The translations under genes and the position numbers were made by a program. A stretch of DNA of 64,000 nucleotides from a virus, in UHGV virus genome UHGV-2031204. One strand, written 5' to 3'. This document shows positions 1 through 64,000 of this stretch, piece by piece (position 1 is the first letter of the stretch; the number at the start of each line of letters is the position of its first letter). The notes under the pieces are model-generated. The model saw only the letters and a list, made by a program, of their open reading frames with translations, searched no databases and had not been told where the DNA came from.

Positions 1-488
1 GAGCTATCTCGAGTGGTGTCCGAGATTCAGCGGTATCTGAGGGATCAATACGCCGTTATTGGCTAGACCCGAACGAGATCCCTTCGGATCATGTCATTAA
101 TACGCTTAAGCTTGATACCACCTCTCTGTTCAAACAACGTAGCACGCGCCCGATAACTTATCAGGAAGCTCACGATGAGCTTTTGGGTGCGTACGATTTA
201 TCGGTCGGTCTAGACACCGGGACGAGACATGTTGGCTTATCAGATTTCGAAAACCCCGAATATGGGAGTCTGTATGAAATCTGGATGGAAGTGTATCTGC
301 GTGAGCAGATAGGCGAGCATTTCAGAATGACCTTCGACGAGTGGTTAAATCGACCACGGTGGGAGATTATGATGATGCTCCGTGTGCTTAATCGTCGTAA
401 AGCTGCGATTAAGAAAGTCATGAGTGATGTTACTTCCGGTGACCCAGAGCTACAAGGTTTGGAGAAAGAACTTAAGCTGAAAAATTAA
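1..488 (+). CDS. hypothetical protein, 3' portion (gene starts upstream of window)
   Basis: Frame beginning at position 3 has no stop codon until TAA at 486-488; the ORF track only shows it from an internal TTG at 183. Followed directly by a hairpin and T-tract. Confidence 0.5.
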   Translation, partial: AISSGVRDSAVSEGSIRRYWLDPNEIPSDHVINTLKLDTTSLFKQRSTRPITYQEAHDELLGAYDLSVGLDTGTRHVGLSDFENPEYGSLYEIWMEVYLREQIGEHFRMTFDEWLNRPRWEIMMMLRVLNRRKAAIKKVMSDVTSGDPELQGLEKELKLKN

Positions 489-492
489 GTGT

Positions 493-535
493 AAGGGAGT
501 CGTAAAGACTCCCTTAGCTTTTTTCTTTTTTTTTC
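493..535 (+). terminator. intrinsic terminator (GC stem-loop plus T-tract)
   Basis: aagggagtcgtaaagactccctt followed by a long T-run, immediately after the stop at 488. Confidence 0.7.
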
Positions 536-569
536 GCTTTGGTATGAACCCCCTGTATTGGAAAAGGCT

Positions 570-1424
570 ATGATTGACATTTATACCGATTACGCCGCCG
601 TTCTTACCGTCAATCGTGCGGAAGAACGTGCTGCGCCTTTCCTGGACTTAGTAACGCTGTGCATGGATTACGGTTACGATGTTGCGTTAAGCGATGTGTA
701 TTGGCAACCGTCGTCTGATCCTGCCGACGAAACAGTAAGACTGGAAGGGATTATTGTAAAATGCGCCGTGGCGTTAGGCAACCGTTTAGGCGTTGCTTTA
801 AACCCACAAGAAGTTTTCCGTAAACCGAAAGAGACCGTACGTATTCTAGATGGTATTACGTCTAAATTCGAAGAGTTCGAAGACACTGATACGTTATACG
901 GTCTCGTGATGTCTGGAGAAACGCCAGAGTTTATCCTGGAAAGTATCTGCCGTTACGTATACGGTGATGACAATATCCATTTTGAAGATTTGGTCATTCG
1001 TGTTTCACCCCGTGTAATGACGGTGATGCGCAACTATCTTTCAGCTATGGTTGTGGATGAACAGCTTGCTGTAGGTAACGATGCGCGTCTGACGCGTATT
1101 GCAGAATACTTGCGTCTTTATCCGCAAAACCCTTCTGCGTTCGTATTCCTAAACCTACCTGAAGATCCCGATTTGACGGTTGTCCAACAATCGTTAGTGT
1201 TTGACGTCGAAGATTACAGCGAAACAGAATTACTCGAGATGTATACGGTAGGGCTTTCGATTATCGATAACGATGACTTCGATGACGCGTATGCCGATCT
1301 TTCGACGAACTTAGAGAAACTTAATAATGATGGGTTACAACCCATTACTGTTTTACAACCTGCATTAAAAAGCCTACGGCTGATTTATCAGGTTGAGGAG
1401 GCAGAGCACGATGACGAGGTTTGA
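570..1424 (+). CDS. hypothetical protein
   Basis: Long ORF; ATG at 570 preceded by ggaaaagg; the track start at 558 is a TTG. Confidence 0.75.
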   Translation: MIDIYTDYAAVLTVNRAEERAAPFLDLVTLCMDYGYDVALSDVYWQPSSDPADETVRLEGIIVKCAVALGNRLGVALNPQEVFRKPKETVRILDGITSKFEEFEDTDTLYGLVMSGETPEFILESICRYVYGDDNIHFEDLVIRVSPRVMTVMRNYLSAMVVDEQLAVGNDARLTRIAEYLRLYPQNPSAFVFLNLPEDPDLTVVQQSLVFDVEDYSETELLEMYTVGLSIIDNDDFDDAYADLSTNLEKLNNDGLQPITVLQPALKSLRLIYQVEEAEHDDEV

Positions 1425-2712
1425 GTTCTTAGTAGCGGCATGTAAAGCAGAGGCATGGCGACGTCTGGTCTGGCGCATTGCTATTTTTAACATGTCGGTA
1501 TTTCCAACAGGGCGCGAAGAACCCGAAGCGTTTGATATAACGTATATCGACGGCTTACCGCATTATTACGCTGTAGAAGACGGCAAGGGCAGTTGGGAAC
1601 CGATTACTGACGGCGTAAAGGACCAGGAGCTGTTTGTCCCTGAAGAACAGTTCGAGCTACGCCCTGACGATTATCCCGGTTTAGACGGTCCTATTCCCAC
1701 GACAGTAGGACGATACGTTTTTAACTGGATTGTTATCTGGTATGCATTTGGTACACGCTTACCCTATCTGGCGATTTCACAAAACCCGTTGGAATATCGC
1801 AAAGAGATGCATCGGCGTTGTTTAGACCATGAAACCGATGAGCCAGAAAACGAAGGTGCAATTCGACCGAGTATGATTGAGCGCTTTGTAAGCGGTTTAC
1901 ACGAACTCGCGCCACTTACGTCAGGGATTGCACCAACCGGTACGTTACGAAGTCTCACAGTGCATCCTGATGCGTATAAAATCCGCGATGCGTTACTGTT
2001 GAAGCACAAAGACGAGTTAGACGATCCTGCCGTTATCGTTAAGATTGAAAAAGCGTTGGATGAGTTAGACAAAGAATGGTTGTCGGGTGACCAATCTATT
2101 GAGTTTTATAACTCGCCGAAATCGCGGATGCGTCGACGTAAATTAATGCTGATGTACGGTATCGAATCGTCTTTTCAGGAAGGGGGTCATTACACGCTCA
2201 TTCCGAACGCGTTAGTTGAAGTTGATAAGGCGGGGATGGAAAACCTGGTTGCGAAATTCAACTCTATCCGTGAAGGTTCATTCTCTCGTGGTGCGGAAAC
2301 AGCGAAAGGGGGTGAGCAGGTACGTATTATCCAGATGATTTTCCAGAACCACCGAATCGTCCCTGGTGACTGCGGAACGAAACTAACGTACCCGGTTGTG
2401 ATTACCGAAGATAACGTAAAACGTTACGTTGGGATGAATGCGATGGTTAATGGTAAACTGACACCATTGACTGAGGAATATTTAAAACAACAGTTAGGTA
2501 AGGTGGTGCGGTTACGCCGACCCATCTTATGTCAGTATGGCCACATCGACACCTGCACAGCGTGTTCGTCTGCGAATAAAGGGGAAGAACCTCGCGCAAT
2601 CGCTGCGGATATATCCTCGGCGTTCTCTAACGTTATGTCCGTGGCAATGGCCGCGATGCATGGTAAAGAGACAGTGGTACACGAATTTAATCCATCGATC
2701 CACATTACGTAA
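1411..2712 (+). CDS. hypothetical protein
   Basis: 433-aa ORF; ATG at 1411 preceded by gaggagg; overlaps the upstream gene by 14 nt. Confidence 0.8.
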   Translation: MTRFEFLVAACKAEAWRRLVWRIAIFNMSVFPTGREEPEAFDITYIDGLPHYYAVEDGKGSWEPITDGVKDQELFVPEEQFELRPDDYPGLDGPIPTTVGRYVFNWIVIWYAFGTRLPYLAISQNPLEYRKEMHRRCLDHETDEPENEGAIRPSMIERFVSGLHELAPLTSGIAPTGTLRSLTVHPDAYKIRDALLLKHKDELDDPAVIVKIEKALDELDKEWLSGDQSIEFYNSPKSRMRRRKLMLMYGIESSFQEGGHYTLIPNALVEVDKAGMENLVAKFNSIREGSFSRGAETAKGGEQVRIIQMIFQNHRIVPGDCGTKLTYPVVITEDNVKRYVGMNAMVNGKLTPLTEEYLKQQLGKVVRLRRPILCQYGHIDTCTACSSANKGEEPRAIAADISSAFSNVMSVAMAAMHGKETVVHEFNPSIHIT

Positions 2713-2725
2713 GGATTATTAGCCA

Positions 2726-3235
2726 ATGGCAACTAAAGATATTTCGACACAAGATGAGCGCCCGGCAGCTGTAAGACGCGCTGAGGAAAATGCGGTAAAT
2801 TACAGCCAAGATGACGCGTACCAGGTGCGACTTATTGCTACTCAGCTCGATGAGGCTGGCGGGGCAATTAGCCAAAATAAACCGAAAGATACCCCAGAAG
2901 CTGACGACGCTTTCCGTAAGTTACATCAATCGTTCCGTACGTTGTTTGAACTTCGTGGTCAGGCATTCATTGATGCGTTCAATGTGTTCGTTGAGGCTGC
3001 AATTAAACACAAGCGTGGTATCTTCTACTATCCTAATGTGAACTACCATTTAGATTGGTTTTACGATTCTGCTGAACGTGAAACATATGTCGTGTTTATC
3101 AACATGTTAGTACGCTTCGCAAATTCTCAGGATAAAGCAAACTTTGCTCAGCGTGACAACGTTGGACGTTTGGTACAACGTGTGACCGATCCAGAGCTGC
3201 AACACTTGCTGGCTTACTGCTTCAACGCGGCATAA
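2726..3235 (+). CDS. hypothetical protein
   Basis: 169-aa ORF with ATG at 2726, followed by a bidirectional terminator. Confidence 0.8.
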   Translation: MATKDISTQDERPAAVRRAEENAVNYSQDDAYQVRLIATQLDEAGGAISQNKPKDTPEADDAFRKLHQSFRTLFELRGQAFIDAFNVFVEAAIKHKRGIFYYPNVNYHLDWFYDSAERETYVVFINMLVRFANSQDKANFAQRDNVGRLVQRVTDPELQHLLAYCFNAA

Positions 3236-3240
3236 AAGTA

Positions 3241-3283
3241 TTACCCTACTCCCGAAGGAGTAGGGTAACGTTTATTTTTTTAC
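3241..3283. terminator. bidirectional intrinsic terminator between convergent genes
   Basis: Stem-loop ttaccctactcccgaaggagtagggtaa with a T-run on the + side; lies between the + gene ending 3235 and the - gene ending 3280. Near-identical copy at 8599-8626. Confidence 0.7.
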
Positions 3284-5061
3284 CGTGCAGCTTTGATGTA
3301 TTCAAAAGGATCGGTAATCGTTTCTCCTTGTCTACGTAGAAAAGCTTCTAAGACGACATTTTTATCGGGCAATAGGAAGAAATCTGTCGCGATTTCCATT
3401 GCATTGACGCGCCCCGCAGTAAGGTTAATACCGACACGACGCCGTACCTCTTCAGGAACACCGTGAATGCTCAGTAGCTCGATTAACGTTGTTTCACGAG
3501 ACTGGTTCATCATGTTCGTTGCAGATGGGTATGCCTGGGTTAAGTCAGCATCCGCAGTTTGCCCACGGAAAGCCGTGTAGAAATCATCAACTTCTTTGAT
3601 GATGTTTCGTAGCCCATTCTCTGCGTTCATACACGCAGTCAATGTAACAATCCAACCATCCGTCCCAATGACTTCATTGTCGAAATCGTTACGCATCGCG
3701 CTACCCACACAACCGATAACCAGGCCCTGTTCATAGAGGTAATACGTGTATGCAATACAGATTCGCTTCGGCAGAGAAGGGAAAATATCATACATCGAAT
3801 AACCCGCCAAAACTGAAATAGCAGAAGACAGATCGTTCGTCTTTTTATCGAGCAGAACAATCATCAAGTTATCGAAGATGTTATAAACGCAGTATTCTAA
3901 CGGGAAATCTTTCTGCGCCTTTAAGTGCCATTCCAACTTCTCCTCGTAGGGCAGTTCCGGTAAGTCCAACTTGTTTAAACCCAACTCGGTTTCCAGTATC
4001 GCGTTAAGTTTGTAAGAGGGGCGTTGTCCCTCGTGTACACGCAATGAACGGAATAGACACATTGCATCTACACAGTAGAATGACGCCGTACAATAAAGAA
4101 TGTGCCACTGTTGCGAAGGCGCTTTTGTTAATGACTTTGATTCCGTTTTCTTCGATGCTTCGTCTTTCTTAAAGTAGACACGACGGTACTGTTTTGGCAC
4201 GTCAGGATGACAGAAGACGTCTTCCGGTGGAATCCCCGCAGCTTCTAAAGCTTCCAACATACGTGAAATATCGAACTCGTGGTTCCATGCGACGAGTAAG
4301 TCAGGAAGCCGAGGATGGATTTCCTCAAACATCCGTTGAATGCAACAACCTGAATTGAGGCATTCGTAAACGAAGATTTTGTAACCATCGATAACGTTTT
4401 TGTATTTAACGATAGGATTGTCGTTCTCGTCTTTTCCACGAAAAGCGATTTTAGAAAGCAATTCCTGAGCACGTTTGACGAGTCGCGCTTCAAAGTTTTC
4501 ACGCCCACAACGGGTGACGTAGTCTTTCGTAGCAAAGAAATGAATTTCGTCGTCTAAAACAAAACTCATAATCCAGGGGTCTCGAGACTTGTCTTCTTCT
4601 CGAGTTTCCACGTCGTATACACAGATGCGGTTAGGTGAAACAGCATTAGGCCATTTACGTATGTACTTTTCTTTAATCCAGCTAGTAATGGGCAAATCAG
4701 CCCAGTAAACATACGGTGAAGTACAAACCTGACGGAGTGGTTTCTTTTTATCGGGAAAACGAATCCCCAGACCCATCTGTATGGTTGAGGACATCATTAC
4801 GTCCGTTGTTAAATATTCCTGGCACTTACTACGTTCTTCGTATTCTTTCTTTTCCTTGTGATTACGATGTTGTGGTAAAGTAATGTAGATGGGCCGTTTC
4901 AGATTTTCACGCATGACAATTCGTGGGATATATCTGCCATCTTTAGTATGGACGACCTCCTTTATGAGCACGAAGTCGTTTTCTTTCTGCTGATCGGTTG
5001 CGTAAGAAACAAACTTGCACTCCTTGGCAATAACGTCTTCCGGTGCGTAATAGTTATTCAT
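3280..5061 (-). CDS. DEDD-type 3'-5' exonuclease domain protein (possible proofreading or split-polymerase subunit)
   Basis: Translation contains VYDVETREED (Exo I-like D-x-E), WNHEFDISRM (Exo II-like N-x-x-FD) and YCVDAMCL / YNIFDNL (Exo III-like Y-x3-D). No polymerase palm motifs (DxxSLYPS, YGDTDS) seen. Start set at the internal ATG (MNNYYAPED) rather than the track start at 5175. Confidence 0.5.
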   Translation of the reverse strand: MNNYYAPEDVIAKECKFVSYATDQQKENDFVLIKEVVHTKDGRYIPRIVMRENLKRPIYITLPQHRNHKEKKEYEERSKCQEYLTTDVMMSSTIQMGLGIRFPDKKKPLRQVCTSPYVYWADLPITSWIKEKYIRKWPNAVSPNRICVYDVETREEDKSRDPWIMSFVLDDEIHFFATKDYVTRCGRENFEARLVKRAQELLSKIAFRGKDENDNPIVKYKNVIDGYKIFVYECLNSGCCIQRMFEEIHPRLPDLLVAWNHEFDISRMLEALEAAGIPPEDVFCHPDVPKQYRRVYFKKDEASKKTESKSLTKAPSQQWHILYCTASFYCVDAMCLFRSLRVHEGQRPSYKLNAILETELGLNKLDLPELPYEEKLEWHLKAQKDFPLEYCVYNIFDNLMIVLLDKKTNDLSSAISVLAGYSMYDIFPSLPKRICIAYTYYLYEQGLVIGCVGSAMRNDFDNEVIGTDGWIVTLTACMNAENGLRNIIKEVDDFYTAFRGQTADADLTQAYPSATNMMNQSRETTLIELLSIHGVPEEVRRRVGINLTAGRVNAMEIATDFFLLPDKNVVLEAFLRRQGETITDPFEYIKAAR

Positions 5062-5132
5062 GATTTCACTCTCAAATCTAGCGGCTGCTATACTGATTTG
5101 TGGGTAATGTAATTTCTCAAAAGGAAACACAA

Positions 5133-6467
5133 ATGGGATATTGGCAAAATCACATTGCATCAGTTGCGGATGCAAAGGTTGTAGCCGCAGAATCGATTAA
5201 ATTCCAAGACAAAAAGAAGCTGGCAGAATTGGCTGATATTATTGCTAAGTTTCGTGGAGCAGGCGATTTCAGTCCTGCTGGCTACGAAAGTGCCGGGGTT
5301 TCGGATTGGGTATTTAAGAATATCGGCATTACGATTCACTTTAAGAACGGTGGTGAACTGGGTCTTGCTGACGTTGCTTTTGCAGGTGTGGAACCACCGA
5401 AATTGGATGCAAACAGTCCAATCATCGCATCGATGACTCGTGCGCTGTACGCAGGTAACAAAGACCTGGATATGTACAGTAAGTTCATCAAAGAAAACGA
5501 GCTAAACTCAACAATCGATGACAGCAGTGCAAAAATCAGTGGCGATCTGAGCAAAGTGGGTTCTCCGCTTTATCTTACCCCGGTGCTGTTGGAAAAATTA
5601 AATTTGACCGATCTGGAAATCGCCTCGGTGATTCTTCACGAAGTCGGGCACATCTACTATTATTTCCGCACTCTGATGCGCACTGTGGTGACTGATTTGC
5701 TGGCGGATGCTGCGGCTAACCGCATCATGGAAACGGAAGACCAGAATGTCCGCTTGCGTATCGTTAAAGACGTAGAGAAGATGCTGAACACGAAAGTGAA
5801 TCAGCCAGAAACGATTTGTACTGAGTACAAAAAAGAAAACGTCTACATGCACTTGGTCACACAGCTGTTATTAGATCGTCCGTTTATTAGTGGCAGTCAA
5901 GGCTTTGCTAACAGAACGTGGGAACGTGCTGCGGACGATTTTGCTTCCCGTTTCGGAGGCGCTCCTTATCTGGCTTCCGCACTGTATAAAATGGAAACCA
6001 GTTCGTTCTATTTGCTGCGGAACTCAGCGTATATGAACATGGGTGTCCATTTGACAGTAGAACTTTTCCGCGTGACTGCGCTGATAGTCTCTTCTACGAT
6101 TCCAATCATTCCGGTGATCTCCGTGACGTTCGGAATGATCTTAAATGACCCGGATAACACCATTTACGATCCGCCACAGCAGCGTTTTGAGGCAATGCGA
6201 CGTACACTCGTTGAAGAACTCAATACGATTAAAGACAAAAATACGAAAGCTGCTAACGAGCAACGTAAACGTATTTTAGATGGTATTGCGGTTATCGACA
6301 AGTTATTAGAAACCGTAAAAGATAAAGATAACTTGTACCAGTTTATCTGGAATACTTTAACGCCGAAGGGTCGTCGCTCACGTGCTGCAGTTGATTACCA
6401 GCGCGCGATTGGGAAGTATATGTCGAACGATCTTCGTATTGCTTCAGCCATGTTTAATGTCGAATAA
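5133..6467 (+). CDS. putative M48-like zinc metalloprotease with hydrophobic segment
   Basis: HExxH at ILHEVGHIYY, then downstream ERAADDFASRFGG resembling the M48/HtpX third-ligand E-x-x-A-D motif; probable TM stretch LIVSSTIPIIPVISVTFGMIL. ATG at 5133 preceded by aaaaggaaac. Confidence 0.45.
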   Translation: MGYWQNHIASVADAKVVAAESIKFQDKKKLAELADIIAKFRGAGDFSPAGYESAGVSDWVFKNIGITIHFKNGGELGLADVAFAGVEPPKLDANSPIIASMTRALYAGNKDLDMYSKFIKENELNSTIDDSSAKISGDLSKVGSPLYLTPVLLEKLNLTDLEIASVILHEVGHIYYYFRTLMRTVVTDLLADAAANRIMETEDQNVRLRIVKDVEKMLNTKVNQPETICTEYKKENVYMHLVTQLLLDRPFISGSQGFANRTWERAADDFASRFGGAPYLASALYKMETSSFYLLRNSAYMNMGVHLTVELFRVTALIVSSTIPIIPVISVTFGMILNDPDNTIYDPPQQRFEAMRRTLVEELNTIKDKNTKAANEQRKRILDGIAVIDKLLETVKDKDNLYQFIWNTLTPKGRRSRAAVDYQRAIGKYMSNDLRIASAMFNVE

Positions 6468-6481
6468 GTAAAGGTAAAATC

Positions 6482-6925
6482 ATGACGCATAAAGTTTCTT
6501 TAAATTCCCTGGTTCTGGACTTTAAACGTACGAACGAGGGTAAAGGTGTACAGGCACAACGCGCACTGACTGGCCTGGTCGCATTCGCATTGGCTTATAA
6601 TACCGATATGCCCGATAATGGTCCGTTTGGGTCGAATGAAGTGTCGCAGCTAAAGCTTCGCCCGCTGATGAAAAATGTTGTTTCGGACGTAAACGAGCTT
6701 TATTGTGTCGATCTGGGCAGTATTGAAGATTTGACAGTGGCACTGTTTTGTAACCGCTACGATAGCGCTTGGGGTGGTCGTCGCGCTATTGAAAACTTCT
6801 CTGTCCGTGAGATTTTCAATGAAGCCTTGGGCGACGATGTATGGGATACCGTTAATCTGTGGCTGGAACGTTTCATGGAAACGGTGAAATTCTATATGGA
6901 AGAAACGCGAGGCGAGCTGGTATGA
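6482..6925 (+). CDS. hypothetical protein
   Basis: 147-aa ORF; stop overlaps the next start (ATGA). Confidence 0.75.
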   Translation: MTHKVSLNSLVLDFKRTNEGKGVQAQRALTGLVAFALAYNTDMPDNGPFGSNEVSQLKLRPLMKNVVSDVNELYCVDLGSIEDLTVALFCNRYDSAWGGRRAIENFSVREIFNEALGDDVWDTVNLWLERFMETVKFYMEETRGELV

Positions 6926-8592
6926 GTATGGAGATGACAGCAAACATTGCGCAACCGCAGTGGAAACTCGATGAACTTCCTGCACTGTTAGAACAGCGTA
7001 TGGAAGAACGCATCGATTCTGTTAGCCAACTCAATCTCTACATGCAACGTAATGAAGCAGACCTGATTTACGGTTCTCGCCTTATCGCGCAAATTGAAGC
7101 GATCTTACGGGAAATACGTAATGCAGGGTTGAACCGTGATGTTGCTGTGGCGACTGAATCGTTGCGTCCTGGCACAATCCCGAAGGCGGTACAAAGTGTT
7201 CTGACGTCGAATTATTCCAAAACACACCAGAAAGAAACGGTGGTGGCATTAGAGTCTTACGCTAATTTTGGTAAGATTAGCCTTATCGTGATGGTGATGA
7301 TGGGGATAATGAAAATCCTCAGTTGGATTATCAGCAACGCCGTTCCTTTTGCAGGTGCTGCGAATATTGACGGGAACGACTATCGTGAGAAACTGGAAGA
7401 GAAGTTGGCCGATGTTCCTTTCACAGAGCGCCTGAAAACAACCGTACTGAAAGAAGTTTATCTGGTACTGTCAAAAGGTTTGAAAGACAGCGAGTTAAGC
7501 AACCTGGAGTTATCTCTTTCGCTGGCCGACGACGTTTTCGTGAACATGGAAGCTGAAGAGTTTCTAAATAAACTCGCCGCTGCGTTAGGTAAATCACCGT
7601 TTATCGATACGTTTAAGAACCATCTTAAACGTCGGCAGAATGAGTTGCAGGTTATTCAGGATCTGCTCGATACGCTGCTTCGGACGAATATCGGTTACGG
7701 TGTATTTGACTTCGGGGTTGCTGAGGAAGTCTATAACGGTTTGCCGCCTGATGTGAAACGTGCTGGAGTGAACATTCCGTCAGATATTCAGTTCAACTTA
7801 ATGAGCACGCTTCTTGACAGTTTTGCCGGTGCGCTTCAGGACTTAGACCAGTCGCTGAAAGACATCAAAACGTATTACCTGTCGAATAATCCGAAGGTAG
7901 GCACATCGCAAGAGAACCAAGTCGCCGCTGTGCATCTGGTTCGTGCGTTAGGCGAGATCAATGGCCGAATTGAATATACTGCCACGGAATTTGGACGACA
8001 GAAAGGTAGCCCGGGTCCAATTTTGCGTGTAAAAGACAAGGTTGAGCTTCTCGGCTATACCACACGTGAATTAGACAACGGTTGGATGATTGCGTCGATC
8101 GGTGCTAACTCTTTCTTTGGCTCCACAACAAATCTGGAGATGATGCGCCAGGAGTTGAGCTTAAGTAACGGGGATTACCGTGAGCTGTTGGCATGTCTGA
8201 TTACACTGGCACGTAGTGGTATCTCGGATGGTGTGGCGAACACCGCACTAGACAAGTATAAGGTGTTGGAGAAACGTGTCGATCAGGTTGTAAAAACCTT
8301 GAAAGATATGGCGCGCCAATCACGTTCTGGCGTCGACAGTCAGAAATGGCAGGCGATGGAACAGGCGTTTAAAGACCAGGTGACGCGAGGGGAGAACTTT
8401 AACCTTCATGGTCGTGAGCTGACCACGATGATGGTGTTAAACCCTGACCGTAATGTCTGGGATTCTGTTGCGCACAGTGCAAACATGATTAACATGTGGT
8501 GCAAGGCCGCAGGGTCTATGGCAACGGTGTTGAAGCGTGCCAAGTCCAACCCACTTGTGAAAGGCGGGAAGTTCAATAAATTGATTGATTAA
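6922..8592 (+). CDS. hypothetical membrane-associated protein
   Basis: Long ORF; the in-frame ATG at 6922 overlaps the upstream stop; hydrophobic segment ISLIVMVMMGIMKILSWIISNAVPFAGAA. Confidence 0.75.
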   Translation: MSMEMTANIAQPQWKLDELPALLEQRMEERIDSVSQLNLYMQRNEADLIYGSRLIAQIEAILREIRNAGLNRDVAVATESLRPGTIPKAVQSVLTSNYSKTHQKETVVALESYANFGKISLIVMVMMGIMKILSWIISNAVPFAGAANIDGNDYREKLEEKLADVPFTERLKTTVLKEVYLVLSKGLKDSELSNLELSLSLADDVFVNMEAEEFLNKLAAALGKSPFIDTFKNHLKRRQNELQVIQDLLDTLLRTNIGYGVFDFGVAEEVYNGLPPDVKRAGVNIPSDIQFNLMSTLLDSFAGALQDLDQSLKDIKTYYLSNNPKVGTSQENQVAAVHLVRALGEINGRIEYTATEFGRQKGSPGPILRVKDKVELLGYTTRELDNGWMIASIGANSFFGSTTNLEMMRQELSLSNGDYRELLACLITLARSGISDGVANTALDKYKVLEKRVDQVVKTLKDMARQSRSGVDSQKWQAMEQAFKDQVTRGENFNLHGRELTTMMVLNPDRNVWDSVAHSANMINMWCKAAGSMATVLKRAKSNPLVKGGKFNKLID

Positions 8593-8598
8593 AAAAGA

Positions 8599-8642
8599 TT
8601 ACCCTACTCCCGGAGGAGTAGGGTAACTTTTATTATTTTTTC
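8599..8642. terminator. bidirectional intrinsic terminator (copy of the 3241 hairpin)
   Basis: ttaccctactcccggaggagtagggtaa plus T-run; differs from the 3241 copy by one loop base; sits between convergent genes. Confidence 0.7.
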
Positions 8643-11597
8643 TTAATCGGCGGTAGTATCGTGACGGTTATAGACAATAACGATATCGTCTTTAAGTCCG
8701 ATGTCACCGCTGGCCTCAATGTCCAGCTTTTTACCTATAGTTGCTCTTGATGCTTCCGAAACAACGGTAAAGAGACGCATGTCTTTATCTGGTCCCATAG
8801 CATCGAGTTCAACACCGATAATAGACGCATCGAGGGTTTCACTCAACGCATTACCGATTTCTGTTGCAGAGATTGTTAGATGACTACCCAAGTAATCATT
8901 GATAACCTGAGACGTTTTCTTACGAATCTGCGTTAAGAGCTCGGTGTTATTACGGTTAGCAGCTGTTAGGTAATAACGCACGGTGAACTGGTTTTCCGCA
9001 GGGACAGGCGTCACTACCCCGTCCTCGGTACGGGCGTCGATATACCCCATTGTTGTAATCGGCACAAAGTAACCTTCGGTACGTTCTAACAACATAGGCT
9101 TCAAAGTTGGCAATATTACCGTAACGTAGTTAACGATGTTTTCGATAACTTCATTCAGATACGATTTTGCAGAAGGTGTCGTCGCGAATTTATATCGCGC
9201 ATCGAATACCGCCATCTCACTACGGAATTTGATAGAACGCGATTTCGCAATCTTCGGATTGCCGAATTCGTCTTTAACTAAGTCTCCTTCACGATGTAGG
9301 ACGATCTGTTGTCCAGCCTCGTCGAGTTTTGGATCACCTTTACGATGCTCGTACGTAATCTGAAGTGGTGGCGTGCGACCTGCGTCGTAGGTGTAGATTG
9401 GTACACCGTTCTCATCGCGTTTAACCACATCGATTTCCCACGTTGCCATCACGTCTTTTTCGTAATACTGGTAGTTAATGCTGTCAGTAACAGCACGCGC
9501 TTTACGCCAGTAGTACGTCATTGCTTTACCCAATTCGATTTTGAAAATCTCGTGAGTAATACCAATCGCATCGCGTGACGGGGCAGTGATTAACGCATCC
9601 ATTTCCGCACGTTCGTAATTACCAGGATAATAACCGGTGCAGCCGTAGAACAGGTTGAAGTCCGTCATCAACGGTACAGGCGTTTCCGTGGGTGTGCTAC
9701 TACTAATGCGTGTATTCGTTAGCATTAATTCGTCGTTACGGTCAACGTCTAGGTTGGTTTCCAGCAGGAATTCCCATACGCGCTCACTACCCTGTTTACC
9801 GACTAACGTACCGTTGATATACGCTAAAGTGTTGTCTGCGTTACGTGGACGGAACGATAGCTGTGCAAAAACTTGATCGTCAGTCAGTGCTTGATAAGGT
9901 GCCTCTGACTTCGTTACGGTACGCAATACATAACCGGCCTCGGTCTTTTCGATAGTGTAGTCGGCTGTTACCACACTGAGTTCCGTGCTTACGTTAGTGG
10001 CAATAAAGCGTTTGGAGTTTAACGTCGGTTTATCTAATTGATAAATACGAACGTCAATGGCTTTATTGTTGATATCCACAACGTAATGGAATGGTGTAAA
10101 GAGATAACGATTAGCGTTGGCCGCGTTAATCAAATCTTCTTTACGCATGGTTTTTGCCAAGACCGTCATCTCCGCATCAACCGTCAGGCTGGTGTCGGTG
10201 AACCGATAAAGTGTGTCAGGAAGAATCGTCAGGCGATTACCGTTAACCTTTACCGTCGGTAGATTAACCAATTCATTCCAGGAGAAATAGAACGGTGCCG
10301 TGATCGTCCCGATGGGAGAACTGACATTGGGAATTGTCGATTCGAGCATCGGTGCCGTTAAGAAGTATGTACGGCTAGTAACATAGTCGTTTGGCTTCGA
10401 CAACGTTAGACCGTAATCAGAAACCGTTGCTTCTAATTGTTTCTCCGTTACAGGGAGTTTTCGTGCACCTACAGCGTTATTGACTACACGTGTACGCAAA
10501 TCTTCGAACGTGAGCTGGCTACGACCACCTGACAACATTTTACCTGCTTTTGCAGCCATCTGTTTGATGGAAAAACTCTTAATCGGGTTAACGTAGTTTT
10601 CGTCGTATTCACCGTTTAAATCACGCAATGTAAACGTGTATTCGTCAGACGGATAAGCCGAGATATCGACACTTAAAGGTCCTAAGGTCGTGTAGATATC
10701 CATACGAATTTCACCACTGACCAAATTCTTCGCCATGTAGATCGAGGGGATAGTACACCGTATAACACCGTCACCGACCTGGATTAACGCGGTTGGGGTG
10801 TTGGGGTCGTAAACGTCACGACTGTGCGTATGCTGAATTTCAACCCACTTGTTATCGTTGGTTGATTTCATCCACACCCTTACGTAGAAAAATTTGTTAG
10901 TGTAATGGCGGGTCATGACAAAGGTATTTTTCCCTGCAACGGTGTCACTTTCGTTCTTCACCGCATACTGCATGACCGGGATATGGATTGCCAGTAGTTG
11001 CGAGGCCGTGGTGTTAGACGACGTCAACTCCCAATCCAGCGCATTCGTCGACACAGGAGAAATCGGTGACTGTGTTTCGGTAATCCAAAGAACTTGAAAC
11101 GCTGGGTTTTCATTGGTACCGTAAGGAAGTACCCTGATTTCAATCGGGTACTGGATGGCAAAGGTGTAACCTGACACCGTGAAAACTGTGTCACGTGGGA
11201 TAACAACCTTACGCACACCCGCAATCTGTAAAGGGTACGCCTTGGAGATTAAACTATCAACATCGATTAATAACAACAACTCGGTGGTTGAAGGTTGGGC
11301 GAACACATCAACGTAGTCCACATCGGACATATGTCGGAACAGGTCATCGTACGTTTGCGCCATCGATGGAAATGTCTTTGGCACTGATTCTTGCAACCCC
11401 ATAAGCGTTGCATGGCCCAACATTGTCCCCATTTCCGCCAAATAAACAACAGGGTCTGTTGGGTCACGTAACACTATTTGGCCTTCGGCGTCTTCTACAT
11501 CCAGAAGCTGATTCAAGAGCAGTGTTTGCATCGCTGCCGGATGGTGGGCAAACAACAATATGTTCTTTGCCAAAGTATCGTAAGTCGTAGAACTCAT
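8643..11597 (-). CDS. hypothetical large protein (984 aa), possibly structural
   Basis: Long uninterrupted ORF on the minus strand, start overlapping the stop of the upstream minus-strand gene at 11597. Confidence 0.8.
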   Translation of the reverse strand: MSSTTYDTLAKNILLFAHHPAAMQTLLLNQLLDVEDAEGQIVLRDPTDPVVYLAEMGTMLGHATLMGLQESVPKTFPSMAQTYDDLFRHMSDVDYVDVFAQPSTTELLLLIDVDSLISKAYPLQIAGVRKVVIPRDTVFTVSGYTFAIQYPIEIRVLPYGTNENPAFQVLWITETQSPISPVSTNALDWELTSSNTTASQLLAIHIPVMQYAVKNESDTVAGKNTFVMTRHYTNKFFYVRVWMKSTNDNKWVEIQHTHSRDVYDPNTPTALIQVGDGVIRCTIPSIYMAKNLVSGEIRMDIYTTLGPLSVDISAYPSDEYTFTLRDLNGEYDENYVNPIKSFSIKQMAAKAGKMLSGGRSQLTFEDLRTRVVNNAVGARKLPVTEKQLEATVSDYGLTLSKPNDYVTSRTYFLTAPMLESTIPNVSSPIGTITAPFYFSWNELVNLPTVKVNGNRLTILPDTLYRFTDTSLTVDAEMTVLAKTMRKEDLINAANANRYLFTPFHYVVDINNKAIDVRIYQLDKPTLNSKRFIATNVSTELSVVTADYTIEKTEAGYVLRTVTKSEAPYQALTDDQVFAQLSFRPRNADNTLAYINGTLVGKQGSERVWEFLLETNLDVDRNDELMLTNTRISSSTPTETPVPLMTDFNLFYGCTGYYPGNYERAEMDALITAPSRDAIGITHEIFKIELGKAMTYYWRKARAVTDSINYQYYEKDVMATWEIDVVKRDENGVPIYTYDAGRTPPLQITYEHRKGDPKLDEAGQQIVLHREGDLVKDEFGNPKIAKSRSIKFRSEMAVFDARYKFATTPSAKSYLNEVIENIVNYVTVILPTLKPMLLERTEGYFVPITTMGYIDARTEDGVVTPVPAENQFTVRYYLTAANRNNTELLTQIRKKTSQVINDYLGSHLTISATEIGNALSETLDASIIGVELDAMGPDKDMRLFTVVSEASRATIGKKLDIEASGDIGLKDDIVIVYNRHDTTAD

Positions 11598-12895
11598 CAG
11601 TTATTACCTGTCGGTAGTGAAGCGGCATTAGCGTTATCCAGTAATCCCGCTTTCTTGAGAATATGTTGGTAGTCTGCCTGGTAAACATACCAGGTAAGTT
11701 TGCGTCGTACGGAATCGATGTGTGGATAACCGTAATAGTTAAACAACGGTAGCAATTGTGGCGCGATGGGTACTAATTGGTCACTAGCAATCGGGATGAA
11801 GTTGCCCGATTGAATAGAGCCTGGTTGCGGGAGCATATCGGGATTAAAAATGGAAACGGTGCGGTTAAACATTTCCATGTATAATGGATCGTTAAACCGC
11901 GCACCGATAGCTTGCCAGTTAATAGTAATCGTAACATCGTCGTTTAACTGCGGTTTGGAGTTATCAACGTTCGCCATTTGTCCCGCGTTATCGTTCATCG
12001 GCCATGCGACACAAATCGTCCAGAAACGGGTGATGTTCCCTAAGGCATCGTAACGCATCCCGTAGATTCGCGATTGATAATCGATTCTGCGTTGAATGGA
12101 GTTACGCATTTTCGGACGGAACTTACCCATCTTCACACCAGACATATACTCCAGCCACACCCCCATCATTTTCATTAATGGGTCGCCATAGGGGTTGTTT
12201 AATGACATGCTGATGGAAAAGCTGTTGTTAACTTCATGGGTAGAGTCAACCATCCCCCACTGTTCACGCATTAAACCTTCACTTGCCATCCAGTTATCAA
12301 TAGATTGATCGGGTGCACCACTAAGGCTAATCAGCTGCGTACTGAGTATTGGTATGAACGCTTGTAGATTATCGAATTTTACTTGAGGCATAAACGGCGT
12401 ACCTAAGCGATTCTTCCGCCTACCGTTTTCCATAGGTGCGTCTGTAAACCCGAGTTCAAAATCAGGGTCAAGCGCAGCTAAAATCGAATAATCTATAGAG
12501 TCCTTTGGCTGCATTGCCATGTTCGACATTTTACGAGACTTAGCAATGTTGTCGTAACACAGGTTAAAATCGGGCCGGGTAATAAAAGTTAGTCCACCGT
12601 ATTCTCGGTTGATTGGCGTGGGGTTAGACGCCATCATATGGTTGAACCCCATGTAGGGGTTGGTCAAACGCTGCGCAGCAAGACCCAAACCTACAGTAAG
12701 ACGGATACGATCGTTCCATGCCGTAAGTTCAGTATTAGCGTCGTAAGGTGTCGGGGGGTTAGCATTACTAATCCGTCCGTCGAAATACCCTGCGACCGAA
12801 GGCACTGCGTCCGCATTATTCGGATTGTGGAGAGAATCGTCGTAATCAGTATTCGGGTCATACCCCGGATCGTTCTTATCTGTCTCGTCACTCAT
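11597..12895 (-). CDS. hypothetical protein (432 aa)
   Basis: Long minus-strand ORF; first gene of a two-gene minus-strand unit. Confidence 0.8.
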   Translation of the reverse strand: MSDETDKNDPGYDPNTDYDDSLHNPNNADAVPSVAGYFDGRISNANPPTPYDANTELTAWNDRIRLTVGLGLAAQRLTNPYMGFNHMMASNPTPINREYGGLTFITRPDFNLCYDNIAKSRKMSNMAMQPKDSIDYSILAALDPDFELGFTDAPMENGRRKNRLGTPFMPQVKFDNLQAFIPILSTQLISLSGAPDQSIDNWMASEGLMREQWGMVDSTHEVNNSFSISMSLNNPYGDPLMKMMGVWLEYMSGVKMGKFRPKMRNSIQRRIDYQSRIYGMRYDALGNITRFWTICVAWPMNDNAGQMANVDNSKPQLNDDVTITINWQAIGARFNDPLYMEMFNRTVSIFNPDMLPQPGSIQSGNFIPIASDQLVPIAPQLLPLFNYYGYPHIDSVRRKLTWYVYQADYQHILKKAGLLDNANAASLPTGNN

Positions 12896-12921
12896 CTTTA
12901 ACTCCGGAGTTCATTAGGAAA

Positions 12922-14028
12922 ATGTTAGAAAAAACGTTTGAGACAAGCGTTGTCTCTTTCCTCTCCAGACTTCCCATGCTGTTTCGTTCGCGTGCGGAGT
13001 CGATGGAGGAATTTAACTCAGTGCTCTATAACGAGCACATTACCTTAGTCGAACAAAGCCTGCTGGGTTTAGATTACCTTCCGGGAATTCTGGAGAAAAT
13101 CCAAATTTTGCTGGCAGGAAACCAATTAACGGCTATCTCACTGTTAACCGGTGTACCGGATGTTGACATTATCGGTACCCTGGATCAGGTCAGCACACGT
13201 CGTAGTGCGCTTGATAACGCAGTCCGCACCGGTTCCCGCTTAGCAGCGCTTGCAGTCGGCGAATCTGCCCGTTATGGTTTACCATCATACGATAAAATCG
13301 GCATTGCAGTCGGCGAATCTGCCCGACGGGTCGCCCAGGAATCAAAAGGTTCGGTCAGTGGCGGGAAAGGTGATCCGATTAAACAGCTTTTCGATCAAGA
13401 AGGGTTGTCCAACGGGAAAATGTTCTCAGTAACATTCGAACGTGACGGTAATAAAGTCGAACTCCCAATGCGTTTACGTTTGGATGTGAAATCCTTACCG
13501 ACCGAACAAATTGAAACACTGATTGCGTTCAGTGACCAGACGAAAACATTCTGGGAACGTTGGCTGCGTGCACGCGTTGGCGCGTTGAGTTACGTAAAAG
13601 ACATTGCGTTCTGTAACGACCTGGTAGAAGAATATCGTAAGAACCGTTATCGCGATAAGTCCGGTTATTACCGTAAGATGATGGAGAAGAAGAACGGTAA
13701 CTGGTTGTCTGGCCTGCTGTCTTTGGCACCGTCTATCAATAACGCCTCTTCCGTTATGGTGGTTTCTCAAGACACCATTGACGGCTTGACCGCACAACTA
13801 GGTGGTGAATTTGACGATTTCAATATCCGTCAGCGTGTGTTCAAAGACACCTTGACTGTCTACTATGTTGTTGTGGACACCACCTGGAATCGTGTCACTA
13901 TTTATACCCGTGGTCAGAACGGCTCTCAGGAACTCGATAAATCTGACTTTAGTAAATCGAAGTCTGGTAGCGCCGATGTAAATAAAATCATCGAAGCGTA
14001 TCGCTCTGGCGCTCAGCCAGTTCTTTAA
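12922..14028 (+). CDS. hypothetical protein
   Basis: 368-aa ORF with aggaaa RBS; contains an internal direct repeat encoding AVGESAR twice. Confidence 0.8.
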   Translation: MLEKTFETSVVSFLSRLPMLFRSRAESMEEFNSVLYNEHITLVEQSLLGLDYLPGILEKIQILLAGNQLTAISLLTGVPDVDIIGTLDQVSTRRSALDNAVRTGSRLAALAVGESARYGLPSYDKIGIAVGESARRVAQESKGSVSGGKGDPIKQLFDQEGLSNGKMFSVTFERDGNKVELPMRLRLDVKSLPTEQIETLIAFSDQTKTFWERWLRARVGALSYVKDIAFCNDLVEEYRKNRYRDKSGYYRKMMEKKNGNWLSGLLSLAPSINNASSVMVVSQDTIDGLTAQLGGEFDDFNIRQRVFKDTLTVYYVVVDTTWNRVTIYTRGQNGSQELDKSDFSKSKSGSADVNKIIEAYRSGAQPVL

Positions 14029-14038
14029 GGGGTAAGGC

Positions 14039-14974
14039 ATGGCAATCCCGAATATGCTCGCTATGTTGTTGCCGAGCTTTGAAGCAACAAACTTGAAAAA
14101 CCAACTCTCATCAAACTGCGATGCGATTGGTGAACAACTTTTACCGCGTTTCCAGTCTCTGCAAGAGCTGGTAGCGTCGAAAGAAGGCAAGCCGTTTAAA
14201 TCGAAAACGGTGCAGGACATGTCGGATGATTTGGTTAAATACCTGCGGAATTCCGGTCTGGAAGCCAAAGGTCTCCGTAATCCTTCGATGCTGGAATACA
14301 TCGTTGCCTCGATGGAAAACACGCTACAATTGCGTTCTTTCTTAGACCAATGTATTACGCGTGACATTGGTAAAGCGTTAGTCACGTCTTCAATGACGTT
14401 TAATAAATTAACGGTGCTCAGACTGCTTGACCTGATTGACTTCTTTACAGGTTACAGTGCCACCTTACTTAACTACGTAACCGCAGAAGAAATAGCCGCC
14501 GTAGAAGGCTCGAATATTGAAGTAAAAGGCGTCGGTCCGAATGACCTTCAATACCTCAATACTCGTTCTATTTCTTACTGCATTGCTGTCCGTGTGCTGG
14601 CAACGCCGCTGAATAAACTGAAAGCGGATTATGCGGAAATTCCTGAAGCGATCTTTAACGACGAAACTTACGGTGAGTTGGCGCAACAGTTCGGTTCGAG
14701 CTCCGTTGACCCACTGGGAATGAGCAGTGTACCGTTCCCAATCTCACTGATATTGCGCGTACGTTTGAATATCGCTGAACGGCAGATGGATAAGTACGAC
14801 GAGTGTGTAGAAGCGGCGAAAGCGGCGGAACTGCGTATCTTACTTTACAAAAAGCAAGTCGCAGAAGGTAAGGGTGATGCCCACATTGAGAAACTGATTG
14901 AAATCAGTGAAAAGCATCTGATGGAACTCAAGCACAAGCGTGAGCGTCTTGAAAAGAAATACGGTTTAGCGTAA
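14039..14974 (+). CDS. hypothetical protein
   Basis: 311-aa ORF with aagggg RBS; charged helical C-terminal region. Confidence 0.8.
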   Translation: MAIPNMLAMLLPSFEATNLKNQLSSNCDAIGEQLLPRFQSLQELVASKEGKPFKSKTVQDMSDDLVKYLRNSGLEAKGLRNPSMLEYIVASMENTLQLRSFLDQCITRDIGKALVTSSMTFNKLTVLRLLDLIDFFTGYSATLLNYVTAEEIAAVEGSNIEVKGVGPNDLQYLNTRSISYCIAVRVLATPLNKLKADYAEIPEAIFNDETYGELAQQFGSSSVDPLGMSSVPFPISLILRVRLNIAERQMDKYDECVEAAKAAELRILLYKKQVAEGKGDAHIEKLIEISEKHLMELKHKRERLEKKYGLA

Positions 14975-14991
14975 ACCGTTAGGAGAGGCGA

Positions 14992-15552
14992 ATGTTTGAG
15001 CACGATAGTCCTGAATTTAATGTTGCTGTAGAGCGCATTAAATCCTACATGTCGATTTTATCGAAAAACCCAATCGACACACACGATGACGAGGTTATTC
15101 ACAAAACACTGGAAGCCGCCGCCGTTATTTTACCGTACTTTCGTCTGATGGCTGCGGATTCTTTGCAGCAAGTATTATATGACGAATATCCGCAGGTCGG
15201 ATTTACCTTTAATACGTTTTATAACGAAAGTGTAGATTTCTTGCTGGATGGTAAGCGACGTAATGTGACGTTAGGGCAGTGGTCGACTTTGCTGTCGTCG
15301 TATATGAACGATGTTCGTAACACGAAGAATGTTGAACAGACGGGTGCATTAGGCTCGCGTCTATTAGCTGCTGCGTTTGGTCGCCGAGGTACTGTACGTA
15401 ATATGGGCTCTGCTCACCAATCCGTTGAGTGTAGCAAACGTCTTTTATCTTATGCAGACCATGAACTGCTGGCACGCTGGATGACGCGCCCGAACGGGTT
15501 GTCCGACATGATCTCGTCGTTAGCAGTGTTTTTGAAAATCGCACGTCCCTAA
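14992..15552 (+). CDS. hypothetical protein
   Basis: 186-aa ORF with aggagagg RBS. Confidence 0.8.
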   Translation: MFEHDSPEFNVAVERIKSYMSILSKNPIDTHDDEVIHKTLEAAAVILPYFRLMAADSLQQVLYDEYPQVGFTFNTFYNESVDFLLDGKRRNVTLGQWSTLLSSYMNDVRNTKNVEQTGALGSRLLAAAFGRRGTVRNMGSAHQSVECSKRLLSYADHELLARWMTRPNGLSDMISSLAVFLKIARP

Positions 15553-15611
15553 GGGGGCCCCTCATTCTAGGGGCGTGTAATTGGGTTATATAACCAAAGG
15601 AAATAAACGAA

Positions 15612-16883
15612 ATGGCAAATTTCGCAAAAACTCGCGCCGCTCGTGAATCGATGGAAGCGGCCGATGAAGTAATCGACGGTATCAGCAACGTTGAACCGGC
15701 AGAAGAGAACCTGGACGTCCAACTTGCGGACGTAGCATCTATCGACGGTCAGCTCGATCAGCTGGAAACCGACGGTGAAACCCTGGCTGCCGATACCGAG
15801 CGTACTGAAGACGCTATCGAACAGGCGGAAGAAGCCGTTGCTAACGGTGAAGAAATGCCGGAAGAAGCGGTTGCCCTGCACGAAGTGGCACAGGAATCCA
15901 TCGCACGTCGTTGGTGCCTGGAACGTACTAAACTGGCACGCGAATCCTATCGCCGTGGTCGTGGTATGACTGCTGCTGCCCAGGAAGGTTGGAAAGAAAC
16001 CCTGAAAGATCTTTACGATCGTTTCATTCAGTTCTGTAAAGAAGTGATTGCGAAGATCAAAGACCTGAAACTGAAATATTTCAACGTCGGTAAGACCGCA
16101 CAGAAACGTGCGAAGAAATATCAGGAAATGCTGCGTAAGCTGGGCAAACAGAAGAAAGATGAGATCTCTGGTGGCTTTATCACCAAGCTGTCTATCGAAG
16201 GTAAATTCGATGCCGCTGGCTCTATCGCTATTGCGAAAGAAGTTACCGCAGGTAAAGCTAAAGGTTCCATCGCTGTTCTGGAAAAACAAGCTGGTGAAGC
16301 TGTGACTGCCGTTACCAAAGGTGACGATGACGCATTCAAAGCAATGCGTGGCGATCAGCCGGTAGAACTGTTTGGTAAAGCTGCTTCTAAACTGCACACT
16401 CTGCCGAACTTTGAAAAAGGTGATGCGTCTAAACTCCTGGCTCTGCCGGGCAACGCTTACGTTCAGGCTGGTACTAAAGAACTGGCTGGCGGCCACAAGT
16501 TCACCGCAATTGCTTTCATGAGCACCGGTGACGCTTCTGACGATAAAGACGTGAAAACTCCGTCTGTTTCTGAAATGGCTGGTGCTGCTTCTGCTCTGGA
16601 AGCGATCGGTAAAGGTTTCGAAGCCGTACTGAAAGATTTCCGTGCTTACGATTCTGAAATCGTGAAGCTGCAACAGGCTGCTGAGAATGCTGCTAAGGCG
16701 CTGAACAACGAAAAAGACGATAGCAAGTGGGATGGCCTGCGTAACGCACGTCAAGCTGCCGATTGGTCTGTTAAGAACTACCAGACCCTGAACCGCGCAG
16801 TTAGCTATGTTGCTAACACCGTTATTAGCGGTCTGAATGGCTACCTGGGTGCTGGTATCGGTGCTTACGAAAAATCTAAATAA
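15612..16883 (+). CDS. abundant protein, paralog A of a tandem pair (probable virion component)
   Basis: 423 aa; strongly host-optimised codons (CGT, CTG, GGT, AAA, GAA); acidic N-terminal region; shares MANF..ARESME start, KLGKQKKDEISGGFI core and GYLGAGIGAYEKSK C-terminus with the next gene. Confidence 0.9.
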   Translation: MANFAKTRAARESMEAADEVIDGISNVEPAEENLDVQLADVASIDGQLDQLETDGETLAADTERTEDAIEQAEEAVANGEEMPEEAVALHEVAQESIARRWCLERTKLARESYRRGRGMTAAAQEGWKETLKDLYDRFIQFCKEVIAKIKDLKLKYFNVGKTAQKRAKKYQEMLRKLGKQKKDEISGGFITKLSIEGKFDAAGSIAIAKEVTAGKAKGSIAVLEKQAGEAVTAVTKGDDDAFKAMRGDQPVELFGKAASKLHTLPNFEKGDASKLLALPGNAYVQAGTKELAGGHKFTAIAFMSTGDASDDKDVKTPSVSEMAGAASALEAIGKGFEAVLKDFRAYDSEIVKLQQAAENAAKALNNEKDDSKWDGLRNARQAADWSVKNYQTLNRAVSYVANTVISGLNGYLGAGIGAYEKSK

Positions 16884-16965
16884 TCATTTAGATTCGTAGT
16901 TCCGTACAGTTCTTGAAATAAATCATCAGGGGAACAATACGTTCCCCTTAGAGGAAAAGCTTAAA

Positions 16966-18231
16966 ATGGCGAATTTCTACAAAAACAAAATTGCTCGTGA
17001 GTCTATGGAGTCTACTTCTACTGTAGTTCCAGACGGCATCGAACTGCCAGCAGAATCCGTAGAAGGCACTCTGGCCGATATCGAGCATGACACCAAACCG
17101 ATCGAAGCTCTGGACGCTGACGCTGAACTGCTGGCAGAAGACGGCGACGAAACTGACGCTCAGCTGGATGTTCTGGATGAAGCTCAGGCTGCTGCTGACG
17201 GTGAAGGTGCAGGCGAAGACGGTGAAGAACCGATGGATGCCGAAGAAGATATGCCGGACGACGCTGCGACTGCGCTGGACGTTGCTCAGGAATCTATCCG
17301 TTCTCGTTGGAACTTCGAACACCGTTCTTCTGTTGCACACGAATCCTACGGTTCTCGTAACCGTCGTCAGGTTGCTCGTGAATCCCTGTGGGAAGACATC
17401 AAAGCCTTCCTGGGCCGTATTCTCGATTGGCTGAAAGAACAAGGCCGCAAACTGAAAGATCGCTGGCTGAAATTCCACAACCAGGGTAAATCTATTCAGG
17501 CACGTGCTAAGAAATACGATGAAGTTATTCGTAAGCTTGGCAAACAGAAGAAAGATGAGATCTCTGGTGGCTTTATCAAGTCTCTGTCTATCGACGGCAA
17601 GTTCGTCGGTGATAATATTCCGAAACTGAAAGGTATCCTTAACCAGGTCTCCTCGTTCTATAGCGCTAAGATGCCTGCCATGGCCGCTAAAGCTGCTGAA
17701 GTGGTTTCCGATGTTACCAAAGGTAATGGCGTTAAAGTTGAAAAACTGAAAGCCGACTTTACCGAACTGTCCAAACAAGACAGTCTCCAAAACTTCAAGC
17801 TCGGTAACATGGCGGTGAAAACCGAGTATGACAACGAAGGCGGCTTCAGCTCCACCTTTGTTGAAGCTGAAAACAGCGTTGAAACTAGCGTGAAAACTCC
17901 GTCTGTTGGCGAACTGGCCAAAATCAATGCTCTCTTCAACGAAGTGGGTAAACAGATTGAGAAGAACGTTCAGGATTATCGTAAAGTCGAAAGCGCGCGG
18001 AAAACCTTTGAAGATAATATCGATAAGCTCCTGAAAGAAGTCGATAAAGTTAAGATCGACGAAAAACCGGAACTGACCGAAGGTGTACGTGCTGCCCGTC
18101 GTTTCATCACCAGCGTTAACCAGGGTCTGTCTCTGGGTGAGAAGGTTATTGCTTCTACTCAGAAACACCTGGCCGGTGGTCTGAACGGTTACCTGAGTGC
18201 CGGTATCGGCGCTTACGAAAAATCTAAATAA
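16966..18231 (+). CDS. abundant protein, paralog B of a tandem pair (probable virion component)
   Basis: 421 aa; same codon bias and shared blocks as 15612-16883, including a long near-identical nucleotide stretch around 17531-17606. Confidence 0.9.
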   Translation: MANFYKNKIARESMESTSTVVPDGIELPAESVEGTLADIEHDTKPIEALDADAELLAEDGDETDAQLDVLDEAQAAADGEGAGEDGEEPMDAEEDMPDDAATALDVAQESIRSRWNFEHRSSVAHESYGSRNRRQVARESLWEDIKAFLGRILDWLKEQGRKLKDRWLKFHNQGKSIQARAKKYDEVIRKLGKQKKDEISGGFIKSLSIDGKFVGDNIPKLKGILNQVSSFYSAKMPAMAAKAAEVVSDVTKGNGVKVEKLKADFTELSKQDSLQNFKLGNMAVKTEYDNEGGFSSTFVEAENSVETSVKTPSVGELAKINALFNEVGKQIEKNVQDYRKVESARKTFEDNIDKLLKEVDKVKIDEKPELTEGVRAARRFITSVNQGLSLGEKVIASTQKHLAGGLNGYLSAGIGAYEKSK

Positions 18232-18249
18232 TCCCTGATTGTTTAGTAA

Positions 18250-18297
18250 GAGAACCACCCTGTAATGGGGTGGTTCTCTCTTTTCTTTTTTTTTCGA
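18250..18297 (+). terminator. intrinsic terminator
   Basis: agagaaccaccctgtaatggggtggttctct followed by a long T-run. Confidence 0.75.
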
Positions 18298-18310
18298 TTA
18301 AAATAATTTT

Positions 18311-18334
18311 CAGATATATATTACCTAGGTGAGA
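18311..18334 (+). promoter_or_regulatory. conserved promoter-like motif, copy 1 (cagatatatattacctaggtgaga)
   Basis: Identical 24-mer recurs at 26567 and, with 2 mismatches, at 54090; always just after a terminator and about 50 nt before a start codon; followed by an inverted repeat gagattac/gtaatctc. Confidence 0.55.
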
Positions 18335-18384
18335 TTACACAGTAATCTCTTTACGACTTGTTTATTACGTTTAGGAGAAATATC

Positions 18385-19026
18385 ATGAGCCGCATTAATT
18401 TAACTGATTTTGTTGATGGTGTTGTGTCTACGGATAAAGGTGTTGTTACGATGGTGGCACCGAATAGTAAAGTTGTTACTTTAAATCCGGTAGAACTGAT
18501 TTCTATTTCTACCTGGTTGCGCTTACTTTCTGGTAAGAAACCTAAAGACCAAGCGAAGGGTGGCCTATTAGTTGGTACACGTGAGTTTGTTTTCAAAGAC
18601 ATAACCCAAGATAAACTGGACAGCATTGCTAAAGAACTGAACGGCAAGCATAAAACTCGCGACATCGGGTGTGCCGAATATGACGGAGTAACGTACCATG
18701 CGTTTCTTGATAGTCACGTAGCATTGCGTGAAAAAGAAAATGGGATGTACGATTCAGTTTGTTTCTTTCACTTAATCGCACCAACAGAAAACGAAGCTGT
18801 GTATGAAACCGTTGAAAAATCGGCGGAAGCTGTTATGGAAACGGTGTCAGAACTTATAGAAGGGATGAAAAGAATCCCACGTGTGTTGAAAGTTACTGAT
18901 GGGGCTTTCGATTGTTTTAAATTATTACCCCTAATAGCTAGTAAAGAATACGAAGATGAGAACACCTTCGGACTATTCGAAATTAGTCTTTCGGAAGCAG
19001 TTGTTACTTTCTTTGAAGATTTATGA
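18385..19026 (+). CDS. hypothetical protein
   Basis: 213-aa ORF; ATG at 18385 preceded by ttaggagaaa; the track start at 18358 lacks an RBS. Confidence 0.8.
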   Translation: MSRINLTDFVDGVVSTDKGVVTMVAPNSKVVTLNPVELISISTWLRLLSGKKPKDQAKGGLLVGTREFVFKDITQDKLDSIAKELNGKHKTRDIGCAEYDGVTYHAFLDSHVALREKENGMYDSVCFFHLIAPTENEAVYETVEKSAEAVMETVSELIEGMKRIPRVLKVTDGAFDCFKLLPLIASKEYEDENTFGLFEISLSEAVVTFFEDL

Positions 19027-19030
19027 GATA

Positions 19031-19060
19031 AAAAACCCTCTACGGAGGGTTTTATTTTTT
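19031..19060 (+). terminator. intrinsic terminator
   Basis: aaaaccctctacggagggtttt plus T-run. Confidence 0.7.
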
Positions 19061-19080
19061 CGACCTTTAGGAGAATAGAA

Positions 19081-19632
19081 ATGAATAAATTTAATATCTT
19101 AGACGCTGAAGTCGTATCTGAAACCAGTTTACAGCAGGAAATCTTTCGTATTCAGTTTGGCGATAAAACCATTATCGTCCCACGTCCGGTAATGATTGGA
19201 CTGGCTATTTTTATTAACTGTGCGCATTGTAATGGTTCTCAACTCTCCACGCTCACTTACAACAATTACGAATTCTATATTCCAGAACACCTGGAATACG
19301 ATCGCTTCATTGCTTCACGTCCGTTCTACAAGTTTATGTTAGACGCAGGTTATTCTACGCTGACGAAAACGTACATTCGTGATTATTCGAAGCTGGAAAC
19401 CTTTTACCGTCGTCGTGGTTATCGCGTTCCTGAGCCTATTGACGGTTTTCAAACCCGCGTTGTATTACTTAAACCGCTAGAAAAAGAACTGGCTTGTTAT
19501 AAACTTGATATCGAGCAGAAGTTACTGCGTGAAGATTTGTTGAATTTATACAACCAGCTTTCAGTTGTACCGAAAAACACAGTAGAAAACATTCTACCTG
19601 ATTACGGAATTAGACAATACCAGGAAGGTTAA
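19081..19632 (+). CDS. hypothetical protein
   Basis: 183-aa ORF with aggag RBS. Confidence 0.8.
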   Translation: MNKFNILDAEVVSETSLQQEIFRIQFGDKTIIVPRPVMIGLAIFINCAHCNGSQLSTLTYNNYEFYIPEHLEYDRFIASRPFYKFMLDAGYSTLTKTYIRDYSKLETFYRRRGYRVPEPIDGFQTRVVLLKPLEKELACYKLDIEQKLLREDLLNLYNQLSVVPKNTVENILPDYGIRQYQEG

Positions 19633-19634
19633 AA

Positions 19635-19940
19635 ATGAAACTCAAAGCCGATGCGATATGTGTTGTTAAGTTGCCGGAAAGTAATGTGGTGTACTGCGTA
19701 AAACGGCTAGACATTCGATTACTGATACCGAGACTTAATGAACCTGGTTGGAATGGGGATTTGATGATTCCTCTGATCAGACCACTCCCTACGAACGATG
19801 GCAATATAACGCATTTGCATATGGAAGCCAAAGGGCGGTACGTTACCGTTTACCATTTAGCCGATCAGTACAAAACGAGTCGGTATACCCGAAAAGATTT
19901 TATACGCCATTTAAGAGGCTCACTGGAGATAAAGAAATGA
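19635..19940 (+). CDS. hypothetical protein
   Basis: 101-aa ORF; stop overlaps the DHFR start (ATGA). Confidence 0.65.
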   Translation: MKLKADAICVVKLPESNVVYCVKRLDIRLLIPRLNEPGWNGDLMIPLIRPLPTNDGNITHLHMEAKGRYVTVYHLADQYKTSRYTRKDFIRHLRGSLEIKK

Positions 19941-20473
19941 CAATTACAGTTTCGATGATAGCTGCTGCTGGGTTGAATAACGAAATTGGGAAAGACAATA
20001 AACTACCGTGGCGTATTCCTGATGACTTAAAGAATTTTAAGGCACTTACATCAGGTAAGGTTATCGTGATGGGAAGCAAGACATGGGAATCGTTAGGGTA
20101 TAAACCCCTGCCTAATCGTCACCATGTCGTGTTGACGAGAAGACCTGGCGGTGTGCCCGAAATCGATGGGGTGCTTAACCTTAAGGGTGAAATGGGGTCG
20201 ATTATTGAGTTCCTCAAAACTGAGGTTGAGAAAAAGGGTTATCCTAAAGAAATCTTTATTATCGGTGGTGCAGAAATTTACCATCAGGCGTTACCTTACG
20301 TGGATAAGATTTACTTGTCACGCGTAGAAGTTAAAGTCGATGGTGCAGATGCGTTCTTTCCTGAAATCGATCGTAACAAGTTTAGACTGGTTTATAACTT
20401 AACGCACGCTTCCAAACCGGATAGTGATGTTCCACGTTGGCATTATCAAATTTGGAAAAGAGATGGGCACTGA
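19937..20473 (+). CDS. folA: dihydrofolate reductase
   Basis: Translation MTITVSMIAAAGLNNEIGKDNKLPWRIPDDLKNFKALT..VIVMGSKTWESLGYKPLPNRHHVVL..IIGGAEIYHQALPY..YLS matches the classical DHFR pattern (LPW, FK..T, IMG..TWES.G.PLP.R, IGG..Y). Start at the internal ATG of the longer track ORF. Confidence 0.9.
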   Translation: MTITVSMIAAAGLNNEIGKDNKLPWRIPDDLKNFKALTSGKVIVMGSKTWESLGYKPLPNRHHVVLTRRPGGVPEIDGVLNLKGEMGSIIEFLKTEVEKKGYPKEIFIIGGAEIYHQALPYVDKIYLSRVEVKVDGADAFFPEIDRNKFRLVYNLTHASKPDSDVPRWHYQIWKRDGH

Positions 20474-20759
20474 GTTTGTAACCTTAGAAAAGCTCTTTTT
20501 AGGTAGAGTTGCGAAAGGGAAAATAGCGCGCTTCACCTGGTGTCCTTCCCCTGTAAAGCACGCGTTTATACGCCGTTTACATCAAGAGAAAAGCGTCAGG
20601 TTGGTCTTGATAGTGTTGTTCGAAAACGACCGTGGGCTGTTGATTAACAATCAGCGTTTTGCGGCAGAGATTTGGGCAACCACATCTGGGGGTGAGGAAG
20701 CGTCTGTTGGCTTCGCTAACGATGAGATTATCTTTGAAGGTATACCTTATCTGTTATAG
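20463..20759 (+). CDS. hypothetical small protein
   Basis: ATG at 20463 with aaaagag upstream, overlapping the DHFR stop; terminator follows. Start choice uncertain. Confidence 0.4.
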   Translation: MGTEFVTLEKLFLGRVAKGKIARFTWCPSPVKHAFIRRLHQEKSVRLVLIVLFENDRGLLINNQRFAAEIWATTSGGEEASVGFANDEIIFEGIPYLL

Positions 20760-20772
20760 GTAGGTTAAACGT

Positions 20773-20806
20773 AAAAGGGGACTTCGGTTCCCTTTTATTT
20801 TTTTTT
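20773..20806 (+). terminator. intrinsic terminator
   Basis: ggggacttcggttccc hairpin followed by a long T-run. Confidence 0.7.
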
Positions 20807-20848
20807 CATTTCGCGCCTGTGATATGACTATAACGAAGGAACAAGCCA

Positions 20849-22357
20849 ATGCAACAGTATTTTGAAATTCCGTCGTTAGACGCGACCATTCGCAAACCAA
20901 TAATCGATGGCGTTATACAACGTGTACTTAATGAGTCCGGTATTGATACAGCAGCGGTTGTTTTCCTCGATGAATTCAATAGCGCCCATCAACCGGATTC
21001 TACTCTAGGTGACGGTACTGAAGTAGAGTACAGTTCACCTGAAAAGGTTTACGTTGAAGTAGAAGAAGAACGTGATGAGTGGGCAAGAATCAACCGTCAG
21101 GTTGGTCAGCAGGCTGAACCGTACTTCTTTGAAAACTCCGTCGATCAGGTACGCGCCTGGCCCGTTAGAACGATGTATAACGTAACAGTAACGTTACGAC
21201 GTACCAGTGCCTCACGTGATGAGTTATTGCGCTGGACGAACCGTTTAGACTCATTAGTGGACATGGGCCGTTATTCGACCATGACAGAGTCAGAAGCGTT
21301 CTATTATATCCCTAAACCCGCGTTAAAGTTGTTGAATGCCTGCTACGTTGCTGCAGGAACACGAGTACCAACGTTTGACGATTTTAAAGCCTATTTGAAA
21401 GCGTATTTTACGCCCGACGTATTTCGTGCAGCCAATGTTGCCGGGGGGCAGGAAACCATTGCGGTACGTTACGCACCTACGCGTTTAGAAACGGTATATG
21501 ACGTTCAAACACCGGCCTGGGATAAAGATGAAAACCACTGGGAGGCAACGTTCGTTATCCGTTTCTCTTATCAGCGCCCTGAAGAGATTGTGGTTTCGTA
21601 TCCGTATATCATCAATCAGACACCACTGCCTGATGAATATTGGCCGGAGATAGACCCACCGTGGGTATCTAACGAGGAGTTAGTTTACCGCCACCCACAA
21701 CAGAAGAATCTCGATTCAACCTGGTGGATTAACGAAACTCGTCAGTATATTCGTCTCCCGTATTTGTTATCTCCCACGGAACAGTTCCATCGTACGCACT
21801 CCCCGCTTAAAGATAAGCTCTTACCGATTTTCGGTACAGATGTTGTTTTTGAACCGGACAACATGTTATCGCCGAAGGTGATGTCTACGGAAGATTTACC
21901 TTACGAATGGAACGAAGCGTTGCTACCGTATATCGAACATTGTCGTGCGATTGACCCGACAGGACAGACGGGTGTTTTCCGTATCGAGTTGTTCGAAGAG
22001 GGACAGATTATCGAACCGCGTTTCTACCATTGGGAAGGAAATACGTTTTCGCTTAAAGGTCGTGACCTGAAAGTAAATAAGGGTTATTACTTAACCGAAT
22101 CGGTCATGTTTGACTGGCGTGGAATGAACCTCTGGCCATTACAGTTATATCCACAGGCAGCGAAAGTATTAATTGAGTGGTTGTTCCCGAAATGGGACGT
22201 TCCTGATTGGTGGTGGGATAAGCCGGTGTTACCGCCGAGTGTTATCGATGACATTAATAAACTGATTCCGAACGTAGAAGCCCGTGTGTTATTGACGGTG
22301 CTGAACTCGACCATTATTACCATGCGAGGAACAGAGAATGCTCAAAGCGAAGCGTGA
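20849..22357 (+). CDS. hypothetical protein
   Basis: 502-aa ORF with aaggaacaagcc RBS. Confidence 0.85.
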   Translation: MQQYFEIPSLDATIRKPIIDGVIQRVLNESGIDTAAVVFLDEFNSAHQPDSTLGDGTEVEYSSPEKVYVEVEEERDEWARINRQVGQQAEPYFFENSVDQVRAWPVRTMYNVTVTLRRTSASRDELLRWTNRLDSLVDMGRYSTMTESEAFYYIPKPALKLLNACYVAAGTRVPTFDDFKAYLKAYFTPDVFRAANVAGGQETIAVRYAPTRLETVYDVQTPAWDKDENHWEATFVIRFSYQRPEEIVVSYPYIINQTPLPDEYWPEIDPPWVSNEELVYRHPQQKNLDSTWWINETRQYIRLPYLLSPTEQFHRTHSPLKDKLLPIFGTDVVFEPDNMLSPKVMSTEDLPYEWNEALLPYIEHCRAIDPTGQTGVFRIELFEEGQIIEPRFYHWEGNTFSLKGRDLKVNKGYYLTESVMFDWRGMNLWPLQLYPQAAKVLIEWLFPKWDVPDWWWDKPVLPPSVIDDINKLIPNVEARVLLTVLNSTIITMRGTENAQSEA

Positions 22358-23708
22358 TAAACCGTCTTCTTTCGAACCGGTGGAACGCCCGATACCTGAG
22401 TTGAATAAACCGCAAGACGGTGTGAAGGAAACCACGAACGTGGTGACACAACCGACACGTACAACGGTGACGGATTTAGAACGTATACCGAAACAGTACC
22501 TGATGAAATACCTGGAAGGGTCTTCCTGGACAGTGGATTTCTTTAATTTCCTGAAAGGGCGTAACGACGCGAAGAAATTCTTCGATTCGAAGGTACTTAC
22601 GCCTGACCAGCAAGTAGAGAAAATCATCGGGTTAGAATTGCGGGTTACCACACCGCTAGATCGTTCTCAGGATACAACGAACAAAACATTCACCATGTCC
22701 GGTGCCGCAACAATGGCGAACTCGGTGATTCCCAACGAAGGGTGTTTTTTCGTTGCCCCGATTGGAGACGGACGGTTCGCGTTGTTCAATGTCACGAACG
22801 TCGTACGGATGTCCAATAACAAAATTGCAACGTATAACATTGAATATACGCTGTTGTTTGAAGTTGATCCAGAAGTTGCAGAAACCATTCGCCGGTGTAC
22901 GGTCCGTGAGTATTATTACGTTTCTGAACGTGCCTGGACGGGCGGTGATACGTTACTGACACCGAAAGAATACCGTGCGTTTTTGAAGGTTGTTGATGCG
23001 ATTGCCGACATTGAACAGACTTACGTAAAACGGTTTTACGATGGGGAAACGGCAACGTTGCTTTTCCCGCACGATCGGCACAGCGATGGGCTGCGTAGTC
23101 GCGCGTACTACGACGTGTTCTTAGCACAGTTCGTACGCTCTGTAGGCTTACGGACCGTCGGCAAAGATATTCAAATCTATCCGCACCCACCAACGCGTGT
23201 GGAAGATATTGAAACGGTCTGGACAGCGTTGTTAAATCAATCGCCAACGTTCTTAGCGGATTACAAACGCGATTCCAGTGTCTGGCAGGTAAAAACCTTC
23301 CGTACGATGCAGCATCGGAATTCTGTGACCTGGTCATTAATTTCGGATACCCGTTTCTTTACCGATGAATTAAAACCGGGCTATGGGATGGCGCAACGTT
23401 TCCCTGGACAGTGGCCGAAGTGGACGGAGTTTGAACCGGTTGAAGTGGAGAACTATCGGGGTAATGAAGGTGAATCTATCCCTGCATTTCTACCACTGAC
23501 CTACGAACCGTATTTGTTAAGCCCAACGTTCTACGAGGGCTCGTACAGTTCGTTATTAGAATACGGTTTATATCTCTATCTGAATAAACGCCCACTGTCA
23601 ACGGTAATTGCATTACGGTTGTTTGAAGAAGTTTACCGTTTACCGAAGGATGCGCAATTCTATTATATTCCGATGGTGTATTTGTTGTTACGGTATGCGA
23701 GGGATTAA
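22338..23708 (+). CDS. hypothetical protein
   Basis: 456-aa ORF; start overlaps the end of the upstream gene. Confidence 0.85.
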   Translation: MLKAKRDKPSSFEPVERPIPELNKPQDGVKETTNVVTQPTRTTVTDLERIPKQYLMKYLEGSSWTVDFFNFLKGRNDAKKFFDSKVLTPDQQVEKIIGLELRVTTPLDRSQDTTNKTFTMSGAATMANSVIPNEGCFFVAPIGDGRFALFNVTNVVRMSNNKIATYNIEYTLLFEVDPEVAETIRRCTVREYYYVSERAWTGGDTLLTPKEYRAFLKVVDAIADIEQTYVKRFYDGETATLLFPHDRHSDGLRSRAYYDVFLAQFVRSVGLRTVGKDIQIYPHPPTRVEDIETVWTALLNQSPTFLADYKRDSSVWQVKTFRTMQHRNSVTWSLISDTRFFTDELKPGYGMAQRFPGQWPKWTEFEPVEVENYRGNEGESIPAFLPLTYEPYLLSPTFYEGSYSSLLEYGLYLYLNKRPLSTVIALRLFEEVYRLPKDAQFYYIPMVYLLLRYARD

Positions 23709-23709
23709 C

Positions 23710-24249
23710 GTGGCTGAAAAACGTAGCGCAGCATTTATGCTGTTTCACAAGTGGGTGGGATGGCGTGTTCCTGAATGGACGACGATTTCAACGTACATGT
23801 CCCAGGAACATGGGCTGTTCTTACCGGAAGACGAGAAAAAAGCACGCGCGATACTACTCAATAAAAAGACTGTATACATGCGACCTTTCGAAGTTGCGGT
23901 TTATGCAGAATCGGGCGCGGCGTTAGACGTCCACGACCCACATGACGGGATCATTGTGTACGGGTATATCATGGAACACTTAGCTGATTGGCTAAATTAC
24001 ATGCAGACCCCACACCTGACAACACGTAAAGTCCCTATGGAGGGCTTGCGTCAGTTTAATGCGTTAGCGCGTAAACTGTTCCCGGTAGCGAACCGTTACG
24101 GTTACTTTAAGAAACCCGAAGTAACAATGGCGGTTTCCGTACAAGCGTTATTTGGCGAAGTTCGATTGGAAACAGAACGGCATCAGTTCAACGATACGAT
24201 TATGCACCGTATTGAACAGATATACCGTAGACGTGGAGGAATTCTGTAA
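23710..24249 (+). CDS. hypothetical protein
   Basis: In-frame GTG at 23710 one nt after the upstream stop, preceded by gaggga; the track start at 23608 lies inside the upstream gene. Start uncertain (ATG at 23695 is the alternative). Confidence 0.55.
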   Translation: MAEKRSAAFMLFHKWVGWRVPEWTTISTYMSQEHGLFLPEDEKKARAILLNKKTVYMRPFEVAVYAESGAALDVHDPHDGIIVYGYIMEHLADWLNYMQTPHLTTRKVPMEGLRQFNALARKLFPVANRYGYFKKPEVTMAVSVQALFGEVRLETERHQFNDTIMHRIEQIYRRRGGIL

Positions 24250-25568
24250 TGTCGTTTGGTCGGTTACAGAACATAGCAAACGTGCACATTGCACAGGCGG
24301 CGGGATTACCGGCCATCGACTACGTACCCCTTATCACGGTTCGTGGGGTGACGATTGACGTTTACAAAACCATGTCGATAATCCATGCCAGTAATTTCGC
24401 TCAGGATTTAACGACCATCACGCACCTCAGTGTGGTGATTCCACTGAGCCAGCAACGTATTCTTACGTCGTCGGCAGAAGGGGATTTATCAGTTAAAATC
24501 CTGATGCGGACAATGAACAAGAAAACCATTGCGCAACTGAACTACCGAGGAATTGTGGTTAACAACCACGATCCTGATATGGAATCACCTACAATGTTTT
24601 TGGGTGAATCTGACCAAAAAGGGTTGGGTGTGGTAACGTTGGAACTGATGGACGAATCGATGTGGTTCCTTCGTTGTCGCCAGGTAGGCGGGATTTACCA
24701 CGAAACTGACGGGTTAAGTGTCGTTCGTGCATTACTTGCTGACACATTACCTACCGGGGATGCACCAGAAGGTCAGTTGGTTGGTGTTGAATACGAGGAA
24801 GAGGAACAACAACCTTATCGCGACATTTTGATTCCCGATTCGCAAAGTTTTCTTTCGGTTTTCGATTTCATTCAGAACCGCTACGGTGTGTATAGCCAAG
24901 GATTAGGTGTCTTCTTGTATAAACACCGTTGGCATATCTTTCAACCGTGGGATTCTAAGAAATTCTCTACGGCAAAAAAGAAACTGGTGGTAATTAACCT
25001 TCCAAGAGAGAAAGTTGCCTATTTAGATAAAACGTGTCACATTGCAGGTGACGTCATTTATCTGATTTGTGGTGGCGATGTTCACACCTTCGAAGACAAA
25101 GACGCTCTTGCGCTAAATCAGGGAACGGGTTACCGCGTGGGTTCAATCCGTGCCTTAGATGGACGTGCAAGTTCTTTCTCTCCAGGCGACGTTTCAGCAA
25201 CGACGTCAGATTCGTTTGTTTCGGCAGCAGACCCTACACAGTACCCCGGCGGTGTTGTTAATGCACCTATTGATCCAAACGAGCACTTCAGCGACACGGA
25301 TAAGCCTCGTCGTTCTAAGTTGGCTGCCGCCAGAGGGACACTGACCGCAACGACCTGGAACCGTTCAGCGTACGGTTTATTGCAGCCGGGTATGGCAGTA
25401 AAATATCTGTATGCGAATAATTACGGTGTATACACTCGTTATGGGACGTTGGTTGGTGAAGTTTTCCAAGCTGCCGTTGACGGTGGTTCGATGGCGTCCC
25501 CACAATTTAATACCATTAGTCAATTGACGTTGTGGTTGACTAATGAAAAATTTACAACCGCTACGTAA
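24249..25568 (+). CDS. hypothetical protein
   Basis: 439-aa ORF; start overlaps the upstream stop (TAATG). Confidence 0.85.
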   Translation: MSFGRLQNIANVHIAQAAGLPAIDYVPLITVRGVTIDVYKTMSIIHASNFAQDLTTITHLSVVIPLSQQRILTSSAEGDLSVKILMRTMNKKTIAQLNYRGIVVNNHDPDMESPTMFLGESDQKGLGVVTLELMDESMWFLRCRQVGGIYHETDGLSVVRALLADTLPTGDAPEGQLVGVEYEEEEQQPYRDILIPDSQSFLSVFDFIQNRYGVYSQGLGVFLYKHRWHIFQPWDSKKFSTAKKKLVVINLPREKVAYLDKTCHIAGDVIYLICGGDVHTFEDKDALALNQGTGYRVGSIRALDGRASSFSPGDVSATTSDSFVSAADPTQYPGGVVNAPIDPNEHFSDTDKPRRSKLAAARGTLTATTWNRSAYGLLQPGMAVKYLYANNYGVYTRYGTLVGEVFQAAVDGGSMASPQFNTISQLTLWLTNEKFTTAT

Positions 25569-25600
25569 ATTATGTCGTCCGTAACCTAAAGGATTTGTTA

Positions 25601-26401
25601 ATGAGTAATCTACTTACTTTCAGAATGTCTGGTCAAACGTTAATCCAAATCGACAAGTTCGAAGAAGAGAATTTTTCGAAACCGTCGAAGTTGTTAGAAC
25701 GTTGCCTTAATGTTATTCCTGGTGGCGAACAACGCCAGTTGGACTACATCATGGCGTCCAGTGCTGACAAAACGATTTCTGTTATCTATACCGTAGACGG
25801 TGTACAGAATTGTCGCTTATTACCAATCGAAGAAAAAGGGACGTTAGGTCATTTGTTGTTCCTGCACGCGATCACAACCGCCGTGGTGTCTGGTGCTTTA
25901 GAAGCGCAATACGGCTTTGCTTATTGTTACTTCTATGCTCAGAAATTAGCTGCAGCGGTTGTTCCAGGGCAACAAGAAACCTATCCTCAGTATATTGAAC
26001 GTATTCTCCCTTCACACTTTAGTGAGTCGGAAGACTACGACTTCAATGCGTTTCGTTTTACCGTGGTGGGTGAAGCCCGCGATCCTGAATACACAACAGC
26101 GGTTCGTGCGGTGGTGCGCTATTCTGTTATTTCTACAGACAGCGGTACATCAAATAACTTTAATGAAGTGTATCCGGTCTTGCAGTTAGGTCCTTATGTG
26201 ACTTTCAACAGCTATGTGCCATTCAGTTGCCAGCTTGTGGGTCCGCAGGATAACGATTCTATTCTCCCTGTTGCGGAAGAAAAGTCATTGTTTATTCGCG
26301 AATCTGTAGAAGCTATTAGCGATAAGCGCTTTATGATTTCTTCGAAGACGGGCATTAACGATCCTGAAATCGCTGTAATGGATAAGATGCAAGGTCTGTA
26401 A
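25601..26401 (+). CDS. hypothetical protein
   Basis: ATG at 25601 preceded by aaaggatttgtta; the track start at 25595 is a TTG. Confidence 0.85.
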   Translation: MSNLLTFRMSGQTLIQIDKFEEENFSKPSKLLERCLNVIPGGEQRQLDYIMASSADKTISVIYTVDGVQNCRLLPIEEKGTLGHLLFLHAITTAVVSGALEAQYGFAYCYFYAQKLAAAVVPGQQETYPQYIERILPSHFSESEDYDFNAFRFTVVGEARDPEYTTAVRAVVRYSVISTDSGTSNNFNEVYPVLQLGPYVTFNSYVPFSCQLVGPQDNDSILPVAEEKSLFIRESVEAISDKRFMISSKTGINDPEIAVMDKMQGL

Positions 26402-26407
26402 AAACTT

Positions 26408-26447
26408 CCCGTTACCTCTATGGGTAACGGGAATACCTTTTATTTAT
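26408..26447 (+). terminator. intrinsic terminator
   Basis: cccgttacctctatgggtaacggg followed by a T-rich tract. Confidence 0.7.
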
Positions 26448-26566
26448 TCCTAAACGACACGCAGAAGTCATTTAACCGTTAAGACGACTAATTACCCTTT
26501 AAAAAGAAAATTGCGTCAGAATGCGTTTTAGAGCGTTCTAGAGGGTATATGGATTCAAAAAGATTT

Positions 26567-26590
26567 CAGATATATATTACCTAGGTGAGA
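26567..26590 (+). promoter_or_regulatory. conserved promoter-like motif, copy 2 (cagatatatattacctaggtgaga)
   Basis: Exact copy of the 18311 24-mer, about 45 nt upstream of the small ORF at 26637. Confidence 0.55.
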
Positions 26591-26636
26591 GTTTACGTAA
26601 TACTCATTTATCGAATACCTAATTAGGAGTTATATC

Positions 26637-26780
26637 ATGATTTCTGTAAAACACAAAAAAGCTATCTTCGCTGTTGTTATCGCTGTTGTTCTGGGTTGCC
26701 TGTATCTGGACATCGACAAAGGCTACGACACTTGCATCGACAACGGTAATTCCGTTGCACAGTGCACTGGTCGTGGTTAA
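26637..26780 (+). CDS. small membrane protein (47 aa, one predicted TM helix, Cys-containing C-terminus)
   Basis: Below the ORF-track size cutoff. RBS ttaggag before ATG; strongly optimised codons; hydrophobic AIFAVVIAVVLGCLYL; bracketed by promoter-like motif and terminator. Confidence 0.6.
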   Translation: MISVKHKKAIFAVVIAVVLGCLYLDIDKGYDTCIDNGNSVAQCTGRG

Positions 26781-26785
26781 TGTAT

Positions 26786-26817
26786 AAGGCACCTTCGGGT
26801 GCCCTTAATTTTTTTAT
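26786..26817 (+). terminator. intrinsic terminator
   Basis: aaggcaccttcgggtgccctt followed by a T-run. Confidence 0.75.
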
Positions 26818-26834
26818 TAATTGGAGCATAAAAG

Positions 26835-27650
26835 ATGATTACCATTAAAGATTATTTTCCGCGTGGACTGAGCAATGAAAACTTCGTTCCAACTGAAGAC
26901 ATTGCCATCGTAACAGAGTCTAGTGATAAGTCTTTTAAACTCTACTTGAGTACGGCAGCAGGAAAATCCACTCTTATCCTTCGCGAACCTGAAGTGATAA
27001 GCATCTGCTCGTTTGGGGGTGGTGTAGAAGGAACGATTAATTGGTTGAAATCCAGAATGCATCGTTTGCTTATCGTGAACACCGATCCTGTGATTCGTTT
27101 ACAGCAATTGAAATCGTTGAATGAAGTTATCGTCGGATTATTGGAACATGAAACGTTCGGTAATGCAGCGATTGCGGAAGAGATTAAATCTGTAGAACTA
27201 ATCGAGTGGAGTGATATCGAATACGAACGTGCTGCGTTATTCGCAATGTACGGTGACGATAATCCTGTTGTGTTTGCACAAACATTAGATAACGTTACAG
27301 TAACAGCGCGCGTATTGTTTGGCTTACAGCGTGTTGAGTTTGAACTGAAACACGTTTATGTAAGTAATACTCCAGAGATGGTGGAAACGTTGACTCGTGC
27401 GTTCGCTTACCCGTTAGACGGAGAATGGGAACAGCAGATTAATGAAGCGTTAGGCGCGATGCTGTTCTTAGCAGGCACACTAAGGAAAGAAGAGAAATTA
27501 GAAGGTCGTGTTTATCCAGAATACGATTTTGTTTGTGAAGAATGTGGAGCACAGTATCAAATACGTGTTCCTTTAACCGGCCTGACAATCCCGAAAGCCA
27601 ACGTGCAATGTAAGGAATGTGGCCATGTTCAATACGTAGCGACTAAATAA
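26835..27650 (+). CDS. hypothetical protein with C-terminal zinc-ribbon-like Cys pairs
   Basis: 271-aa ORF with ggag RBS; C-terminus has CEECG...CKECG (two CxxC pairs). Confidence 0.8.
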   Translation: MITIKDYFPRGLSNENFVPTEDIAIVTESSDKSFKLYLSTAAGKSTLILREPEVISICSFGGGVEGTINWLKSRMHRLLIVNTDPVIRLQQLKSLNEVIVGLLEHETFGNAAIAEEIKSVELIEWSDIEYERAALFAMYGDDNPVVFAQTLDNVTVTARVLFGLQRVEFELKHVYVSNTPEMVETLTRAFAYPLDGEWEQQINEALGAMLFLAGTLRKEEKLEGRVYPEYDFVCEECGAQYQIRVPLTGLTIPKANVQCKECGHVQYVATK

Positions 27651-27656
27651 AAGCAA

Positions 27657-27699
27657 CCCCTAATCCCGAAAAGGATTAGGGGTACACTTTATTTATTTT
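27657..27699 (+). terminator. intrinsic terminator
   Basis: cccctaatcccgaaaaggattagggg followed by a T-rich tract. Confidence 0.7.
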
Positions 27700-27947
27700 C
27701 GCAAATTCAACAACTTGGATTAAATAAAAGGCTTAAAGCCACTAACAATCATCGAGTACAGATCTTCACCGAAAGGAGAAGTAACTACTAAATAAAATAA
27801 AGGGGTGTGACAGCACCCCTTATCAAAGCTTTAACTTTTCGAAAAGAGAAGTTAAAGCAGGGTACGCTGTAGCACCAGCGTACCCTTTACAGCACCACCA
27901 CGTTTCCGTAGTGGATTTCTTTAATCACCCTACAAAGAGGGCTTACC

Positions 27948-28121
27948 ATGAACAATGGTTACTACTTTACTGACAAAATGCTTGCAGAACAGAGTGCAGC
28001 AAAGACCAATTTACAGCAACGTATCTACAAGTATAGTCAGCTCGGCATGGATAAACGGTTAAAACCGTCTACCAACCGTTTCACGCAGATATTCACCGAA
28101 AAGAGGAGTGAACACTACTAA
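27948..28121 (+). CDS. small protein (57 aa), cassette family member 1
   Basis: Below the ORF-track cutoff. ATG at 27948 preceded by aaagaggg; translation MNNGYYFTDKMLAEQSAAKTNLQQRIYKYSQLGMDKRLKPSTNRFTQIFTEKRSEHY; shares Q-R-I/M-x-x-Y-x-x-LG with the next small ORF. Confidence 0.5.
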   Translation: MNNGYYFTDKMLAEQSAAKTNLQQRIYKYSQLGMDKRLKPSTNRFTQIFTEKRSEHY

Positions 28122-28345
28122 CAAATAAAGAGGAGGCGTGTCAGCGCCTCCCCTCCTCGTACAGTAACCTGCCGAGATGGTGGTCGTAGGTATAATAAAA
28201 AGGGGTGCACCACCACCCCTTTTCTTAGCTTTAACTTTTCCGAAGAGAAGTTAAAGCAGTAGAGACTGTTCCATCAGTCTCTACTGTACGGTGACAACGC
28301 ATAAAGTTGTTGACGTTTTTACAACATTACAAAAGGTAATGAAAA

Positions 28346-28507
28346 ATGAACGAATATCAAATACAGATGTTCAATACCGCGATGCGAAATCGTGAAAAAC
28401 AAATTCAGTTTAACCAACGCATGGACGAATATGTTCGTCTCGGCCTCGTTGCGGCACCGAAAACGGTTAACAATCACAATGTTCACCAACCACCTGTAAG
28501 GAGATAA
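28346..28507 (+). CDS. small protein (53 aa), cassette family member 2
   Basis: Below the ORF-track cutoff. Translation MNEYQIQMFNTAMRNREKQIQFNQRMDEYVRLGLVAAPKTVNNHNVHQPPVRR; same cassette context as 27948-28121. Confidence 0.5.
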   Translation: MNEYQIQMFNTAMRNREKQIQFNQRMDEYVRLGLVAAPKTVNNHNVHQPPVRR

Positions 28508-28650
28508 GTTACTAACTAATAAAGGGGGTGGCAGCAACACCCCCTACTTAGTTCAGTAGTTGTTTCCCGTTCATAATTAATAGCCTTCTGTTTTTTTTTG
28601 TTTTTCGAGACGCATAAGGGGTCATAAGGGGGAGCCGAAGCTCCCCAGAC

Positions 28651-30213
28651 TCAAAAGAGTTCGTCACCCATGCCGCCGGTAAATACGTTAATCGACGAGG
28701 CTGTTACAGTTTCTTCTTTATCACAATCCCATGGCAAAATGCCAACATCACGGAAAGGTATTACAGTATAATGATAAGCTTCTTTGGTATCAATAATGGT
28801 ACGGTGTTTACCGCGTTGTACTTCTAAATAGCTGTGTCCGCTGACGACACGTTTGTTAAAATACATCTCACCGTCAGCTTCGTTGTCTAAGCTAGAGCAG
28901 TTGTCGTAAAGACCACGACCAGGTAAGCTCTTACAGAAACTTGCTGGGTCGAGTGCTTTTAATTTTTTGCCTTCTGGTGAGATTTGGTGTGGTGCTAAGA
29001 GGAAACCACGATTACGTACCACTTGGATGTTTCGCGCGATACGATAAATTTCTTTAATGTCACTACCCGCAATACCGTTACCGTGCCCTGCTTTGCTGAT
29101 AGTACCGAAATAGTCTCCGCGTATTCCAGCTACATGATAACCTCGACGTTTTAGATCTAAAATCAAATCATTCAAATAGTGAATTTTAAAATCGGAGTTT
29201 GTGTGTTTTTGGAAAATATACTCCCAACCGTTTGCCCGCATTTTACTACAGAGGTAATCTGACATTTGTGCATTGTGTAGCGCTTTTTCTTCGTCAGTTG
29301 CCGTTTCAGGTGCAACCATTACCGGAGCTGTACCTTCAAAGTGTCCGTAAAGTGCTTGATACGCGTAAGCCAAGTTAACATCTAATTCGTTTTCTAAACT
29401 TAAATCCAGAATAACCGGTTGTAAGTCACCTTTAACATTTGCCATCACCTTTTCTGGGGTGTTGAATACAGGAATGCTAATAGAGAGCAATAAACTGAAT
29501 AATGACTTACAGTTAAAGGGTAGTGCGGGCATTAGCCAGAGTTCTTCGGTGATCCCTTTGTTACAGCCAAGCATTTGGTTAATTGCTTTCCACCCCGTAC
29601 GTAACCCATTACCTGCCGCTTTCTTACTGATAGAGTCGAATACATGTACGAAGGGTGCTTTATTGTCAGTAATCAATTCCCCTACCAGAGAAGGAATCTT
29701 ATTATGAGAGCGTTCACTGAACGTGGATAAGGTATCCTTAAGGTCGTTGAGCGCCGTTTGTAAATCAACACGCGTTTCAGTGCCGTTCAGTGCGCCTAAC
29801 GTACGACCCAATTTTTGTTTCAGTTGTACGCCTTGAATAGCTTGACGTAACTGAAAGTAGTATTGTGCTACTTGGCGATTAAGATGCTCGATGCGTGCTT
29901 CTGGTTCTTCTGGAATATCATCTTCCAGGAATTTGGTAATCGTATCGTATAGAGGACGTATTTGCGTAGTGGCCAGTTTCAAACGTTTCATGACGTTTGT
30001 GTGGTCGTAAGGCATACCGCCGTCTATGATGGATGTGATGATATCCTTGATTTCGACGAGGGCGGCACGTTCGTCACCTTCTTCTGCGTAATCAGGAAGC
30101 TTAGCCTCTAACAGCACTTTTCTTATGATGTCGTGGTCCTTTTCAGGATCGGTCAGAAGACTTTCAGCGTATAATGTGGCTAAGGCGGTTATCAACATCA
30201 TTTTGTTATTCAT
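28651..30213 (-). CDS. hypothetical protein (520 aa)
   Basis: Long minus-strand ORF; no recognisable catalytic motif found by eye. Confidence 0.8.
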   Translation of the reverse strand: MNNKMMLITALATLYAESLLTDPEKDHDIIRKVLLEAKLPDYAEEGDERAALVEIKDIITSIIDGGMPYDHTNVMKRLKLATTQIRPLYDTITKFLEDDIPEEPEARIEHLNRQVAQYYFQLRQAIQGVQLKQKLGRTLGALNGTETRVDLQTALNDLKDTLSTFSERSHNKIPSLVGELITDNKAPFVHVFDSISKKAAGNGLRTGWKAINQMLGCNKGITEELWLMPALPFNCKSLFSLLLSISIPVFNTPEKVMANVKGDLQPVILDLSLENELDVNLAYAYQALYGHFEGTAPVMVAPETATDEEKALHNAQMSDYLCSKMRANGWEYIFQKHTNSDFKIHYLNDLILDLKRRGYHVAGIRGDYFGTISKAGHGNGIAGSDIKEIYRIARNIQVVRNRGFLLAPHQISPEGKKLKALDPASFCKSLPGRGLYDNCSSLDNEADGEMYFNKRVVSGHSYLEVQRGKHRTIIDTKEAYHYTVIPFRDVGILPWDCDKEETVTASSINVFTGGMGDELF

Positions 30214-30226
30214 GGAGCATCCTTAA

Positions 30227-30751
30227 ATGCAAATTCGTTTTAGTCCACCGTGGGAAGTTCAACCTAACATAGATAAAGGCGCTGCCGTTAAAAGTATAGA
30301 ATTGCTCCAGGCAGGGTTCTTTAACTGGTTATATGACTGTCCGAATGGTTTCAGTTCTATTATCTTACCTGAAGTAAGTCGTTCTGCTATTTATAAAGCG
30401 TTAATGGCTCCGCCTGTGCTTCCAGGTAAATATTATGATCAGGTGTTACGTCTGGTCGAATCAGGCGAAAAGGTTTCCCTTGACGATTTATATGGGGAAA
30501 CAATTCCTTGTCGCGTACGTTGGGTGTTTACTCAACGTGGTGATACGATTGTGGCGTCATTTGCAGAAGCGAAGTCCGGTTCGGGTTTTTCTTCGGGTGA
30601 AGACCACGCTGCGAAAAAGATGTTCTGCGCAGAACTTTTTAAATATATGCGTACCAAGACTCGCGTCGTGGATGACTGCTTCAGTACCTCAACGCAGTTT
30701 GCCGCTAACGAAGTGCTGACGCAATTATACGCATGTCATTTATCTCATTAA
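30227..30751 (+). CDS. hypothetical protein
   Basis: 174-aa ORF; ATG only 13 nt from the start of the divergent minus-strand gene. Confidence 0.7.
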   Translation: MQIRFSPPWEVQPNIDKGAAVKSIELLQAGFFNWLYDCPNGFSSIILPEVSRSAIYKALMAPPVLPGKYYDQVLRLVESGEKVSLDDLYGETIPCRVRWVFTQRGDTIVASFAEAKSGSGFSSGEDHAAKKMFCAELFKYMRTKTRVVDDCFSTSTQFAANEVLTQLYACHLSH

Positions 30752-30763
30752 GGTATTAAACAA

Positions 30764-33058
30764 ATGAAAGATACCCGAATCTCTAATCTGGAGAAACTCG
30801 TACAAGCTGGTAACTCGCTGGTACAAAGCGTCATTAGTAACAACAGTGCTGGCGAAATGTGGAACACCATCGTTGCTGGTGAGTCTGTACGTAGCAACAC
30901 GAAAGTTTTTGGTACCCTGCGTGACGATGCTGCACAGCACTACGCAAACGCGTTTGCTGGCGGTAAGAAAATGTCCCACGCTGCGGAAGTTGCTTCTGCA
31001 ATGATTCTGGGTGCTGCTGGTCACGGTATGGACCTGCAAGAAAAAGTAGCGCAAGAATACGCTAAGCCAGAATTCCATAGCCGTTTTAACCTGGACGTTG
31101 CGATTCCTGGTTCCCAAGCTGGTAACGGCGACTGGGGCAAAGAGCGTATGGTTGTTGCTCAGGAATACTACACCAACAAAGATTACGACAAAAACCTGGG
31201 TCTGACCTGGACGCTGAACGTACGTGCTCTGGAAACTCAGTCTCGTTTTGCTGAGACTCTGTTCCCGACCATCACCGTTGACACCAACGATGTTGGTATT
31301 ACCGTACGTACCAAAGTGACCACCGTTTCTCGTGGTGTCATGCACGCGTTACTGACCAAAGACGTTGTTGAAGATCATCGTCGTAACCTGCACGAAGCGC
31401 TGACTGACCACACCGTTCTTCAGGACGAAGCGATCAACATCGTTCCTTACGTAATGGAAACCGGTGAAAACGCTGAATACTTCGTAAGCGAAGATCTGGT
31501 ACCGAACGAATCTGTTCGTCTGGGCCGCGTACCTCCGTACCCGACTAACTACCTGAGCTTTGCTAAAGACACTCTGAACCTGTTCCAGCTGTCTGCGCAT
31601 CCGGGTATCGTTCAGGAAGGTTACGACGAAACTGATGAAATCGCACCGGGTTGTGCTCTGGGCAGCCTGCTGATTTCCGTACGTAAACCGACCGAAGAAG
31701 CGAAAGCAGGTAAATTCATCAAACTGCACGTTCGTGACATGCAGTTCGCAACCTTCCAGCGTCCTGCTGAAGGTGATGGTCGTGAGCTGGTACTGCAATT
31801 CCGTCGTACTGCGTTCTCTCTGAATGCGAAAACTACCGACTGGAAAGGCGAAGCTATTCCGGCACTGAAATCACTGGAACAGAACTCCTACACCCTGCGT
31901 TATGTGATCACCATCAACATGTCTCTGTTCACTACCGGTCAGTTCGGTGGCAAAGTTGACATCGCTGGTCACAAACTGGAAATCGAAGGTCTGTACGACG
32001 CTACCGGTAACAAAGTTGATACCAAATCTGGTACCGGCAAAGTTATCCTGGACGGTCTGAAACTTGAACTGATGGGCTGGCGCTTCGATGGTACTCGTAC
32101 CAACGAAAACCGTCGTACCCAGGGTCTGCTGCTCGACCCAATCTGGGAACAAGAAAACTACAAGCTGCAATACGGTTCTCCGATTCTGACCAAGTCTCCG
32201 GTTGGCGTTGAATACGACGATACCGAACGTCTGGACGACCTGATTTCCGCAGTTAACATCCGTAACGAACAGCTGGCTATCACTCAGACGCTGTCTTACA
32301 CCGAAGCGGTACGTAACGCTGCTGCAAGCATGATCACTCCGTGGGACAAACCGGCCATTCGTGGTCTGGGCCGTCACTGGGTTGCTCCGTGGTTCAAAGA
32401 GTCTGACTACAACGTTGATGAAGTTGTACAGTCCCTGGATACCAAAGATGCACTGATCAACGCTCGTCAGGGCCTGGTACAGCGTATCGGTAATCAGGTA
32501 ACTCAGGCTATCCAGGAATCTCGCTTCATTCCTGCGCTGCGTCTGTACACTGCCGATCCGGACATTCTGCCGAAAGTTGTTATTGCAACTGACGAACCGA
32601 CTGCATCTATGCTGCTGCTGGTACAGGGCGACCAACGTCTGCTGGGCGATCGCTACGAATACGAAGTGATCACCACCAACGATGACCGCTGGCGTATCTA
32701 CAACGCAGCTGACGGTTCCTGGACTCGTCGTCTGCAATGGTTCCTGAAAGTTCCGACTGCGGACGATGGTTCCTACAACGTGCTGAACTGGGGTAACCAC
32801 TTCTGGTCTCCGATCATGGTTACCAACATCAACATTCAGCGTAACGGTTCTACCTCTAAAGAGCTGGCCGTACAGCCGCGTAACGCGCACATCTGCCACT
32901 GCCCGATCACTGGTCTGATCTGGGTTAAAGGCATCACCAAACTGGTTGAAGAAAAACTGGCTTACAATGTTTCTGTTGAACAGAACGGTCAGAAACAAAC
33001 CGAAGGTGGTGTAGCAGGTAACGTTGCTGGCGAAGGCAAAGCTGCTGCTGGTAAGTAA
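30764..33058 (+). CDS. highly expressed 764-aa protein; candidate major capsid protein (alternatively tail sheath or phage-nucleus shell protein)
   Basis: Very strong host-optimised codon usage over the whole ORF, unlike neighbouring genes; size compatible with the large capsid proteins of jumbo myoviruses; terminator follows. Function is inferred, not motif-based. Confidence 0.6.
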   Translation: MKDTRISNLEKLVQAGNSLVQSVISNNSAGEMWNTIVAGESVRSNTKVFGTLRDDAAQHYANAFAGGKKMSHAAEVASAMILGAAGHGMDLQEKVAQEYAKPEFHSRFNLDVAIPGSQAGNGDWGKERMVVAQEYYTNKDYDKNLGLTWTLNVRALETQSRFAETLFPTITVDTNDVGITVRTKVTTVSRGVMHALLTKDVVEDHRRNLHEALTDHTVLQDEAINIVPYVMETGENAEYFVSEDLVPNESVRLGRVPPYPTNYLSFAKDTLNLFQLSAHPGIVQEGYDETDEIAPGCALGSLLISVRKPTEEAKAGKFIKLHVRDMQFATFQRPAEGDGRELVLQFRRTAFSLNAKTTDWKGEAIPALKSLEQNSYTLRYVITINMSLFTTGQFGGKVDIAGHKLEIEGLYDATGNKVDTKSGTGKVILDGLKLELMGWRFDGTRTNENRRTQGLLLDPIWEQENYKLQYGSPILTKSPVGVEYDDTERLDDLISAVNIRNEQLAITQTLSYTEAVRNAAASMITPWDKPAIRGLGRHWVAPWFKESDYNVDEVVQSLDTKDALINARQGLVQRIGNQVTQAIQESRFIPALRLYTADPDILPKVVIATDEPTASMLLLVQGDQRLLGDRYEYEVITTNDDRWRIYNAADGSWTRRLQWFLKVPTADDGSYNVLNWGNHFWSPIMVTNINIQRNGSTSKELAVQPRNAHICHCPITGLIWVKGITKLVEEKLAYNVSVEQNGQKQTEGGVAGNVAGEGKAAAGK

Positions 33059-33073
33059 TCTTGCTTAAAAAGA

Positions 33074-33115
33074 GTCTAAGCCCTTCGGGGCTTAGACCTT
33101 TTATTTTTTTTTCTT
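33074..33115 (+). terminator. intrinsic terminator
   Basis: gtctaagcccttcggggcttagac followed by a long T-run. Confidence 0.8.
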
Positions 33116-33240
33116 TCTATTATTTTTTGGATAGATATTATTAAAGGGAGACGGCCAGTTGGTTTTAAAGGAGTATGTATGGAAAAAATACAGTTTAAAC
33201 TAAAGATATGTGTCATCATTAAAATTTAGCTTGGGTTCCC

Positions 33241-34251
33241 ATGAAACGTCTTGATATTGATGTGGTGCCCAGTATCTCTGAACGCTCGTTATGTCAAACG
33301 TCTGGATTGAGGAAACTTGTTACGTTTGAAAATAACACTGGCGTGCCTATCCACGTCACTGAAACCAGTGGCGGTAGCTTTATTTTAAATGCTTCGAAAA
33401 ACCCCGCTGATGAGCATGGGGTTATCGTTTACGTGACGTATCAATCATACGGAAGATGCGCGAATCTCAATGGGTTTGCTGAACTGATGCCGGGAAAACA
33501 GTTTTCTCGCTTTTGCGACCAATTGAAAGAAAAAGGGGAGGTAACGTTAGAGTATGCAGTAAACGACGTTGGTGCGTTGCTGCGAGGAGATTTGGTTGTA
33601 CTAAAGCAGTTAGGCTTTGCTTTCTCAACAACACCGATACGCTTAGATAGTAAACCCCCAACTATGCGCCCTGGAGGTGAGCGCACTGAATTTACATTGG
33701 GTGTTGTTGTTGTGCAACGCTACGACGAGCCCGACAATTATCGGTGGCTACGTTTCTACGGTACGAAAATGAAAATCGAACCAATAACGTCACGCTATTA
33801 TGAACCGGGCGTTTACATGATAATAGGAGGTGGAACGAGGGTGGAAGGGAGTCGAATGATTCATTTTGAATTTGACGACATTACTTCACCGTTTAGATTA
33901 TTTAAGGATGAGGCAGCGGCGGACGCGTTTCGATGGCAAGAAGCAGTTCCCGGTCTCTTTGAGATTAAGCAGCGTTTAGAAGAGCAGTACAAAGAAAAAT
34001 TAGAAAGCTTGGATTCGGCAAAAGACAAGTTAGAATTGGAACACAAGAAACAACTACAGAGCATGGCTTTAGAAAAGGAGCGATTGACTTTAGCATTCAA
34101 GCAACAGGAATTGGAAGCGAAGTCACGGGCTGAGGCGCGTAAAGAATTCTACGAGACGCGTTCTTACATTCGTAAGGACGGCTCAGACCTATTTAAATCT
34201 GTCCCTGCGTATTTGGCGGCGGGTGTCGCATTTATAGGGATGCTAACGTAA
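33241..34251 (+). CDS. hypothetical protein with coiled-coil region and C-terminal hydrophobic segment
   Basis: 336-aa ORF; C-terminal part is K/E/L-rich and ends with AYLAAGVAFIGMLT; weak RBS, preceded by a 16-codon upstream ORF. Confidence 0.75.
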   Translation: MKRLDIDVVPSISERSLCQTSGLRKLVTFENNTGVPIHVTETSGGSFILNASKNPADEHGVIVYVTYQSYGRCANLNGFAELMPGKQFSRFCDQLKEKGEVTLEYAVNDVGALLRGDLVVLKQLGFAFSTTPIRLDSKPPTMRPGGERTEFTLGVVVVQRYDEPDNYRWLRFYGTKMKIEPITSRYYEPGVYMIIGGGTRVEGSRMIHFEFDDITSPFRLFKDEAAADAFRWQEAVPGLFEIKQRLEEQYKEKLESLDSAKDKLELEHKKQLQSMALEKERLTLAFKQQELEAKSRAEARKEFYETRSYIRKDGSDLFKSVPAYLAAGVAFIGMLT

Positions 34252-34261
34252 GGAGCATGGC

Positions 34262-36037
34262 GTGTTTAAAGATGCAATCAAAAAGCTTAAAGAGAATGGT
34301 AAAATAGTACCCTTTAACCGTGCGATTGCGGAAGGAGTCGGTTATACACAAGCCAAAGATGGTATTCACGATCGTGTACATCGTATCTTGAAACGTGAGC
34401 TAGATTACCATCCTGTAGAGAACCCTCGTGTTCCTGAAGGTTTGGCCGTGTTGGGTGTTCGTTTAATGTCGCCGTTCGAAACTTTTATCTATAAGCTGTC
34501 TCGTTCAGAGAGCAGCAGGATGGATAAGCGTCGTGGGGTGATGTCAATCGCGAATACAGATGCGTATATGGTCATGTCGTCGTTCCGTATTCCTGGAGAC
34601 TCAAGACCAATCTCAAGACCGATTAACTTGCCATTCATTCGTCGTGGTGGGTTGATGAACTATTACGGAACAACGTATCATGTTGCACCTGTTATTCATC
34701 AGCCGGGTATCTGTCGTGAGCACGGCGGGGTGTTTGTTAATTTTGACTTTAAACGTAAAGCGTCATTAAAATTCTGTAAGCACCCGGTACGGATTTTAGT
34801 GAATGGGAAGAAAGAAGAGTTGTTCTTACCCGGAACAAACAATTTGTTTAAAGCCAAAAACGCCACACATCCTGATACGGACGAAAAGCCGTTAATGTAC
34901 TGGCTATTCGGACGTTATGGATTTAAGGAAGCCATCAAACGTTATACCGGCGTGGATGTAGAGATATATCCTGCATTCAAAGTACCTGAAATCGATCTCG
35001 ATAAAAAAGTAGTAATCAGTTCAGGTGAGCCTAAACATAATCGGTCGATTATGTACGTAGTGACGGTTCCTGCAGAGGCTTTACCAAATCTCGATAAAGC
35101 GGGATGGGATCAAAACGAGCACTTATTACTCGTGGCGATTTCTGCATTCTTTAAAGCAGCGCACTATTATTGCGGAAAGCAAGCGATTAAAAACGGCAAC
35201 GTTGTTCCTTTACCGCCGTTGTTTACCGCGATTAACGAACTTGCAATGGAGGACGATGTTGTAAACCTGAATTCCTCCGCAATTTGGCGGGAGATTTTGG
35301 GGAGAAGTATTGTTGGACTTAAACCGTCCGATATTGAACTGGCGCACAGCATGACGAAACACTATACGGAGTGTGAACGCTACGTTAACTCAACATTCCG
35401 TGGTGAGTTAATGATGTCAGATCCCGATATCCCGGACGATATGGATATGTTTGATTTCTTCTGGTACGCGACGAAGTTGATGGTGAGAACGCGCCTTACG
35501 AAACAAGGTGATATTCCGTCAATGTATGGAAAACGTCTGACCGTAACAGATTACCTGTTATTGGGTGAACGTGGCTTTACACCTACCATCGCTGCGATTC
35601 GTTTCCACTTGGGACAAACGGAAAATCGAACACCGGAGTCTTGTGCGAACATGATACGCAGTGCGTTGAATAAAGACATTGTAACCAGCCTGGTATTACG
35701 CAACATTACCGGCAATGGCGGTGTAAGTTATTTCAACGCTTCTACTGAGTCTATGGTGCTGGGGGTTTCAACCCATGCTATCAGCCAGACAGAAACAGAA
35801 TCAAAACGTAACAGCAAGGGCGGTAAGACGGTTAACCTTAATGACCGGACAAAACATGCCTCTGCATCTCATCTGGAATGTGGTAACGTGTATTACATTC
35901 CGAAGTCATCACCGTTCAAATCGGGTATTCTCAATCCGTATATGAAGACGAACACCCAACTGGTGATGGTACGTAATCCAAAACTCAACGAGTTGATCCA
36001 AGCAACCGAAGAAGACATTGCGAAGATTGGCCGTTAA
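34262..36037 (+). CDS. hypothetical protein (591 aa)
   Basis: Long ORF starting at GTG 34262, 6 nt after aaggag. Confidence 0.8.
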   Translation: MFKDAIKKLKENGKIVPFNRAIAEGVGYTQAKDGIHDRVHRILKRELDYHPVENPRVPEGLAVLGVRLMSPFETFIYKLSRSESSRMDKRRGVMSIANTDAYMVMSSFRIPGDSRPISRPINLPFIRRGGLMNYYGTTYHVAPVIHQPGICREHGGVFVNFDFKRKASLKFCKHPVRILVNGKKEELFLPGTNNLFKAKNATHPDTDEKPLMYWLFGRYGFKEAIKRYTGVDVEIYPAFKVPEIDLDKKVVISSGEPKHNRSIMYVVTVPAEALPNLDKAGWDQNEHLLLVAISAFFKAAHYYCGKQAIKNGNVVPLPPLFTAINELAMEDDVVNLNSSAIWREILGRSIVGLKPSDIELAHSMTKHYTECERYVNSTFRGELMMSDPDIPDDMDMFDFFWYATKLMVRTRLTKQGDIPSMYGKRLTVTDYLLLGERGFTPTIAAIRFHLGQTENRTPESCANMIRSALNKDIVTSLVLRNITGNGGVSYFNASTESMVLGVSTHAISQTETESKRNSKGGKTVNLNDRTKHASASHLECGNVYYIPKSSPFKSGILNPYMKTNTQLVMVRNPKLNELIQATEEDIAKIGR

Positions 36038-36076
36038 CGAATTAAATTATAGAAAAGACGTAACAGGAGTATAATA

Positions 36077-37729
36077 ATGGCAACTGTCAATAAAGACGTA
36101 ATTCGTAACCACATCTATAGCACGATCTCCAGTGGTCGTGATGAACTTTTATCGTATCTTTGTAATCAAGCACGTGCTGCTGGATTGAATGACGACAAAT
36201 ACATGGATAATGCCGTTACCGTCGCCACGTGGTTTGTATACAACCGTCGTCCAGATAACGAAACTGCATCGGCGATTCTGGCAACTTTTAAATCGACGCT
36301 GTATAGTGACTTACTGGGGCGTGGTATGCAGCCATTGGACCCGCGTATTCACAGCCAGCTGGAACAGGAATTCCGTACGGCAAATCAGTATGCGGTACAA
36401 GCTAAACAGCTTATGGCGCAATCGAGCACTTTTGGTGGCCCAGCAATGGGTGGGTCTCCGAGCTTAGCGATGCCTGCGTCTGGCTTCCCAGGCAACGGCT
36501 ATGGTAGTCCACAACCAGCACCAGCGGTACAAGGGGGTTCTATCCCAATGTCAACTTACGATCCGCGCACAGCGGCACAGAAGCAAACAGCGCAACCGCA
36601 AGGTAACTTCGGCCAGCCAGCACAACAACCAGCACAACAACCCGTGCAACAGGTACAGCCTAAACCGACTGTTTCGCAGTCTATGGTGGAAGCTAACAAG
36701 CCGCGTGAGCTCGACGAGAAAACTATCGAAGAACTTGTCGAACGTTACAATAAACCTATCATCGATCATTTCCGGGTGGAAATTGTGGAAGACTATTTAG
36801 ATCACGAACTTAGAGAACAGATTAAGAAAAATATTCTTACGCCGAAAGAACTCAATGAACGCATCAAAAATTCACCGTATTCTAGCCATCACAATTGGTC
36901 AGAAAAGGTTGACGAAATCATCGATAATGAAGACGTCGATTATTGCGTTTATGATGAAGCGGATGTGATGGTGAAAACCGAAAGCGAGTATAAATTGTTC
37001 CCGATGGTGAGTACGGATTCGAGCAAAACTTACCTTCAAGAATTTTATACTGCCGCCCGCCAGGCAATCGACGGTATCGAAGATATTCGCGATATTGACG
37101 ATCCGGAAGAAATGCTGAAGCGTACGATCGATGAGGTGTTCCGCATCCGTAAAATGTCTGAACGCCTACTGCAATATTTCAATACTCAGGCAGAAGAGCC
37201 GGATACATTGAAACAAAGCTGTGTGGAGTTTTGTCAGCAGTTTAACGCAACGCTCACTGTTTTGGTTCATAACGCGATTTCTGTTGCGACAAACTACGGT
37301 AAAGGAATCCCAGGTACGAAATTTGTACAATTCGATTGTAACTTAAGCGATCTCGAATACTTCCGTGACACGCTGTTCCCGCGCACTATCGGTGAAAATG
37401 GTGTAACCACGGCTGCGGATTTCTTCCGCGAACTGTGCTTGCTGGTTGCACGTTCTGTTCGTAAGCTGCATTTCCGTCTGAAATCTAACGATCGTGCTAT
37501 TGAAATTTGCCGCGTAACTTACACTATCCAACTACCTGCGGATTACCCGTCTGCAAAAGGTCGCAATATCGTAGAGATTTCCTCCTTCGGTAATGCGTTT
37601 GAACCTATTGTCGGTATCTATGAAGCAATTAACCAACGCGCACCTGAAGCTATTGTGAAGCTGGCTACCCCGTCGGCATCCTATACACTGCTTAGCAATG
37701 GTGAAATTACCGCACCGGTGCGTTACTAA
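36077..37729 (+). CDS. hypothetical protein with low-complexity Q/P/A/G-rich linker
   Basis: 550-aa ORF with aggag RBS; central stretch GGPAMGGSPSLAMPASGFPGNGYGSPQPAPAVQGG...QPAQQPAQQPVQQVQPKP. Confidence 0.85.
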   Translation: MATVNKDVIRNHIYSTISSGRDELLSYLCNQARAAGLNDDKYMDNAVTVATWFVYNRRPDNETASAILATFKSTLYSDLLGRGMQPLDPRIHSQLEQEFRTANQYAVQAKQLMAQSSTFGGPAMGGSPSLAMPASGFPGNGYGSPQPAPAVQGGSIPMSTYDPRTAAQKQTAQPQGNFGQPAQQPAQQPVQQVQPKPTVSQSMVEANKPRELDEKTIEELVERYNKPIIDHFRVEIVEDYLDHELREQIKKNILTPKELNERIKNSPYSSHHNWSEKVDEIIDNEDVDYCVYDEADVMVKTESEYKLFPMVSTDSSKTYLQEFYTAARQAIDGIEDIRDIDDPEEMLKRTIDEVFRIRKMSERLLQYFNTQAEEPDTLKQSCVEFCQQFNATLTVLVHNAISVATNYGKGIPGTKFVQFDCNLSDLEYFRDTLFPRTIGENGVTTAADFFRELCLLVARSVRKLHFRLKSNDRAIEICRVTYTIQLPADYPSAKGRNIVEISSFGNAFEPIVGIYEAINQRAPEAIVKLATPSASYTLLSNGEITAPVRY

Positions 37730-37773
37730 GGGGCTTCGTGCCCCCTAATCTATAGACACCACAGGACAGTATC

Positions 37774-38022
37774 ATGGCAGCCTATGTTGATTACAGTAAT
37801 ACAAAAATTGAGTTAAAGGAGATTGATACCGCCGCTCGTTTAAAGCAACAGCTTAATCTGGAGTTATACCAACTCCAAGTTCGGATGCACGAACGCGAAC
37901 AGTTCATTGAAAAACGCCCAATTTTCATTGACGATCGCCAAGTGAAACTGATCACTGCGGAACTGGAGGTAATGGCCGCAGAGAAGTTGTTGTTAGAAGA
38001 ACGTATTGCCGCTATTGTCTAA
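37774..38022 (+). CDS. hypothetical small coiled-coil protein
   Basis: 82-aa ORF; heptad-like charged sequence; terminator follows. Confidence 0.7.
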   Translation: MAAYVDYSNTKIELKEIDTAARLKQQLNLELYQLQVRMHEREQFIEKRPIFIDDRQVKLITAELEVMAAEKLLLEERIAAIV

Positions 38023-38032
38023 TCGCCCCACA

Positions 38033-38064
38033 GGAGAGCTTCGGCTCTCCTCCTTTATTTTTAT
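38033..38064 (+). terminator. intrinsic terminator
   Basis: ggagagcttcggctctcc followed by a T-rich tract. Confidence 0.7.
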
Positions 38065-38109
38065 TCCCCAATTTATTATAGCCGCCCACTATAGTGAGGG
38101 AATGAGGAA

Positions 38110-38409
38110 ATGATTAAATATGTCGTTATTAATGTAGACTACGAACGTAGCCCACGTTTTCGTTTTGAGTTACCTGAAACCAAAGCAACCATGGAGTTTA
38201 ATCGCTACTTATTAGAGCATTCAAACACCAAAATCAATCACGGTAGATACTGGCTTATCTACTATAATGCCCGCAATGAGCTACTGAAAGCCGTCAAGAA
38301 ATCAGGTCAGTCGGAACTGTTAGCGAAACTGACGGCGTTTGATAACGATCCCTTAGCAATAGGAGTGATGCTAGACCTTGCTATTAAGAAAGACGAGATA
38401 GCGTGGTGA
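38110..38409 (+). CDS. hypothetical protein
   Basis: 99-aa ORF with gagggaatgagg RBS. Confidence 0.75.
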   Translation: MIKYVVINVDYERSPRFRFELPETKATMEFNRYLLEHSNTKINHGRYWLIYYNARNELLKAVKKSGQSELLAKLTAFDNDPLAIGVMLDLAIKKDEIAW

Positions 38410-38425
38410 AAAAAAGAAAAGCCAC

Positions 38426-38470
38426 TCCGACCCCAGAAGGGTCGGAGTAAGCTCGAATTATTTTTTTTTG
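38426..38470. terminator. bidirectional intrinsic terminator between convergent genes
   Basis: ctccgaccccagaagggtcggag flanked by an A-run upstream and a T-run downstream; between the + gene ending 38409 and the - gene ending 38475. Confidence 0.7.
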
Positions 38471-38474
38471 CTAT

Positions 38475-41192
38475 TTAGAGAGTTTCGTCGGCGTTGTCGT
38501 CTGTACCGGTATCCGTCTCGTCTGTGTCTTCAGCAGAAACGTCTTCTTCCGTTGTCGTATCGGTTTCCGTCGTTTCATCATCAGACATGTCCAAGTCTTC
38601 ATCACCGCCCATATCGTCACCACCTAAGTCCTCATCGCCCCCTAAGCCACCGTCGTCTTCAGAGCCGCCATCGAAGACGCTGCCCCCGCCGAAGTTATTG
38701 GCGTCTTCAGGATTCAAATCAGCCGCTTTTGCTAAGGTTTCAACTTTACCTGTTGTGCGTTTAGCTAACTGAATCAGCGTCTTCGATGCTGCTGCGATTT
38801 CATCAGAAATCATCTTGACGTTTTCACCACGTTTATCTTCGTCGTAGATCAAATCAAACAGATCGGTTTCGATGCCTTGATTGCGTAGCCAGTTACGCGT
38901 ATAGAACGATTTAATCATCGTCTTGAGATCATCAGGCTGCATTTCGATACCTTCATTCTGAAGCATATTCGAAATATCGTCGGTAACAACCAGATCCGCC
39001 AGTTTCTCAATGAACTCATAGCGTTTATCAAACAGATCCGCTTGTGAAGAAGAAGCTGATGTGTCTGGTGGTGGTAAGGTGACTTTCATGCCATTGATGA
39101 ACTTCGCCAGATACTCCGACGTTTGTTTGGTCAAGTCTTCGCCTGTTACATTAGGATTCTGATTGCGAATATATTCAACGATAACACGAATCAGCTCTGC
39201 TTGTAACTTAGGAGAGGCTTGCAAACTGTTTGTCACGTAGCGTGTTAACGGCGTAGACAGAATTTCTTGTTTCTTCACGATTTGCTGAGTGACCAGCAGT
39301 GACTTGGAATAAATCTGCGAAGCAAATTCCAGGTTTTCCGGCGTCAAAACAAGATCCGGGTCTACACACGCGATGTGACAAGTACGACGGAGTAAGTTTT
39401 CATCGATTTGTTGATCAGGCACTTTATACTCAGGCGTTGTGTCCGAAACTGACACTTTATGACTGGCGTAGTATTCATTACCTGTCACGTTAAATGCAAT
39501 CCCGGCATTAGCCCCCATTGACCAAGCGTCATTGATATCACCCCACATCGGTAAACGACGGTTATAGGAGTTAAGGATATCTGATTTAACTTGGTCAACC
39601 GTTTTCTGACCGTTCATGTCATCTGGCGATAACTCGATGTCGTATTGCATGTGACGTGCTGAGTTCAACACTGAAGAGTTCATCGTTGCGAACAACAGCG
39701 CCATCCTGACCGTAGAGATGATAAAGGAACGTTCAGTGATAGACACCCCAATACCATCTTCGTTAAAGTCCGTTGCAAAGTAGCACAAGTTATTAGCCGG
39801 GATATAGACAACCTGTGTGTGACGTTTTGCGAGGTGACGTGCCAGCAGAATACGACCGAAAGTTTCGGTAATTTTCATGCTGATTTCAGCTCCACCCAAT
39901 GCCTGGCTTAACGCACGGGTAAATTCGTTCTCAGCAATCTCGCTACAACGGGCACTTAAACGATTGGCGATTTCCGGCGTTATACGAGAGGTATTACCCA
40001 AACCCAAATTAGAGCGGTTGATAATACTGTCTGTCATGCCATCGTTGTTAAGGTAGTTCATAAAGTTCGCGTCCCCGTAAAGTGAAGAACGTGAGTTGAT
40101 GAAGTTACCCATATCGTCAATAATGGTCAGAAACCCAATAGGGTTGCGAACGTCGTCGCCGATAACCAACGGTGCGGTAGACTCAGCAGGGAGTAAACAT
40201 TCGAAATATTCGATTTGGTTGTTTTCATTCATCGAAATAATCGGAATATCACCATAAGTCTGAGTTTTTGGTGTACCTTTGTACGCTTCGTTCAGATCGC
40301 CTAAGTTAATGAAGCCTTTTTCAGCCGCGTCACGCTGACGATCGTTAAACTGTTGATTAACTTCATACGGCGTAGCACCTGTCGGTGTGGCAGGCTTTTC
40401 ATATGCGGCTTGCTCTAATTGGCCGTAGAGACCAGTACGTGCGTTCTCATGAGCGATTCGACGATAAGCATGGGGTAGTAACGTGATACGTGGGTTGTCA
40501 GTGATCGAGATGTCCATTTCGAACTTATCTGAGAACATCTTATCGTGGTTACTGAAATTGATTTTCAGCGACTGCGGTCCTTTAACAGGCCCACGGACAC
40601 GACTCAGAATAGATTCCACACCCACCCGTTGCCCGTCTTCTTGCCCGTTGATTGGACCGAGAATACCGAGCTGGTCTTCGAAAAAGGCAGCTTGAGAACG
40701 ACGTACGGATTCGGTAGCGACTTTGGCGTCTAAACCGAACAGCTGGTCAAATCCGTTGTCCGAGATTATCATCACTGGACTTGCGCCTTTTGTTTTTAAC
40801 GCGTCGTAAATCCACTGATATAATTTCTTAGGTAATTGACGTACGTTATCATGATAATCACGCGTTGGTGCCAGTAGGTCATTACGTAAGTCAATTGGAA
40901 TGTCTGCGATGTTGTCGTAAATCAACGTGGTGTTGATTAAGTCTTTTGTCGACAGCAAGCTCGAAGTTGCAATGGTAACAATCGTTTCGAGTTCAGGTAA
41001 CGCATCAAAGATACGTTCCGCATTTTTGATAGTACGAATACGCGAACTTACAATTCCTGCAAGTTCCTGACGTGTTGGCGTAGAACCACCCTCGCTACGC
41101 GTACCGCGTTGTTGCTGGGGTGCTGGGCCCGTAGTTTTACGAAGAATTGCAGCTACGGCGGGGTCGCCCGTTAATTTACTAATATCGTCCAT
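38475..41192 (-). CDS. hypothetical large protein (905 aa) with acidic D/E/T-rich C-terminal tail
   Basis: Long minus-strand ORF; C-terminal ~80 residues are G/D/E/T-rich (DEDLGGDDMGGDEDLDMSDDETTETDTTTEEDVSAEDTDETDTGTDDNADETL). Confidence 0.85.
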   Translation of the reverse strand: MDDISKLTGDPAVAAILRKTTGPAPQQQRGTRSEGGSTPTRQELAGIVSSRIRTIKNAERIFDALPELETIVTIATSSLLSTKDLINTTLIYDNIADIPIDLRNDLLAPTRDYHDNVRQLPKKLYQWIYDALKTKGASPVMIISDNGFDQLFGLDAKVATESVRRSQAAFFEDQLGILGPINGQEDGQRVGVESILSRVRGPVKGPQSLKINFSNHDKMFSDKFEMDISITDNPRITLLPHAYRRIAHENARTGLYGQLEQAAYEKPATPTGATPYEVNQQFNDRQRDAAEKGFINLGDLNEAYKGTPKTQTYGDIPIISMNENNQIEYFECLLPAESTAPLVIGDDVRNPIGFLTIIDDMGNFINSRSSLYGDANFMNYLNNDGMTDSIINRSNLGLGNTSRITPEIANRLSARCSEIAENEFTRALSQALGGAEISMKITETFGRILLARHLAKRHTQVVYIPANNLCYFATDFNEDGIGVSITERSFIISTVRMALLFATMNSSVLNSARHMQYDIELSPDDMNGQKTVDQVKSDILNSYNRRLPMWGDINDAWSMGANAGIAFNVTGNEYYASHKVSVSDTTPEYKVPDQQIDENLLRRTCHIACVDPDLVLTPENLEFASQIYSKSLLVTQQIVKKQEILSTPLTRYVTNSLQASPKLQAELIRVIVEYIRNQNPNVTGEDLTKQTSEYLAKFINGMKVTLPPPDTSASSSQADLFDKRYEFIEKLADLVVTDDISNMLQNEGIEMQPDDLKTMIKSFYTRNWLRNQGIETDLFDLIYDEDKRGENVKMISDEIAAASKTLIQLAKRTTGKVETLAKAADLNPEDANNFGGGSVFDGGSEDDGGLGGDEDLGGDDMGGDEDLDMSDDETTETDTTTEEDVSAEDTDETDTGTDDNADETL

Positions 41193-41203
41193 TGGGGTCT
41201 CCG

Positions 41204-43387
41204 ATGCAGAGATTTAACATATTTCGTGATCAGAACATCGCGTTGGCGAAATCGCTGATTATTAAATCAGAATCAATCGCACAACAGATGAATCTGGCAA
41301 TAACCGAGAACGGCGGTTTCGTTTCCGATAACCGTAGTACGTGGCGATACTACCTGCATTTAGCAGGACAACGTCACGAAATGGATAAACCCATTTACAT
41401 CACGTCGCTCGACACGCAAGAGCAGATAGAATTAACGACAGCCAACCTGTCCCGTCATAAAAAGACCTCTAACGTTTTTCGTTCGAATGTCGAGTATATC
41501 GAGGCGTTGATCGCAACTTATCCCGAATACGCGGTTTATATTCGCGGCGTCTTTACGCCAATCGATTTAAATTACGCGTTACGTGTAGACGATTGTTCTA
41601 TTTTGTACTACGACAGCTCGTTAGTAGAATCACAAGAGACGTCATTGATTAGCCGACTGGAAGCGAGAATTCGTGCAGCCCACGTCCGGTATATGGCTGA
41701 GGGTTGGAAGGTCCACAACGATGCGTTTGTGTTAGCTTTCTATTGCATGTTGTTTCCGCAGCTACCGGGTATAATTGGTTATATTCGTTCTTCTTTACAG
41801 CATACGACAGAAACACACTCTTTCTTCGTTACCGAGTTTTTAGCTTCGCATCAGGAACTGCATGAGTTTATGCCGTATCTGACTCAGAAACAAAAATTCA
41901 TTCTTTATCGAAATATTCGATACTGGGAACGTAATTCAGGGAAAGAGGAGATCTTCGATTGGCAAATCGATGCGTTACTGACAGGCTGGGGAATGCCTGC
42001 GGTTGGGTATAATGTTGCGCAGCAGATTCACGAGCCGAAAGATGATGACGATTCAACCTTAACACCGTTGCCTATCGGTTATCAGCAATCTTTAAACTAC
42101 ACAGAGAAAGACTCTGGACGCGATTTGGATATTGTTACCACTACGGACATAATCCAAAAAGAGGTGGGGTTAGCGTATAACAACCCGGCGTACGAACCAG
42201 AGTACCAAGAAGACTTAGACACACGACTGAGGCTGACACAATACCCCAACTTAACGACGAAACTCGTAGAAGTAACCGCCGTTGACCCAGAAGCTATTGA
42301 GCGTTTTGAATACACACATAACCTCTTTAATGAATGGGTACATTTGGTAGCGAAAGGAAAGTATAACATCTATCACGAGATTCTTAACCCAACGAACGGC
42401 GATACATTAAAGTTAAGTTCGAAAGAACTGTTGGCACTGTTTTTGTACGCGGCGTATAAAGGTTACTCCGATGTTGCCCTTGAAGAAATCCCCGTATTTA
42501 ACGTTTTTGATGTCTTGATTAAACGTTGGGTGCCCTTCGATGAGATGGAACAACATCTTATCCCGAGTTGGGAGCACCGTTTCGACGCGCTGATTAACTA
42601 CTATACCGACACCCACACCGAGGTAGTCGGGACCATTCTCAGTGCCGACGAACTTTACGATACGATTAATGAAATTATCTTACAGAAGCGACGCCGTTGG
42701 CGTTACAGCCAAAACCGCCGTAAGATTCCCGATCGTGCTGCGGGCTTAATGCTGTTCGATTACCATTATCGTGATTATCGCTGTGATTTAAAGTTAAAGT
42801 ATCGTAACTACGACGAGTTCTTTAAGACCTTTGGGTTAGACTATACGTTGGTCTCTGCAGAGACGTGGCAAGATATTGCAGTCGATGCATTGAACACCGC
42901 AACAAACCTTGAAACGCGTGCAACCATTTCGCAATCTGAAATACAGCGCGCGATGGTTCGATTAATGACCACACTTTCGTCGTATACCGTACATTTTGCT
43001 GCGCGAATGGGGTCAGATTCTTACGACGTTATGGACCCGCTTTGTCCAATCTTAGGGGATATCCCTATGAGTGGGGAGGGTACAGTTACCATCATTGAAC
43101 CTCTCTTAGGCGTACAGTCAGTTACGCGACACCAATACATGACGACGGACAAAGTGCTCCCCGCAGCGCCGGTGATTAAAGAGCTGTCCATGCCGCAACA
43201 CATCAAACTACGGATGAACATTTACATGGGTATCCGTGTGAGAGTGAATCGGCAAGTCGTGGTGGATATTAATGAACCGACCACCGGGGTTGTTAAGGTC
43301 AAGTCTTCACTTGACGACTGGGCGTTAAACGAACAGGTGAAAATTAACGATCTCGAAGGGTTTACGTTAGACCAGCTACCTAAGTGA
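41204..43387 (+). CDS. hypothetical protein (727 aa)
   Basis: Long ORF; first ATG at 41204 (track start 41192 is a TTG); start lies 12 nt from the divergent minus-strand start. Confidence 0.8.
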   Translation: MQRFNIFRDQNIALAKSLIIKSESIAQQMNLAITENGGFVSDNRSTWRYYLHLAGQRHEMDKPIYITSLDTQEQIELTTANLSRHKKTSNVFRSNVEYIEALIATYPEYAVYIRGVFTPIDLNYALRVDDCSILYYDSSLVESQETSLISRLEARIRAAHVRYMAEGWKVHNDAFVLAFYCMLFPQLPGIIGYIRSSLQHTTETHSFFVTEFLASHQELHEFMPYLTQKQKFILYRNIRYWERNSGKEEIFDWQIDALLTGWGMPAVGYNVAQQIHEPKDDDDSTLTPLPIGYQQSLNYTEKDSGRDLDIVTTTDIIQKEVGLAYNNPAYEPEYQEDLDTRLRLTQYPNLTTKLVEVTAVDPEAIERFEYTHNLFNEWVHLVAKGKYNIYHEILNPTNGDTLKLSSKELLALFLYAAYKGYSDVALEEIPVFNVFDVLIKRWVPFDEMEQHLIPSWEHRFDALINYYTDTHTEVVGTILSADELYDTINEIILQKRRRWRYSQNRRKIPDRAAGLMLFDYHYRDYRCDLKLKYRNYDEFFKTFGLDYTLVSAETWQDIAVDALNTATNLETRATISQSEIQRAMVRLMTTLSSYTVHFAARMGSDSYDVMDPLCPILGDIPMSGEGTVTIIEPLLGVQSVTRHQYMTTDKVLPAAPVIKELSMPQHIKLRMNIYMGIRVRVNRQVVVDINEPTTGVVKVKSSLDDWALNEQVKINDLEGFTLDQLPK

Positions 43388-43394
43388 GAGAATC

Positions 43395-43922
43395 ATGGCA
43401 TATCGTGTCGATTTAACGAAAGCACCTAAACAAATTTTAGTAGACCGGATTAACTACGTATTTAGTCTATCCTATACTGCTGATAACATCGAGTTTAACG
43501 CAAACGGCGTTCAACCACTAACTTTAGCAGAACGTCAACGTTACGGACTAGAATCAAAGGTTGCTGCCGTCTTCCGTAACGGCGTTGTCGGAAACCAGGA
43601 ATTCATTTTAACTCGCGTTGATTTGGCAACGTTCCTGGCCGATGAACCGGTGAGTGTACCGAAAGGCGCAGTAACGTCCAGCGAAGAGTTGGCTGATTAT
43701 ATCGTTGCACAAACAGGGATTGACCTGCGTGCTGACGACATTATGATTGAGCCGATTTCAGAGGAGCTGGATTCTTATGATGTTCGTCTCGTCCCGAATC
43801 ATTTGTCTTTTAAAGGAACGATTCCGGTCGTATTTACTGATTCCACCCCACGCAAATTGGCGTCTCTTGTGACGAAATTAGCGTTGGATGGGTTCCGCCC
43901 AGGAGAATTAATCAATGTCTAA
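43395..43922 (+). CDS. hypothetical protein
   Basis: 175-aa ORF with gagag RBS. Confidence 0.8.
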   Translation: MAYRVDLTKAPKQILVDRINYVFSLSYTADNIEFNANGVQPLTLAERQRYGLESKVAAVFRNGVVGNQEFILTRVDLATFLADEPVSVPKGAVTSSEELADYIVAQTGIDLRADDIMIEPISEELDSYDVRLVPNHLSFKGTIPVVFTDSTPRKLASLVTKLALDGFRPGELINV

Positions 43923-44802
43923 TGTCAAAGTTTACGACGGTAAACTCTCGACGGTAACGCTTAATGCGATGCGCTTGGCTACCGCATTAATTACCGGTGC
44001 TGACGTGCAATACCCGCAAAAATCCACACTGAATGAGTTCTATAAACTCATGCAAACACCAGTGCCGGACGGTAAAGCGCGTCCTCATTTGCAGTACATG
44101 GCAATTGGTAACCGTGGCCATATGGTCGACACCTCTGATGTGGTGGCTGACGTTGTGCCTGTAGGTAAAGAACCTATTGCTTCCGGGATGTTTTCCCGCG
44201 TTCCGTTTGTCCTGCGTACAAAAGACAATGATCTGTCTGACGAACAACGTAAGAACTACGCTTTTCGTACTTTGGAAACGTTTAACAAACGCGAATACTG
44301 GGCGTATTATTTAAAACGCATCGACATGCGCGCTGTAAAAACGACGGATTACGATATCAGGCGTGAGAACGGTGTTGAGACCGTCGAAGACTTTGTGTAC
44401 ACAGACACGGAATTAAACCCCGTACCGAAAGTATTGCCGGACTACGATTACGACGACGATGGCACCGTTGCAATCCCAGATGGCCGTTATGTGGAGTCAG
44501 GTGCTGACCTGGTTATTCCGTGGACAGACTTTGATGTTCAGGAATATATGAACGTAACGAGCATTATGCGCGGTAGCCCGCGTAGTTCAATTATCTCTGA
44601 ACTGGCACTCTGCTCAGGGTTAGACCAGGTCGCGTCCGGGGACTCTGCAACTGGGTCTAAATTCAGCTATAACGAGGCGATCGGTGTTCAGGCGTTGTAC
44701 TATATTTCGATGTTTACCAACCTGGCACAGACGAATGACAAACTGTCTTTGACCATTCGTATCGGACAGCCTGCACCGTTCTTCCTGGGGACAGCTAACT
44801 GA
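43915..44802 (+). CDS. hypothetical protein
   Basis: 295-aa ORF; overlaps the upstream gene by 8 nt. Confidence 0.8.
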   Translation: MSNVKVYDGKLSTVTLNAMRLATALITGADVQYPQKSTLNEFYKLMQTPVPDGKARPHLQYMAIGNRGHMVDTSDVVADVVPVGKEPIASGMFSRVPFVLRTKDNDLSDEQRKNYAFRTLETFNKREYWAYYLKRIDMRAVKTTDYDIRRENGVETVEDFVYTDTELNPVPKVLPDYDYDDDGTVAIPDGRYVESGADLVIPWTDFDVQEYMNVTSIMRGSPRSSIISELALCSGLDQVASGDSATGSKFSYNEAIGVQALYYISMFTNLAQTNDKLSLTIRIGQPAPFFLGTAN

Positions 44803-45446
44803 TGTTGATACCCGAGCCGAGACTTCCAGATAAGATGGTAAGAATCGCGGCAATAGACCCCGGTACGAGCCATCTTGGTATGGCTGTATTGGATTGGGAA
44901 TACGGCAGCGATCAAGCCGAAGTGGTTTGGGCTGATACCATGCATGTATTAGACCCAACGCATCCAAATGCGTTTGCAGAGTGTGTCGGTAAGCGTGACG
45001 ATCGTTTAGTTAAGCTCGAAGCTTGTTACCGTGAATTTCTTCGGATTGCCTGCCCAACTTTCGTTGCAACAGAGACACCGTTTATGCGGAGAGCAAAACT
45101 CTCCGCTTATGAATCTGGTGTCGAACTACAATTAATGTTGCGACGTACTTTGTGGGACGTTTACCCGGAGAAAATTTTACACGGCTTCAATCCTATCATT
45201 GTAAAATCATTCGTTGGGGTGGAAGCGAAGGGGACGGATAAAACCGATATGTTTCGGGCCGTGACCAAGCTCTATCGTGAACATGCTTTGTTTGATATTA
45301 CGACGTTAGATGAGCACAGTATTGATGCTGTGGCGGTGGGAAATATTTTCGTCAGGGTAAATCTGTTAAACTTAAACAGCCTGCTACCGCCTAAACAAAA
45401 GTCGACTAAGACCTCCAGGCGGAGAAGGCGTCGGAGAAAACGATAA
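44802..45446 (+). CDS. RuvC-like Holliday junction resolvase with basic C-terminal tail
   Basis: IAAIDPGTSHLGMAV resembles the RuvC N-terminal motif (ILGIDPGSRVTGYGV in E. coli RuvC, recalled from memory); FVATETPFM resembles YFAIEQVFM; HSIDAVAVG resembles the D-A-x-A-I-A-x-x-H block; ends with RRRRRRRKR. An alternative start at M12 (44835) matches RuvC better. Confidence 0.6.
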   Translation: MLIPEPRLPDKMVRIAAIDPGTSHLGMAVLDWEYGSDQAEVVWADTMHVLDPTHPNAFAECVGKRDDRLVKLEACYREFLRIACPTFVATETPFMRRAKLSAYESGVELQLMLRRTLWDVYPEKILHGFNPIIVKSFVGVEAKGTDKTDMFRAVTKLYREHALFDITTLDEHSIDAVAVGNIFVRVNLLNLNSLLPPKQKSTKTSRRRRRRRKR

Positions 45447-46024
45447 TGGAACCGAGCACACAAGCACTACCCACTGAAATACTTGACTTATTGATCCAAG
45501 CTGGAAACAGAAAGTTAAGTAAAGAACAGTCTGAACAGTTAACGAAACTCTTGAAAGCGGCGTATGGGGATGACGTCGACGTTGACGTTACCCGTTCGGG
45601 AACAAAGATTCTTTCCGACTTACGCCCGACGCTAATCGATAACTTAGGCAAACTGTCAGAACAATTCCATCAGCAGGCAACTGACGCTGTGGAATCTCTA
45701 GGGGATGAGATTAGCAAAGAAACCATGCTAACCTTATGGCCGAAATTATCTGCTCCCCAGAAGTTCATTATTGCCCTTCTGACGTTAGCGACGGTTGTTG
45801 TAACCGGTTTCCTGGGTTACGACACGCATCAACATTTTCCAGAAGACAGTTTAGATGTTCTGATTGTGACGTTGGTACCGTTCTTTGCGTTGGTTGTTTT
45901 TGCGACTTGGCCGATTAAAACGTTGGCTTATAAGTCTCTTGAGATAGCCACAAAAGTTGTTGAGAAGAAGCTTGAGAAATCAGGCCAGCTTAAGTCGAAG
46001 ACAGAAAGCCCGACAACGAAATAA
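45446..46024 (+). CDS. hypothetical membrane protein
   Basis: 192-aa ORF; two hydrophobic segments (FIIALLTLATVVVTGFLGY and VLIVTLVPFFALVVFATWPI). Confidence 0.8.
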   Translation: MEPSTQALPTEILDLLIQAGNRKLSKEQSEQLTKLLKAAYGDDVDVDVTRSGTKILSDLRPTLIDNLGKLSEQFHQQATDAVESLGDEISKETMLTLWPKLSAPQKFIIALLTLATVVVTGFLGYDTHQHFPEDSLDVLIVTLVPFFALVVFATWPIKTLAYKSLEIATKVVEKKLEKSGQLKSKTESPTTK

Positions 46025-46028
46025 CATT

Positions 46029-46066
46029 AACCTCTACCTTCGGGTAGAGGTTACTTCTTTTTATTT
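46029..46066 (+). terminator. intrinsic terminator
   Basis: aacctctaccttcgggtagaggtt followed by a T-rich tract. Confidence 0.75.
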
Positions 46067-46113
46067 TTACAATTTTTAAACATACTGTGAGACTTAAAAG
46101 AAGGAGTGCTATT

Positions 46114-46767
46114 GTGGAACCATTACGCTTAATGACCAGAACGTTACTGATACCTATTCAGGACCTGAAGGTTGGACCGTTGGTCACCTCCAATGGGGAA
46201 ATTGTTGATTTCGTTAAAGAGGAAAAAATTGTTACGGCGGCTTTTCAAGAGACGCTCCATCGCCATTATCGTGCAGTACCTTTATCTGGCAGTCTAGATT
46301 GTCCGGGTGTAGAGGGGAGTACGTCTGCGTTAATAGCGGAGCATTTAGAAAAGAAAGGGTTTGGGGTCGGGAAAGGACAGGTTTTTGTAGACACTGCCAC
46401 ACTGAACAAATACCAAAACGACCTAATGTTACAGATAAGGAGATTACTTGCCCGTTATGGTCTTTTCTCGATTAATTGTAAGTTTGACGACGTTCGGATG
46501 TTAGACCACGGTTTTACTACCAGCCTTAAAATCTGTCGTGGTAAAAGATTCATACAGTTTACCTGGTGGGTGCCATCCCTACGAGGTGAGAGAAAAACGG
46601 TGGAAGGGCTGTATGGTTGGGCTTTATGGGCCGAAGTTCCAGTAACGAAACTCGATGCGATTATTCCACAGCATCGAAACGTTCCACTTAGCAGTTTATT
46701 TACTTCTGGTGGGAACACCACGTGGGATGAATTTGTTAAAAACGTTTTATCGATAGGGGAACAATAA
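46114..46767 (+). CDS. hypothetical protein
   Basis: GTG at 46114 about 8 nt after aaggag; the track start at 46087 would put the RBS inside the ORF. Confidence 0.7.
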   Translation: MEPLRLMTRTLLIPIQDLKVGPLVTSNGEIVDFVKEEKIVTAAFQETLHRHYRAVPLSGSLDCPGVEGSTSALIAEHLEKKGFGVGKGQVFVDTATLNKYQNDLMLQIRRLLARYGLFSINCKFDDVRMLDHGFTTSLKICRGKRFIQFTWWVPSLRGERKTVEGLYGWALWAEVPVTKLDAIIPQHRNVPLSSLFTSGGNTTWDEFVKNVLSIGEQ

Positions 46768-47243
46768 TGCAGCAGTTAGATATTACCGAAGACAAAATTT
46801 CCGCTAAATTTCCTGAATTACGTGAATACGTCAAAGACTTAAATTCGATTCGGGAAACGCCAGTTAGAATCACGTTGGCTGTTGAAGACGATATTACACA
46901 TGGGGTTGCAATCTGGGAGCCGGGGAATCTTATCTATCTGGTAGTGGCCGAAGGTTCTCGTCGTAGCGGTGTAGGTTCCTTTTTACTGAAATACGTTCAA
47001 CTTAATTCAGATCGTCAAATGGTGATGTGTCGTGTCCATCCCTCAAACATAGACGGGCTGTGTTTCTTTTCCAAAAAAGGCTTCCAAATAGACCGATGGT
47101 TTATTGCCAGTGACTCCCGTCGGTATTTTCGTATGACGAACAGTAACGTTGATTCGTCATACGCCCCGCCGGAAGAAGGATATTTGGTGGATTTTATTGA
47201 AAACACCCCCATCTTTCTCTCTGTTGCGGATAAGATTTATTAG
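46767..47243 (+). CDS. putative GNAT-family acetyltransferase
   Basis: IYLVVAEGSRRSGVGSFLLKYVQ resembles GNAT motif A (R-x-x-G-x-G), at the usual position in a ~160-aa protein. Confidence 0.5.
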   Translation: MQQLDITEDKISAKFPELREYVKDLNSIRETPVRITLAVEDDITHGVAIWEPGNLIYLVVAEGSRRSGVGSFLLKYVQLNSDRQMVMCRVHPSNIDGLCFFSKKGFQIDRWFIASDSRRYFRMTNSNVDSSYAPPEEGYLVDFIENTPIFLSVADKIY

Positions 47244-47262
47244 AAACAGTTGAGAGCCCAAA

Positions 47263-47742
47263 ATGATTCGTGTCGAATATGAGACGCGGTGCTTGGAAGG
47301 CAATAAAGCAAAAGTGTTACGTTGCGTTGAAGTTATCCCCGCACACGAGGTTGATTTACGTACAGGTCGTGTTCGGGGAGTTCCTGTAACGATACTACAA
47401 CATAATCCTTGTTCGCAATTTAAAGGGAAGGCAACTCCAGCAGTACGTTCTCGTCGTCGAGAGGACTTTTCTGATCTCCGCAAATCTTTTACACGGCACT
47501 ACCGACGCAGTAAATGGAAAGTGTTGGTATTAATTTTAGTGGATGATTTTATTAAAGACTTGGTTTGGGAGGAGGTGCTAAAAGAGCGCGGTTTTACACC
47601 CAAACCTTTCTCGTATCACTGGGAACGTTTCAAAAAGAAATATCGTGAAGCGCTATGGTTTTCGCCGAACACACGGAATATGATTCCGCGCTTAGAGTCG
47701 ATGCCATGGCTACGCGATCATCTTGATGAGGTAGACCGATGA
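47263..47742 (+). CDS. hypothetical protein
   Basis: 159-aa ORF with gagag RBS. Confidence 0.75.
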   Translation: MIRVEYETRCLEGNKAKVLRCVEVIPAHEVDLRTGRVRGVPVTILQHNPCSQFKGKATPAVRSRRREDFSDLRKSFTRHYRRSKWKVLVLILVDDFIKDLVWEEVLKERGFTPKPFSYHWERFKKKYREALWFSPNTRNMIPRLESMPWLRDHLDEVDR

Positions 47743-48131
47743 AACGAACTGTCATTACCCTATTTCTAACGTTACTTTCATTTTCCGCGTTCGCGGAATT
47801 TAAACCGCACGATATTAGTCGTTTTGAACCTACAGTGCCGGGCGATAAACCCGTCGTTTTTAAATCTACCGACCAGCCAGTTGTTGCAGTTCAAAACGAT
47901 GAGTTCGCCACGGTAAATTACGGTAAAACCGAATTGTGCCCGGCAGGTGGCTACTATTTGGTAAACATCAAACGGCGTACATATCAGTTTGTTGATCCGG
48001 GTAGTTGTTCTGCCAGTGTAAAGGTAACGTTAGAAACTGTACCCTACGCAAATAAAAGTATTAATATCCAACGTTTAACTTTCTATGTTGGTGATGAGAT
48101 CACCGCACGGTACCCATTATACGGGTATTAG
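47739..48131 (+). CDS. putative secreted protein with N-terminal signal peptide
   Basis: N-terminus MKRTVITLFLTLLSFSAFA-EF has a positive n-region, hydrophobic core and AFA-like cleavage site; two Cys in the mature part. Confidence 0.7.
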   Translation: MKRTVITLFLTLLSFSAFAEFKPHDISRFEPTVPGDKPVVFKSTDQPVVAVQNDEFATVNYGKTELCPAGGYYLVNIKRRTYQFVDPGSCSASVKVTLETVPYANKSINIQRLTFYVGDEITARYPLYGY

Positions 48132-48154
48132 TGATTAACCCCCGCGGAGTTTGT

Positions 48155-48793
48155 ATGTCTTTTGTAATTGATTTTGAAGTTGGTCATAGACAGAACTTAC
48201 TCAACCTCGTTAGTTACTGTAATAGCGGCAGTGTACGTAAAAAGCTTTCGGCTGAGAAAGTGGATGTTTCTTTAATAGGCGCACCCACACCGGAAGGTCG
48301 GTATCGGGTAAAGTTAACTAATCGCAACGATATTAACGACGCGGTGATGATATCTTACACGAAACTTCAATTGAATGACTTTCTTGATATTCCCGGTAAG
48401 TATCTGGATTGGTTCGATTTCGAAAACGGCCAACCTAAAAATTACGATAAATGGGCAGAGTCCGCGAAAGTGTCGGTGGAGAAGATGTGTCAAGACCGTG
48501 GTATGGTTTTGTCGCGTGCATGGGACACGGGCTCGCAGTGTCATGTTGAGTATGATGAGGATCTCGAGCGCTATGTGGTAATTTACGAATGTGATTCGTT
48601 TATTTATAGCGCACGAAATCGATTTATTCTACCGCTTCATATCGGGCAAATTATTACGAATAAAACCCTTGACGGACTTAATTACAACAACGAACTGAAT
48701 AAACGTCCTTTAGGGGGCTTAGATGGTGAGTTGGACGTCTGGATGGGCAAAGCGTTACTCGAGACCGTCGTTTTAAGTGGTTTAGAAGCGTGA
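48155..48793 (+). CDS. hypothetical protein
   Basis: ATG at 48155 preceded by gcggag; the track start at 48131 is a GTG overlapping the upstream stop. Confidence 0.75.
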   Translation: MSFVIDFEVGHRQNLLNLVSYCNSGSVRKKLSAEKVDVSLIGAPTPEGRYRVKLTNRNDINDAVMISYTKLQLNDFLDIPGKYLDWFDFENGQPKNYDKWAESAKVSVEKMCQDRGMVLSRAWDTGSQCHVEYDEDLERYVVIYECDSFIYSARNRFILPLHIGQIITNKTLDGLNYNNELNKRPLGGLDGELDVWMGKALLETVVLSGLEA

Positions 48794-48807
48794 TAACATC
48801 ACCGATA

Positions 48808-48850
48808 GGAGAGAACCCTGAAAAGGTTCTCTCCTGCTTTCTTTTTTTTT
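48808..48850 (+). terminator. intrinsic terminator
   Basis: ggagagaaccctgaaaaggttctctcc followed by a long T-run. Confidence 0.8.
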
Positions 48851-48880
48851 CACTTCACAACTTCAGTATGGAGGTGACAA

Positions 48881-49429
48881 ATGTATAAAATTGCTATTAT
48901 TGGTTCTCGAGAAACGCCCGAAGACACGATGCAAGAAATGTTGGATGTGTTGCAACGTGGGTTCAAAATTCTTCGTAATAAACAGCACAGTATCGAAACC
49001 CGATCAGGGGGTTGTTATAAAGGACCAGACCAACTACAGTTTATGTTAGCACGTACTGAACCAGGTCTACATATTTGCTATTTGCCCGACGATCGTAAGT
49101 TGTGGTTACGTAAGTTACATCCGAATGTGGATTTTCGCGTTATTCCACAAGACGTCCGTTATCGTGGGATTGTGGCATCGCTTCACCCTAATCCTGATAA
49201 GCTATCGGAAATAGCTTGGGCGTTGCATGGACGAAACTTAAATATTGTATCCGGTGATTCTTTGGACGATCATGTAGACGCCGTCTATTATTACGCCGAG
49301 CATGATAAAAAGGGAAATCCAAAAGGGGGTACGGCGATGGGTGTCCGCTACGCACAGTCACTGAACATCCCTTGCTATTATCATGTTACGGATGCATCTA
49401 AGTGGTTAGAAGACCTACGCTTATTATGA
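48881..49429 (+). CDS. DprA/Smf-like (SLOG-type) Rossmann-fold protein
   Basis: IAIIGSRETPED followed by RSGGCYKGPDQL resembles the GSR ... SGG-x-x-G-x-D pattern of DprA/LOG-like nucleotide-binding domains; weak, motif-level only. Confidence 0.35.
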   Translation: MYKIAIIGSRETPEDTMQEMLDVLQRGFKILRNKQHSIETRSGGCYKGPDQLQFMLARTEPGLHICYLPDDRKLWLRKLHPNVDFRVIPQDVRYRGIVASLHPNPDKLSEIAWALHGRNLNIVSGDSLDDHVDAVYYYAEHDKKGNPKGGTAMGVRYAQSLNIPCYYHVTDASKWLEDLRLL

Positions 49430-49479
49430 AGTTAGTCAGGGCGGGCTTCTCCCCGCTTTAGCTTAAAATGGGGTAAAGG

Positions 49480-50613
49480 ATGTCAACATTAGATTCCGAT
49501 TTAGAAGTCCTTTGCGATGACTACGATCGATTGGTCGCGTTAGAATCGCTTAATGTTAAAGACAACTATCCGGCGGTTGTCGCTATCCGAAAACGGTGGG
49601 CTTTAGATGATGTCCACGTTGCGTTGGAGTCCGCAGCGATGATGGAACGCGCGCAATTTGTTGCGGACACCGAGCCTTACGCAGGGGTAGGTAAAGCGGT
49701 CGCACGCGCGACCGGCAGAGCGGTTAAGGGAGTTGGACGCGTTGCTGGAAAAGCAGCAGTGGCAGGAGCCAAAGCGTCTGGAAAATTCGCAGGTAAACAT
49801 TCTAAGCAACTGGCCTTACGTTTTATCGACTTCGCGGAAGCCGCTGGTAAAGAAGTTATTAATGAACTGAAAGAAGCGACGTCCAAAGCATCGTCGTTAG
49901 AGCGGAAGCTACAGAAGTTAGAAGCACGTTTAAGTTTACTCGGTATCAAGGACACCTTAAAACCGGTTGACTGTGACACAGGAAGTTGGACAACCAAAGT
50001 TTGTTTAGAAGACAAGCCTAACGTAAAAGCATGTATTGAGTTCAGTAAGAACCTGAGCGCAATGGATGCGATGGTCAACGAGTATACTGTTAAAACACGT
50101 ACGTTAATCGGTAAGAGCAAGAAAGTTACCGAGAGCGGTTTGGAGAAAGTGGGCCGGTCAACGAACTGGGCGATTAAACGAAGCGCAGGACTGTTCGGTA
50201 TTATCGATCCGTTTAAAACGGTGAAAGCATATCCGTGGCCAGGTAACGTGGTGGTCGTTGAACACGACAGCGGTAAGATTGAGTGGGCGATTGCCCGCGA
50301 TGGTGATTTTGGCCACACAATTAAATCTCTGAACTTGCACGAAATCGGTTCAGCATTCGACGCCGTTAGAAACATTATCCGAGCGTTACGTCAGCGTGGT
50401 GCGAAACGACGTAGTGTTGGGTATACAGGAATTTATGATGAAATTCAACGTATGCGTAAGGAACTTAAGTCGCTTGAAGGGCGGGAGTTACGCGACGCTA
50501 CCGTACGTTATAAAAACGCACTGCGTTTAGAAGATGCGTTTACTACCTCGTTAGTGCGCGTTGCGGAAGGGTTACTGGAATGGTGCAGGTTGTCGCTGAT
50601 TGAGGTTAAATAA
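49480..50613 (+). CDS. hypothetical protein with Gly/Ala/Lys-rich repeat region
   Basis: 377-aa ORF; region GKAVARATGRAVKGVGRVAGKAAVAGAKASGKFAGK. Confidence 0.8.
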   Translation: MSTLDSDLEVLCDDYDRLVALESLNVKDNYPAVVAIRKRWALDDVHVALESAAMMERAQFVADTEPYAGVGKAVARATGRAVKGVGRVAGKAAVAGAKASGKFAGKHSKQLALRFIDFAEAAGKEVINELKEATSKASSLERKLQKLEARLSLLGIKDTLKPVDCDTGSWTTKVCLEDKPNVKACIEFSKNLSAMDAMVNEYTVKTRTLIGKSKKVTESGLEKVGRSTNWAIKRSAGLFGIIDPFKTVKAYPWPGNVVVVEHDSGKIEWAIARDGDFGHTIKSLNLHEIGSAFDAVRNIIRALRQRGAKRRSVGYTGIYDEIQRMRKELKSLEGRELRDATVRYKNALRLEDAFTTSLVRVAEGLLEWCRLSLIEVK

Positions 50614-51080
50614 TGCGTATTACTATTATTCTCAAACCCGACAGTAAATACGGAAAGTTATACGGCGACCAGGTACTCAAACTGCACAACATGCTGTTCG
50701 CAGAAGAGAAAGTGCGTATTAGTCAGTTAACCGGTCGCGACACGTTCAACCCAATTGAACACTTAGAAGAGATTTGGCCCCAAGATTATCTCTGTGCGTG
50801 TGCCGTGGATGTCAACGAACAACTTCTGGGTTTCATGACGTTCTCAATAGGTTCTTGCTCGAAGGACACATTTGTTTATATTGGGAACTACTATGTGATT
50901 CCCGAAGCGCGTTCTCAGGGGGTAGGGCGTGCGCTTATGGACAAAGTCCGTGAATACGGAAAGTCCAAAGGTTGCGGTTGGATGAGTTTGGATGTGCTGG
51001 ACAACAACGTTAAAGCTATCTCCTTGTATGAGAAAATGGGATTCCGTACTGAATGCAGGGAAATGATAAAGGAAATCTAA
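50613..51080 (+). CDS. GNAT-family N-acetyltransferase
   Basis: YVIPEARSQGVGRALMDKVREYGKSKGCGWMSLDVLDNNVKAISLYEKMGF matches GNAT motifs A and B (Q/R-x-x-G-x-G/A ... Y-x-K-x-GF). Confidence 0.7.
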   Translation: MRITIILKPDSKYGKLYGDQVLKLHNMLFAEEKVRISQLTGRDTFNPIEHLEEIWPQDYLCACAVDVNEQLLGFMTFSIGSCSKDTFVYIGNYYVIPEARSQGVGRALMDKVREYGKSKGCGWMSLDVLDNNVKAISLYEKMGFRTECREMIKEI

Positions 51081-51081
51081 A

Positions 51082-51714
51082 ATGGCTGCAAGATTAGTAC
51101 CGTTTCATGACGGGTCTAGATATACTTTTGGTGTAGAGCGTTACGCTGTGGGTTTTCGTCCTGGTTGGAGAGTGGTACGAATCGATAAAGCGTGTTGGTG
51201 TTTACCGACCGGCATTTTTGATTACTTTACACCTGAAGCTTTAACGCGGTTTGTTTCTCTGGGTTCACCCACTCAACGTGCGGCGTGGGAAAAGAATATC
51301 CGTTGCCGTTATTTGGGTAAAACACGAAACGCGACAGTCCGTGGCGTTTATCACGTAAGAAGTCGTTGGTTACACGTCGAGCCGACACACCCACGATGTG
51401 CAGTCACACCCTTTAATGGGGAGTATAAAGGTCAGGTATACACAGGATTGCATTTTGCTTTTCCAGACAACCCCGATCTTAATTACTTTTTAGCCACCCA
51501 GAAAAACGTTACGTTGTCTACGTTCTATAAATACCTTTTGTTCTATCCTGCGTATGTCGTTGCAGAATTTGAACACAAAGCATTTCCTCTGCCATACGGT
51601 AGAGACAGGAGATTAGCAGGATGTTCTATCGAGAACTTCAGCAATACACCGACGCTCTCCGAAAAGCGACCATCGATGCAGACAACAACCTCAGAGATGT
51701 CGTTAGCACTATAG
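51082..51714 (+). CDS. hypothetical protein
   Basis: 210-aa ORF with aaggaaatc RBS; its last ~94 nt overlap the next gene in another frame, so the 3' end is uncertain. Confidence 0.55.
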   Translation: MAARLVPFHDGSRYTFGVERYAVGFRPGWRVVRIDKACWCLPTGIFDYFTPEALTRFVSLGSPTQRAAWEKNIRCRYLGKTRNATVRGVYHVRSRWLHVEPTHPRCAVTPFNGEYKGQVYTGLHFAFPDNPDLNYFLATQKNVTLSTFYKYLLFYPAYVVAEFEHKAFPLPYGRDRRLAGCSIENFSNTPTLSEKRPSMQTTTSEMSLAL

Positions 51715-51992
51715 AACAGTGTTCGGATGTATTGTATGCGGAAACGATTGAATCACCAACTCACGACGGTGTGAAATCGCTCCAGCTACACGTTTGTAGT
51801 AAACACGGGAGTCTGTCGTTAAACTTCCGTGTAGGTTTAGATTATTACATGGTTCGTAAGAGCTATTTAAGTTGCGACGGCGACCTCTATCCGGTTGTCT
51901 GGAACAACGACTATTCTAAGTTTGTTTATCCGCTTGAAGAACACCGACGCACGGTTTACGAATTTGTGAAAGCTGTTCTTGAGGGGTTCTAA
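51621..51992 (+). CDS. hypothetical protein
   Basis: 123-aa ORF; ATG at 51621 preceded by acaggagattagcagg. Confidence 0.7.
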   Translation: MFYRELQQYTDALRKATIDADNNLRDVVSTIEQCSDVLYAETIESPTHDGVKSLQLHVCSKHGSLSLNFRVGLDYYMVRKSYLSCDGDLYPVVWNNDYSKFVYPLEEHRRTVYEFVKAVLEGF

Positions 51993-52006
51993 GAGAGGGC
52001 CTTGTA

Positions 52007-52612
52007 ATGTCAGAGATGATTCTCGATTCATTACTATTGATTACAGTATCGTATATCAACAAAACGGGCAAGTTGCCTAAGCGTGGCGTTACTATCGAAC
52101 GCGACGGGTTTAAACATCGCTATCCCTTAACGAAAATTTTGGATTTAGCTGCACGTTTAGCCAAGATGCGTCGTCCGAATAGCGAAGCGGCACCGAAATA
52201 CGTTTTACTAGTTTTACAACGCGCGATTTCTGAGGTGCGTCGTAAACGCCGTCGTGCCGCGTTTCGATTTTATCCCAATTCGACGCAACAAGTGGTGGGG
52301 GAATACAACGATATGGTTGTCGATCTTCGTGCAGGTCGGAGTAATGTAACCGGGCTGGCGTATAACCGCCTTAAACGCATTCTGGACGACAGTGATGCTT
52401 TAACCACGCCACAGGAGGGACAAGCGGCTCTAACGCTTCTACGTGGCGCTGAGCTCGTTATTGTGGACACTGCCGTGCAGGCAGCAAGAATGCAACACTA
52501 TCTTGCTAAACAAGGGTTAGTCTTGCTGTGCGTAACGTCTGCACAGGCTGCTAATCTCACCGCACCACAAACGTCAGAAGTGTGGAGTGATCCGATTGTT
52601 GATCACCAATAA
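52007..52612 (+). CDS. hypothetical protein
   Basis: 201-aa ORF; terminator follows. Confidence 0.8.
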   Translation: MSEMILDSLLLITVSYINKTGKLPKRGVTIERDGFKHRYPLTKILDLAARLAKMRRPNSEAAPKYVLLVLQRAISEVRRKRRRAAFRFYPNSTQQVVGEYNDMVVDLRAGRSNVTGLAYNRLKRILDDSDALTTPQEGQAALTLLRGAELVIVDTAVQAARMQHYLAKQGLVLLCVTSAQAANLTAPQTSEVWSDPIVDHQ

Positions 52613-52619
52613 AACCTTA

Positions 52620-52654
52620 CCCCTACTTAACGGTAGGGGCGGGTTTCTTTTTTT
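52620..52654 (+). terminator. intrinsic terminator
   Basis: cccctacttaacggtagggg followed by a T-run. Confidence 0.75.
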
Positions 52655-52742
52655 ACCCTAAATTTTATTACAGATTGATATTATCAATGTGACAACCGTA
52701 GTGAGTCGGTAACTCACCAATTTAAAAAAAGAGAGATAAATT

Positions 52743-53357
52743 ATGGAAATTAAGCGCTTTGAACTCCCTAACAACTACACTTTAGTTGAAGTTGCTGAAA
52801 ATGAAATTGGCGAAAATAGAAAGAATGCGGGCTTTGTCTCGAAAAATTCGCTTTTGATTTATGAAGGTGAGAAATTAAAGTATACCGTCGGTCATCTCTT
52901 CACTGAAAATGGAAAACTCTGGGAATCGCAGTACGAAAGACTGTTGTCGAAATTCCGTTCCCAATTATTGCTGAGATACCTTCGCGATGAGGAAGACTAT
53001 AAACTCTTTGTAACAAAAGAACAACTATTGGCTGATAAATATCCCGCTTATACTGCATGTTTAGCAGCTCTTAAATTGGTCGGCGGTTATGAGGAGTTCG
53101 TGGCGGGCAGTAGCAATTTTGCTATCTCACGACACAGAGATCGCGTCATCATCAAAGATTTTGAGGTGACCCATATACGTACTGTCACGCTCAGCCTCAA
53201 GCATCCTGAAAAGGTGAGTATCGATGACCGGTACGTCATTGCAAACAAGGCCATTTCTTTTACAGCGAAATACCATACCGTCGGTTACCCTACGAGTAAG
53301 GAAGTGTACGAAGAACGTAACCTTGAGAGCTTAATTTCCACATATTTTGAATTGTAA
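52743..53357 (+). CDS. hypothetical protein
   Basis: 204-aa ORF with aagagagat RBS. Confidence 0.8.
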   Translation: MEIKRFELPNNYTLVEVAENEIGENRKNAGFVSKNSLLIYEGEKLKYTVGHLFTENGKLWESQYERLLSKFRSQLLLRYLRDEEDYKLFVTKEQLLADKYPAYTACLAALKLVGGYEEFVAGSSNFAISRHRDRVIIKDFEVTHIRTVTLSLKHPEKVSIDDRYVIANKAISFTAKYHTVGYPTSKEVYEERNLESLISTYFEL

Positions 53358-53365
53358 GTAAAACT

Positions 53366-53395
53366 AAGGGGTGTTTTTTACACCCCTTTTATCTA
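53366..53395 (+). terminator. intrinsic terminator (short T-tract)
   Basis: aaggggtgttttttacacccctt followed by ttttatct. Confidence 0.55.
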
Positions 53396-53419
53396 AAAGC
53401 GCGTAAAGGTAAAACAATA

Positions 53420-54043
53420 ATGCTTAAGACCGTGTCTATTGATGGTCCTGATTTTTCTGGGAAATCAACGTTGTGTAAAATGGTAAAAGCGATGTTGGAG
53501 TCCGCAGGATTAAAAGTGTGTATTCGGAACCATCCGACGTCTGAAACCGAGGCGGGTATTCGTGCACGTAGCTTGGTTGTACAGTCTGCTTCGAAAACAA
53601 AAATTGCTGAAGCAATGTGTGATGACTTCCTTCACACGTTAGACCATGTTGTTGACGAGTACGATGTTGTTATTTTCGATCGCTTCTGCCCTTCAACGAT
53701 TGTTTATCAGGGGACAGATGGCAAGGACGTGGTTTTCCAACGTAAGCTAACTCGTCATTTCCACGCACCCGACCTTTATGTTTGGACAGATGTTGATTAC
53801 CCAACAGCGTTAGCGCGATTTAAGAAACGTGTAGAAGAACAAGGTAAGAATTGGGACGATGAGGTACTTACGGTTAAGTACCTAAAGGACAACCAATCTT
53901 GGGATGGCTTACGCGACCATTATCGTTTCGCGCATCACATCTTAACAGAAGGTGGTTGTCTTCACGCATTATTACCAGTAACGCAGAATGACGATTACCG
54001 TTTGAAAGCCGCTGAGATTGTTACGCACATTTTAGCAAACTAA
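53420..54043 (+). CDS. thymidylate kinase-like P-loop nucleotide kinase
   Basis: N-terminal P-loop SIDGPDFSGKSTL resembles the Tmk G-x-x-G-x-G-K-S-T motif; DRF at the expected DRY/DRF position; length (207 aa) fits. Substrate specificity not determinable by eye. Confidence 0.55.
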   Translation: MLKTVSIDGPDFSGKSTLCKMVKAMLESAGLKVCIRNHPTSETEAGIRARSLVVQSASKTKIAEAMCDDFLHTLDHVVDEYDVVIFDRFCPSTIVYQGTDGKDVVFQRKLTRHFHAPDLYVWTDVDYPTALARFKKRVEEQGKNWDDEVLTVKYLKDNQSWDGLRDHYRFAHHILTEGGCLHALLPVTQNDDYRLKAAEIVTHILAN

Positions 54044-54050
54044 CCGCTTA

Positions 54051-54088
54051 GGTACCACCCAACGGTGGTACCTATATTTTATTTTTTC
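54051..54088 (+). terminator. intrinsic terminator
   Basis: ggtaccacccaacggtggtacc followed by a T-rich tract. Confidence 0.75.
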
Positions 54089-54089
54089 T

Positions 54090-54113
54090 CAGATATATTT
54101 TACTTAGGTGAGA
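54090..54113 (+). promoter_or_regulatory. conserved promoter-like motif, copy 3 (cagatatattttacttaggtgaga)
   Basis: Matches the 18311/26567 24-mer with 2 mismatches; directly after a terminator; followed by inverted repeat agagtta/taactct; about 50 nt before the HTH gene start. Confidence 0.5.
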
Positions 54114-54163
54114 GTTATGATTAACTCTTTACACCGACTTGTTAACCTAAAGGAGTATTTACA

Positions 54164-54523
54164 ATGGCTTACAATCACAATTCCATCGTTCTGGCAAAAC
54201 GTAAATTCGGTCTTCACTTGTCTTACGTAATTCGTCATTTGACCACAAAAGACATTACCCAGCGTGAACTTGCCCAGCTTGCGAAAGTTTCACAACCTGT
54301 TATCTCGTCTATTAAGAACGATCACTCAGAACGTTTAAGTTTACCGATTATGATGAAAGTTGCTGATGCGATTCGTCTGAAATACCAGATTAGTTTTAAT
54401 TCCGTTAAGGGTCGTTGCTCAGTAACCGTTCACGTAGAGTCCGCGTTAGACTACGTTGCAAACACGTCCATTAAACGCACCACGAAGAATGTGCGTTTTA
54501 TCACTAACACCGCAACACACTAA
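54164..54523 (+). CDS. XRE-family helix-turn-helix DNA-binding protein (putative transcriptional regulator)
   Basis: ITQRELAQLAKVSQPVISSIKNDHSE fits the Cro/C1-type HTH pattern (Q-x-x-LA-x-x-x-x-VS-x-x-x-IS-x-x-E). Confidence 0.55.
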   Translation: MAYNHNSIVLAKRKFGLHLSYVIRHLTTKDITQRELAQLAKVSQPVISSIKNDHSERLSLPIMMKVADAIRLKYQISFNSVKGRCSVTVHVESALDYVANTSIKRTTKNVRFITNTATH

Positions 54524-54544
54524 TCAACCTTAAGGAGTATTATC

Positions 54545-55216
54545 ATGCCACCGAAAATTGGTAAAACTGTAATTGAAGAAACTGTAAAGAACGAGACTAA
54601 AGCCAATGAAGTTCAACATGCTGCGAAGGTTGAACTTTTACCCTGCGTTAATGAAATACTCGGGGTGAAATTCTTAACTTTTAGCCCGCATACTGACCTG
54701 GTTTTCGATCTTTATCAAGACCAGCCTTTCAACCTATTCACACTTGTCTGTACTTATAATGGCGATGTTCTGGCAGTTGCTCCTGCTCTTAATAGAGACA
54801 AGTTACTTACAGGTACGGTTATTACTGAAATTCTTCTGCGGTTAATGCATAAGTTTGAAGGGCCTGAACTTGACAAAATCGCTGTTAAGTTAGCTGACCT
54901 ACTAGTCAATGCTGCCGTCTGGTTGAGTTTTAACCCTTCTATCTATTTCCATTTCAATACAAATATTCTTCACGCCGTAACAGACGATGGTAAAAAGTAT
55001 CGCATCTTAATTAAGGGTGGGGTGCAACAACCTTTGTTCTCTAGACAAAACTGCCATATTAAGTTTTCGCCTGACTTGGTAGAAGTTTACGGCCAGCGAG
55101 TAGCGGATGGCCACTACGAGGTCCATCTCAGATTTTTCAATTACCTGTATGAAAAATTAGGGAAAGCTGGCTTGACACCCAATCTTGCTTTCACAAGTTC
55201 TGCCCCTTTTGCGTGA
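54545..55216 (+). CDS. hypothetical protein
   Basis: 223-aa ORF with taaggag RBS. Confidence 0.8.
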   Translation: MPPKIGKTVIEETVKNETKANEVQHAAKVELLPCVNEILGVKFLTFSPHTDLVFDLYQDQPFNLFTLVCTYNGDVLAVAPALNRDKLLTGTVITEILLRLMHKFEGPELDKIAVKLADLLVNAAVWLSFNPSIYFHFNTNILHAVTDDGKKYRILIKGGVQQPLFSRQNCHIKFSPDLVEVYGQRVADGHYEVHLRFFNYLYEKLGKAGLTPNLAFTSSAPFA

Positions 55217-55228
55217 TGTTTAATAATT

Positions 55229-55260
55229 GGGGAACTTCGGTTCCCCTTTCTTTTTTTGTT
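55229..55260 (+). terminator. intrinsic terminator
   Basis: ggggaacttcggttcccc followed by a long T-run; related to the 20773 hairpin. Confidence 0.75.
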
Positions 55261-55311
55261 TTTACAGCTTTAGCGTATTGTTTTGAGACGACCTTTTAAG
55301 GAGTAATTAAC

Positions 55312-56310
55312 ATGGCTTTTAGGATGATTATAAAACATACCGCCACAGATTTAACAGTAGGTCGGTTAGCACGTAGAGATATTCGCAACCCTCAACTTCA
55401 GGCATGTTTATCGGGCCCTAACGGTGCTGTGATTCGTGAGGCGTTGTGCAATAGTGAACTGAATACGTTCTCTTTACAAAAAGGAAAAACAATTCAAGGG
55501 TTTATCATCACAAAACACATTTACGGTGACCCAACGTTACACTGCTTGTATATGCATGAAATTGTACCGGGCTGTTTGAACAAACTGAACCTACTATTGG
55601 TACTCGACTATACCGGTTTTACGTATCTTAATCGAATCGCCAGTGGTGTAGAAGAAATCGCCGAACTTAATGACTTAGGATTTAAACACACCCGCACTAC
55701 GTACCGTTTAGGTACACGCTCGTTGTTGGATATCGCTCTACCAACAAACGTGAAGAACGTCTCCGGCGATTTTTATAAAGAGTTAACCGCCGCACAACGC
55801 GAACAGCTTATGTTGCTTTTGGGTACGAGCGTCGTTGAAAACATCAACGCTGACCCTGTGGGCCGCACACGACAAATAATGCCGCAAGTCGAAACGTTGG
55901 TGGAGCTAGTACGCCACGTCAACCACCACACTTACGTTTGGATGGACGCTAACGATGTTGTGGGTGTGGTGCAAGTTAAATTGCGTAATCTTAACGAGTG
56001 TGAATTAAAAGCCATTGCGGTAAATGAAACACATCGTGGTCGTGGTATCGGACGGACTTTGTTGTATCGTGCTCTACAGATTGCTTCGACAACAGCGGCA
56101 CCATTAGAGATAGGGTGTTTCAATAACAACGCACCGTTTAGACACTTGGCCGTCGATTTATTTAAATTTCGACCTTTCGAATACGAATTTGTTTTAGTGC
56201 GCGACGAAAACGTCGTCAGTTGGGAGCGTCAGAAAAATCATGTCAAGTTGGTGTTAGACGACGAAGTGTCATCGTTACAAGGCGGATATAATGCGGAAAC
56301 CAATTATTAA
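55312..56310 (+). CDS. two-domain protein with C-terminal GNAT acetyltransferase domain
   Basis: C-terminal region LKAIAVNETHRGRGIGRTLLYRALQIAS is GNAT motif A-like; the N-terminal ~170 residues have no motif I recognise; 3' end overlaps the dam start by 20 nt. Confidence 0.5.
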   Translation: MAFRMIIKHTATDLTVGRLARRDIRNPQLQACLSGPNGAVIREALCNSELNTFSLQKGKTIQGFIITKHIYGDPTLHCLYMHEIVPGCLNKLNLLLVLDYTGFTYLNRIASGVEEIAELNDLGFKHTRTTYRLGTRSLLDIALPTNVKNVSGDFYKELTAAQREQLMLLLGTSVVENINADPVGRTRQIMPQVETLVELVRHVNHHTYVWMDANDVVGVVQVKLRNLNECELKAIAVNETHRGRGIGRTLLYRALQIASTTAAPLEIGCFNNNAPFRHLAVDLFKFRPFEYEFVLVRDENVVSWERQKNHVKLVLDDEVSSLQGGYNAETNY

Positions 56311-57106
56311 GTGGATGGGTGGGAAAACACGCGTTTTAGGGGAATTACAAAAGGTCTTACCTAAACGTACAACCTTTGTAGAACCGTTTGTGGGTGCAGG
56401 GTCTGTTTTCCTAAATACGAATTACAGCCGGTATATTTTATCGGATTCTAACCCCGATTTGATACGCTTACTTTGTGTTGCGCGTGAACAGCCTGAAGAA
56501 CTGATCGCCGCGTCGCAGCCGTTGTTCTTAGACGGTAATACCGCCGTAAAGTATATGGAACGTCGTGAGCTCTTTAATAGCGGTAAATCGATGTCAGAAG
56601 TTGAACGGGCAGCGATGTTTTTATACTTAATGCGTCACGGCTATAACGGGATGTGTCGCTATAACAGTAGTGGTGGGTTCAATGTTCCGTTTGGTCGTTA
56701 CCCGAATGGGGTTTATTACCCATTAGAAGAAATTCGGGATTGGGCTAAACGTTGCGCAGAAGTTGATTATCTGGAAATTGTTTGTGAGGACTTTCGTTCT
56801 GTATTAGCGCGGACACCTGAGGATGCTGTGATTTATGCTGATCCTCCTTATATTCCGTTATCGGATACCGCGAAACATGCGCAATACCACCGTAAAGAAT
56901 TCTCACAAACGGATCATCGAGAATTAGCCAAGTTACTACAGCAGCAGGTGGAACGTGGCAACAGCGTCGTGCTGTCAAATGCAGACACCCTGCTCACCCG
57001 AGAAATTTATTACGGTTTTGAGTGGCGCAGTATTGAGGTCGGTCGCTATATGGGTGCGTCTGGTGCCGCTCGGAAAACAGTGACTGAACTACTGGGAGTG
57101 CTCTAA
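56291..57106 (+). CDS. dam: DNA adenine (N6) methyltransferase, Dam family
   Basis: KWMGGK, EPFVGAGSVFLNT, LYLMRHGYNGMCRYN..GGFNVPFGRY and the catalytic DPPY are all present and collinear with E. coli Dam (comparison from memory). Confidence 0.9.
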   Translation: MRKPIIKWMGGKTRVLGELQKVLPKRTTFVEPFVGAGSVFLNTNYSRYILSDSNPDLIRLLCVAREQPEELIAASQPLFLDGNTAVKYMERRELFNSGKSMSEVERAAMFLYLMRHGYNGMCRYNSSGGFNVPFGRYPNGVYYPLEEIRDWAKRCAEVDYLEIVCEDFRSVLARTPEDAVIYADPPYIPLSDTAKHAQYHRKEFSQTDHRELAKLLQQQVERGNSVVLSNADTLLTREIYYGFEWRSIEVGRYMGASGAARKTVTELLGVL

Positions 57107-57879
57107 TGCGCATAGTGGATATCCACGATTATCGTAATGACCATTTAGCAATTGGTGTGGACGGGAAAATGGTTTCACTAACCCGTGTACGGAAAGGGTT
57201 ATTGGAAAAGGACGTCATACGCGAGTCTGAAGACCCGACCTTTATCATTCTTTCGAACACGAATCAGCTACAAGGAATCTTCTCCGGTCGTGTCGATGGT
57301 AAGTTTTTCTACATGTCGGCAATCGTTGTGTTTGCGAAGAAGAAAATTAATTTCGCACAACTCAAACGTTTGTTAAAAGTGGAGATGTTTGATGTCACAT
57401 ACCCTGCCAATGACCTAAAACGTCGTGACCAGTTAATGGTGTATTTGGGTATGCAGCCGACGTCCATCGACTATGACCTGACGTTTACTGAAGAACCCGA
57501 AGTTCGCACCGATTTACCTGATGTAGTTGATATTGAATCTCTAACGTTAGAAGAAACGTTTACGATCCCTAAGGTGGTTAATGTCAGTTTGGATACATAC
57601 TGCCTGGGATTGTTAGCTATTGGGGCTGCTGAGGGGCTGTGCTGTCGTAAAGACGGTAAAGTTGAAGGTATCTTAGTCTATTCGAAAATCAACGAAAAGA
57701 CGTTTGCAACCGAAGGTTTCTTCTATAACGACTGTACATACGGGATTGCGCTCTTGACCACATACTACCGTATTGCGTATTTAAAGGGTGCATCCGTGCG
57801 TCTTACTTTTCCATACTCAGCACCTCCAGCAATGTCTGGTGTTGAAGTAGAAGCATTAACTGGCCATTTTATCTTTTAA
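57106..57879 (+). CDS. hypothetical protein
   Basis: 257-aa ORF; start overlaps the dam stop. Confidence 0.8.
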   Translation: MRIVDIHDYRNDHLAIGVDGKMVSLTRVRKGLLEKDVIRESEDPTFIILSNTNQLQGIFSGRVDGKFFYMSAIVVFAKKKINFAQLKRLLKVEMFDVTYPANDLKRRDQLMVYLGMQPTSIDYDLTFTEEPEVRTDLPDVVDIESLTLEETFTIPKVVNVSLDTYCLGLLAIGAAEGLCCRKDGKVEGILVYSKINEKTFATEGFFYNDCTYGIALLTTYYRIAYLKGASVRLTFPYSAPPAMSGVEVEALTGHFIF

Positions 57880-57888
57880 GGACATTGA

Positions 57889-58116
57889 ATGGAAATCAAA
57901 CGTATTGTAACCAAAGACAAAAAGATTACTTATGTTGCAGGCGATAACGAATTCTCGGCGGTTATTAATGACGAGAACGTGCTGATTATCGGTTATCCAG
58001 GTAAAGTCATTACTCGTAGCCATCAGCGCGTGATTGACAAACTCATCGCCAAAGCAAAAGCACGCGATGGTGTTGGTTCAGTACAAACCCATACCGGGTT
58101 AACGTTGGCACTCTAG
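57889..58116 (+). CDS. hypothetical small protein
   Basis: 75-aa ORF with aaggacattga RBS. Confidence 0.65.
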   Translation: MEIKRIVTKDKKITYVAGDNEFSAVINDENVLIIGYPGKVITRSHQRVIDKLIAKAKARDGVGSVQTHTGLTLAL

Positions 58117-58154
58117 CCAGCAGGTAATATGACCTCTTAACTGGAGACTTAGAG

Positions 58155-58661
58155 ATGAAAGAGACTCTGGATTTTAATCAGCTGGAGCAGCACGATTTTG
58201 ATCTCGGTGTTCGCAACTTAGAAGCTGACTACGAAACACGTTGTAAAGAATTCTTTAATCGCTACGGGCAATTGATTACCGGGGCGTCTGAAGACACCGA
58301 ATTCTCGTTAGACGATTTCGAAAAGATTCTGTCTTGCTTTATCACCGACAGCTTAGCGAAACAGGCGTTGCTGGTAGAACAGAACCTGCAAATGGTGGAG
58401 CCTACGGATGCTCACGCCGTACTAAAAGAATCCATTATTCCGAATGACGAAATTATGGATGCGGTAGCAGGTATTCGCGGTACGTTCGACACAGCTGTGG
58501 AAGACTATACCGAACAGCTTCGTGAGTCTGGGTTAACGTTGTGTGCACCTGCGGGCGAACAGTTACCTTCTGAAGAAGAAACGGAAGAAGCACGCAGTCG
58601 CTTAGCGCGCTATGTGATTACTTCTATTTTAGTAGACGATCGCGAAGAAAACGTACTGTAA
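58155..58661 (+). CDS. hypothetical acidic protein
   Basis: 168-aa ORF, D/E-rich; terminator follows. Confidence 0.75.
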   Translation: MKETLDFNQLEQHDFDLGVRNLEADYETRCKEFFNRYGQLITGASEDTEFSLDDFEKILSCFITDSLAKQALLVEQNLQMVEPTDAHAVLKESIIPNDEIMDAVAGIRGTFDTAVEDYTEQLRESGLTLCAPAGEQLPSEEETEEARSRLARYVITSILVDDREENVL

Positions 58662-58665
58662 ACTT

Positions 58666-58706
58666 CCCCTCTCTCCGTTTGGAGAGAGGGAGTATTTATT
58701 TTTACG
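58666..58706 (+). terminator. intrinsic terminator
   Basis: cccctctctccgtttggagagaggg followed by a T-rich tract; identical stem-loop recurs at 59713. Confidence 0.75.
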
Positions 58707-58759
58707 CTTTCGTGTCTAATTATGCACACGTAAACAAAATTAATTGAGGAACAGCTTAA

Positions 58760-59077
58760 ATGTGGTTAAGTGCGATTCACCGTGATTTACCAAAACAAGA
58801 AATGGTATTTACCGTTGGGGAACCAGCAACTGTAGTAGGTGTTGCTAAGTTCGAAAGGGTAGAAGAAGGTCAATTCGTCGTAGTGGACGACAACGAAAAC
58901 GAATTCATGCTGTTCCACCCTGAGGTCGATACCTCTGAAATCTGTGAGGGTTCTCTTTTGTTATCCTGGCAAAACCCTGAAACTAAAGAATGGAAGTGGT
59001 GCGTTGCTAAACCGACAAATGAAGCCGGAACCGCATACGTGTTTGGGGAAATTTATGTCGAGCCAGAACCACACTAA
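58760..59077 (+). CDS. hypothetical protein
   Basis: 105-aa ORF with gaggaacagc RBS. Confidence 0.7.
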   Translation: MWLSAIHRDLPKQEMVFTVGEPATVVGVAKFERVEEGQFVVVDDNENEFMLFHPEVDTSEICEGSLLLSWQNPETKEWKWCVAKPTNEAGTAYVFGEIYVEPEPH

Positions 59078-59363
59078 TGCTGATGAGACTAATTTACAGC
59101 GTTTGCAACGGGTACTAACTGCACCGCTAGGTGGTGAGATTCACGAACGTTGGGTAATTGCGAGGGTAGTAGAAATTGACTATTCTCGAGATCAGTTGCT
59201 GTTAAATAACTGCTCGACGAACGTGCCTTTCACGTTATCGCGTGCTGTATTCCGCCTTACGCCCAACGTTGATGAAATACTGACTATTGACAGGAAGCTT
59301 CTATCGATAGAGCTTCAGCATTTCCCGCTACCTGGTAAGTCGGTTAATATTGCGCTGTGTTAA
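59055..59363 (+). CDS. hypothetical protein
   Basis: ATG at 59055 overlapping the end of the upstream gene; the upstream in-frame extension to 58944 is probably not used. Confidence 0.55.
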   Translation: MSSQNHTNADETNLQRLQRVLTAPLGGEIHERWVIARVVEIDYSRDQLLLNNCSTNVPFTLSRAVFRLTPNVDEILTIDRKLLSIELQHFPLPGKSVNIALC

Positions 59364-59380
59364 TGACAGTCTAAAAAACT

Positions 59381-59405
59381 TAAGATATATTTCATCTATG
59401 TGAGA
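59381..59405 (+). promoter_or_regulatory. degenerate copy of the promoter-like motif, overlapping a perfect palindrome
   Basis: taagatatatttcatctatgtgaga shares the GATATAT and GTGAGA blocks; GTGAGAATTCTCAC (59398-59411) is a perfect 14-bp palindrome; about 30 nt before the ATG at 59437. Confidence 0.35.
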
Positions 59406-59436
59406 ATTCTCACTTAACTAAATGGAGTAATCTAAA

Positions 59437-59706
59437 ATGGCTAAGATTTACATTGTTGAGAAACGTGCGGCTAATGTTCTTTCTTATTACGAAGAAGGTA
59501 AGCCTGAGAAAATCAAAACACTCAAACTCGACGGGTATGATGTGAAGAGTTTACGTAAGGGTGTGAAGATTACCTTTAAAGGTCTGACTCGCGTAAGTAA
59601 CTTACACATTGTTAAAGCCGATGGTACGATGGTTGCGTTAGCACCTGTCAGTGCTGCGAAAACGACAGCAGGTCGTGGCTGCTACGGTAGCAGTCGTAAG
59701 ATTTAA
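59437..59706 (+). CDS. hypothetical protein
   Basis: 89-aa ORF with aatggagtaatc RBS; terminator follows. Confidence 0.7.
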   Translation: MAKIYIVEKRAANVLSYYEEGKPEKIKTLKLDGYDVKSLRKGVKITFKGLTRVSNLHIVKADGTMVALAPVSAAKTTAGRGCYGSSRKI

Positions 59707-59712
59707 GCAGTG

Positions 59713-59752
59713 CCCCTCTCTCCGTTTGGAGAGAGGGTACTTTTATTTTTAT
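59713..59752 (+). terminator. intrinsic terminator (copy of the 58666 hairpin)
   Basis: cccctctctccgtttggagagaggg followed by a T-rich tract. Confidence 0.75.
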
Positions 59753-59764
59753 TCGAGGTGTGTG

Positions 59765-60253
59765 ATGACAACAGTTTTAGTAACAAAGGATTACATTTTA
59801 GCCGATCGGTTGGTTGACTACGGCGGTACAGTTAAAGCGGCACCTAAATTACACAAGTACAAAAACAAATTCGTTGTTTATACTGGGGAACGCATATTGG
59901 ACTCGGATCTCTGGAAAAAGACGATAATGGTCGCAGCAGAAAAATATTTGATTGAAGAAAAGCGAGCCAAGATTGAAGGGTTATTTAAAGATCTTATCGA
60001 AAAAGAACAGTTTTACGATCAGATTATTATTTTTACAGCCGAGGAAACACACTGGCTCGGGCTGCTAGAGGGTAAATTTGAATCTCGTGTACTGAATAAA
60101 AACACGGTTTGGGCAACGGGTTCAGGTCAAGCTTTTGCTCGTGCGGCCTGGGCATCTGGTATAAGCGAAAAGAATATTATTCCTTTAGTAGGATCTATTG
60201 ATACCGCCACATCGGAGACGTATGACTTATTTTACAGGAAGCACTTACGATGA
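59765..60253 (+). CDS. hypothetical protein
   Basis: ATG at 59765 just after the terminator; the track start at 59651 would read through the terminator hairpin. Confidence 0.75.
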   Translation: MTTVLVTKDYILADRLVDYGGTVKAAPKLHKYKNKFVVYTGERILDSDLWKKTIMVAAEKYLIEEKRAKIEGLFKDLIEKEQFYDQIIIFTAEETHWLGLLEGKFESRVLNKNTVWATGSGQAFARAAWASGISEKNIIPLVGSIDTATSETYDLFYRKHLR

Positions 60254-60771
60254 AGATAAACGCTGTCTTAATTGGCGATGAAATATTCGTTAATACAAAA
60301 ACACAACATTTGTATTACGAAGGTATTACTGTAATAGACGATTATTACGGTAAGTACGGTTGGTGGATTCCGTCCCCTAATTCTTTACGATTAGAAGAAG
60401 CATTAACTGCTGAAGAGAACAAACTGGAAAAGGAGTGGTGCTATATCAGTTCCGTAATTGACGTCAGTGGTCGAATTAAAGATGTTTACTGGGCTAAGGA
60501 ATCAGGGTGGCGGGTTACACTTCACCAATCTGCACCAGTAAGACTGCTGTACGACCACTCGGACACATCGGAGTTAGCGTTTACCATTGAGACGCTCTCG
60601 CTACGTAAAGATTTAGATAACGTGGGTAAAGGGAAGTGGTCTATTGAACGCGTGGAGGAGATTCTCAGTCACTTTAAAGCCAACAACAAATTTAAACCTT
60701 GGTGTACATTACCTGAGTTAGTAGAAGAGTTGAAAAAGCGGGATTGCAAACCGCTACCTTTTAACCCGTAG
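60250..60771 (+). CDS. hypothetical protein
   Basis: 173-aa ORF; start overlaps the upstream stop. Confidence 0.8.
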   Translation: MKINAVLIGDEIFVNTKTQHLYYEGITVIDDYYGKYGWWIPSPNSLRLEEALTAEENKLEKEWCYISSVIDVSGRIKDVYWAKESGWRVTLHQSAPVRLLYDHSDTSELAFTIETLSLRKDLDNVGKGKWSIERVEEILSHFKANNKFKPWCTLPELVEELKKRDCKPLPFNP

Positions 60772-60816
60772 TCTTTTTTACAACTGCGGCTATTTTAATG
60801 ATTAGGAGAAAAGAAA

Positions 60817-61281
60817 ATGAAATGTTTTGAATCTAAAGAAATTGTTGAGTTGTTTAAGCAGCGTGAGAAAACCGCTTTCCGTGACCTGTACGATTCTGAT
60901 TATCGTCCACTGTTTGCGGTATTGTTGAAACTGGATAAAGAACCCGAAGTCGCGTTAGCAGAGGTACAGCACCACCACGTCAGTTTCGTATTAACCGAAA
61001 ACATGAGCCGGTGGGTAGATGCTATGCTGATCCGTATCGGGCTCTTGGAAACGCCGCACCGTTGGGAAGTGGTTATTCAGAAATCATTATTCCCACGGGA
61101 AGACATTTTTAACAAATATCGTCCGAAACAGTATTACAACCACGACGGGTCGCCAAAACGTGCTTTTCTGGCACCACAACACTTCGTAACCTACGTAACG
61201 TTGCGTTACAAAGACACCGTGGTACCGTTTGACACCTACCTGGAAATGCGTGAGATAATTTTAGGGAAGAATCCGTCATGA
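60817..61281 (+). CDS. hypothetical protein
   Basis: 154-aa ORF with ttaggagaaaag RBS. Confidence 0.8.
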   Translation: MKCFESKEIVELFKQREKTAFRDLYDSDYRPLFAVLLKLDKEPEVALAEVQHHHVSFVLTENMSRWVDAMLIRIGLLETPHRWEVVIQKSLFPREDIFNKYRPKQYYNHDGSPKRAFLAPQHFVTYVTLRYKDTVVPFDTYLEMREIILGKNPS

Positions 61282-61760
61282 TTCAATTTTCTGTTGACGC
61301 AGAAAGATTGGCGTCATTTAAAGAGCGTGCTCAGTTTGCAGTTAAAAACGGCTATATTGAAAAAGGAGTTCGCGACACCTGTAAACTAATCAACGACCAT
61401 CCGCACCTGGCGACAATGTGGAGTTGTGAAGGTCACGGTATGTATTCTAAGTCACCTGGAAATTTGCATATCGTTTTTGCAACAGACGCTATTGGAAGTC
61501 AGATTCCAATGCAGGTTATGACCGAACTTGCAAAATCAGATTTACCGAATTTCTGGAATCTTAGTTTGTGTCGTCTTTATATACCTGACGCATACACGGA
61601 TTTGGTATATCTTGAACCTGACTATGGATTGAATACCGACGACACTTCTTACTGGTCTTGGAAAATCGGATACATGTGCTTGATTAATCGCCCTGCGTTA
61701 GTTGAGACACGTCAAGCTCTTTATAAAGCATTTCACACCGTATTAGTTGAGAATAAATAA
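61278..61760 (+). CDS. hypothetical protein
   Basis: 160-aa ORF; overlapping start/stop. Confidence 0.8.
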   Translation: MIQFSVDAERLASFKERAQFAVKNGYIEKGVRDTCKLINDHPHLATMWSCEGHGMYSKSPGNLHIVFATDAIGSQIPMQVMTELAKSDLPNFWNLSLCRLYIPDAYTDLVYLEPDYGLNTDDTSYWSWKIGYMCLINRPALVETRQALYKAFHTVLVENK

Positions 61761-62452
61761 TGGCTACCAAACAAAAGAAACCTCGTAACAAAAAGTATAA
61801 CCCGAAAGCGGCTGCTAACCGTACTGCGCACACCATTGCTGAGAATGCGCTAAACCGCATTACTTTCGTCGGTAGCTCAATTCGTCCTATCGGCCCGTAC
61901 GCAGGTCGTGGTTTCCAGTTTACAACGTCACCGCGTATGCGCATGGCAGCCACCGACATGTTAATCGGTGGTTTGTTTGACGAACCGCGTAACTGGAAAC
62001 TTTGGGTTGCACATCTGTACGAAACAGATAACGGTGTACAAGCAGAAACCATCGTTGCAACGCTTGACGACTACACGTTAAGTGATTTCTGTCAACACGG
62101 TGACAAAATCATCAAGTCGCTACGTGAGACGGAAGAAAACTATTTCGGTTACGCTTTCGTTGCTGCACCTAACGAACGTTATGATTTCGACCAGGGAGAA
62201 GAACGCTTACTGGAAAACTTCATGCATTCGGGTCTGTTAGACAAATCCTTACACTTACCTGAAGAAGAACTGATGGTTTCGCGTAAGGATATGGTAACGT
62301 TGCTGTTAGCCGATCGTGGTCGTTTTGATGTTACCGAATCCCATGTACGTAAAGTACAGAAACTCGTGGATAAGGTAGACGAAACTGACCTGGACACTAG
62401 CGAAGCCGCAACCCGTATCCAATCGGTAGTCAATCAGGAAGAGGATTACTAA
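61760..62452 (+). CDS. hypothetical protein with basic N-terminus
   Basis: 230-aa ORF; N-terminus MATKQKKPRNKKYNPK. Confidence 0.8.
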   Translation: MATKQKKPRNKKYNPKAAANRTAHTIAENALNRITFVGSSIRPIGPYAGRGFQFTTSPRMRMAATDMLIGGLFDEPRNWKLWVAHLYETDNGVQAETIVATLDDYTLSDFCQHGDKIIKSLRETEENYFGYAFVAAPNERYDFDQGEERLLENFMHSGLLDKSLHLPEEELMVSRKDMVTLLLADRGRFDVTESHVRKVQKLVDKVDETDLDTSEAATRIQSVVNQEEDY

Positions 62453-62454
62453 AC

Positions 62455-62976
62455 GTGATAGCGCGACTTGCGAGTTGGTTTAAGCAACGTCGGGCAAAGG
62501 CGGTCGAATGGCCGCCTATTACGCACGATGAAAAGGTGATTGCTTTTCTGAATTATAACAAAGACTTGAAGAGATTGGGCGAAATAATGCACCTAAAGGA
62601 AACCCAAGTCTTTGCTAAGATTTCAAGTAGTGCTTTACGTAAACAGGTAATTCCCCACCTATCCTTTTCAGGGCAGGTTTATGCAATAACCGCAGAGAAA
62701 TTTTTATCGATGGCGGGCAATGAAACCCCACACATACGGTTCTCGGTTACAGATTCATCTGATGCGGTCGGTACCGTTGATTTCGGACGATTCTATCGAT
62801 GCATTAAAGACGTGGGCCATATACATGTTAAACGGGTATCAGAAACTTCTGTAGTGATTTATCACCGTACTGAGAATGATTTGTTAGGGCGTGTTATAAC
62901 GTTAACAAATTTACATAGTTTTTACGTTGATTTACTCACTGAGTTTTATCCAGAACCATGGTGTTTTATACGATGA
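62455..62976 (+). CDS. hypothetical protein
   Basis: 173-aa ORF with GTG start. Confidence 0.7.
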   Translation: MIARLASWFKQRRAKAVEWPPITHDEKVIAFLNYNKDLKRLGEIMHLKETQVFAKISSSALRKQVIPHLSFSGQVYAITAEKFLSMAGNETPHIRFSVTDSSDAVGTVDFGRFYRCIKDVGHIHVKRVSETSVVIYHRTENDLLGRVITLTNLHSFYVDLLTEFYPEPWCFIR

Positions 62977-63185
62977 ACAGAGCTAATGGATATATCATCT
63001 CGGCAATTGTTTCAACCGTGCTGATTGTGACGATGTTGATGTTTTATGTCCGAGTGTCAGATGACTCACGCAAAGAAAGTCTTTATCGTGAATGTATGTC
63101 GGGAACGTCCGTGGACAATCCGCGTTACAGCGAATTAGTAATAGCGTGCACAGAACATGCTAAGCTAATGGGAGATGGTCGATGA
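62958..63185 (+). CDS. small membrane protein
   Basis: 75-aa ORF; hydrophobic segment ISAIVSTVLIVTMLMFYV. Confidence 0.6.
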   Translation: MVFYTMNRANGYIISAIVSTVLIVTMLMFYVRVSDDSRKESLYRECMSGTSVDNPRYSELVIACTEHAKLMGDGR

Positions 63186-63379
63186 AAATTTGGTTACCGA
63201 TTGTAGCTTTTATTCTTATCGCAGGGGCACTAGCAAGTGCCGAGTGTGACAATCGTGTTTTAGAAAAGAAAAGCGAATTGTATCTGGATTGCATAAAGGA
63301 TTACACGCCAGGTACAGAGCTTCATGCGCAGGCTGTAAAAAGTTGTGCGTTGATGGCTGAATCGCAGACCCGTTCCTAA
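63182..63379 (+). CDS. small protein with N-terminal hydrophobic/signal-like segment
   Basis: 65-aa ORF; N-terminus MKIWLPIVAFILIAGALASA. Confidence 0.6.
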   Translation: MKIWLPIVAFILIAGALASAECDNRVLEKKSELYLDCIKDYTPGTELHAQAVKSCALMAESQTRS

Positions 63380-63753
63380 TGCGTATCTGGACGTTACAAC
63401 TCGCTAAGTGGCGGTTAGCTAAGCAGAAAGGATTTCACGCAGTGGATATCACTGTGAAGTCAGGGCGAAAGGAACTCGCCCCCGACTGGGATTTCCTAAT
63501 GGCGTACAAAGCCTCTGCCCAGGACGCTGTCGCTGAACGTGAGTACACGATAAAGTATTTGTACAAACTCGAACGACTGTTAGATACCGATGCCGAAGTT
63601 TTAGTGTCATTACTCAGACACGAAGACTTGGTTTTGATGTGTTATTGTCCCGCAGGTAAGTTTTGTCATCGCCACCTACTGGCAAGTAAACTTCAAGAGG
63701 TGGGAATGATGTTCGGTTTTGACGTTGAGTTATGTGGAGAATTAATCGAATGA
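63379..63753 (+). CDS. hypothetical protein
   Basis: 124-aa ORF; start overlaps the upstream stop. Confidence 0.75.
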   Translation: MRIWTLQLAKWRLAKQKGFHAVDITVKSGRKELAPDWDFLMAYKASAQDAVAEREYTIKYLYKLERLLDTDAEVLVSLLRHEDLVLMCYCPAGKFCHRHLLASKLQEVGMMFGFDVELCGELIE

Positions 63754-64000
63754 AAGTAAAAGCAGAAATAACGGTGATACCTGAAAGACAAGATATTAAA
63801 GTTAAAGGGTTATTATTGACATTACCTCGTTCAGATTTCTACGATCCTGAAAACCCCGCCGCAGCGTTTGCACGCCTACTAAGATATCACATGAGCGTTT
63901 GTGAGGCTATTAAAGATCCTACAAAATTCAATTCTGACTTTCCAAAAACTGTCAGAATTGAATTTTCTGGTGGTCATCTTACTGACATTATGGTGACAGC
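63750..64000 (+). CDS. hypothetical protein, 5' portion (continues beyond window end)
   Basis: ATG at 63750 overlapping the upstream stop; frame stays open to the end of the window. Confidence 0.65.
   Translation, partial: MKVKAEITVIPERQDIKVKGLLLTLPRSDFYDPENPAAAFARLLRYHMSVCEAIKDPTKFNSDFPKTVRIEFSGGHLTDIMVT

Follow-up and report, generated by a model that had tools for sequence, protein, structure and literature searches.

The locus at positions 55312 to 57106 of the window (the whole 64,000-nt stretch of UHGV virus genome UHGV-2031204 that was analysed) is probably best explained, overall, by a gene for a tandem-GNAT acetyltransferase lying beside an ordinary dam, the two enzymes acting independently. 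Comparison of related genomes argues against a coupled modification system and for operon neighbours that have been lost and swapped independently. Coupled modification or regulation had been proposed in the preliminary description and, if true, would constitute a DNA-modification or regulation module of a new kind; with the comparative evidence against it, the pair may be set aside as ordinary operon neighbours. Nor is the pair new: annotations of SPN3US (gp104/gp105) and relatives already contain it, and in several genera the GNAT-dam order, likewise annotated, is a matter of inherited synteny. Features of the locus are listed below.

54545..55216, + strand: 223-aa gene, function unknown, hypervariable cassette; adjoins the GNAT gene upstream.
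55229..55254, + strand: terminator-like hairpin GGGGAACTTCGGTTCCCC, then a T-run, ending the preceding transcription unit (terminator scan).
55255..55290, + strand: conserved promoter-like module TTTTTAC(A) ... TATTGTT ... GA (putative promoter).
55298..55303, + strand: Shine-Dalgarno sequence AAGGAG of the GNAT gene (sequence reading).
55312..56310, + strand: GNAT gene, tandem-GNAT N-acetyltransferase, 332 aa.
55345..55716, + strand: predicted N-terminal degenerate GNAT fold, ~aa 12-135, without the Q/R-x-x-G-x-G/A loop.
55744..56211, + strand: C-terminal canonical GNAT domain, ~aa 145-300.
56035..56052, + strand: motif A, acetyl-CoA pyrophosphate loop, R242-G-R-G245-I-G247 (sequence reading and regex).
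56218..56307, + strand: C-terminal tail, aa 303-332, predicted disordered (pLDDT <50).
56279..56286, + strand: SD-like AAGGCGGA of dam, within the end of the GNAT ORF, 4 nt 5' of the ATG (sequence reading).
56291..56310, + strand: GNAT/dam overlap, 20 nt.
56291..57106, + strand: dam, orphan Dam-family N6-adenine DNA methyltransferase, 271 aa.
56387-56401, + strand: FxGxG AdoMet motif of dam, F33-V-G-A-G37 (sequence reading).
56840-56851, + strand: DPPY motif of dam, D184-P-P-Y187 (sequence reading).
57106..57879, + strand: D1, 257 aa, probable degenerate paralogue of the tandem-GNAT fold, lacking motif A; the D1 start and the dam stop share 1 nt.
58667..58700, + strand: next strong terminator-like hairpin, probable end of the transcription unit (terminator scan).

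The window phage is a distant SPN3US-like jumbo phage. It shares with SPN3US a syntenic block of Tmk, HTH, hypothetical, GNAT and Dam genes, followed by paralogues of ~265 aa. Megablast of window positions 54000-58200 against a phage collection of 50,697 records gives no match, so DNA-level kinship to deposited genomes is only distant. The GC and GC3 of GNAT, Dam and D1, compared with the window, are free of a compositional anomaly pointing to recent import.

The 332-aa ORF is a real gene, not a chance ORF: its match to phrog_8663 spans the entire length (E 4.5e-49), and 48 phage records contain full-length homologues. Exhaustive HMMER search of 1.84 billion representatives yields ~8 full-length clusters, all of 315-335 aa, by which the family appears confined to SPN3US-like jumbo phages; a word-indexed protein search yields 4 matches only. 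Acetyltransf_1 (PF00583) is matched at aa 199-279 (E 1.1e-11, 45.5 bits, gathering threshold 20.7). No Pfam match is found on aa 1-190. The AF2 model (pLDDT 82, pTM 0.75) has GNAT topology in both halves, with the mixed beta-sheet and the order b1-a1-a2-b2-b3-b4-a3-b5-a4-b6 characteristic of the fold; two GNAT folds are present in one polypeptide, one of them without the cofactor motif. Two-domain composition with a C-terminal GNAT, as claimed earlier, is upheld. The N-terminal domain, previously unassigned, is resolved by the model as a degenerate second GNAT fold, and this reading extends to the N-terminal half of the phrog_8663 family, whose PHROG label is 'unknown function'. Structure matches of the model in BFVD include N-myristoyltransferases and FemAB-family proteins. 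Both are two-GNAT folds, consistent with two GNAT halves in the 332-aa protein. BLASTP detects nothing significant between the N-terminal and C-terminal halves, nor between GNAT and D1; both relations are visible only in profiles and structure. The N-terminal fold holds the most conserved motifs of the family, GDPTL-C-Y and LD(Y/H)TGF. The tail starts with the family-conserved motif V-S-W-(E/K)-(R/K)-x-K; the last four codons of the gene (ETNY) are read-on and sub-lineage-specific. Identities as MshD, RimI or streptothricin acetyltransferase were rejected, all being far under the NCBIfam cut-offs; the MshD equivalog TIGR03448 scores 21.3 bits against a cut-off of 163.1, with one domain matched.

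In the proposed mechanism, the degenerate N-terminal GNAT fold, devoid of the acetyl-CoA loop, would pack against the canonical C-terminal GNAT with its R-x-x-G-x-G loop. The C-terminal domain would bind acetyl-CoA, and the acetyl group would be passed to an amine acceptor in the inter-domain cleft, by analogy with MshD-type enzymes. Likeness to MshD lies in architecture rather than substrate: the tandem-GNAT proteins MshD mycothiol synthase (PDB 1ozp), VipF (6wqb), 3tt2, MAB_4324 (7q3a) and ORF14 (2wpw) are 8-12% identical to the window protein. Judging by the pattern of evolution alone, the likeliest acceptor would be a protein or metabolite that belongs to the host or is related to conflict.

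The 271-aa protein is an ordinary orphan Dam-family methylase, and its gene has its own ribosome-binding site. MethyltransfD12 (PF02086) covers aa 8-249 (E 3e-57, Pfam). TIGR00571 is matched with 254.9 bits (cut-off 114.85), which identifies dam as a real gene, not a chance ORF. In comparison with E. coli/T4-type Dam (TIGR00571; PF02086), the match is full-length, FxGxG and DPPY are intact, and no endonuclease partner is nearby; the E. coli Dam equivalog is under its cut-off (258.6 vs 441 bits). The FVGAG and DPPY columns are invariant across 8 Dam homologues, with the exception of the A36 position. The start at 56291 is backed by the N-terminus M-R-x-I-x-K-W-x-G-G-K, conserved in 7 of the 8 relatives. 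Among PADLOC models, orphan methyltransferase fits Dam best; GNAT, D1 and the upstream 223-aa gene match none. A restriction-modification or defence system was considered and rejected, as no partner nuclease or defence protein adjoins the methylase. GATC occurs 153 times in the window (244 expected from base composition), but CATG is similarly low (158), so the GATC shortfall carries no signal of target specificity. Dam would methylate DNA independently of GNAT.

GNAT and dam are probably co-transcribed. The terminator scan finds no terminator-like site between them, and a terminator and the conserved promoter-like module lie just upstream of GNAT; co-expression, suggested earlier, is thus plausible. 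GNAT would be the first gene of a compact unit composed of the terminator and promoter-like module, GNAT, dam, D1 and further genes. The hairpin and T-run upstream of GNAT are conserved in relatives, and TTTTTAC is invariant across the aligned intergenic regions (n=8). The pattern TTTACA-N(6-11)-TATTGTT occurs once in the window, versus 0.02 times expected. The upstream motif TTTTTGTnTTTTTACA was rejected as a general promoter: with <=3 mismatches it has 14 matches (6.4 expected), with one other good site, at 46056, and it is not pervasive in the window.

The stop of the GNAT gene lies 20 nt inside the dam ORF, as originally described, the shared positions being 56291-56310. Packing of this kind is ordinary in the genome: of the window's 59 same-strand neighbour pairs, 20 overlap (crude ORF set), and another 20-nt overlap is found at 22338. 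RNA structure at the GNAT/dam junction is not special (z -0.46). In the close relatives L003, L004 and L019 the overlap is 8 nt (ATGCATAAA). Overlap is limited to the window clade (20 or 8 nt); the GNAT-dam gap in other genera is 1-79 nt. In SPN3US there is a gap, not an overlap: 30 nt as annotated, but probably ~6 nt, since homology to Dam extends 5' of the annotated start. The 20-nt overlap arose because one substitution destroyed the GNAT stop of the 8-nt overlap: in the alignment with relatives, a CAT to CGG change removed the TAA. The 8-nt form would be ancestral.

All comparisons are made within one phage lineage with strong general synteny. GNAT and dam have the same order and orientation in the window clade as in Seoulvirus, Machinavirus and Wellingtonvirus. 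Functional coupling, whereby GNAT would acetylate or regulate Dam, or both would jointly modify phage DNA, with stoichiometry set by translational coupling, draws on this adjacency, co-orientation and probable co-transcription in four genera, and on the position of the dam SD inside the GNAT ORF with the 8-20 nt overlap of the window clade. It also has a conceptual precedent in Mom of phage Mu, a GNAT-superfamily adenine-N6 acyl-modifying enzyme, expression of which depends on host Dam via promoter methylation; the likeness consists in a GNAT-superfamily enzyme and a Dam within one phage biology. Mom modifies adenine itself, whereas the models matched by the window protein are ordinary acetyl-CoA GNAT ones, and the protein is distributed independently of Dam. 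No Mom-like family appeared among its matches in Pfam, PHROG and NCBIfam, libraries that may lack a Mom model. Mom-family GNAT-superfamily enzymes occur in other jumbo phages (PMC7824862). Coupling is nevertheless very improbable. Erskinevirus (Asesino, phiEaH2, Stratton) has the Dam closest to that of the window (71-72% identical), in the same syntenic block and preceded by the terminator and promoter module that heads the GNAT-dam-D1 unit here, but no GNAT homologue, either locally or by tblastn at E<=0.01. No Dam is present anywhere in the 224-kb genome of Cronobacter phage CR5, which nevertheless encodes two full-length homologues of GNAT (hhalign prob 98.6 and 98.9%). The near-identical phages L003 and L019 are 97.8% identical in Dam and 96.9% in D1, but only 45.4% in GNAT; their DNA identity falls at ~55348 and returns at ~56240-56340, placing the recombination breakpoints at the edges of the GNAT ORF. 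Cross-genus identity is 50-82% for Dam and 19-42% for GNAT. The exhaustive HMMER search of 1.84 billion representatives contains no GNAT-Dam fusion, and the overlap is not conserved. The pair is thus without the obligate co-occurrence, the co-evolution or joint inheritance, and the conserved overlap or fusion of an obligate pair. The Pfam matches are to ordinary acetyl-CoA GNAT families, and the near-neutral protein (pI 7.7; C-terminal domain 6.6) gives no hint of DNA binding. Since the order is kept in four genera and co-transcription is probable, a trans-acting relation, e.g., acetylation of Dam, might still exist.

It is unlikely that GNAT is the catalytic subunit of a hetero-oligomer with degenerate paralogues 3' of dam (D1 here, D1-D3 elsewhere), like the catalytic and auxiliary subunits of other acetyltransferase complexes, dam being an insertion into the array. 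D1 is a probable degenerate tandem-GNAT-fold copy, and phrog_9941 and its relatives, adjacent genes labelled 'hypothetical', probably encode degenerate copies of that fold too. The alignment of D1 to the GNAT family is colinear across both domains (prob 76-82%, E about 1e-5), and the D1 model matches GNAT-superfamily folds only, with VipF aligned over 187 residues, although this model is of low confidence (pLDDT 60) because it was built from a shallow alignment. In BFVD, the GNAT model also hits proteins about as long as D1 or D2 (Kwan, phiEaH2, others; E 1e-9 to 1e-14); BFVD matches of 213-215 aa are A0A1B2IE03 and A0A1B2IDM8. CR5 carries a run of three genes of 285-295 aa, uninterrupted by dam. 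Motif A is kept only in G (the GNAT here), C1 and C2 among the array members. Against a complex, D2, D3 and C3 have no significant relation to G by sequence, and D1 and D2 persist in Erskinevirus after loss of the catalytic G, so that they must work without it. It is quite improbable, too, that the 332-aa protein is a pseudoenzyme, devoid of acetylating activity and used for binding or as a scaffold. A conserved Tyr is the general acid in many GNATs; in this family it is not conserved, the column after L279 holding A, V, F, Y or L. The central Gly of motif A is Arg in Machinavirus and Wellingtonvirus, so that activity may not be family-wide, and the best-conserved motifs lie in the non-catalytic N-terminal domain. 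Chimallin, with a C-terminal GNAT fold devoid of active-site residues, is a precedent (PMC9365700). Loss of activity is opposed by the strict R/Q-x-x-G-x-G motif A, which persists in the window clade, in Seoulvirus and in the two Derbicusvirus paralogues, by Pfam GNAT scores above threshold, and by G247, N273 and Q221, invariant across the GNAT family alignment.

For the tandem-GNAT acetyltransferase acting independently of Dam, a tentative extension is possible. In it, dam would sit inside a lineage-specific array of tandem-GNAT-fold paralogues with one or two competent copies (G here; C1 and C2 in Derbicusvirus) and one to three degenerate ones (D1-D3, C3); the competent copy and its upstream gene would be independently exchanged hypervariable cassettes, arms-race-like in pattern, and the enzyme a candidate counter-defence or host-takeover acetyltransferase with alleles tracking different host targets. 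Cassette alleles (GNAT and the upstream gene) are 37-45% identical in genomes otherwise 90-98% identical; for GNAT, the window or L019 type is 41-45% identical to the L003 type. Such divergence is typical of arms-race loci, which would make the tandem GNAT a candidate for counter-defence or host takeover. GNAT is an accessory, fast-evolving, cassette-like gene; as the hypervariable catalytic copy, it is a reasonable candidate for phage-host conflict screens in SPN3US-like phages.

SPN3US gp104 (AEP83937 / YP_009153398, 'GNAT family N-acetyltransferase'), with gp105 Dam, belongs to the orthologous family (phrog_8663; two-domain length class, 314-335 aa), with only ~27-29% identity to the window GNAT. 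No published function for SPN3US gp104-gp107 was found among the full texts searched; these products are absent from PMC5105663 and PMC5694885, and PMC9992855 tested another acetyltransferase of SPN3US, 154 aa long. Rac of phiKMV-like phages is likewise a phage-encoded accessory GNAT, a functional analogy only. Many jumbo-phage GNATs are predicted to act on host proteins like Rac (PMC7824862).

The 223-aa gene has no Pfam or PHROG matches. By sequence it is unrelated to the GNAT family, hhalign giving a probability of 1%, which offers no ground for calling it a paralogue. Erskinevirus is devoid of both this gene and GNAT. The product shares 37% identity with its counterparts in L003 and L019, which are 88.5% identical to each other.

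The GNAT gene and dam stand in a common compact operon-like arrangement, with these features:

55312–56310, + strand: GNAT ORF, 332 aa (ORF list and sequence)
56279–56286, + strand: SD-like AAGGCGGA before dam (read from sequence)
56291–57106, + strand: dam ORF, 271 aa (ORF list and sequence)
56387–56401, + strand: Dam FxGxG motif, intact and conserved
56840–56851, + strand: Dam DPPY motif, intact and conserved
57106–57879, + strand: D1 ORF, 257 aa, overlapping the dam stop by 1 nt

The GNAT and dam ORFs have 20 nt in common. Pfam places Acetyltransf_1 at aa 199–279 of the 332-aa protein (E 1.1e-11, above threshold) and matches nothing in aa 1–190. The layout given in the preliminary description, a C-terminal GNAT domain and a 20-nt overlap with the dam ORF, is accurate. 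The 271-aa protein is spanned by MethyltransfD12 (Pfam, E 3e-57) and passes the NCBIfam dam subfamily model (254.9 bits, cut-off 114.85). Its best PADLOC model is 'orphan methyltransferase', and no defence partners are found nearby by PADLOC; Dam is a canonical orphan methylase. The N-terminus M-R-x-I-x-K-W-x-G-G-K, which bears on the dam start, is kept in 7 of 8 relatives. The dam genes annotated in SPN3US (L001 6000–6024; MGGK...) and Asesino (L009 4501–4588) seem to start too late: homology in tblastn extends 18–87 nt upstream of the annotated starts and takes in the conserved KW that precedes GGK.

The region has no megablast match among 50,697 phage records. Full-length homologues of the 332-aa protein (tblastn, 23–29% identity) occur in 48 phage records, all of ~240 kb jumbo phages related to Salmonella phage SPN3US (Seoulvirus, Machinavirus, Wellingtonvirus, relatives). 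Closer relatives are confined to metagenomes and to E. coli or Shigella assemblies (contigs ~224–225 kb). The gene order Tmk, HTH, hypothetical, GNAT, Dam, ~265-aa proteins is common to the window and the SPN3US relatives, and the SPN3US pair, gp104 and gp105, is publicly annotated as GNAT and DNA adenine methylase. The pairing is therefore inherited synteny, already in public annotation, and the window GNAT is a divergent new member of a known, annotated jumbo-phage gene family, adjoining an ordinary Dam. No experimental data on SPN3US gp104–gp107 were found in the literature searched.

Fold prediction, proposed earlier as a check on the unassigned N-terminal domain, finds GNAT topology there. 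The AlphaFold2 model (nine-sequence family alignment; mean pLDDT 82, pTM 0.75) has the GNAT strand/helix order in residues 14–133 and again in 147–296, with a tail (303–332) predicted disordered. It gives long alignments to the tandem GNATs VipF 6wqb (215), 3tt2 (225), MAB_4324 7q3a and ORF14 2wpw. Foldseek against BFVD returns orthologues at TM ~0.8 and, at lower scores, N-myristoyltransferases and FemAB-family proteins, which are two-GNAT folds. The Q/R-x-x-G-x-G/A loop is absent from the N-half; the C-half carries R242-G-R-G-I-G247. Together, model and sequence show two GNAT folds in tandem, with the cofactor loop intact in the C-terminal one. The family's best-conserved motifs, GDPTL-C-Y and LD(Y/H)TGF, sit in the N-half, which suggests a conserved role for it; by analogy with other tandem GNATs, this would be acceptor binding. 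Searched exhaustively with HMMER, 1.84 billion representatives yield only ~8 full-length clusters, all of 315–335 aa, with no GNAT-methylase fusions among them.

'Hypothetical' genes of 250–295 aa follow dam as a single copy in the window, two copies in SPN3US and Erskinevirus, and three in Caitlin and ChrisDB. They lie at:

57106–57879 in the window (D1)
6828–8453 in SPN3US (L001)
5173–7546 in related phage locus L006
5889–6776 in related phage locus L011

These genes (phrog_9941 and relatives) appear to be paralogues whose tandem-GNAT fold is degenerate and lacks the acetyl-CoA motif, which places dam within an array of GNAT-fold paralogues. The D1 family (phrog_9941) is colinear with both GNAT-family domains (hhalign probability 76–82%, E ~1e-5); the D1 model is of low confidence (pLDDT 60), better in the N-half. 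Uncharacterised BFVD proteins of 256–278 aa (Kwan, phiEaH2, others) match the GNAT model (E 1e-9 to 1e-14, TM 0.5–0.6), and by length and organism would correspond to D1 and the next downstream gene, D2. Motif A is kept only in the GNAT itself and in its two Derbicusvirus homologues, C1 and C2; it is absent from D1, D2 and the third Derbicusvirus gene, C3. D2, D3 and C3 have no significant sequence relation to the GNAT. The upstream 223-aa gene was rejected as a relative, having no relation to the GNAT family by sequence. Uncharacterised jumbo-phage proteins of 213–215 aa in BFVD (A0A1B2IE03, Kwan, 215 aa; A0A1B2IDM8, Huxley, 214 aa; A0A8E7G123; A0A1B2IBG0) match the tandem-GNAT model as well (Foldseek E 1e-6 to 1e-7, TMt 0.52–0.56), and on these models the GNAT-fold family may be larger still in SPN3US-like jumbo phages. 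Further GNATs in the window are:

50613–51080: single-domain GNAT, 155 aa (Pfam Acetyltransf_1, E 5e-19), directly after a phiKZ-type internal head protein gene (49480–50613)
46767–47243: weak GNAT, 158 aa (weak Acetyltransf_7 match)

The region is generally GNAT-rich, and a GNAT beside any given gene here is therefore unsurprising. The 155-aa ORF matches in position a 154-aa protein of SPN3US, a candidate spermidine acetyltransferase distinct from gp104 and negative in a spermidine acetylation assay; the Caitlin and phiEaH2 candidates were active in the same study (PMC9992855).

The preliminary description had read the GNAT-Dam pair as co-expressed and possibly coupled in modification or regulation. 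Co-expression is plausible; functional coupling is opposed by four independent observations: Dam without GNAT, GNAT without Dam, no co-evolution and unequal rates. The Dam proteins nearest to the window's (71–72% identity) come from Erskinevirus (phages Asesino, phiEaH2 and Stratton), with the block Tmk, HTH, hypothetical, ~200 nt, Dam, D1, D2 and the GNAT gene missing. Erskinevirus genomes are unmatched by the window GNAT (tblastn, E<=1e-5) and by an Erwinia Seoulvirus GNAT (E<=0.01), and local tblastn finds no GNAT remnant at the locus. Derbicusvirus (CR5, EarlPhillipIV) has Tmk, two annotated GNATs of 285–289 aa and a ~295-aa gene, with no methylase between them. Both GNATs are full-length homologues (hhalign probability 98.6% and 98.9%, ~200–220 columns) with Pfam GNAT in the C-half. 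Tblastn detects no Dam in the whole 224-kb CR5 genome (best E 1.6), and methylase annotation is absent. Across genera, Dam is 50–82% identical and GNAT 19–42%.

Across the window, L003 and L019, all close phages, identities are 91–95% for HTH, 90–97% for D1 and 82–98% for Dam. The GNAT of L003 is only 41–45% identical to those of the window and L019, which share 84%. Sliding DNA identity places breakpoints at ~54563, 55348 and 56240–56340, at ORF edges. A divergent GNAT beside a near-invariant Dam, with such breakpoints, therefore marks the GNAT, at the level of sequence, as an independently exchanged cassette. The upstream 223-aa gene of the window is 37% identical to those of L003 and L019, which share 88.5%; 54545–55216 (223-aa gene) and 55312–56310 (GNAT) are independent divergence islands among otherwise 85–98% identical phages. 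This mosaicism is cassette-like, typical of accessory or conflict genes. Window dam DNA (56339–57038) has 62–75% identity to L003 and L019, against 85–90% for flanking HTH and D1; L003 and L019 are 92–98% identical over the same stretch. The window dam is possibly another, milder allele replacement.

One sister genus dispenses with the GNAT and another has it duplicated; the gene evolves fast and is exchanged as a cassette. Its role is therefore most likely accessory and host- or conflict-directed, the target being a protein or a small molecule, as a comparative review (PMC7824862) predicts for many GNATs of jumbo phages. As in MshD-type enzymes, the degenerate N-domain would position an amine acceptor, and the C-domain would bind acetyl-CoA and acetylate it. 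The neighbours by sequence are of generic kinds (RimI, streptothricin or IAA acetyltransferases, VipF), and a specific NCBIfam acetyltransferase identity was rejected, every match being far under its cut-off. DNA modification jointly with Dam is the least supported role. In a tentative, rather unlikely reading, the GNAT would be the catalytic copy in an array of tandem-GNAT paralogues and a hypervariable conflict cassette.

The GNAT-dam overlap is not special. Of 59 same-strand neighbour pairs in a crude gene set covering the window, 20 overlap, among them a second overlap of 20 nt at 22338. The overlap is 8 nt in L019 (85%-identical relative) and in L003 and L004 (42%-identical relative); gaps of 1 to 79 nt occur in Huxley, SNUABM_29, Caitlin, ChrisDB, SPN3US and Wellington. 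In the alignment, the relatives have ...AAT GCA TAA at the junction when read in frame with GNAT, and ATG CAT AAA when read in frame with dam. The window has CGG in place of CAT (Dam His2 to Arg), so that the GNAT stop TAA became GAA, adding four codons (ETNY) to the next stop, hence 20 nt. RNA folding at the junction is unremarkable (z -0.46). No terminator-like site is found between GNAT and dam. Upstream of GNAT on the + strand stand a terminator-like hairpin and T-run (55229–55254), a conserved TTTTTAC...TATTGTT module and AAGGAG. Co-transcription is plausible from this sequence arrangement, in line with the proposed co-expression. The whole intergenic module comprises, in order, a GC-rich TTCG-loop hairpin, T-run, invariant TTTTTAC, TATTGTTGTGA-like box, SD and ATG, and lies at:

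55229–55290 in the window
~4300–4370 in related phage locus L010
~4300–4370 in Asesino (L009)
~4906–4994 in SPN3US (L001)

In the window, SPN3US, SNUABM_29 and Caitlin it stands 5' of GNAT; in Erskinevirus, a genus without GNAT, it stands 5' of dam, the ~200-nt gap there containing this terminator with its promoter-like module. It probably serves a phage RNA polymerase as a terminator-promoter unit, and its motif is not common elsewhere in the window. The next + strand terminator-like site is at 58667, barring a weak match at 57785 inside the D1 ORF. Two identical copies of a 24-nt hairpin, CCCTCTCTCCGTTTGGAGAGAGGG, lie ~1 kb apart on the + strand (58667–58690 and 59714–59737). Each copy stands 3' of an ORF, and the hairpin thus looks like a repeated terminator element.

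Follow-up and report, generated by a model that had tools for sequence, protein, structure and literature searches.

An AT-rich motif that recurs between the genes of this phage runs, ahead of a small open reading frame, into a perfect palindrome. The question raised by the locus is whether this palindrome is an operator placed over a promoter or belongs to the design of the promoter itself. The initial annotation had leaned towards the former, reading the site as a degenerate motif copy under operator control. The features on which the question turns, numbered by their positions in the window (the whole 64,000-nucleotide stretch of DNA that was analyzed), are as follows.

59380-59405, plus strand: variant promoter copy (TTAAGATATATTTCATCTATGTGAGA), predicted to span -22 to +4 (repeat family D1, leave-one-out weight matrix)
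59402, plus strand: predicted transcription start G, 6 nt past the AT-rich core (analogy with AR9, phiKZ and phiR1-37; PMC5312081)
59400-59413, plus strand: perfect 14-bp palindrome GTGAGAATTCTCAC, -2 to +12 (from the sequence)
59424-59427, plus strand: Shine-Dalgarno GGAG, 9 nt ahead of the ATG (read from the sequence)
59437-59706, plus strand: 89-aa gene, phrog_12339, ortholog of SPN3US ACQ60_gp154 (homology searches)
59714-59753, plus strand: intrinsic terminator with a 10-bp stem containing 7 G-C pairs, then a T-run (terminator scan; repeat family D13)

The motif string taagatatatttcatctatgtgaga lies at 59381-59405, as first reported, and the start codon had likewise been placed correctly at 59437, 23 nt downstream of the palindrome's end. 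The palindrome is real and perfect, but it occupies 59400-59413 rather than 59398-59411; it sits 2 nt further right and overruns the end coordinate originally given by the same 2 nt. The promoter's conserved 3' end (-2 to +4) supplies the left arm of the palindrome, GTGAGA, and the right arm is TCTCAC (59408-59413). The +1 position is assigned to G59402 by analogy only.

Judging from its genes, the window derives from a jumbo phage of the phiKZ/SPN3US type: it encodes a PhiKZ-type capsid protein (PhiKZ_MCP match, E 3e-209), its gene order is that of SPN3US from gp225 to gp149, and it carries the following gene, which by homology shows that the phage encodes its own split multisubunit RNA polymerase.

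1393-2712, plus strand: RNA polymerase beta-like subunit (phrog_2962, E 3e-169)

When 58000-62000 was compared with a phage collection by megablast, the sole match covered 176 bp at 79.5% in two Salmonella jumbo phages; because this search came back almost empty, relatives of the window were gathered through motif and protein searches. A tRNA scan found none. With the Rfam 15 covariance models, the window gave no match at gathering score, and 59300-59800 gave one match at chance level (E 0.77).

The conserved motif is defined by six copies found in a repeat search, as 39-mers starting at 18296, 26552, 33113, 52656, 54075 and 59367. All six lie on the coding strand in intergenic DNA, with a Shine-Dalgarno sequence and an ATG 31-50 nt downstream, and four come after a terminator. 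The five copies other than the one in question are listed below.

18309-18349, plus strand: strong promoter copy with a +1 hairpin, GAGATTAC-aca-GTAATCTC (18331-18349; -8.2 kcal/mol, z -3.3)
26565-26605, plus strand: strong promoter copy whose +1 inverted repeat is weak and imperfect (repeat family, motif scan)
33126-33151, plus strand: variant promoter copy (GGATAGATATTAT...GGGAGA), directly past the major capsid gene (repeat family)
52669-52717, plus strand: variant promoter copy with its hairpin, GTGAGT-cggta-ACTCAC, shifted to +11 to +27 (52701-52717; repeat family, folding)
54088-54129, plus strand: strong promoter copy with a +1 hairpin, GAGAGTTA-tgat-TAACTCTT (54110-54129; -7.5 kcal/mol, z -2.8), driving an HTH gene

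These six copies stand more than 14 bits above background. Scored with a weight matrix built from the other five, the 59380 copy reached 27.0 bits, compared with 12.2 bits for the best non-member on either strand, and just two of its positions (ATATATTAC -> ATATTTCAT) go beyond the variation seen among the other copies. Repeat-family membership and the leave-one-out score thus bear out the proposal that 59380-59405 shares its promoter class with the remaining copies; it is a genuine but divergent, lower-consensus member. The spacing GATATAT-N10-GTGAGA was also tried as a definition of the family and proved a misfit, as a search allowing 2 mismatches gave one chance match only.

On comparison of consensus sequences, the family fits the experimentally defined early (virion RNA polymerase) promoter of jumbo phages, ATATATTA[C/T]-(6N)-G+1. 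Its core, ATATATATTAC-(6N)-G, agrees with the mapped AR9 early consensus, AAATATATATTAT-(6N)-G+1 (PMC5312081), and with the phiKZ form TATATTAC-(6N)-G, a G occupying the next position at all of the phiKZ TATATTAC-(6N) sites. Such a motif has been described upstream of early operons in every RNA-polymerase-encoding jumbo phage (PMC7598289). The exact strong motif was found here in 31 stretches from about 12 jumbo-phage contigs of 107-246 kb, plus one stretch that is a 7-kb contig.

The ribosome-binding site and start codon follow 31 nt past the 59380-59405 copy. A terminator scan of 58600-59800 returned just 58667-58690 and 59714-59737, and a near-identical copy of the 59714-59753 terminator is present at 58667-58704, supporting the view that the promoter copy heads a small one-gene unit bounded by a terminator. 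The 89-aa product had no match in a Pfam search, its PHROG family is without known function, and its single-sequence AlphaFold model is all-beta (pLDDT 58). A complete relative, QZLY01000003.1 (222,824 bp), encodes a protein 99% identical to it. The palindrome was also considered as a terminator or attenuator, a candidate that was rejected: it is followed by TTAACTAAA with no T-run, and it is absent from the terminator scan.

A host sigma-70 promoter can be drawn over the same DNA (ATGACA-17 nt-TATATT, 59363-59391), which would start at about 59398-59400, so that the transcript would open with the entire palindrome. Although this candidate matches 10 of 12 consensus positions at a 17-nt spacing, and a start at 59400 would give the full 5-bp hairpin, two such sites occur in this 1.2 kb against 1.8 expected. 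Moreover, the -35 hexamer reads TAACGG in relatives L033, L034, L042 and L044-L046, in which the phage motif is invariant, and the other five motif copies have no -35 element. The independence of phiKZ-type phages from host polymerase (PMC7598289) counts against it as well, and we consider host transcription of this site highly improbable.

Taken alone, the palindrome is within chance. The window contains 6 perfect 14-bp palindromes, compared with 4.6 +/- 2.1 expected from first-order Markov simulations; the palindrome sequence with up to 3 mismatches has 3 matches in the window against 3.07 expected; and no second copy within 2 mismatches was found there. Read as RNA, it would form GUGAG-AAUU-CUCAC (-4.7 kcal/mol), a hairpin of 5 bp if transcription starts at G59400. 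From G59402, only GAG-AAUU-CUC is left (3 bp, -2.1 kcal/mol), which is probably too weak to protect a 5' end, and the folding z of the whole leader is -0.5.

What lifts the palindrome above chance is its position at the start site and its promoter-class context, since start-anchored inverted repeats are found at 52% of promoter copies versus about 5% of controls. Specifically, a stem without gaps, 7 bp or longer and anchored at -2 to +3, is carried by 24 of 46 distinct promoter copies from related phages; among 2056 other GAGA sites the figure is 5.1%, and among tail-shuffled sequences it is 6.1%. The 46 copies include orthologs from related phages and are not independent, so that enrichment p-values are inflated. 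In this stem, the initial bases of the transcript (GAGA...) are matched by a ...TCTC further downstream, and the mean folding energy of +1 to +30 is -5.4 kcal/mol, against -2.2 kcal/mol in shuffled sequences. In a covariance-model alignment of 41 distinct sequences, itself fitted to the model structure, 89% of cells were paired versus 76.3 +/- 1.6% after shuffling (0/500). Pairing was kept by compensatory change, with a covariation score of 0.275 against 0.124 in shuffled alignments (0/500) and at most 0.078 in slid registers, and double compensatory changes occurred in 5 of the 8 stem pairs. The complete genome of SPN3US has 7 strong (class A) copies, each with a stem of 7 bp or more. Inverted repeats that reuse the GAGA/GTGAGA end are therefore the rule among strong promoter copies, and the 59380-59405 copy is not peculiar in having one. 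The hairpin is not obligatory: a convincing anchored stem is missing from some 40% of the promoter copies, those at 26565 and 33126 among them. No description of the start-site hairpin or the motif string was found in the searchable jumbo-phage transcriptome literature, nor did that literature yield a transcriptome for the SPN3US-like clade.

These repeats probably act as an RNA stem-loop at the 5' terminus. At the first stem pair, 28 sequences have G(+1)-U and 13 have G-C, and G.U outnumbers A.C by 23:6 on distinct stems (p 0.002), both of which favor sense-strand RNA over DNA. However, the G.U bias is the only discriminator between RNA and DNA at hand, and it falls to 9:4, which is not significant, without the terminal +1 pair. 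This leaves some room for an element working in initiation and not on the finished message, be it a hairpin in the non-template strand or a cruciform, either of which would ease melting, a hairpin in the nascent RNA helping the virion polymerase to let go of the promoter, or a start-proximal pause or attenuator (hairpin plus TTTT/TTAAC). The stem is tied to the conserved +1 to +4 of the promoter, its end is nearly fixed at +17 to +24, and the sequence after it is usually T-rich (bases 1-2 are T in 19 of 29 copies), all of which would suit such an element; hairpin-dependent promoters also have a precedent in the virion polymerase of phage N4. In phiKZ, 5'UTR transcripts that end prematurely are abundant (PMC10914365), which points in the same direction. 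Nevertheless, the stems are rich in A and T, the T-runs are short, the scan of 58600-59800 shows no terminator beyond the two canonical ones, and mapped AR9 early promoters work without such hairpins (0-1/8, versus 2/7 in phiKZ; first 50 kb of each genome). A role confined to transcription mechanics or DNA is thus, in our judgment, quite unlikely.

The operator proposal points to a protein encoded elsewhere in the window.

54164-54523, plus strand: Cro/C1-type HTH protein (phrog_7126, E 1e-31; PF13744, PF13443, PF01381)

This protein has relatives in 61 jumbo-phage records. As an operator, the duplex palindrome (-2 to +12) would bind a dimeric regulator, for example this HTH protein, and close the promoter after the early phase. 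Its perfect dyad symmetry over the predicted start is the classical position for a repressor, and the gene for an early-expressed HTH protein lies 5 kb upstream, itself preceded by a strong promoter copy. Neither arm varies among 10 relatives, the lone change being central and of a kind tolerated in many operators too, and with a start at 59402 the RNA hairpin would be too weak to matter, leaving room for a role at the DNA level. Yet the site does not recur in the window within 2 mismatches, nor is it present at the HTH gene's own promoter, and its left arm is merely the conserved promoter end of all strong copies. Furthermore, in the five distant relatives whose orthologous promoter was read (SPN3US, STsAS, pEa_SNUABM_29, Asesino and phiEaH2), this promoter has no GTGAGA...TCTCAC palindrome.

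The arms are 2 nt apart at 59400-59413 and 10 nt apart in L012/L014/L022 and in SPN3US at ~167.5 kb, where the same design takes the forms GTGAGAGT-loop6-ACTCTCAC-TTAAC and GTGAGATG-acgacc-CATCTCAC, respectively. Identical arms around a 10-nt spacer with an extended, covarying stem are incompatible with a dimer site of fixed geometry; variable arm spacing together with a covarying inner stem fits a nucleic-acid hairpin from +1 rather than a protein operator. With no recurrence of the site in addition, the suggestion that the palindrome makes the 59380-59405 copy specially regulated gained no support: on the sequence comparisons, the operator idea is weakened and unsupported, and we regard it as unlikely.

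The 59380-59405 copy is the weakest motif-bearing match of the covariance model (19 bits, E 0.09), which aligns it with the inner stem deleted. Class leaders have most of their ATGs at +49 to +58; here the ATG is at +36, making the leader about 15 nt shorter than the class norm. In the 10 relatives, the promoter core and both palindrome arms are invariant, and the sole substitution in the palindrome is a central A->G in L044, in the would-be loop; with invariant arms, the locus itself holds no covariation information. Third-codon-position identity among these relatives drops to 64%, and those at 64-69% retain 65-66 of 66 leader positions. As the whole 66-nt leader is equally conserved, the palindrome is not singled out. 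Upstream of the leader, the relatives change suddenly to different sequences, in the manner of a recombination joint, and the identity of the leader could stem from recent recombination at a module boundary. In Asesino, the orthologous promoter carries a different inverted repeat.

These features would also be expected if the promoter alone were functional and the right arm were either the remnant of a longer hairpin after internal deletion or a chance complement, its conservation resulting only from constraint on a short leader or from recent recombinational exchange. The chance frequency of perfect 14-bp palindromes, the short leader with its deleted inner stem, the weakness of the remaining RNA hairpin, and the uniform conservation of 66 nt next to an abrupt upstream switch all speak for such a relic. 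Against it, the retention of the leader despite diverged third codon positions indicates selection on the leader, if not on the palindrome specifically, and GTGAGA...TCTCAC pairs were confined to promoters in all of the DNA examined. We consider a relic improbable on the whole, while allowing it appreciable weight.

The account that we favor, with moderate confidence, is that the locus is a weak early-promoter variant with a shortened start-site hairpin, which would serve to stabilize the 5' end and not as an operator. This account builds on the membership in the motif family, the enrichment and covariation that the +1 inverted repeat shows across the class, and the conservation of the region; from these we infer the polymerase, the start site, folding of RNA rather than DNA, and the stabilizing function. 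The virion-packaged multisubunit RNA polymerase of the phage would transcribe its early genes, recognizing 59380-59405 as an early-type promoter with an AT-rich core at about -10, six variable bases and the conserved start GAGA; the site would drive the 89-aa ORF at 59437-59706, with the terminator at 59714 closing the unit. The palindrome would be no separate element, its left arm being the promoter end and its right arm, TCTCAC, the complement common to most strong copies. Across the class, the arms are predicted to fold the first ~20 nt of the transcript into a stem-loop beginning at the 5'-terminal nucleotide. Judging by the ompA, papA and T7 gene-10 leaders, this stem-loop would most likely keep RppH and RNase E off the 5' end, giving longer-lived early messages. 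At 59400-59413, the shortest form of the hairpin, the inner stem and loop appear to be missing, which brings the arms together into a perfect palindrome.

More tentatively, in SPN3US-like jumbo phages of enterobacteria, which presumably form a nucleus, early promoter and exact-+1 hairpin may co-evolve as a single module with uniform geometry, its stem ending near +20 and most start codons at +49 to +58; we would rate this possibility as speculative. If so, the hairpin would be a dedicated mark on transcripts of the virion polymerase, which might protect the first cytoplasmic messages, offer a handle to a factor that comes from the phage or is associated with the ribosome, or act as a device for polymerase escape, and shortened forms such as the present palindrome would tune stability or timing gene by gene. 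To our knowledge, the virion polymerase has not been characterized biochemically, and its early promoters are known just as short AT-rich logos; the timing and protection of the first transcripts in giant phages are partly understood. A covarying start-site hairpin would thus add a second, testable component to jumbo-phage early promoters and would provide a compact promoter-plus-leader cassette for phage engineers. For annotation, operator should not be the default label for a palindrome that overlaps GTGAGA at the end of such a promoter. Because SPN3US and several Erwinia relatives are culturable, the prediction is directly testable.

Among known systems, the early promoters of AR9 and phiKZ are close in design. 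Both they and the present family have an AT-rich core of ~10 nt near -10 with nearly the same letters (ATATATTAC), followed by six variable bases and a G start; both lie ahead of operons, often right after a terminator, with T-rich sequence upstream (here in the strong copies), and both go with split beta/beta' polymerase subunits. The present clade differs in being conserved through +4 (GGTGAGA) and in having the +1 hairpin complement at most strong copies; as AR9 and phiKZ show it weakly or not at all, the hairpin is not shared by jumbo-phage early promoters in general. The 59380-59405 copy departs from the core at two positions, and its promoter activity and timing are predictions. In AR9, a single core change sufficed to silence a predicted promoter (PMC5312081).

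With Cro/CI-type operators, the locus shares a 14-bp dyad over the predicted transcription start and a Cro/C1-type HTH gene nearby. It differs from them in that the site is single, an autoregulatory site is lacking, one arm is promoter consensus, and the spacing of the arms varies elsewhere.

The hairpin has counterparts in bacterial and T7 leaders, as 5'-terminal stem-loops reportedly stabilize E. coli mRNAs (Emory 1992; Bouvet & Belasco 1992; both cited in PMC3997798). Like the ompA, papA and T7 gene 10 leaders, those of this class would have a stem within 1-2 nt of the 5' end and a single-stranded spacer before the ribosome-binding site. The T7 gene 10 leader starts GGGAGACC..., and the conserved initially transcribed bases of its promoter form the 5' arm, as they do here. 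Unlike in those leaders, the stems of this class are AT-rich, at about -7 to -8 kcal/mol, that of the present locus being much weaker, and the polymerase would be a multisubunit virion enzyme instead of a T7-type or host one. Phage N4 likewise packages its polymerase in the virion and has early promoters associated with a short inverted repeat. There, however, the hairpins are DNA structures located upstream of the start and serve a single-subunit polymerase, whereas here they lie downstream of +1 and would be transcribed by a multisubunit enzyme.

The palindrome GTGAGAATTCTCAC ahead of the 89-aa ORF is ordinary as an individual feature. It is most plausibly the shortest version of a class-wide start-site hairpin with covarying stems, an inverted repeat that pairs the first transcribed bases (GAGA...) with a downstream complement. 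The 25-nt string quoted in the initial annotation was recovered at 59381-59405 and the ATG at 59437; the palindrome is perfect, as reported, but occupies 59400-59413, 2 nt to the right of the 59398-59411 assigned to it. The following elements lie downstream:

59424-59427, GGAG ribosome-binding site
59437-59706, 89-codon ORF
59714-59737, canonical terminator with T-run, 3' of the 89-codon ORF

Because this ribosome-binding site and ORF are followed by a terminator, and a near-identical second terminator stands at 58667-58690, the element heads a one-gene transcription unit. With their T-runs, the two copies of terminator CCCCTCTCTCCGTTTGGAGAGAGGG (58666-58704 and 59713-59751; 90% identical, 1047 nt apart) flank a region made up of this unit and the sequence upstream of it; in the related phage locus L034, the stem is kept and the loop reads TAGC instead of GTTT. 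The 89-aa protein gave no match in a Pfam search and falls in a PHROG family of unknown function, with an all-beta predicted structure of low confidence. The palindrome centre is an EcoRI site (GAATTC, 59404-59409), lost in relative L044; the window shows no depletion of such sites (20 versus 18 expected). A DNA methyltransferase gene (phrog_56, 56291-57106) lies 2.3 kb upstream of the palindrome.

The type of genome is indicated by three further genes:

1393-2712, phage RNA polymerase beta-like subunit (E 3e-169)
28651-30213, divergent DnaB-like ATPase
30764-33058, major capsid protein of the PhiKZ family (profile match, E 3e-209)

Gene order in the window matches that of the Salmonella phage SPN3US from gp225 to gp149, nucleotide similarity to deposited phages is negligible, and copies of the 89-aa protein that are 84-99% identical occur on metagenomic contigs of 220-229 kb. 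Together with the capsid and polymerase matches, these observations assign the window to the SPN3US-like jumbo phages that encode their own multisubunit RNA polymerases, and among them to a lineage not described before. Several repeats were also seen: the adjacent paralogous ORFs 15612-16883 (423 aa) and 16966-18231 (421 aa), positional counterparts of two SPN3US 'internal head protein' genes, have repeats in common at 77-91% identity (D2, D5, D6, D19); a unit of about 400 nt recurs within 27790-28280 (D10, D16; 77-82% identity), each copy with a small hairpin rich in G+C, AAAGGGGTG....CACCCCTT, in a region where no ORF reaches 70 aa and which corresponds to the part of SPN3US that holds the tiny ORFs gp195 and gp194, ahead of the DnaB-like helicase; and TTGCAGTCGGCGAATCTGCCCG is a perfect 22-nt direct repeat (13250-13271 and 13304-13325, 54 nt apart; D12) within ORF 12922-14028.

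A repeat search defined a motif family of six copies in the window (consensus TTCAGATATATATTACCTAGGTGAGA). Weight-matrix scanning returned exactly these six, with the next best site more than 20 bits lower, and in a leave-one-out matrix the 59380 copy scored 27.0 bits versus 12.2 for the best non-member on both strands, bearing out its proposed membership in the same promoter class as the other copies, which can now be sharpened to a jumbo-phage early-type promoter. All six lie on the coding strand with a Shine-Dalgarno sequence and ATG 31-50 nt downstream, and four are directly preceded by a terminator hairpin and T-run. Their core, ATATATATTAC followed by six variable bases and G, matches both the experimentally mapped AR9 early consensus, AAATATATATTAT-(6N)-G+1 (PMC5312081), and the phiKZ sites, TATATTAC-(6N)-G. 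An AT-rich motif centred near -10 lies upstream of early operons in every RNA-polymerase-encoding jumbo phage and is the virion-polymerase early promoter wherever tested (PMC7598289). The exact strong motif occurs at 31 places on about 12 jumbo-phage contigs of 107-246 kb. By analogy with these systems, and given its placement before genes and occurrence in jumbo-phage contigs, the motif is probably this clade's early, virion-polymerase promoter, and transcription is predicted to start (+1) at the first G of GAGA, which is G59402 in the query. A sigma-70-like ATGACA-17-TATATT overlapping the motif was rejected, its -35 hexamer not being conserved among relatives whereas the phage motif is.

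Compared position by position, the query leaves the range of family variation at only two core positions (ATATATTAC to ATATTTCAT). SPN3US holds similar variants, such as GATGTCATCT at 161.9 kb, and variant CAGATAGATGTTATT precedes the orthologous 89-aa gene in SPN3US, STsAS, pEa_SNUABM_29 and Asesino; phiEaH2 has no promoter variant before its ortholog. These variant cores thus suggest that the gene is habitually served by a sub-consensus promoter. In AR9, one changed core base was enough to inactivate a predicted early promoter (PMC5312081), so the query copy is a putative promoter of uncertain strength and timing. Another variant core, AGATAGATATTATCT, is itself nearly palindromic, mostly lacks a +1 hairpin and is found ahead of genes for RNA polymerase beta-like proteins (gp232, with the site at 28988, is one); window sites 33126 and 52669 are of this type. 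In SPN3US it forms both-strand pairs 20 nt apart (15613-/15633+, 72683-/72703+ and 191601-/191621+), which are candidate bidirectional promoters because two of the three lie between divergently transcribed genes.

The palindrome had been proposed as a possible operator controlling a version of this promoter, with the following protein as candidate binder:

54164-54523, Cro/C1-type HTH protein, behind a strong promoter copy

That upstream copy makes the protein plausibly early-expressed. The operator reading nonetheless lacks support, and binding to the palindrome, though conceivable, seems unlikely. Within the window no second copy of the palindrome occurs, not even at the promoter of the HTH gene itself, one arm is the promoter consensus, and the same arms recur elsewhere at other spacing with covarying inner stems. 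Moreover, the HTH protein is conserved in 61 phage records (at the same genomic position where checked), yet the orthologous promoter in the five distant relatives compared has no such palindrome. A terminator scan ruled out a terminator, and an Rfam search matched the palindrome to no family.

Alone, the palindrome is no more than chance: the window holds six perfect 14-bp palindromes where Markov simulations give 4.6 ± 2.1, and near matches are no more frequent than expected. Across 46 distinct promoter copies from 34 related loci and the window, most strong copies are followed by the complement of their own first transcribed bases, as in GAGATTAC-aca-GTAATCTC (18331) and GAGAGTTA-tgat-TAACTCTT (54110) in the window, or GAGATTGC-attg-GTAATCTT and GTGAGAGT-tcagtt-ACTCTCAC elsewhere. 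Of the 46 copies, 52% have an ungapped stem of 7 bp or more that is anchored at -2..+3; the corresponding figures are 5.1% for 2056 other GAGA sites from the same DNA and 6.1% with tails shuffled, all independent of any model-fitted alignment. For +1..+30, folding energy averages -5.4 kcal/mol versus -2.2 when shuffled. Nine copies of the same geometry served to build a covariance model, which aligned 45 matches (41 distinct rows); in these rows, with the caveat that orthologous promoters are not independent and the alignment is fitted to the model, 89% of cells are paired versus 76.3 ± 1.6% shuffled (0/500), the covariation score is 0.275 versus 0.124 shuffled (0/500) and at most 0.078 with 3' partners slid, and double compensatory changes are seen in five of the eight pairs. 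Across the complete genome of SPN3US, 7/7 strong copies have such a stem (7 bp or longer), which most GATAGATATTAT variants lack. Leader geometry is uniform, with the hairpin ending at +17..+24 and most ATGs at +49..+58. Many strong-copy leaders (e.g., L001, L005, L017, L018, L028, and window 18350-18385 and 54130-54163) also carry a CGAC[TC]AT motif (..TCGACTATTAATCTAAAGGAG..) between hairpin and ribosome-binding site; the query does not.

The query's arms, GTGAGA and TCTCAC, are those of GTGAGAGT-loop6-ACTCTCAC-TTAAC at an orthologous promoter in the window's own clade (L012, L014, L022) and of SPN3US GTGAGATG-acgacc-CATCTCAC, with no further such pair in all DNA examined; TTAAC follows the right arm in the query as well. 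The query has no inner stem or loop, its arms are 2 nt apart, and its leader, with the ATG at +36, is shorter by about 15 nt; the covariance model aligns it with these parts deleted, at 19 bits, the lowest among motif-bearing matches. RNA starting at 59400 is predicted to fold as GUGAG-AAUU-CUCAC (-4.7 kcal/mol), and from the predicted start, 59402, only as GAG-AAUU-CUC (-2.1).

Among ten relatives (L032-L034 and L040-L046), third-codon-position identity in the gene falls to 64%, and the promoter core and both palindrome arms are invariant. The leader is identical at 65-66 of 66 positions in the three relatives counted, among them L034, which diverges most within the first set of relatives; the sole palindrome change is a central A to G in L044, at a would-be loop position. 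This shows that the whole leader is constrained or recently exchanged; conservation is not peculiar to the palindrome, and the query arms show no covariation. Directly upstream, ORF 58944-59363 is replaced by unrelated sequence in some close relatives (L033, L034, L042 and L045). The sequences become identical again at a sharp point some 35 nt ahead of the promoter core, which suggests a boundary between modules, or a recombination joint, at the promoter and leader.

As a mechanism, we favour a 5'-terminal RNA stem-loop that would protect early messages from 5'-end-dependent decay. Consistent with RNA, stems begin at the predicted +1, the first pair being G-U in 28 cases against 13 with G-C, and G.U outnumbers A.C on distinct stems by 23:6, although the ratio of 9:4 without the terminal pair tempers certainty. 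The stem could conceivably act instead in initiation, in escape or as a start-proximal pause. Jumbo-phage transcriptome papers and a motif-string literature search yielded no description of a start-site hairpin, and it is not general to jumbo-phage early promoters: unlike this clade, AR9 lacks it at annotated early promoters (0-1/8) and phiKZ has it at only 2/7 sites. The class-wide hairpin is of more interest than the single palindrome, and culturable relatives allow testing. Stem-loops at the 5' terminus reportedly protect the ompA and papA leaders (Emory 1992; Bouvet & Belasco 1992; both listed in PMC3997798). The T7 gene-10 leader is also protected by a 5' stem-loop, and there, as in this clade's hairpins, the 5' arm derives from a conserved initially transcribed sequence, GGGAGA.
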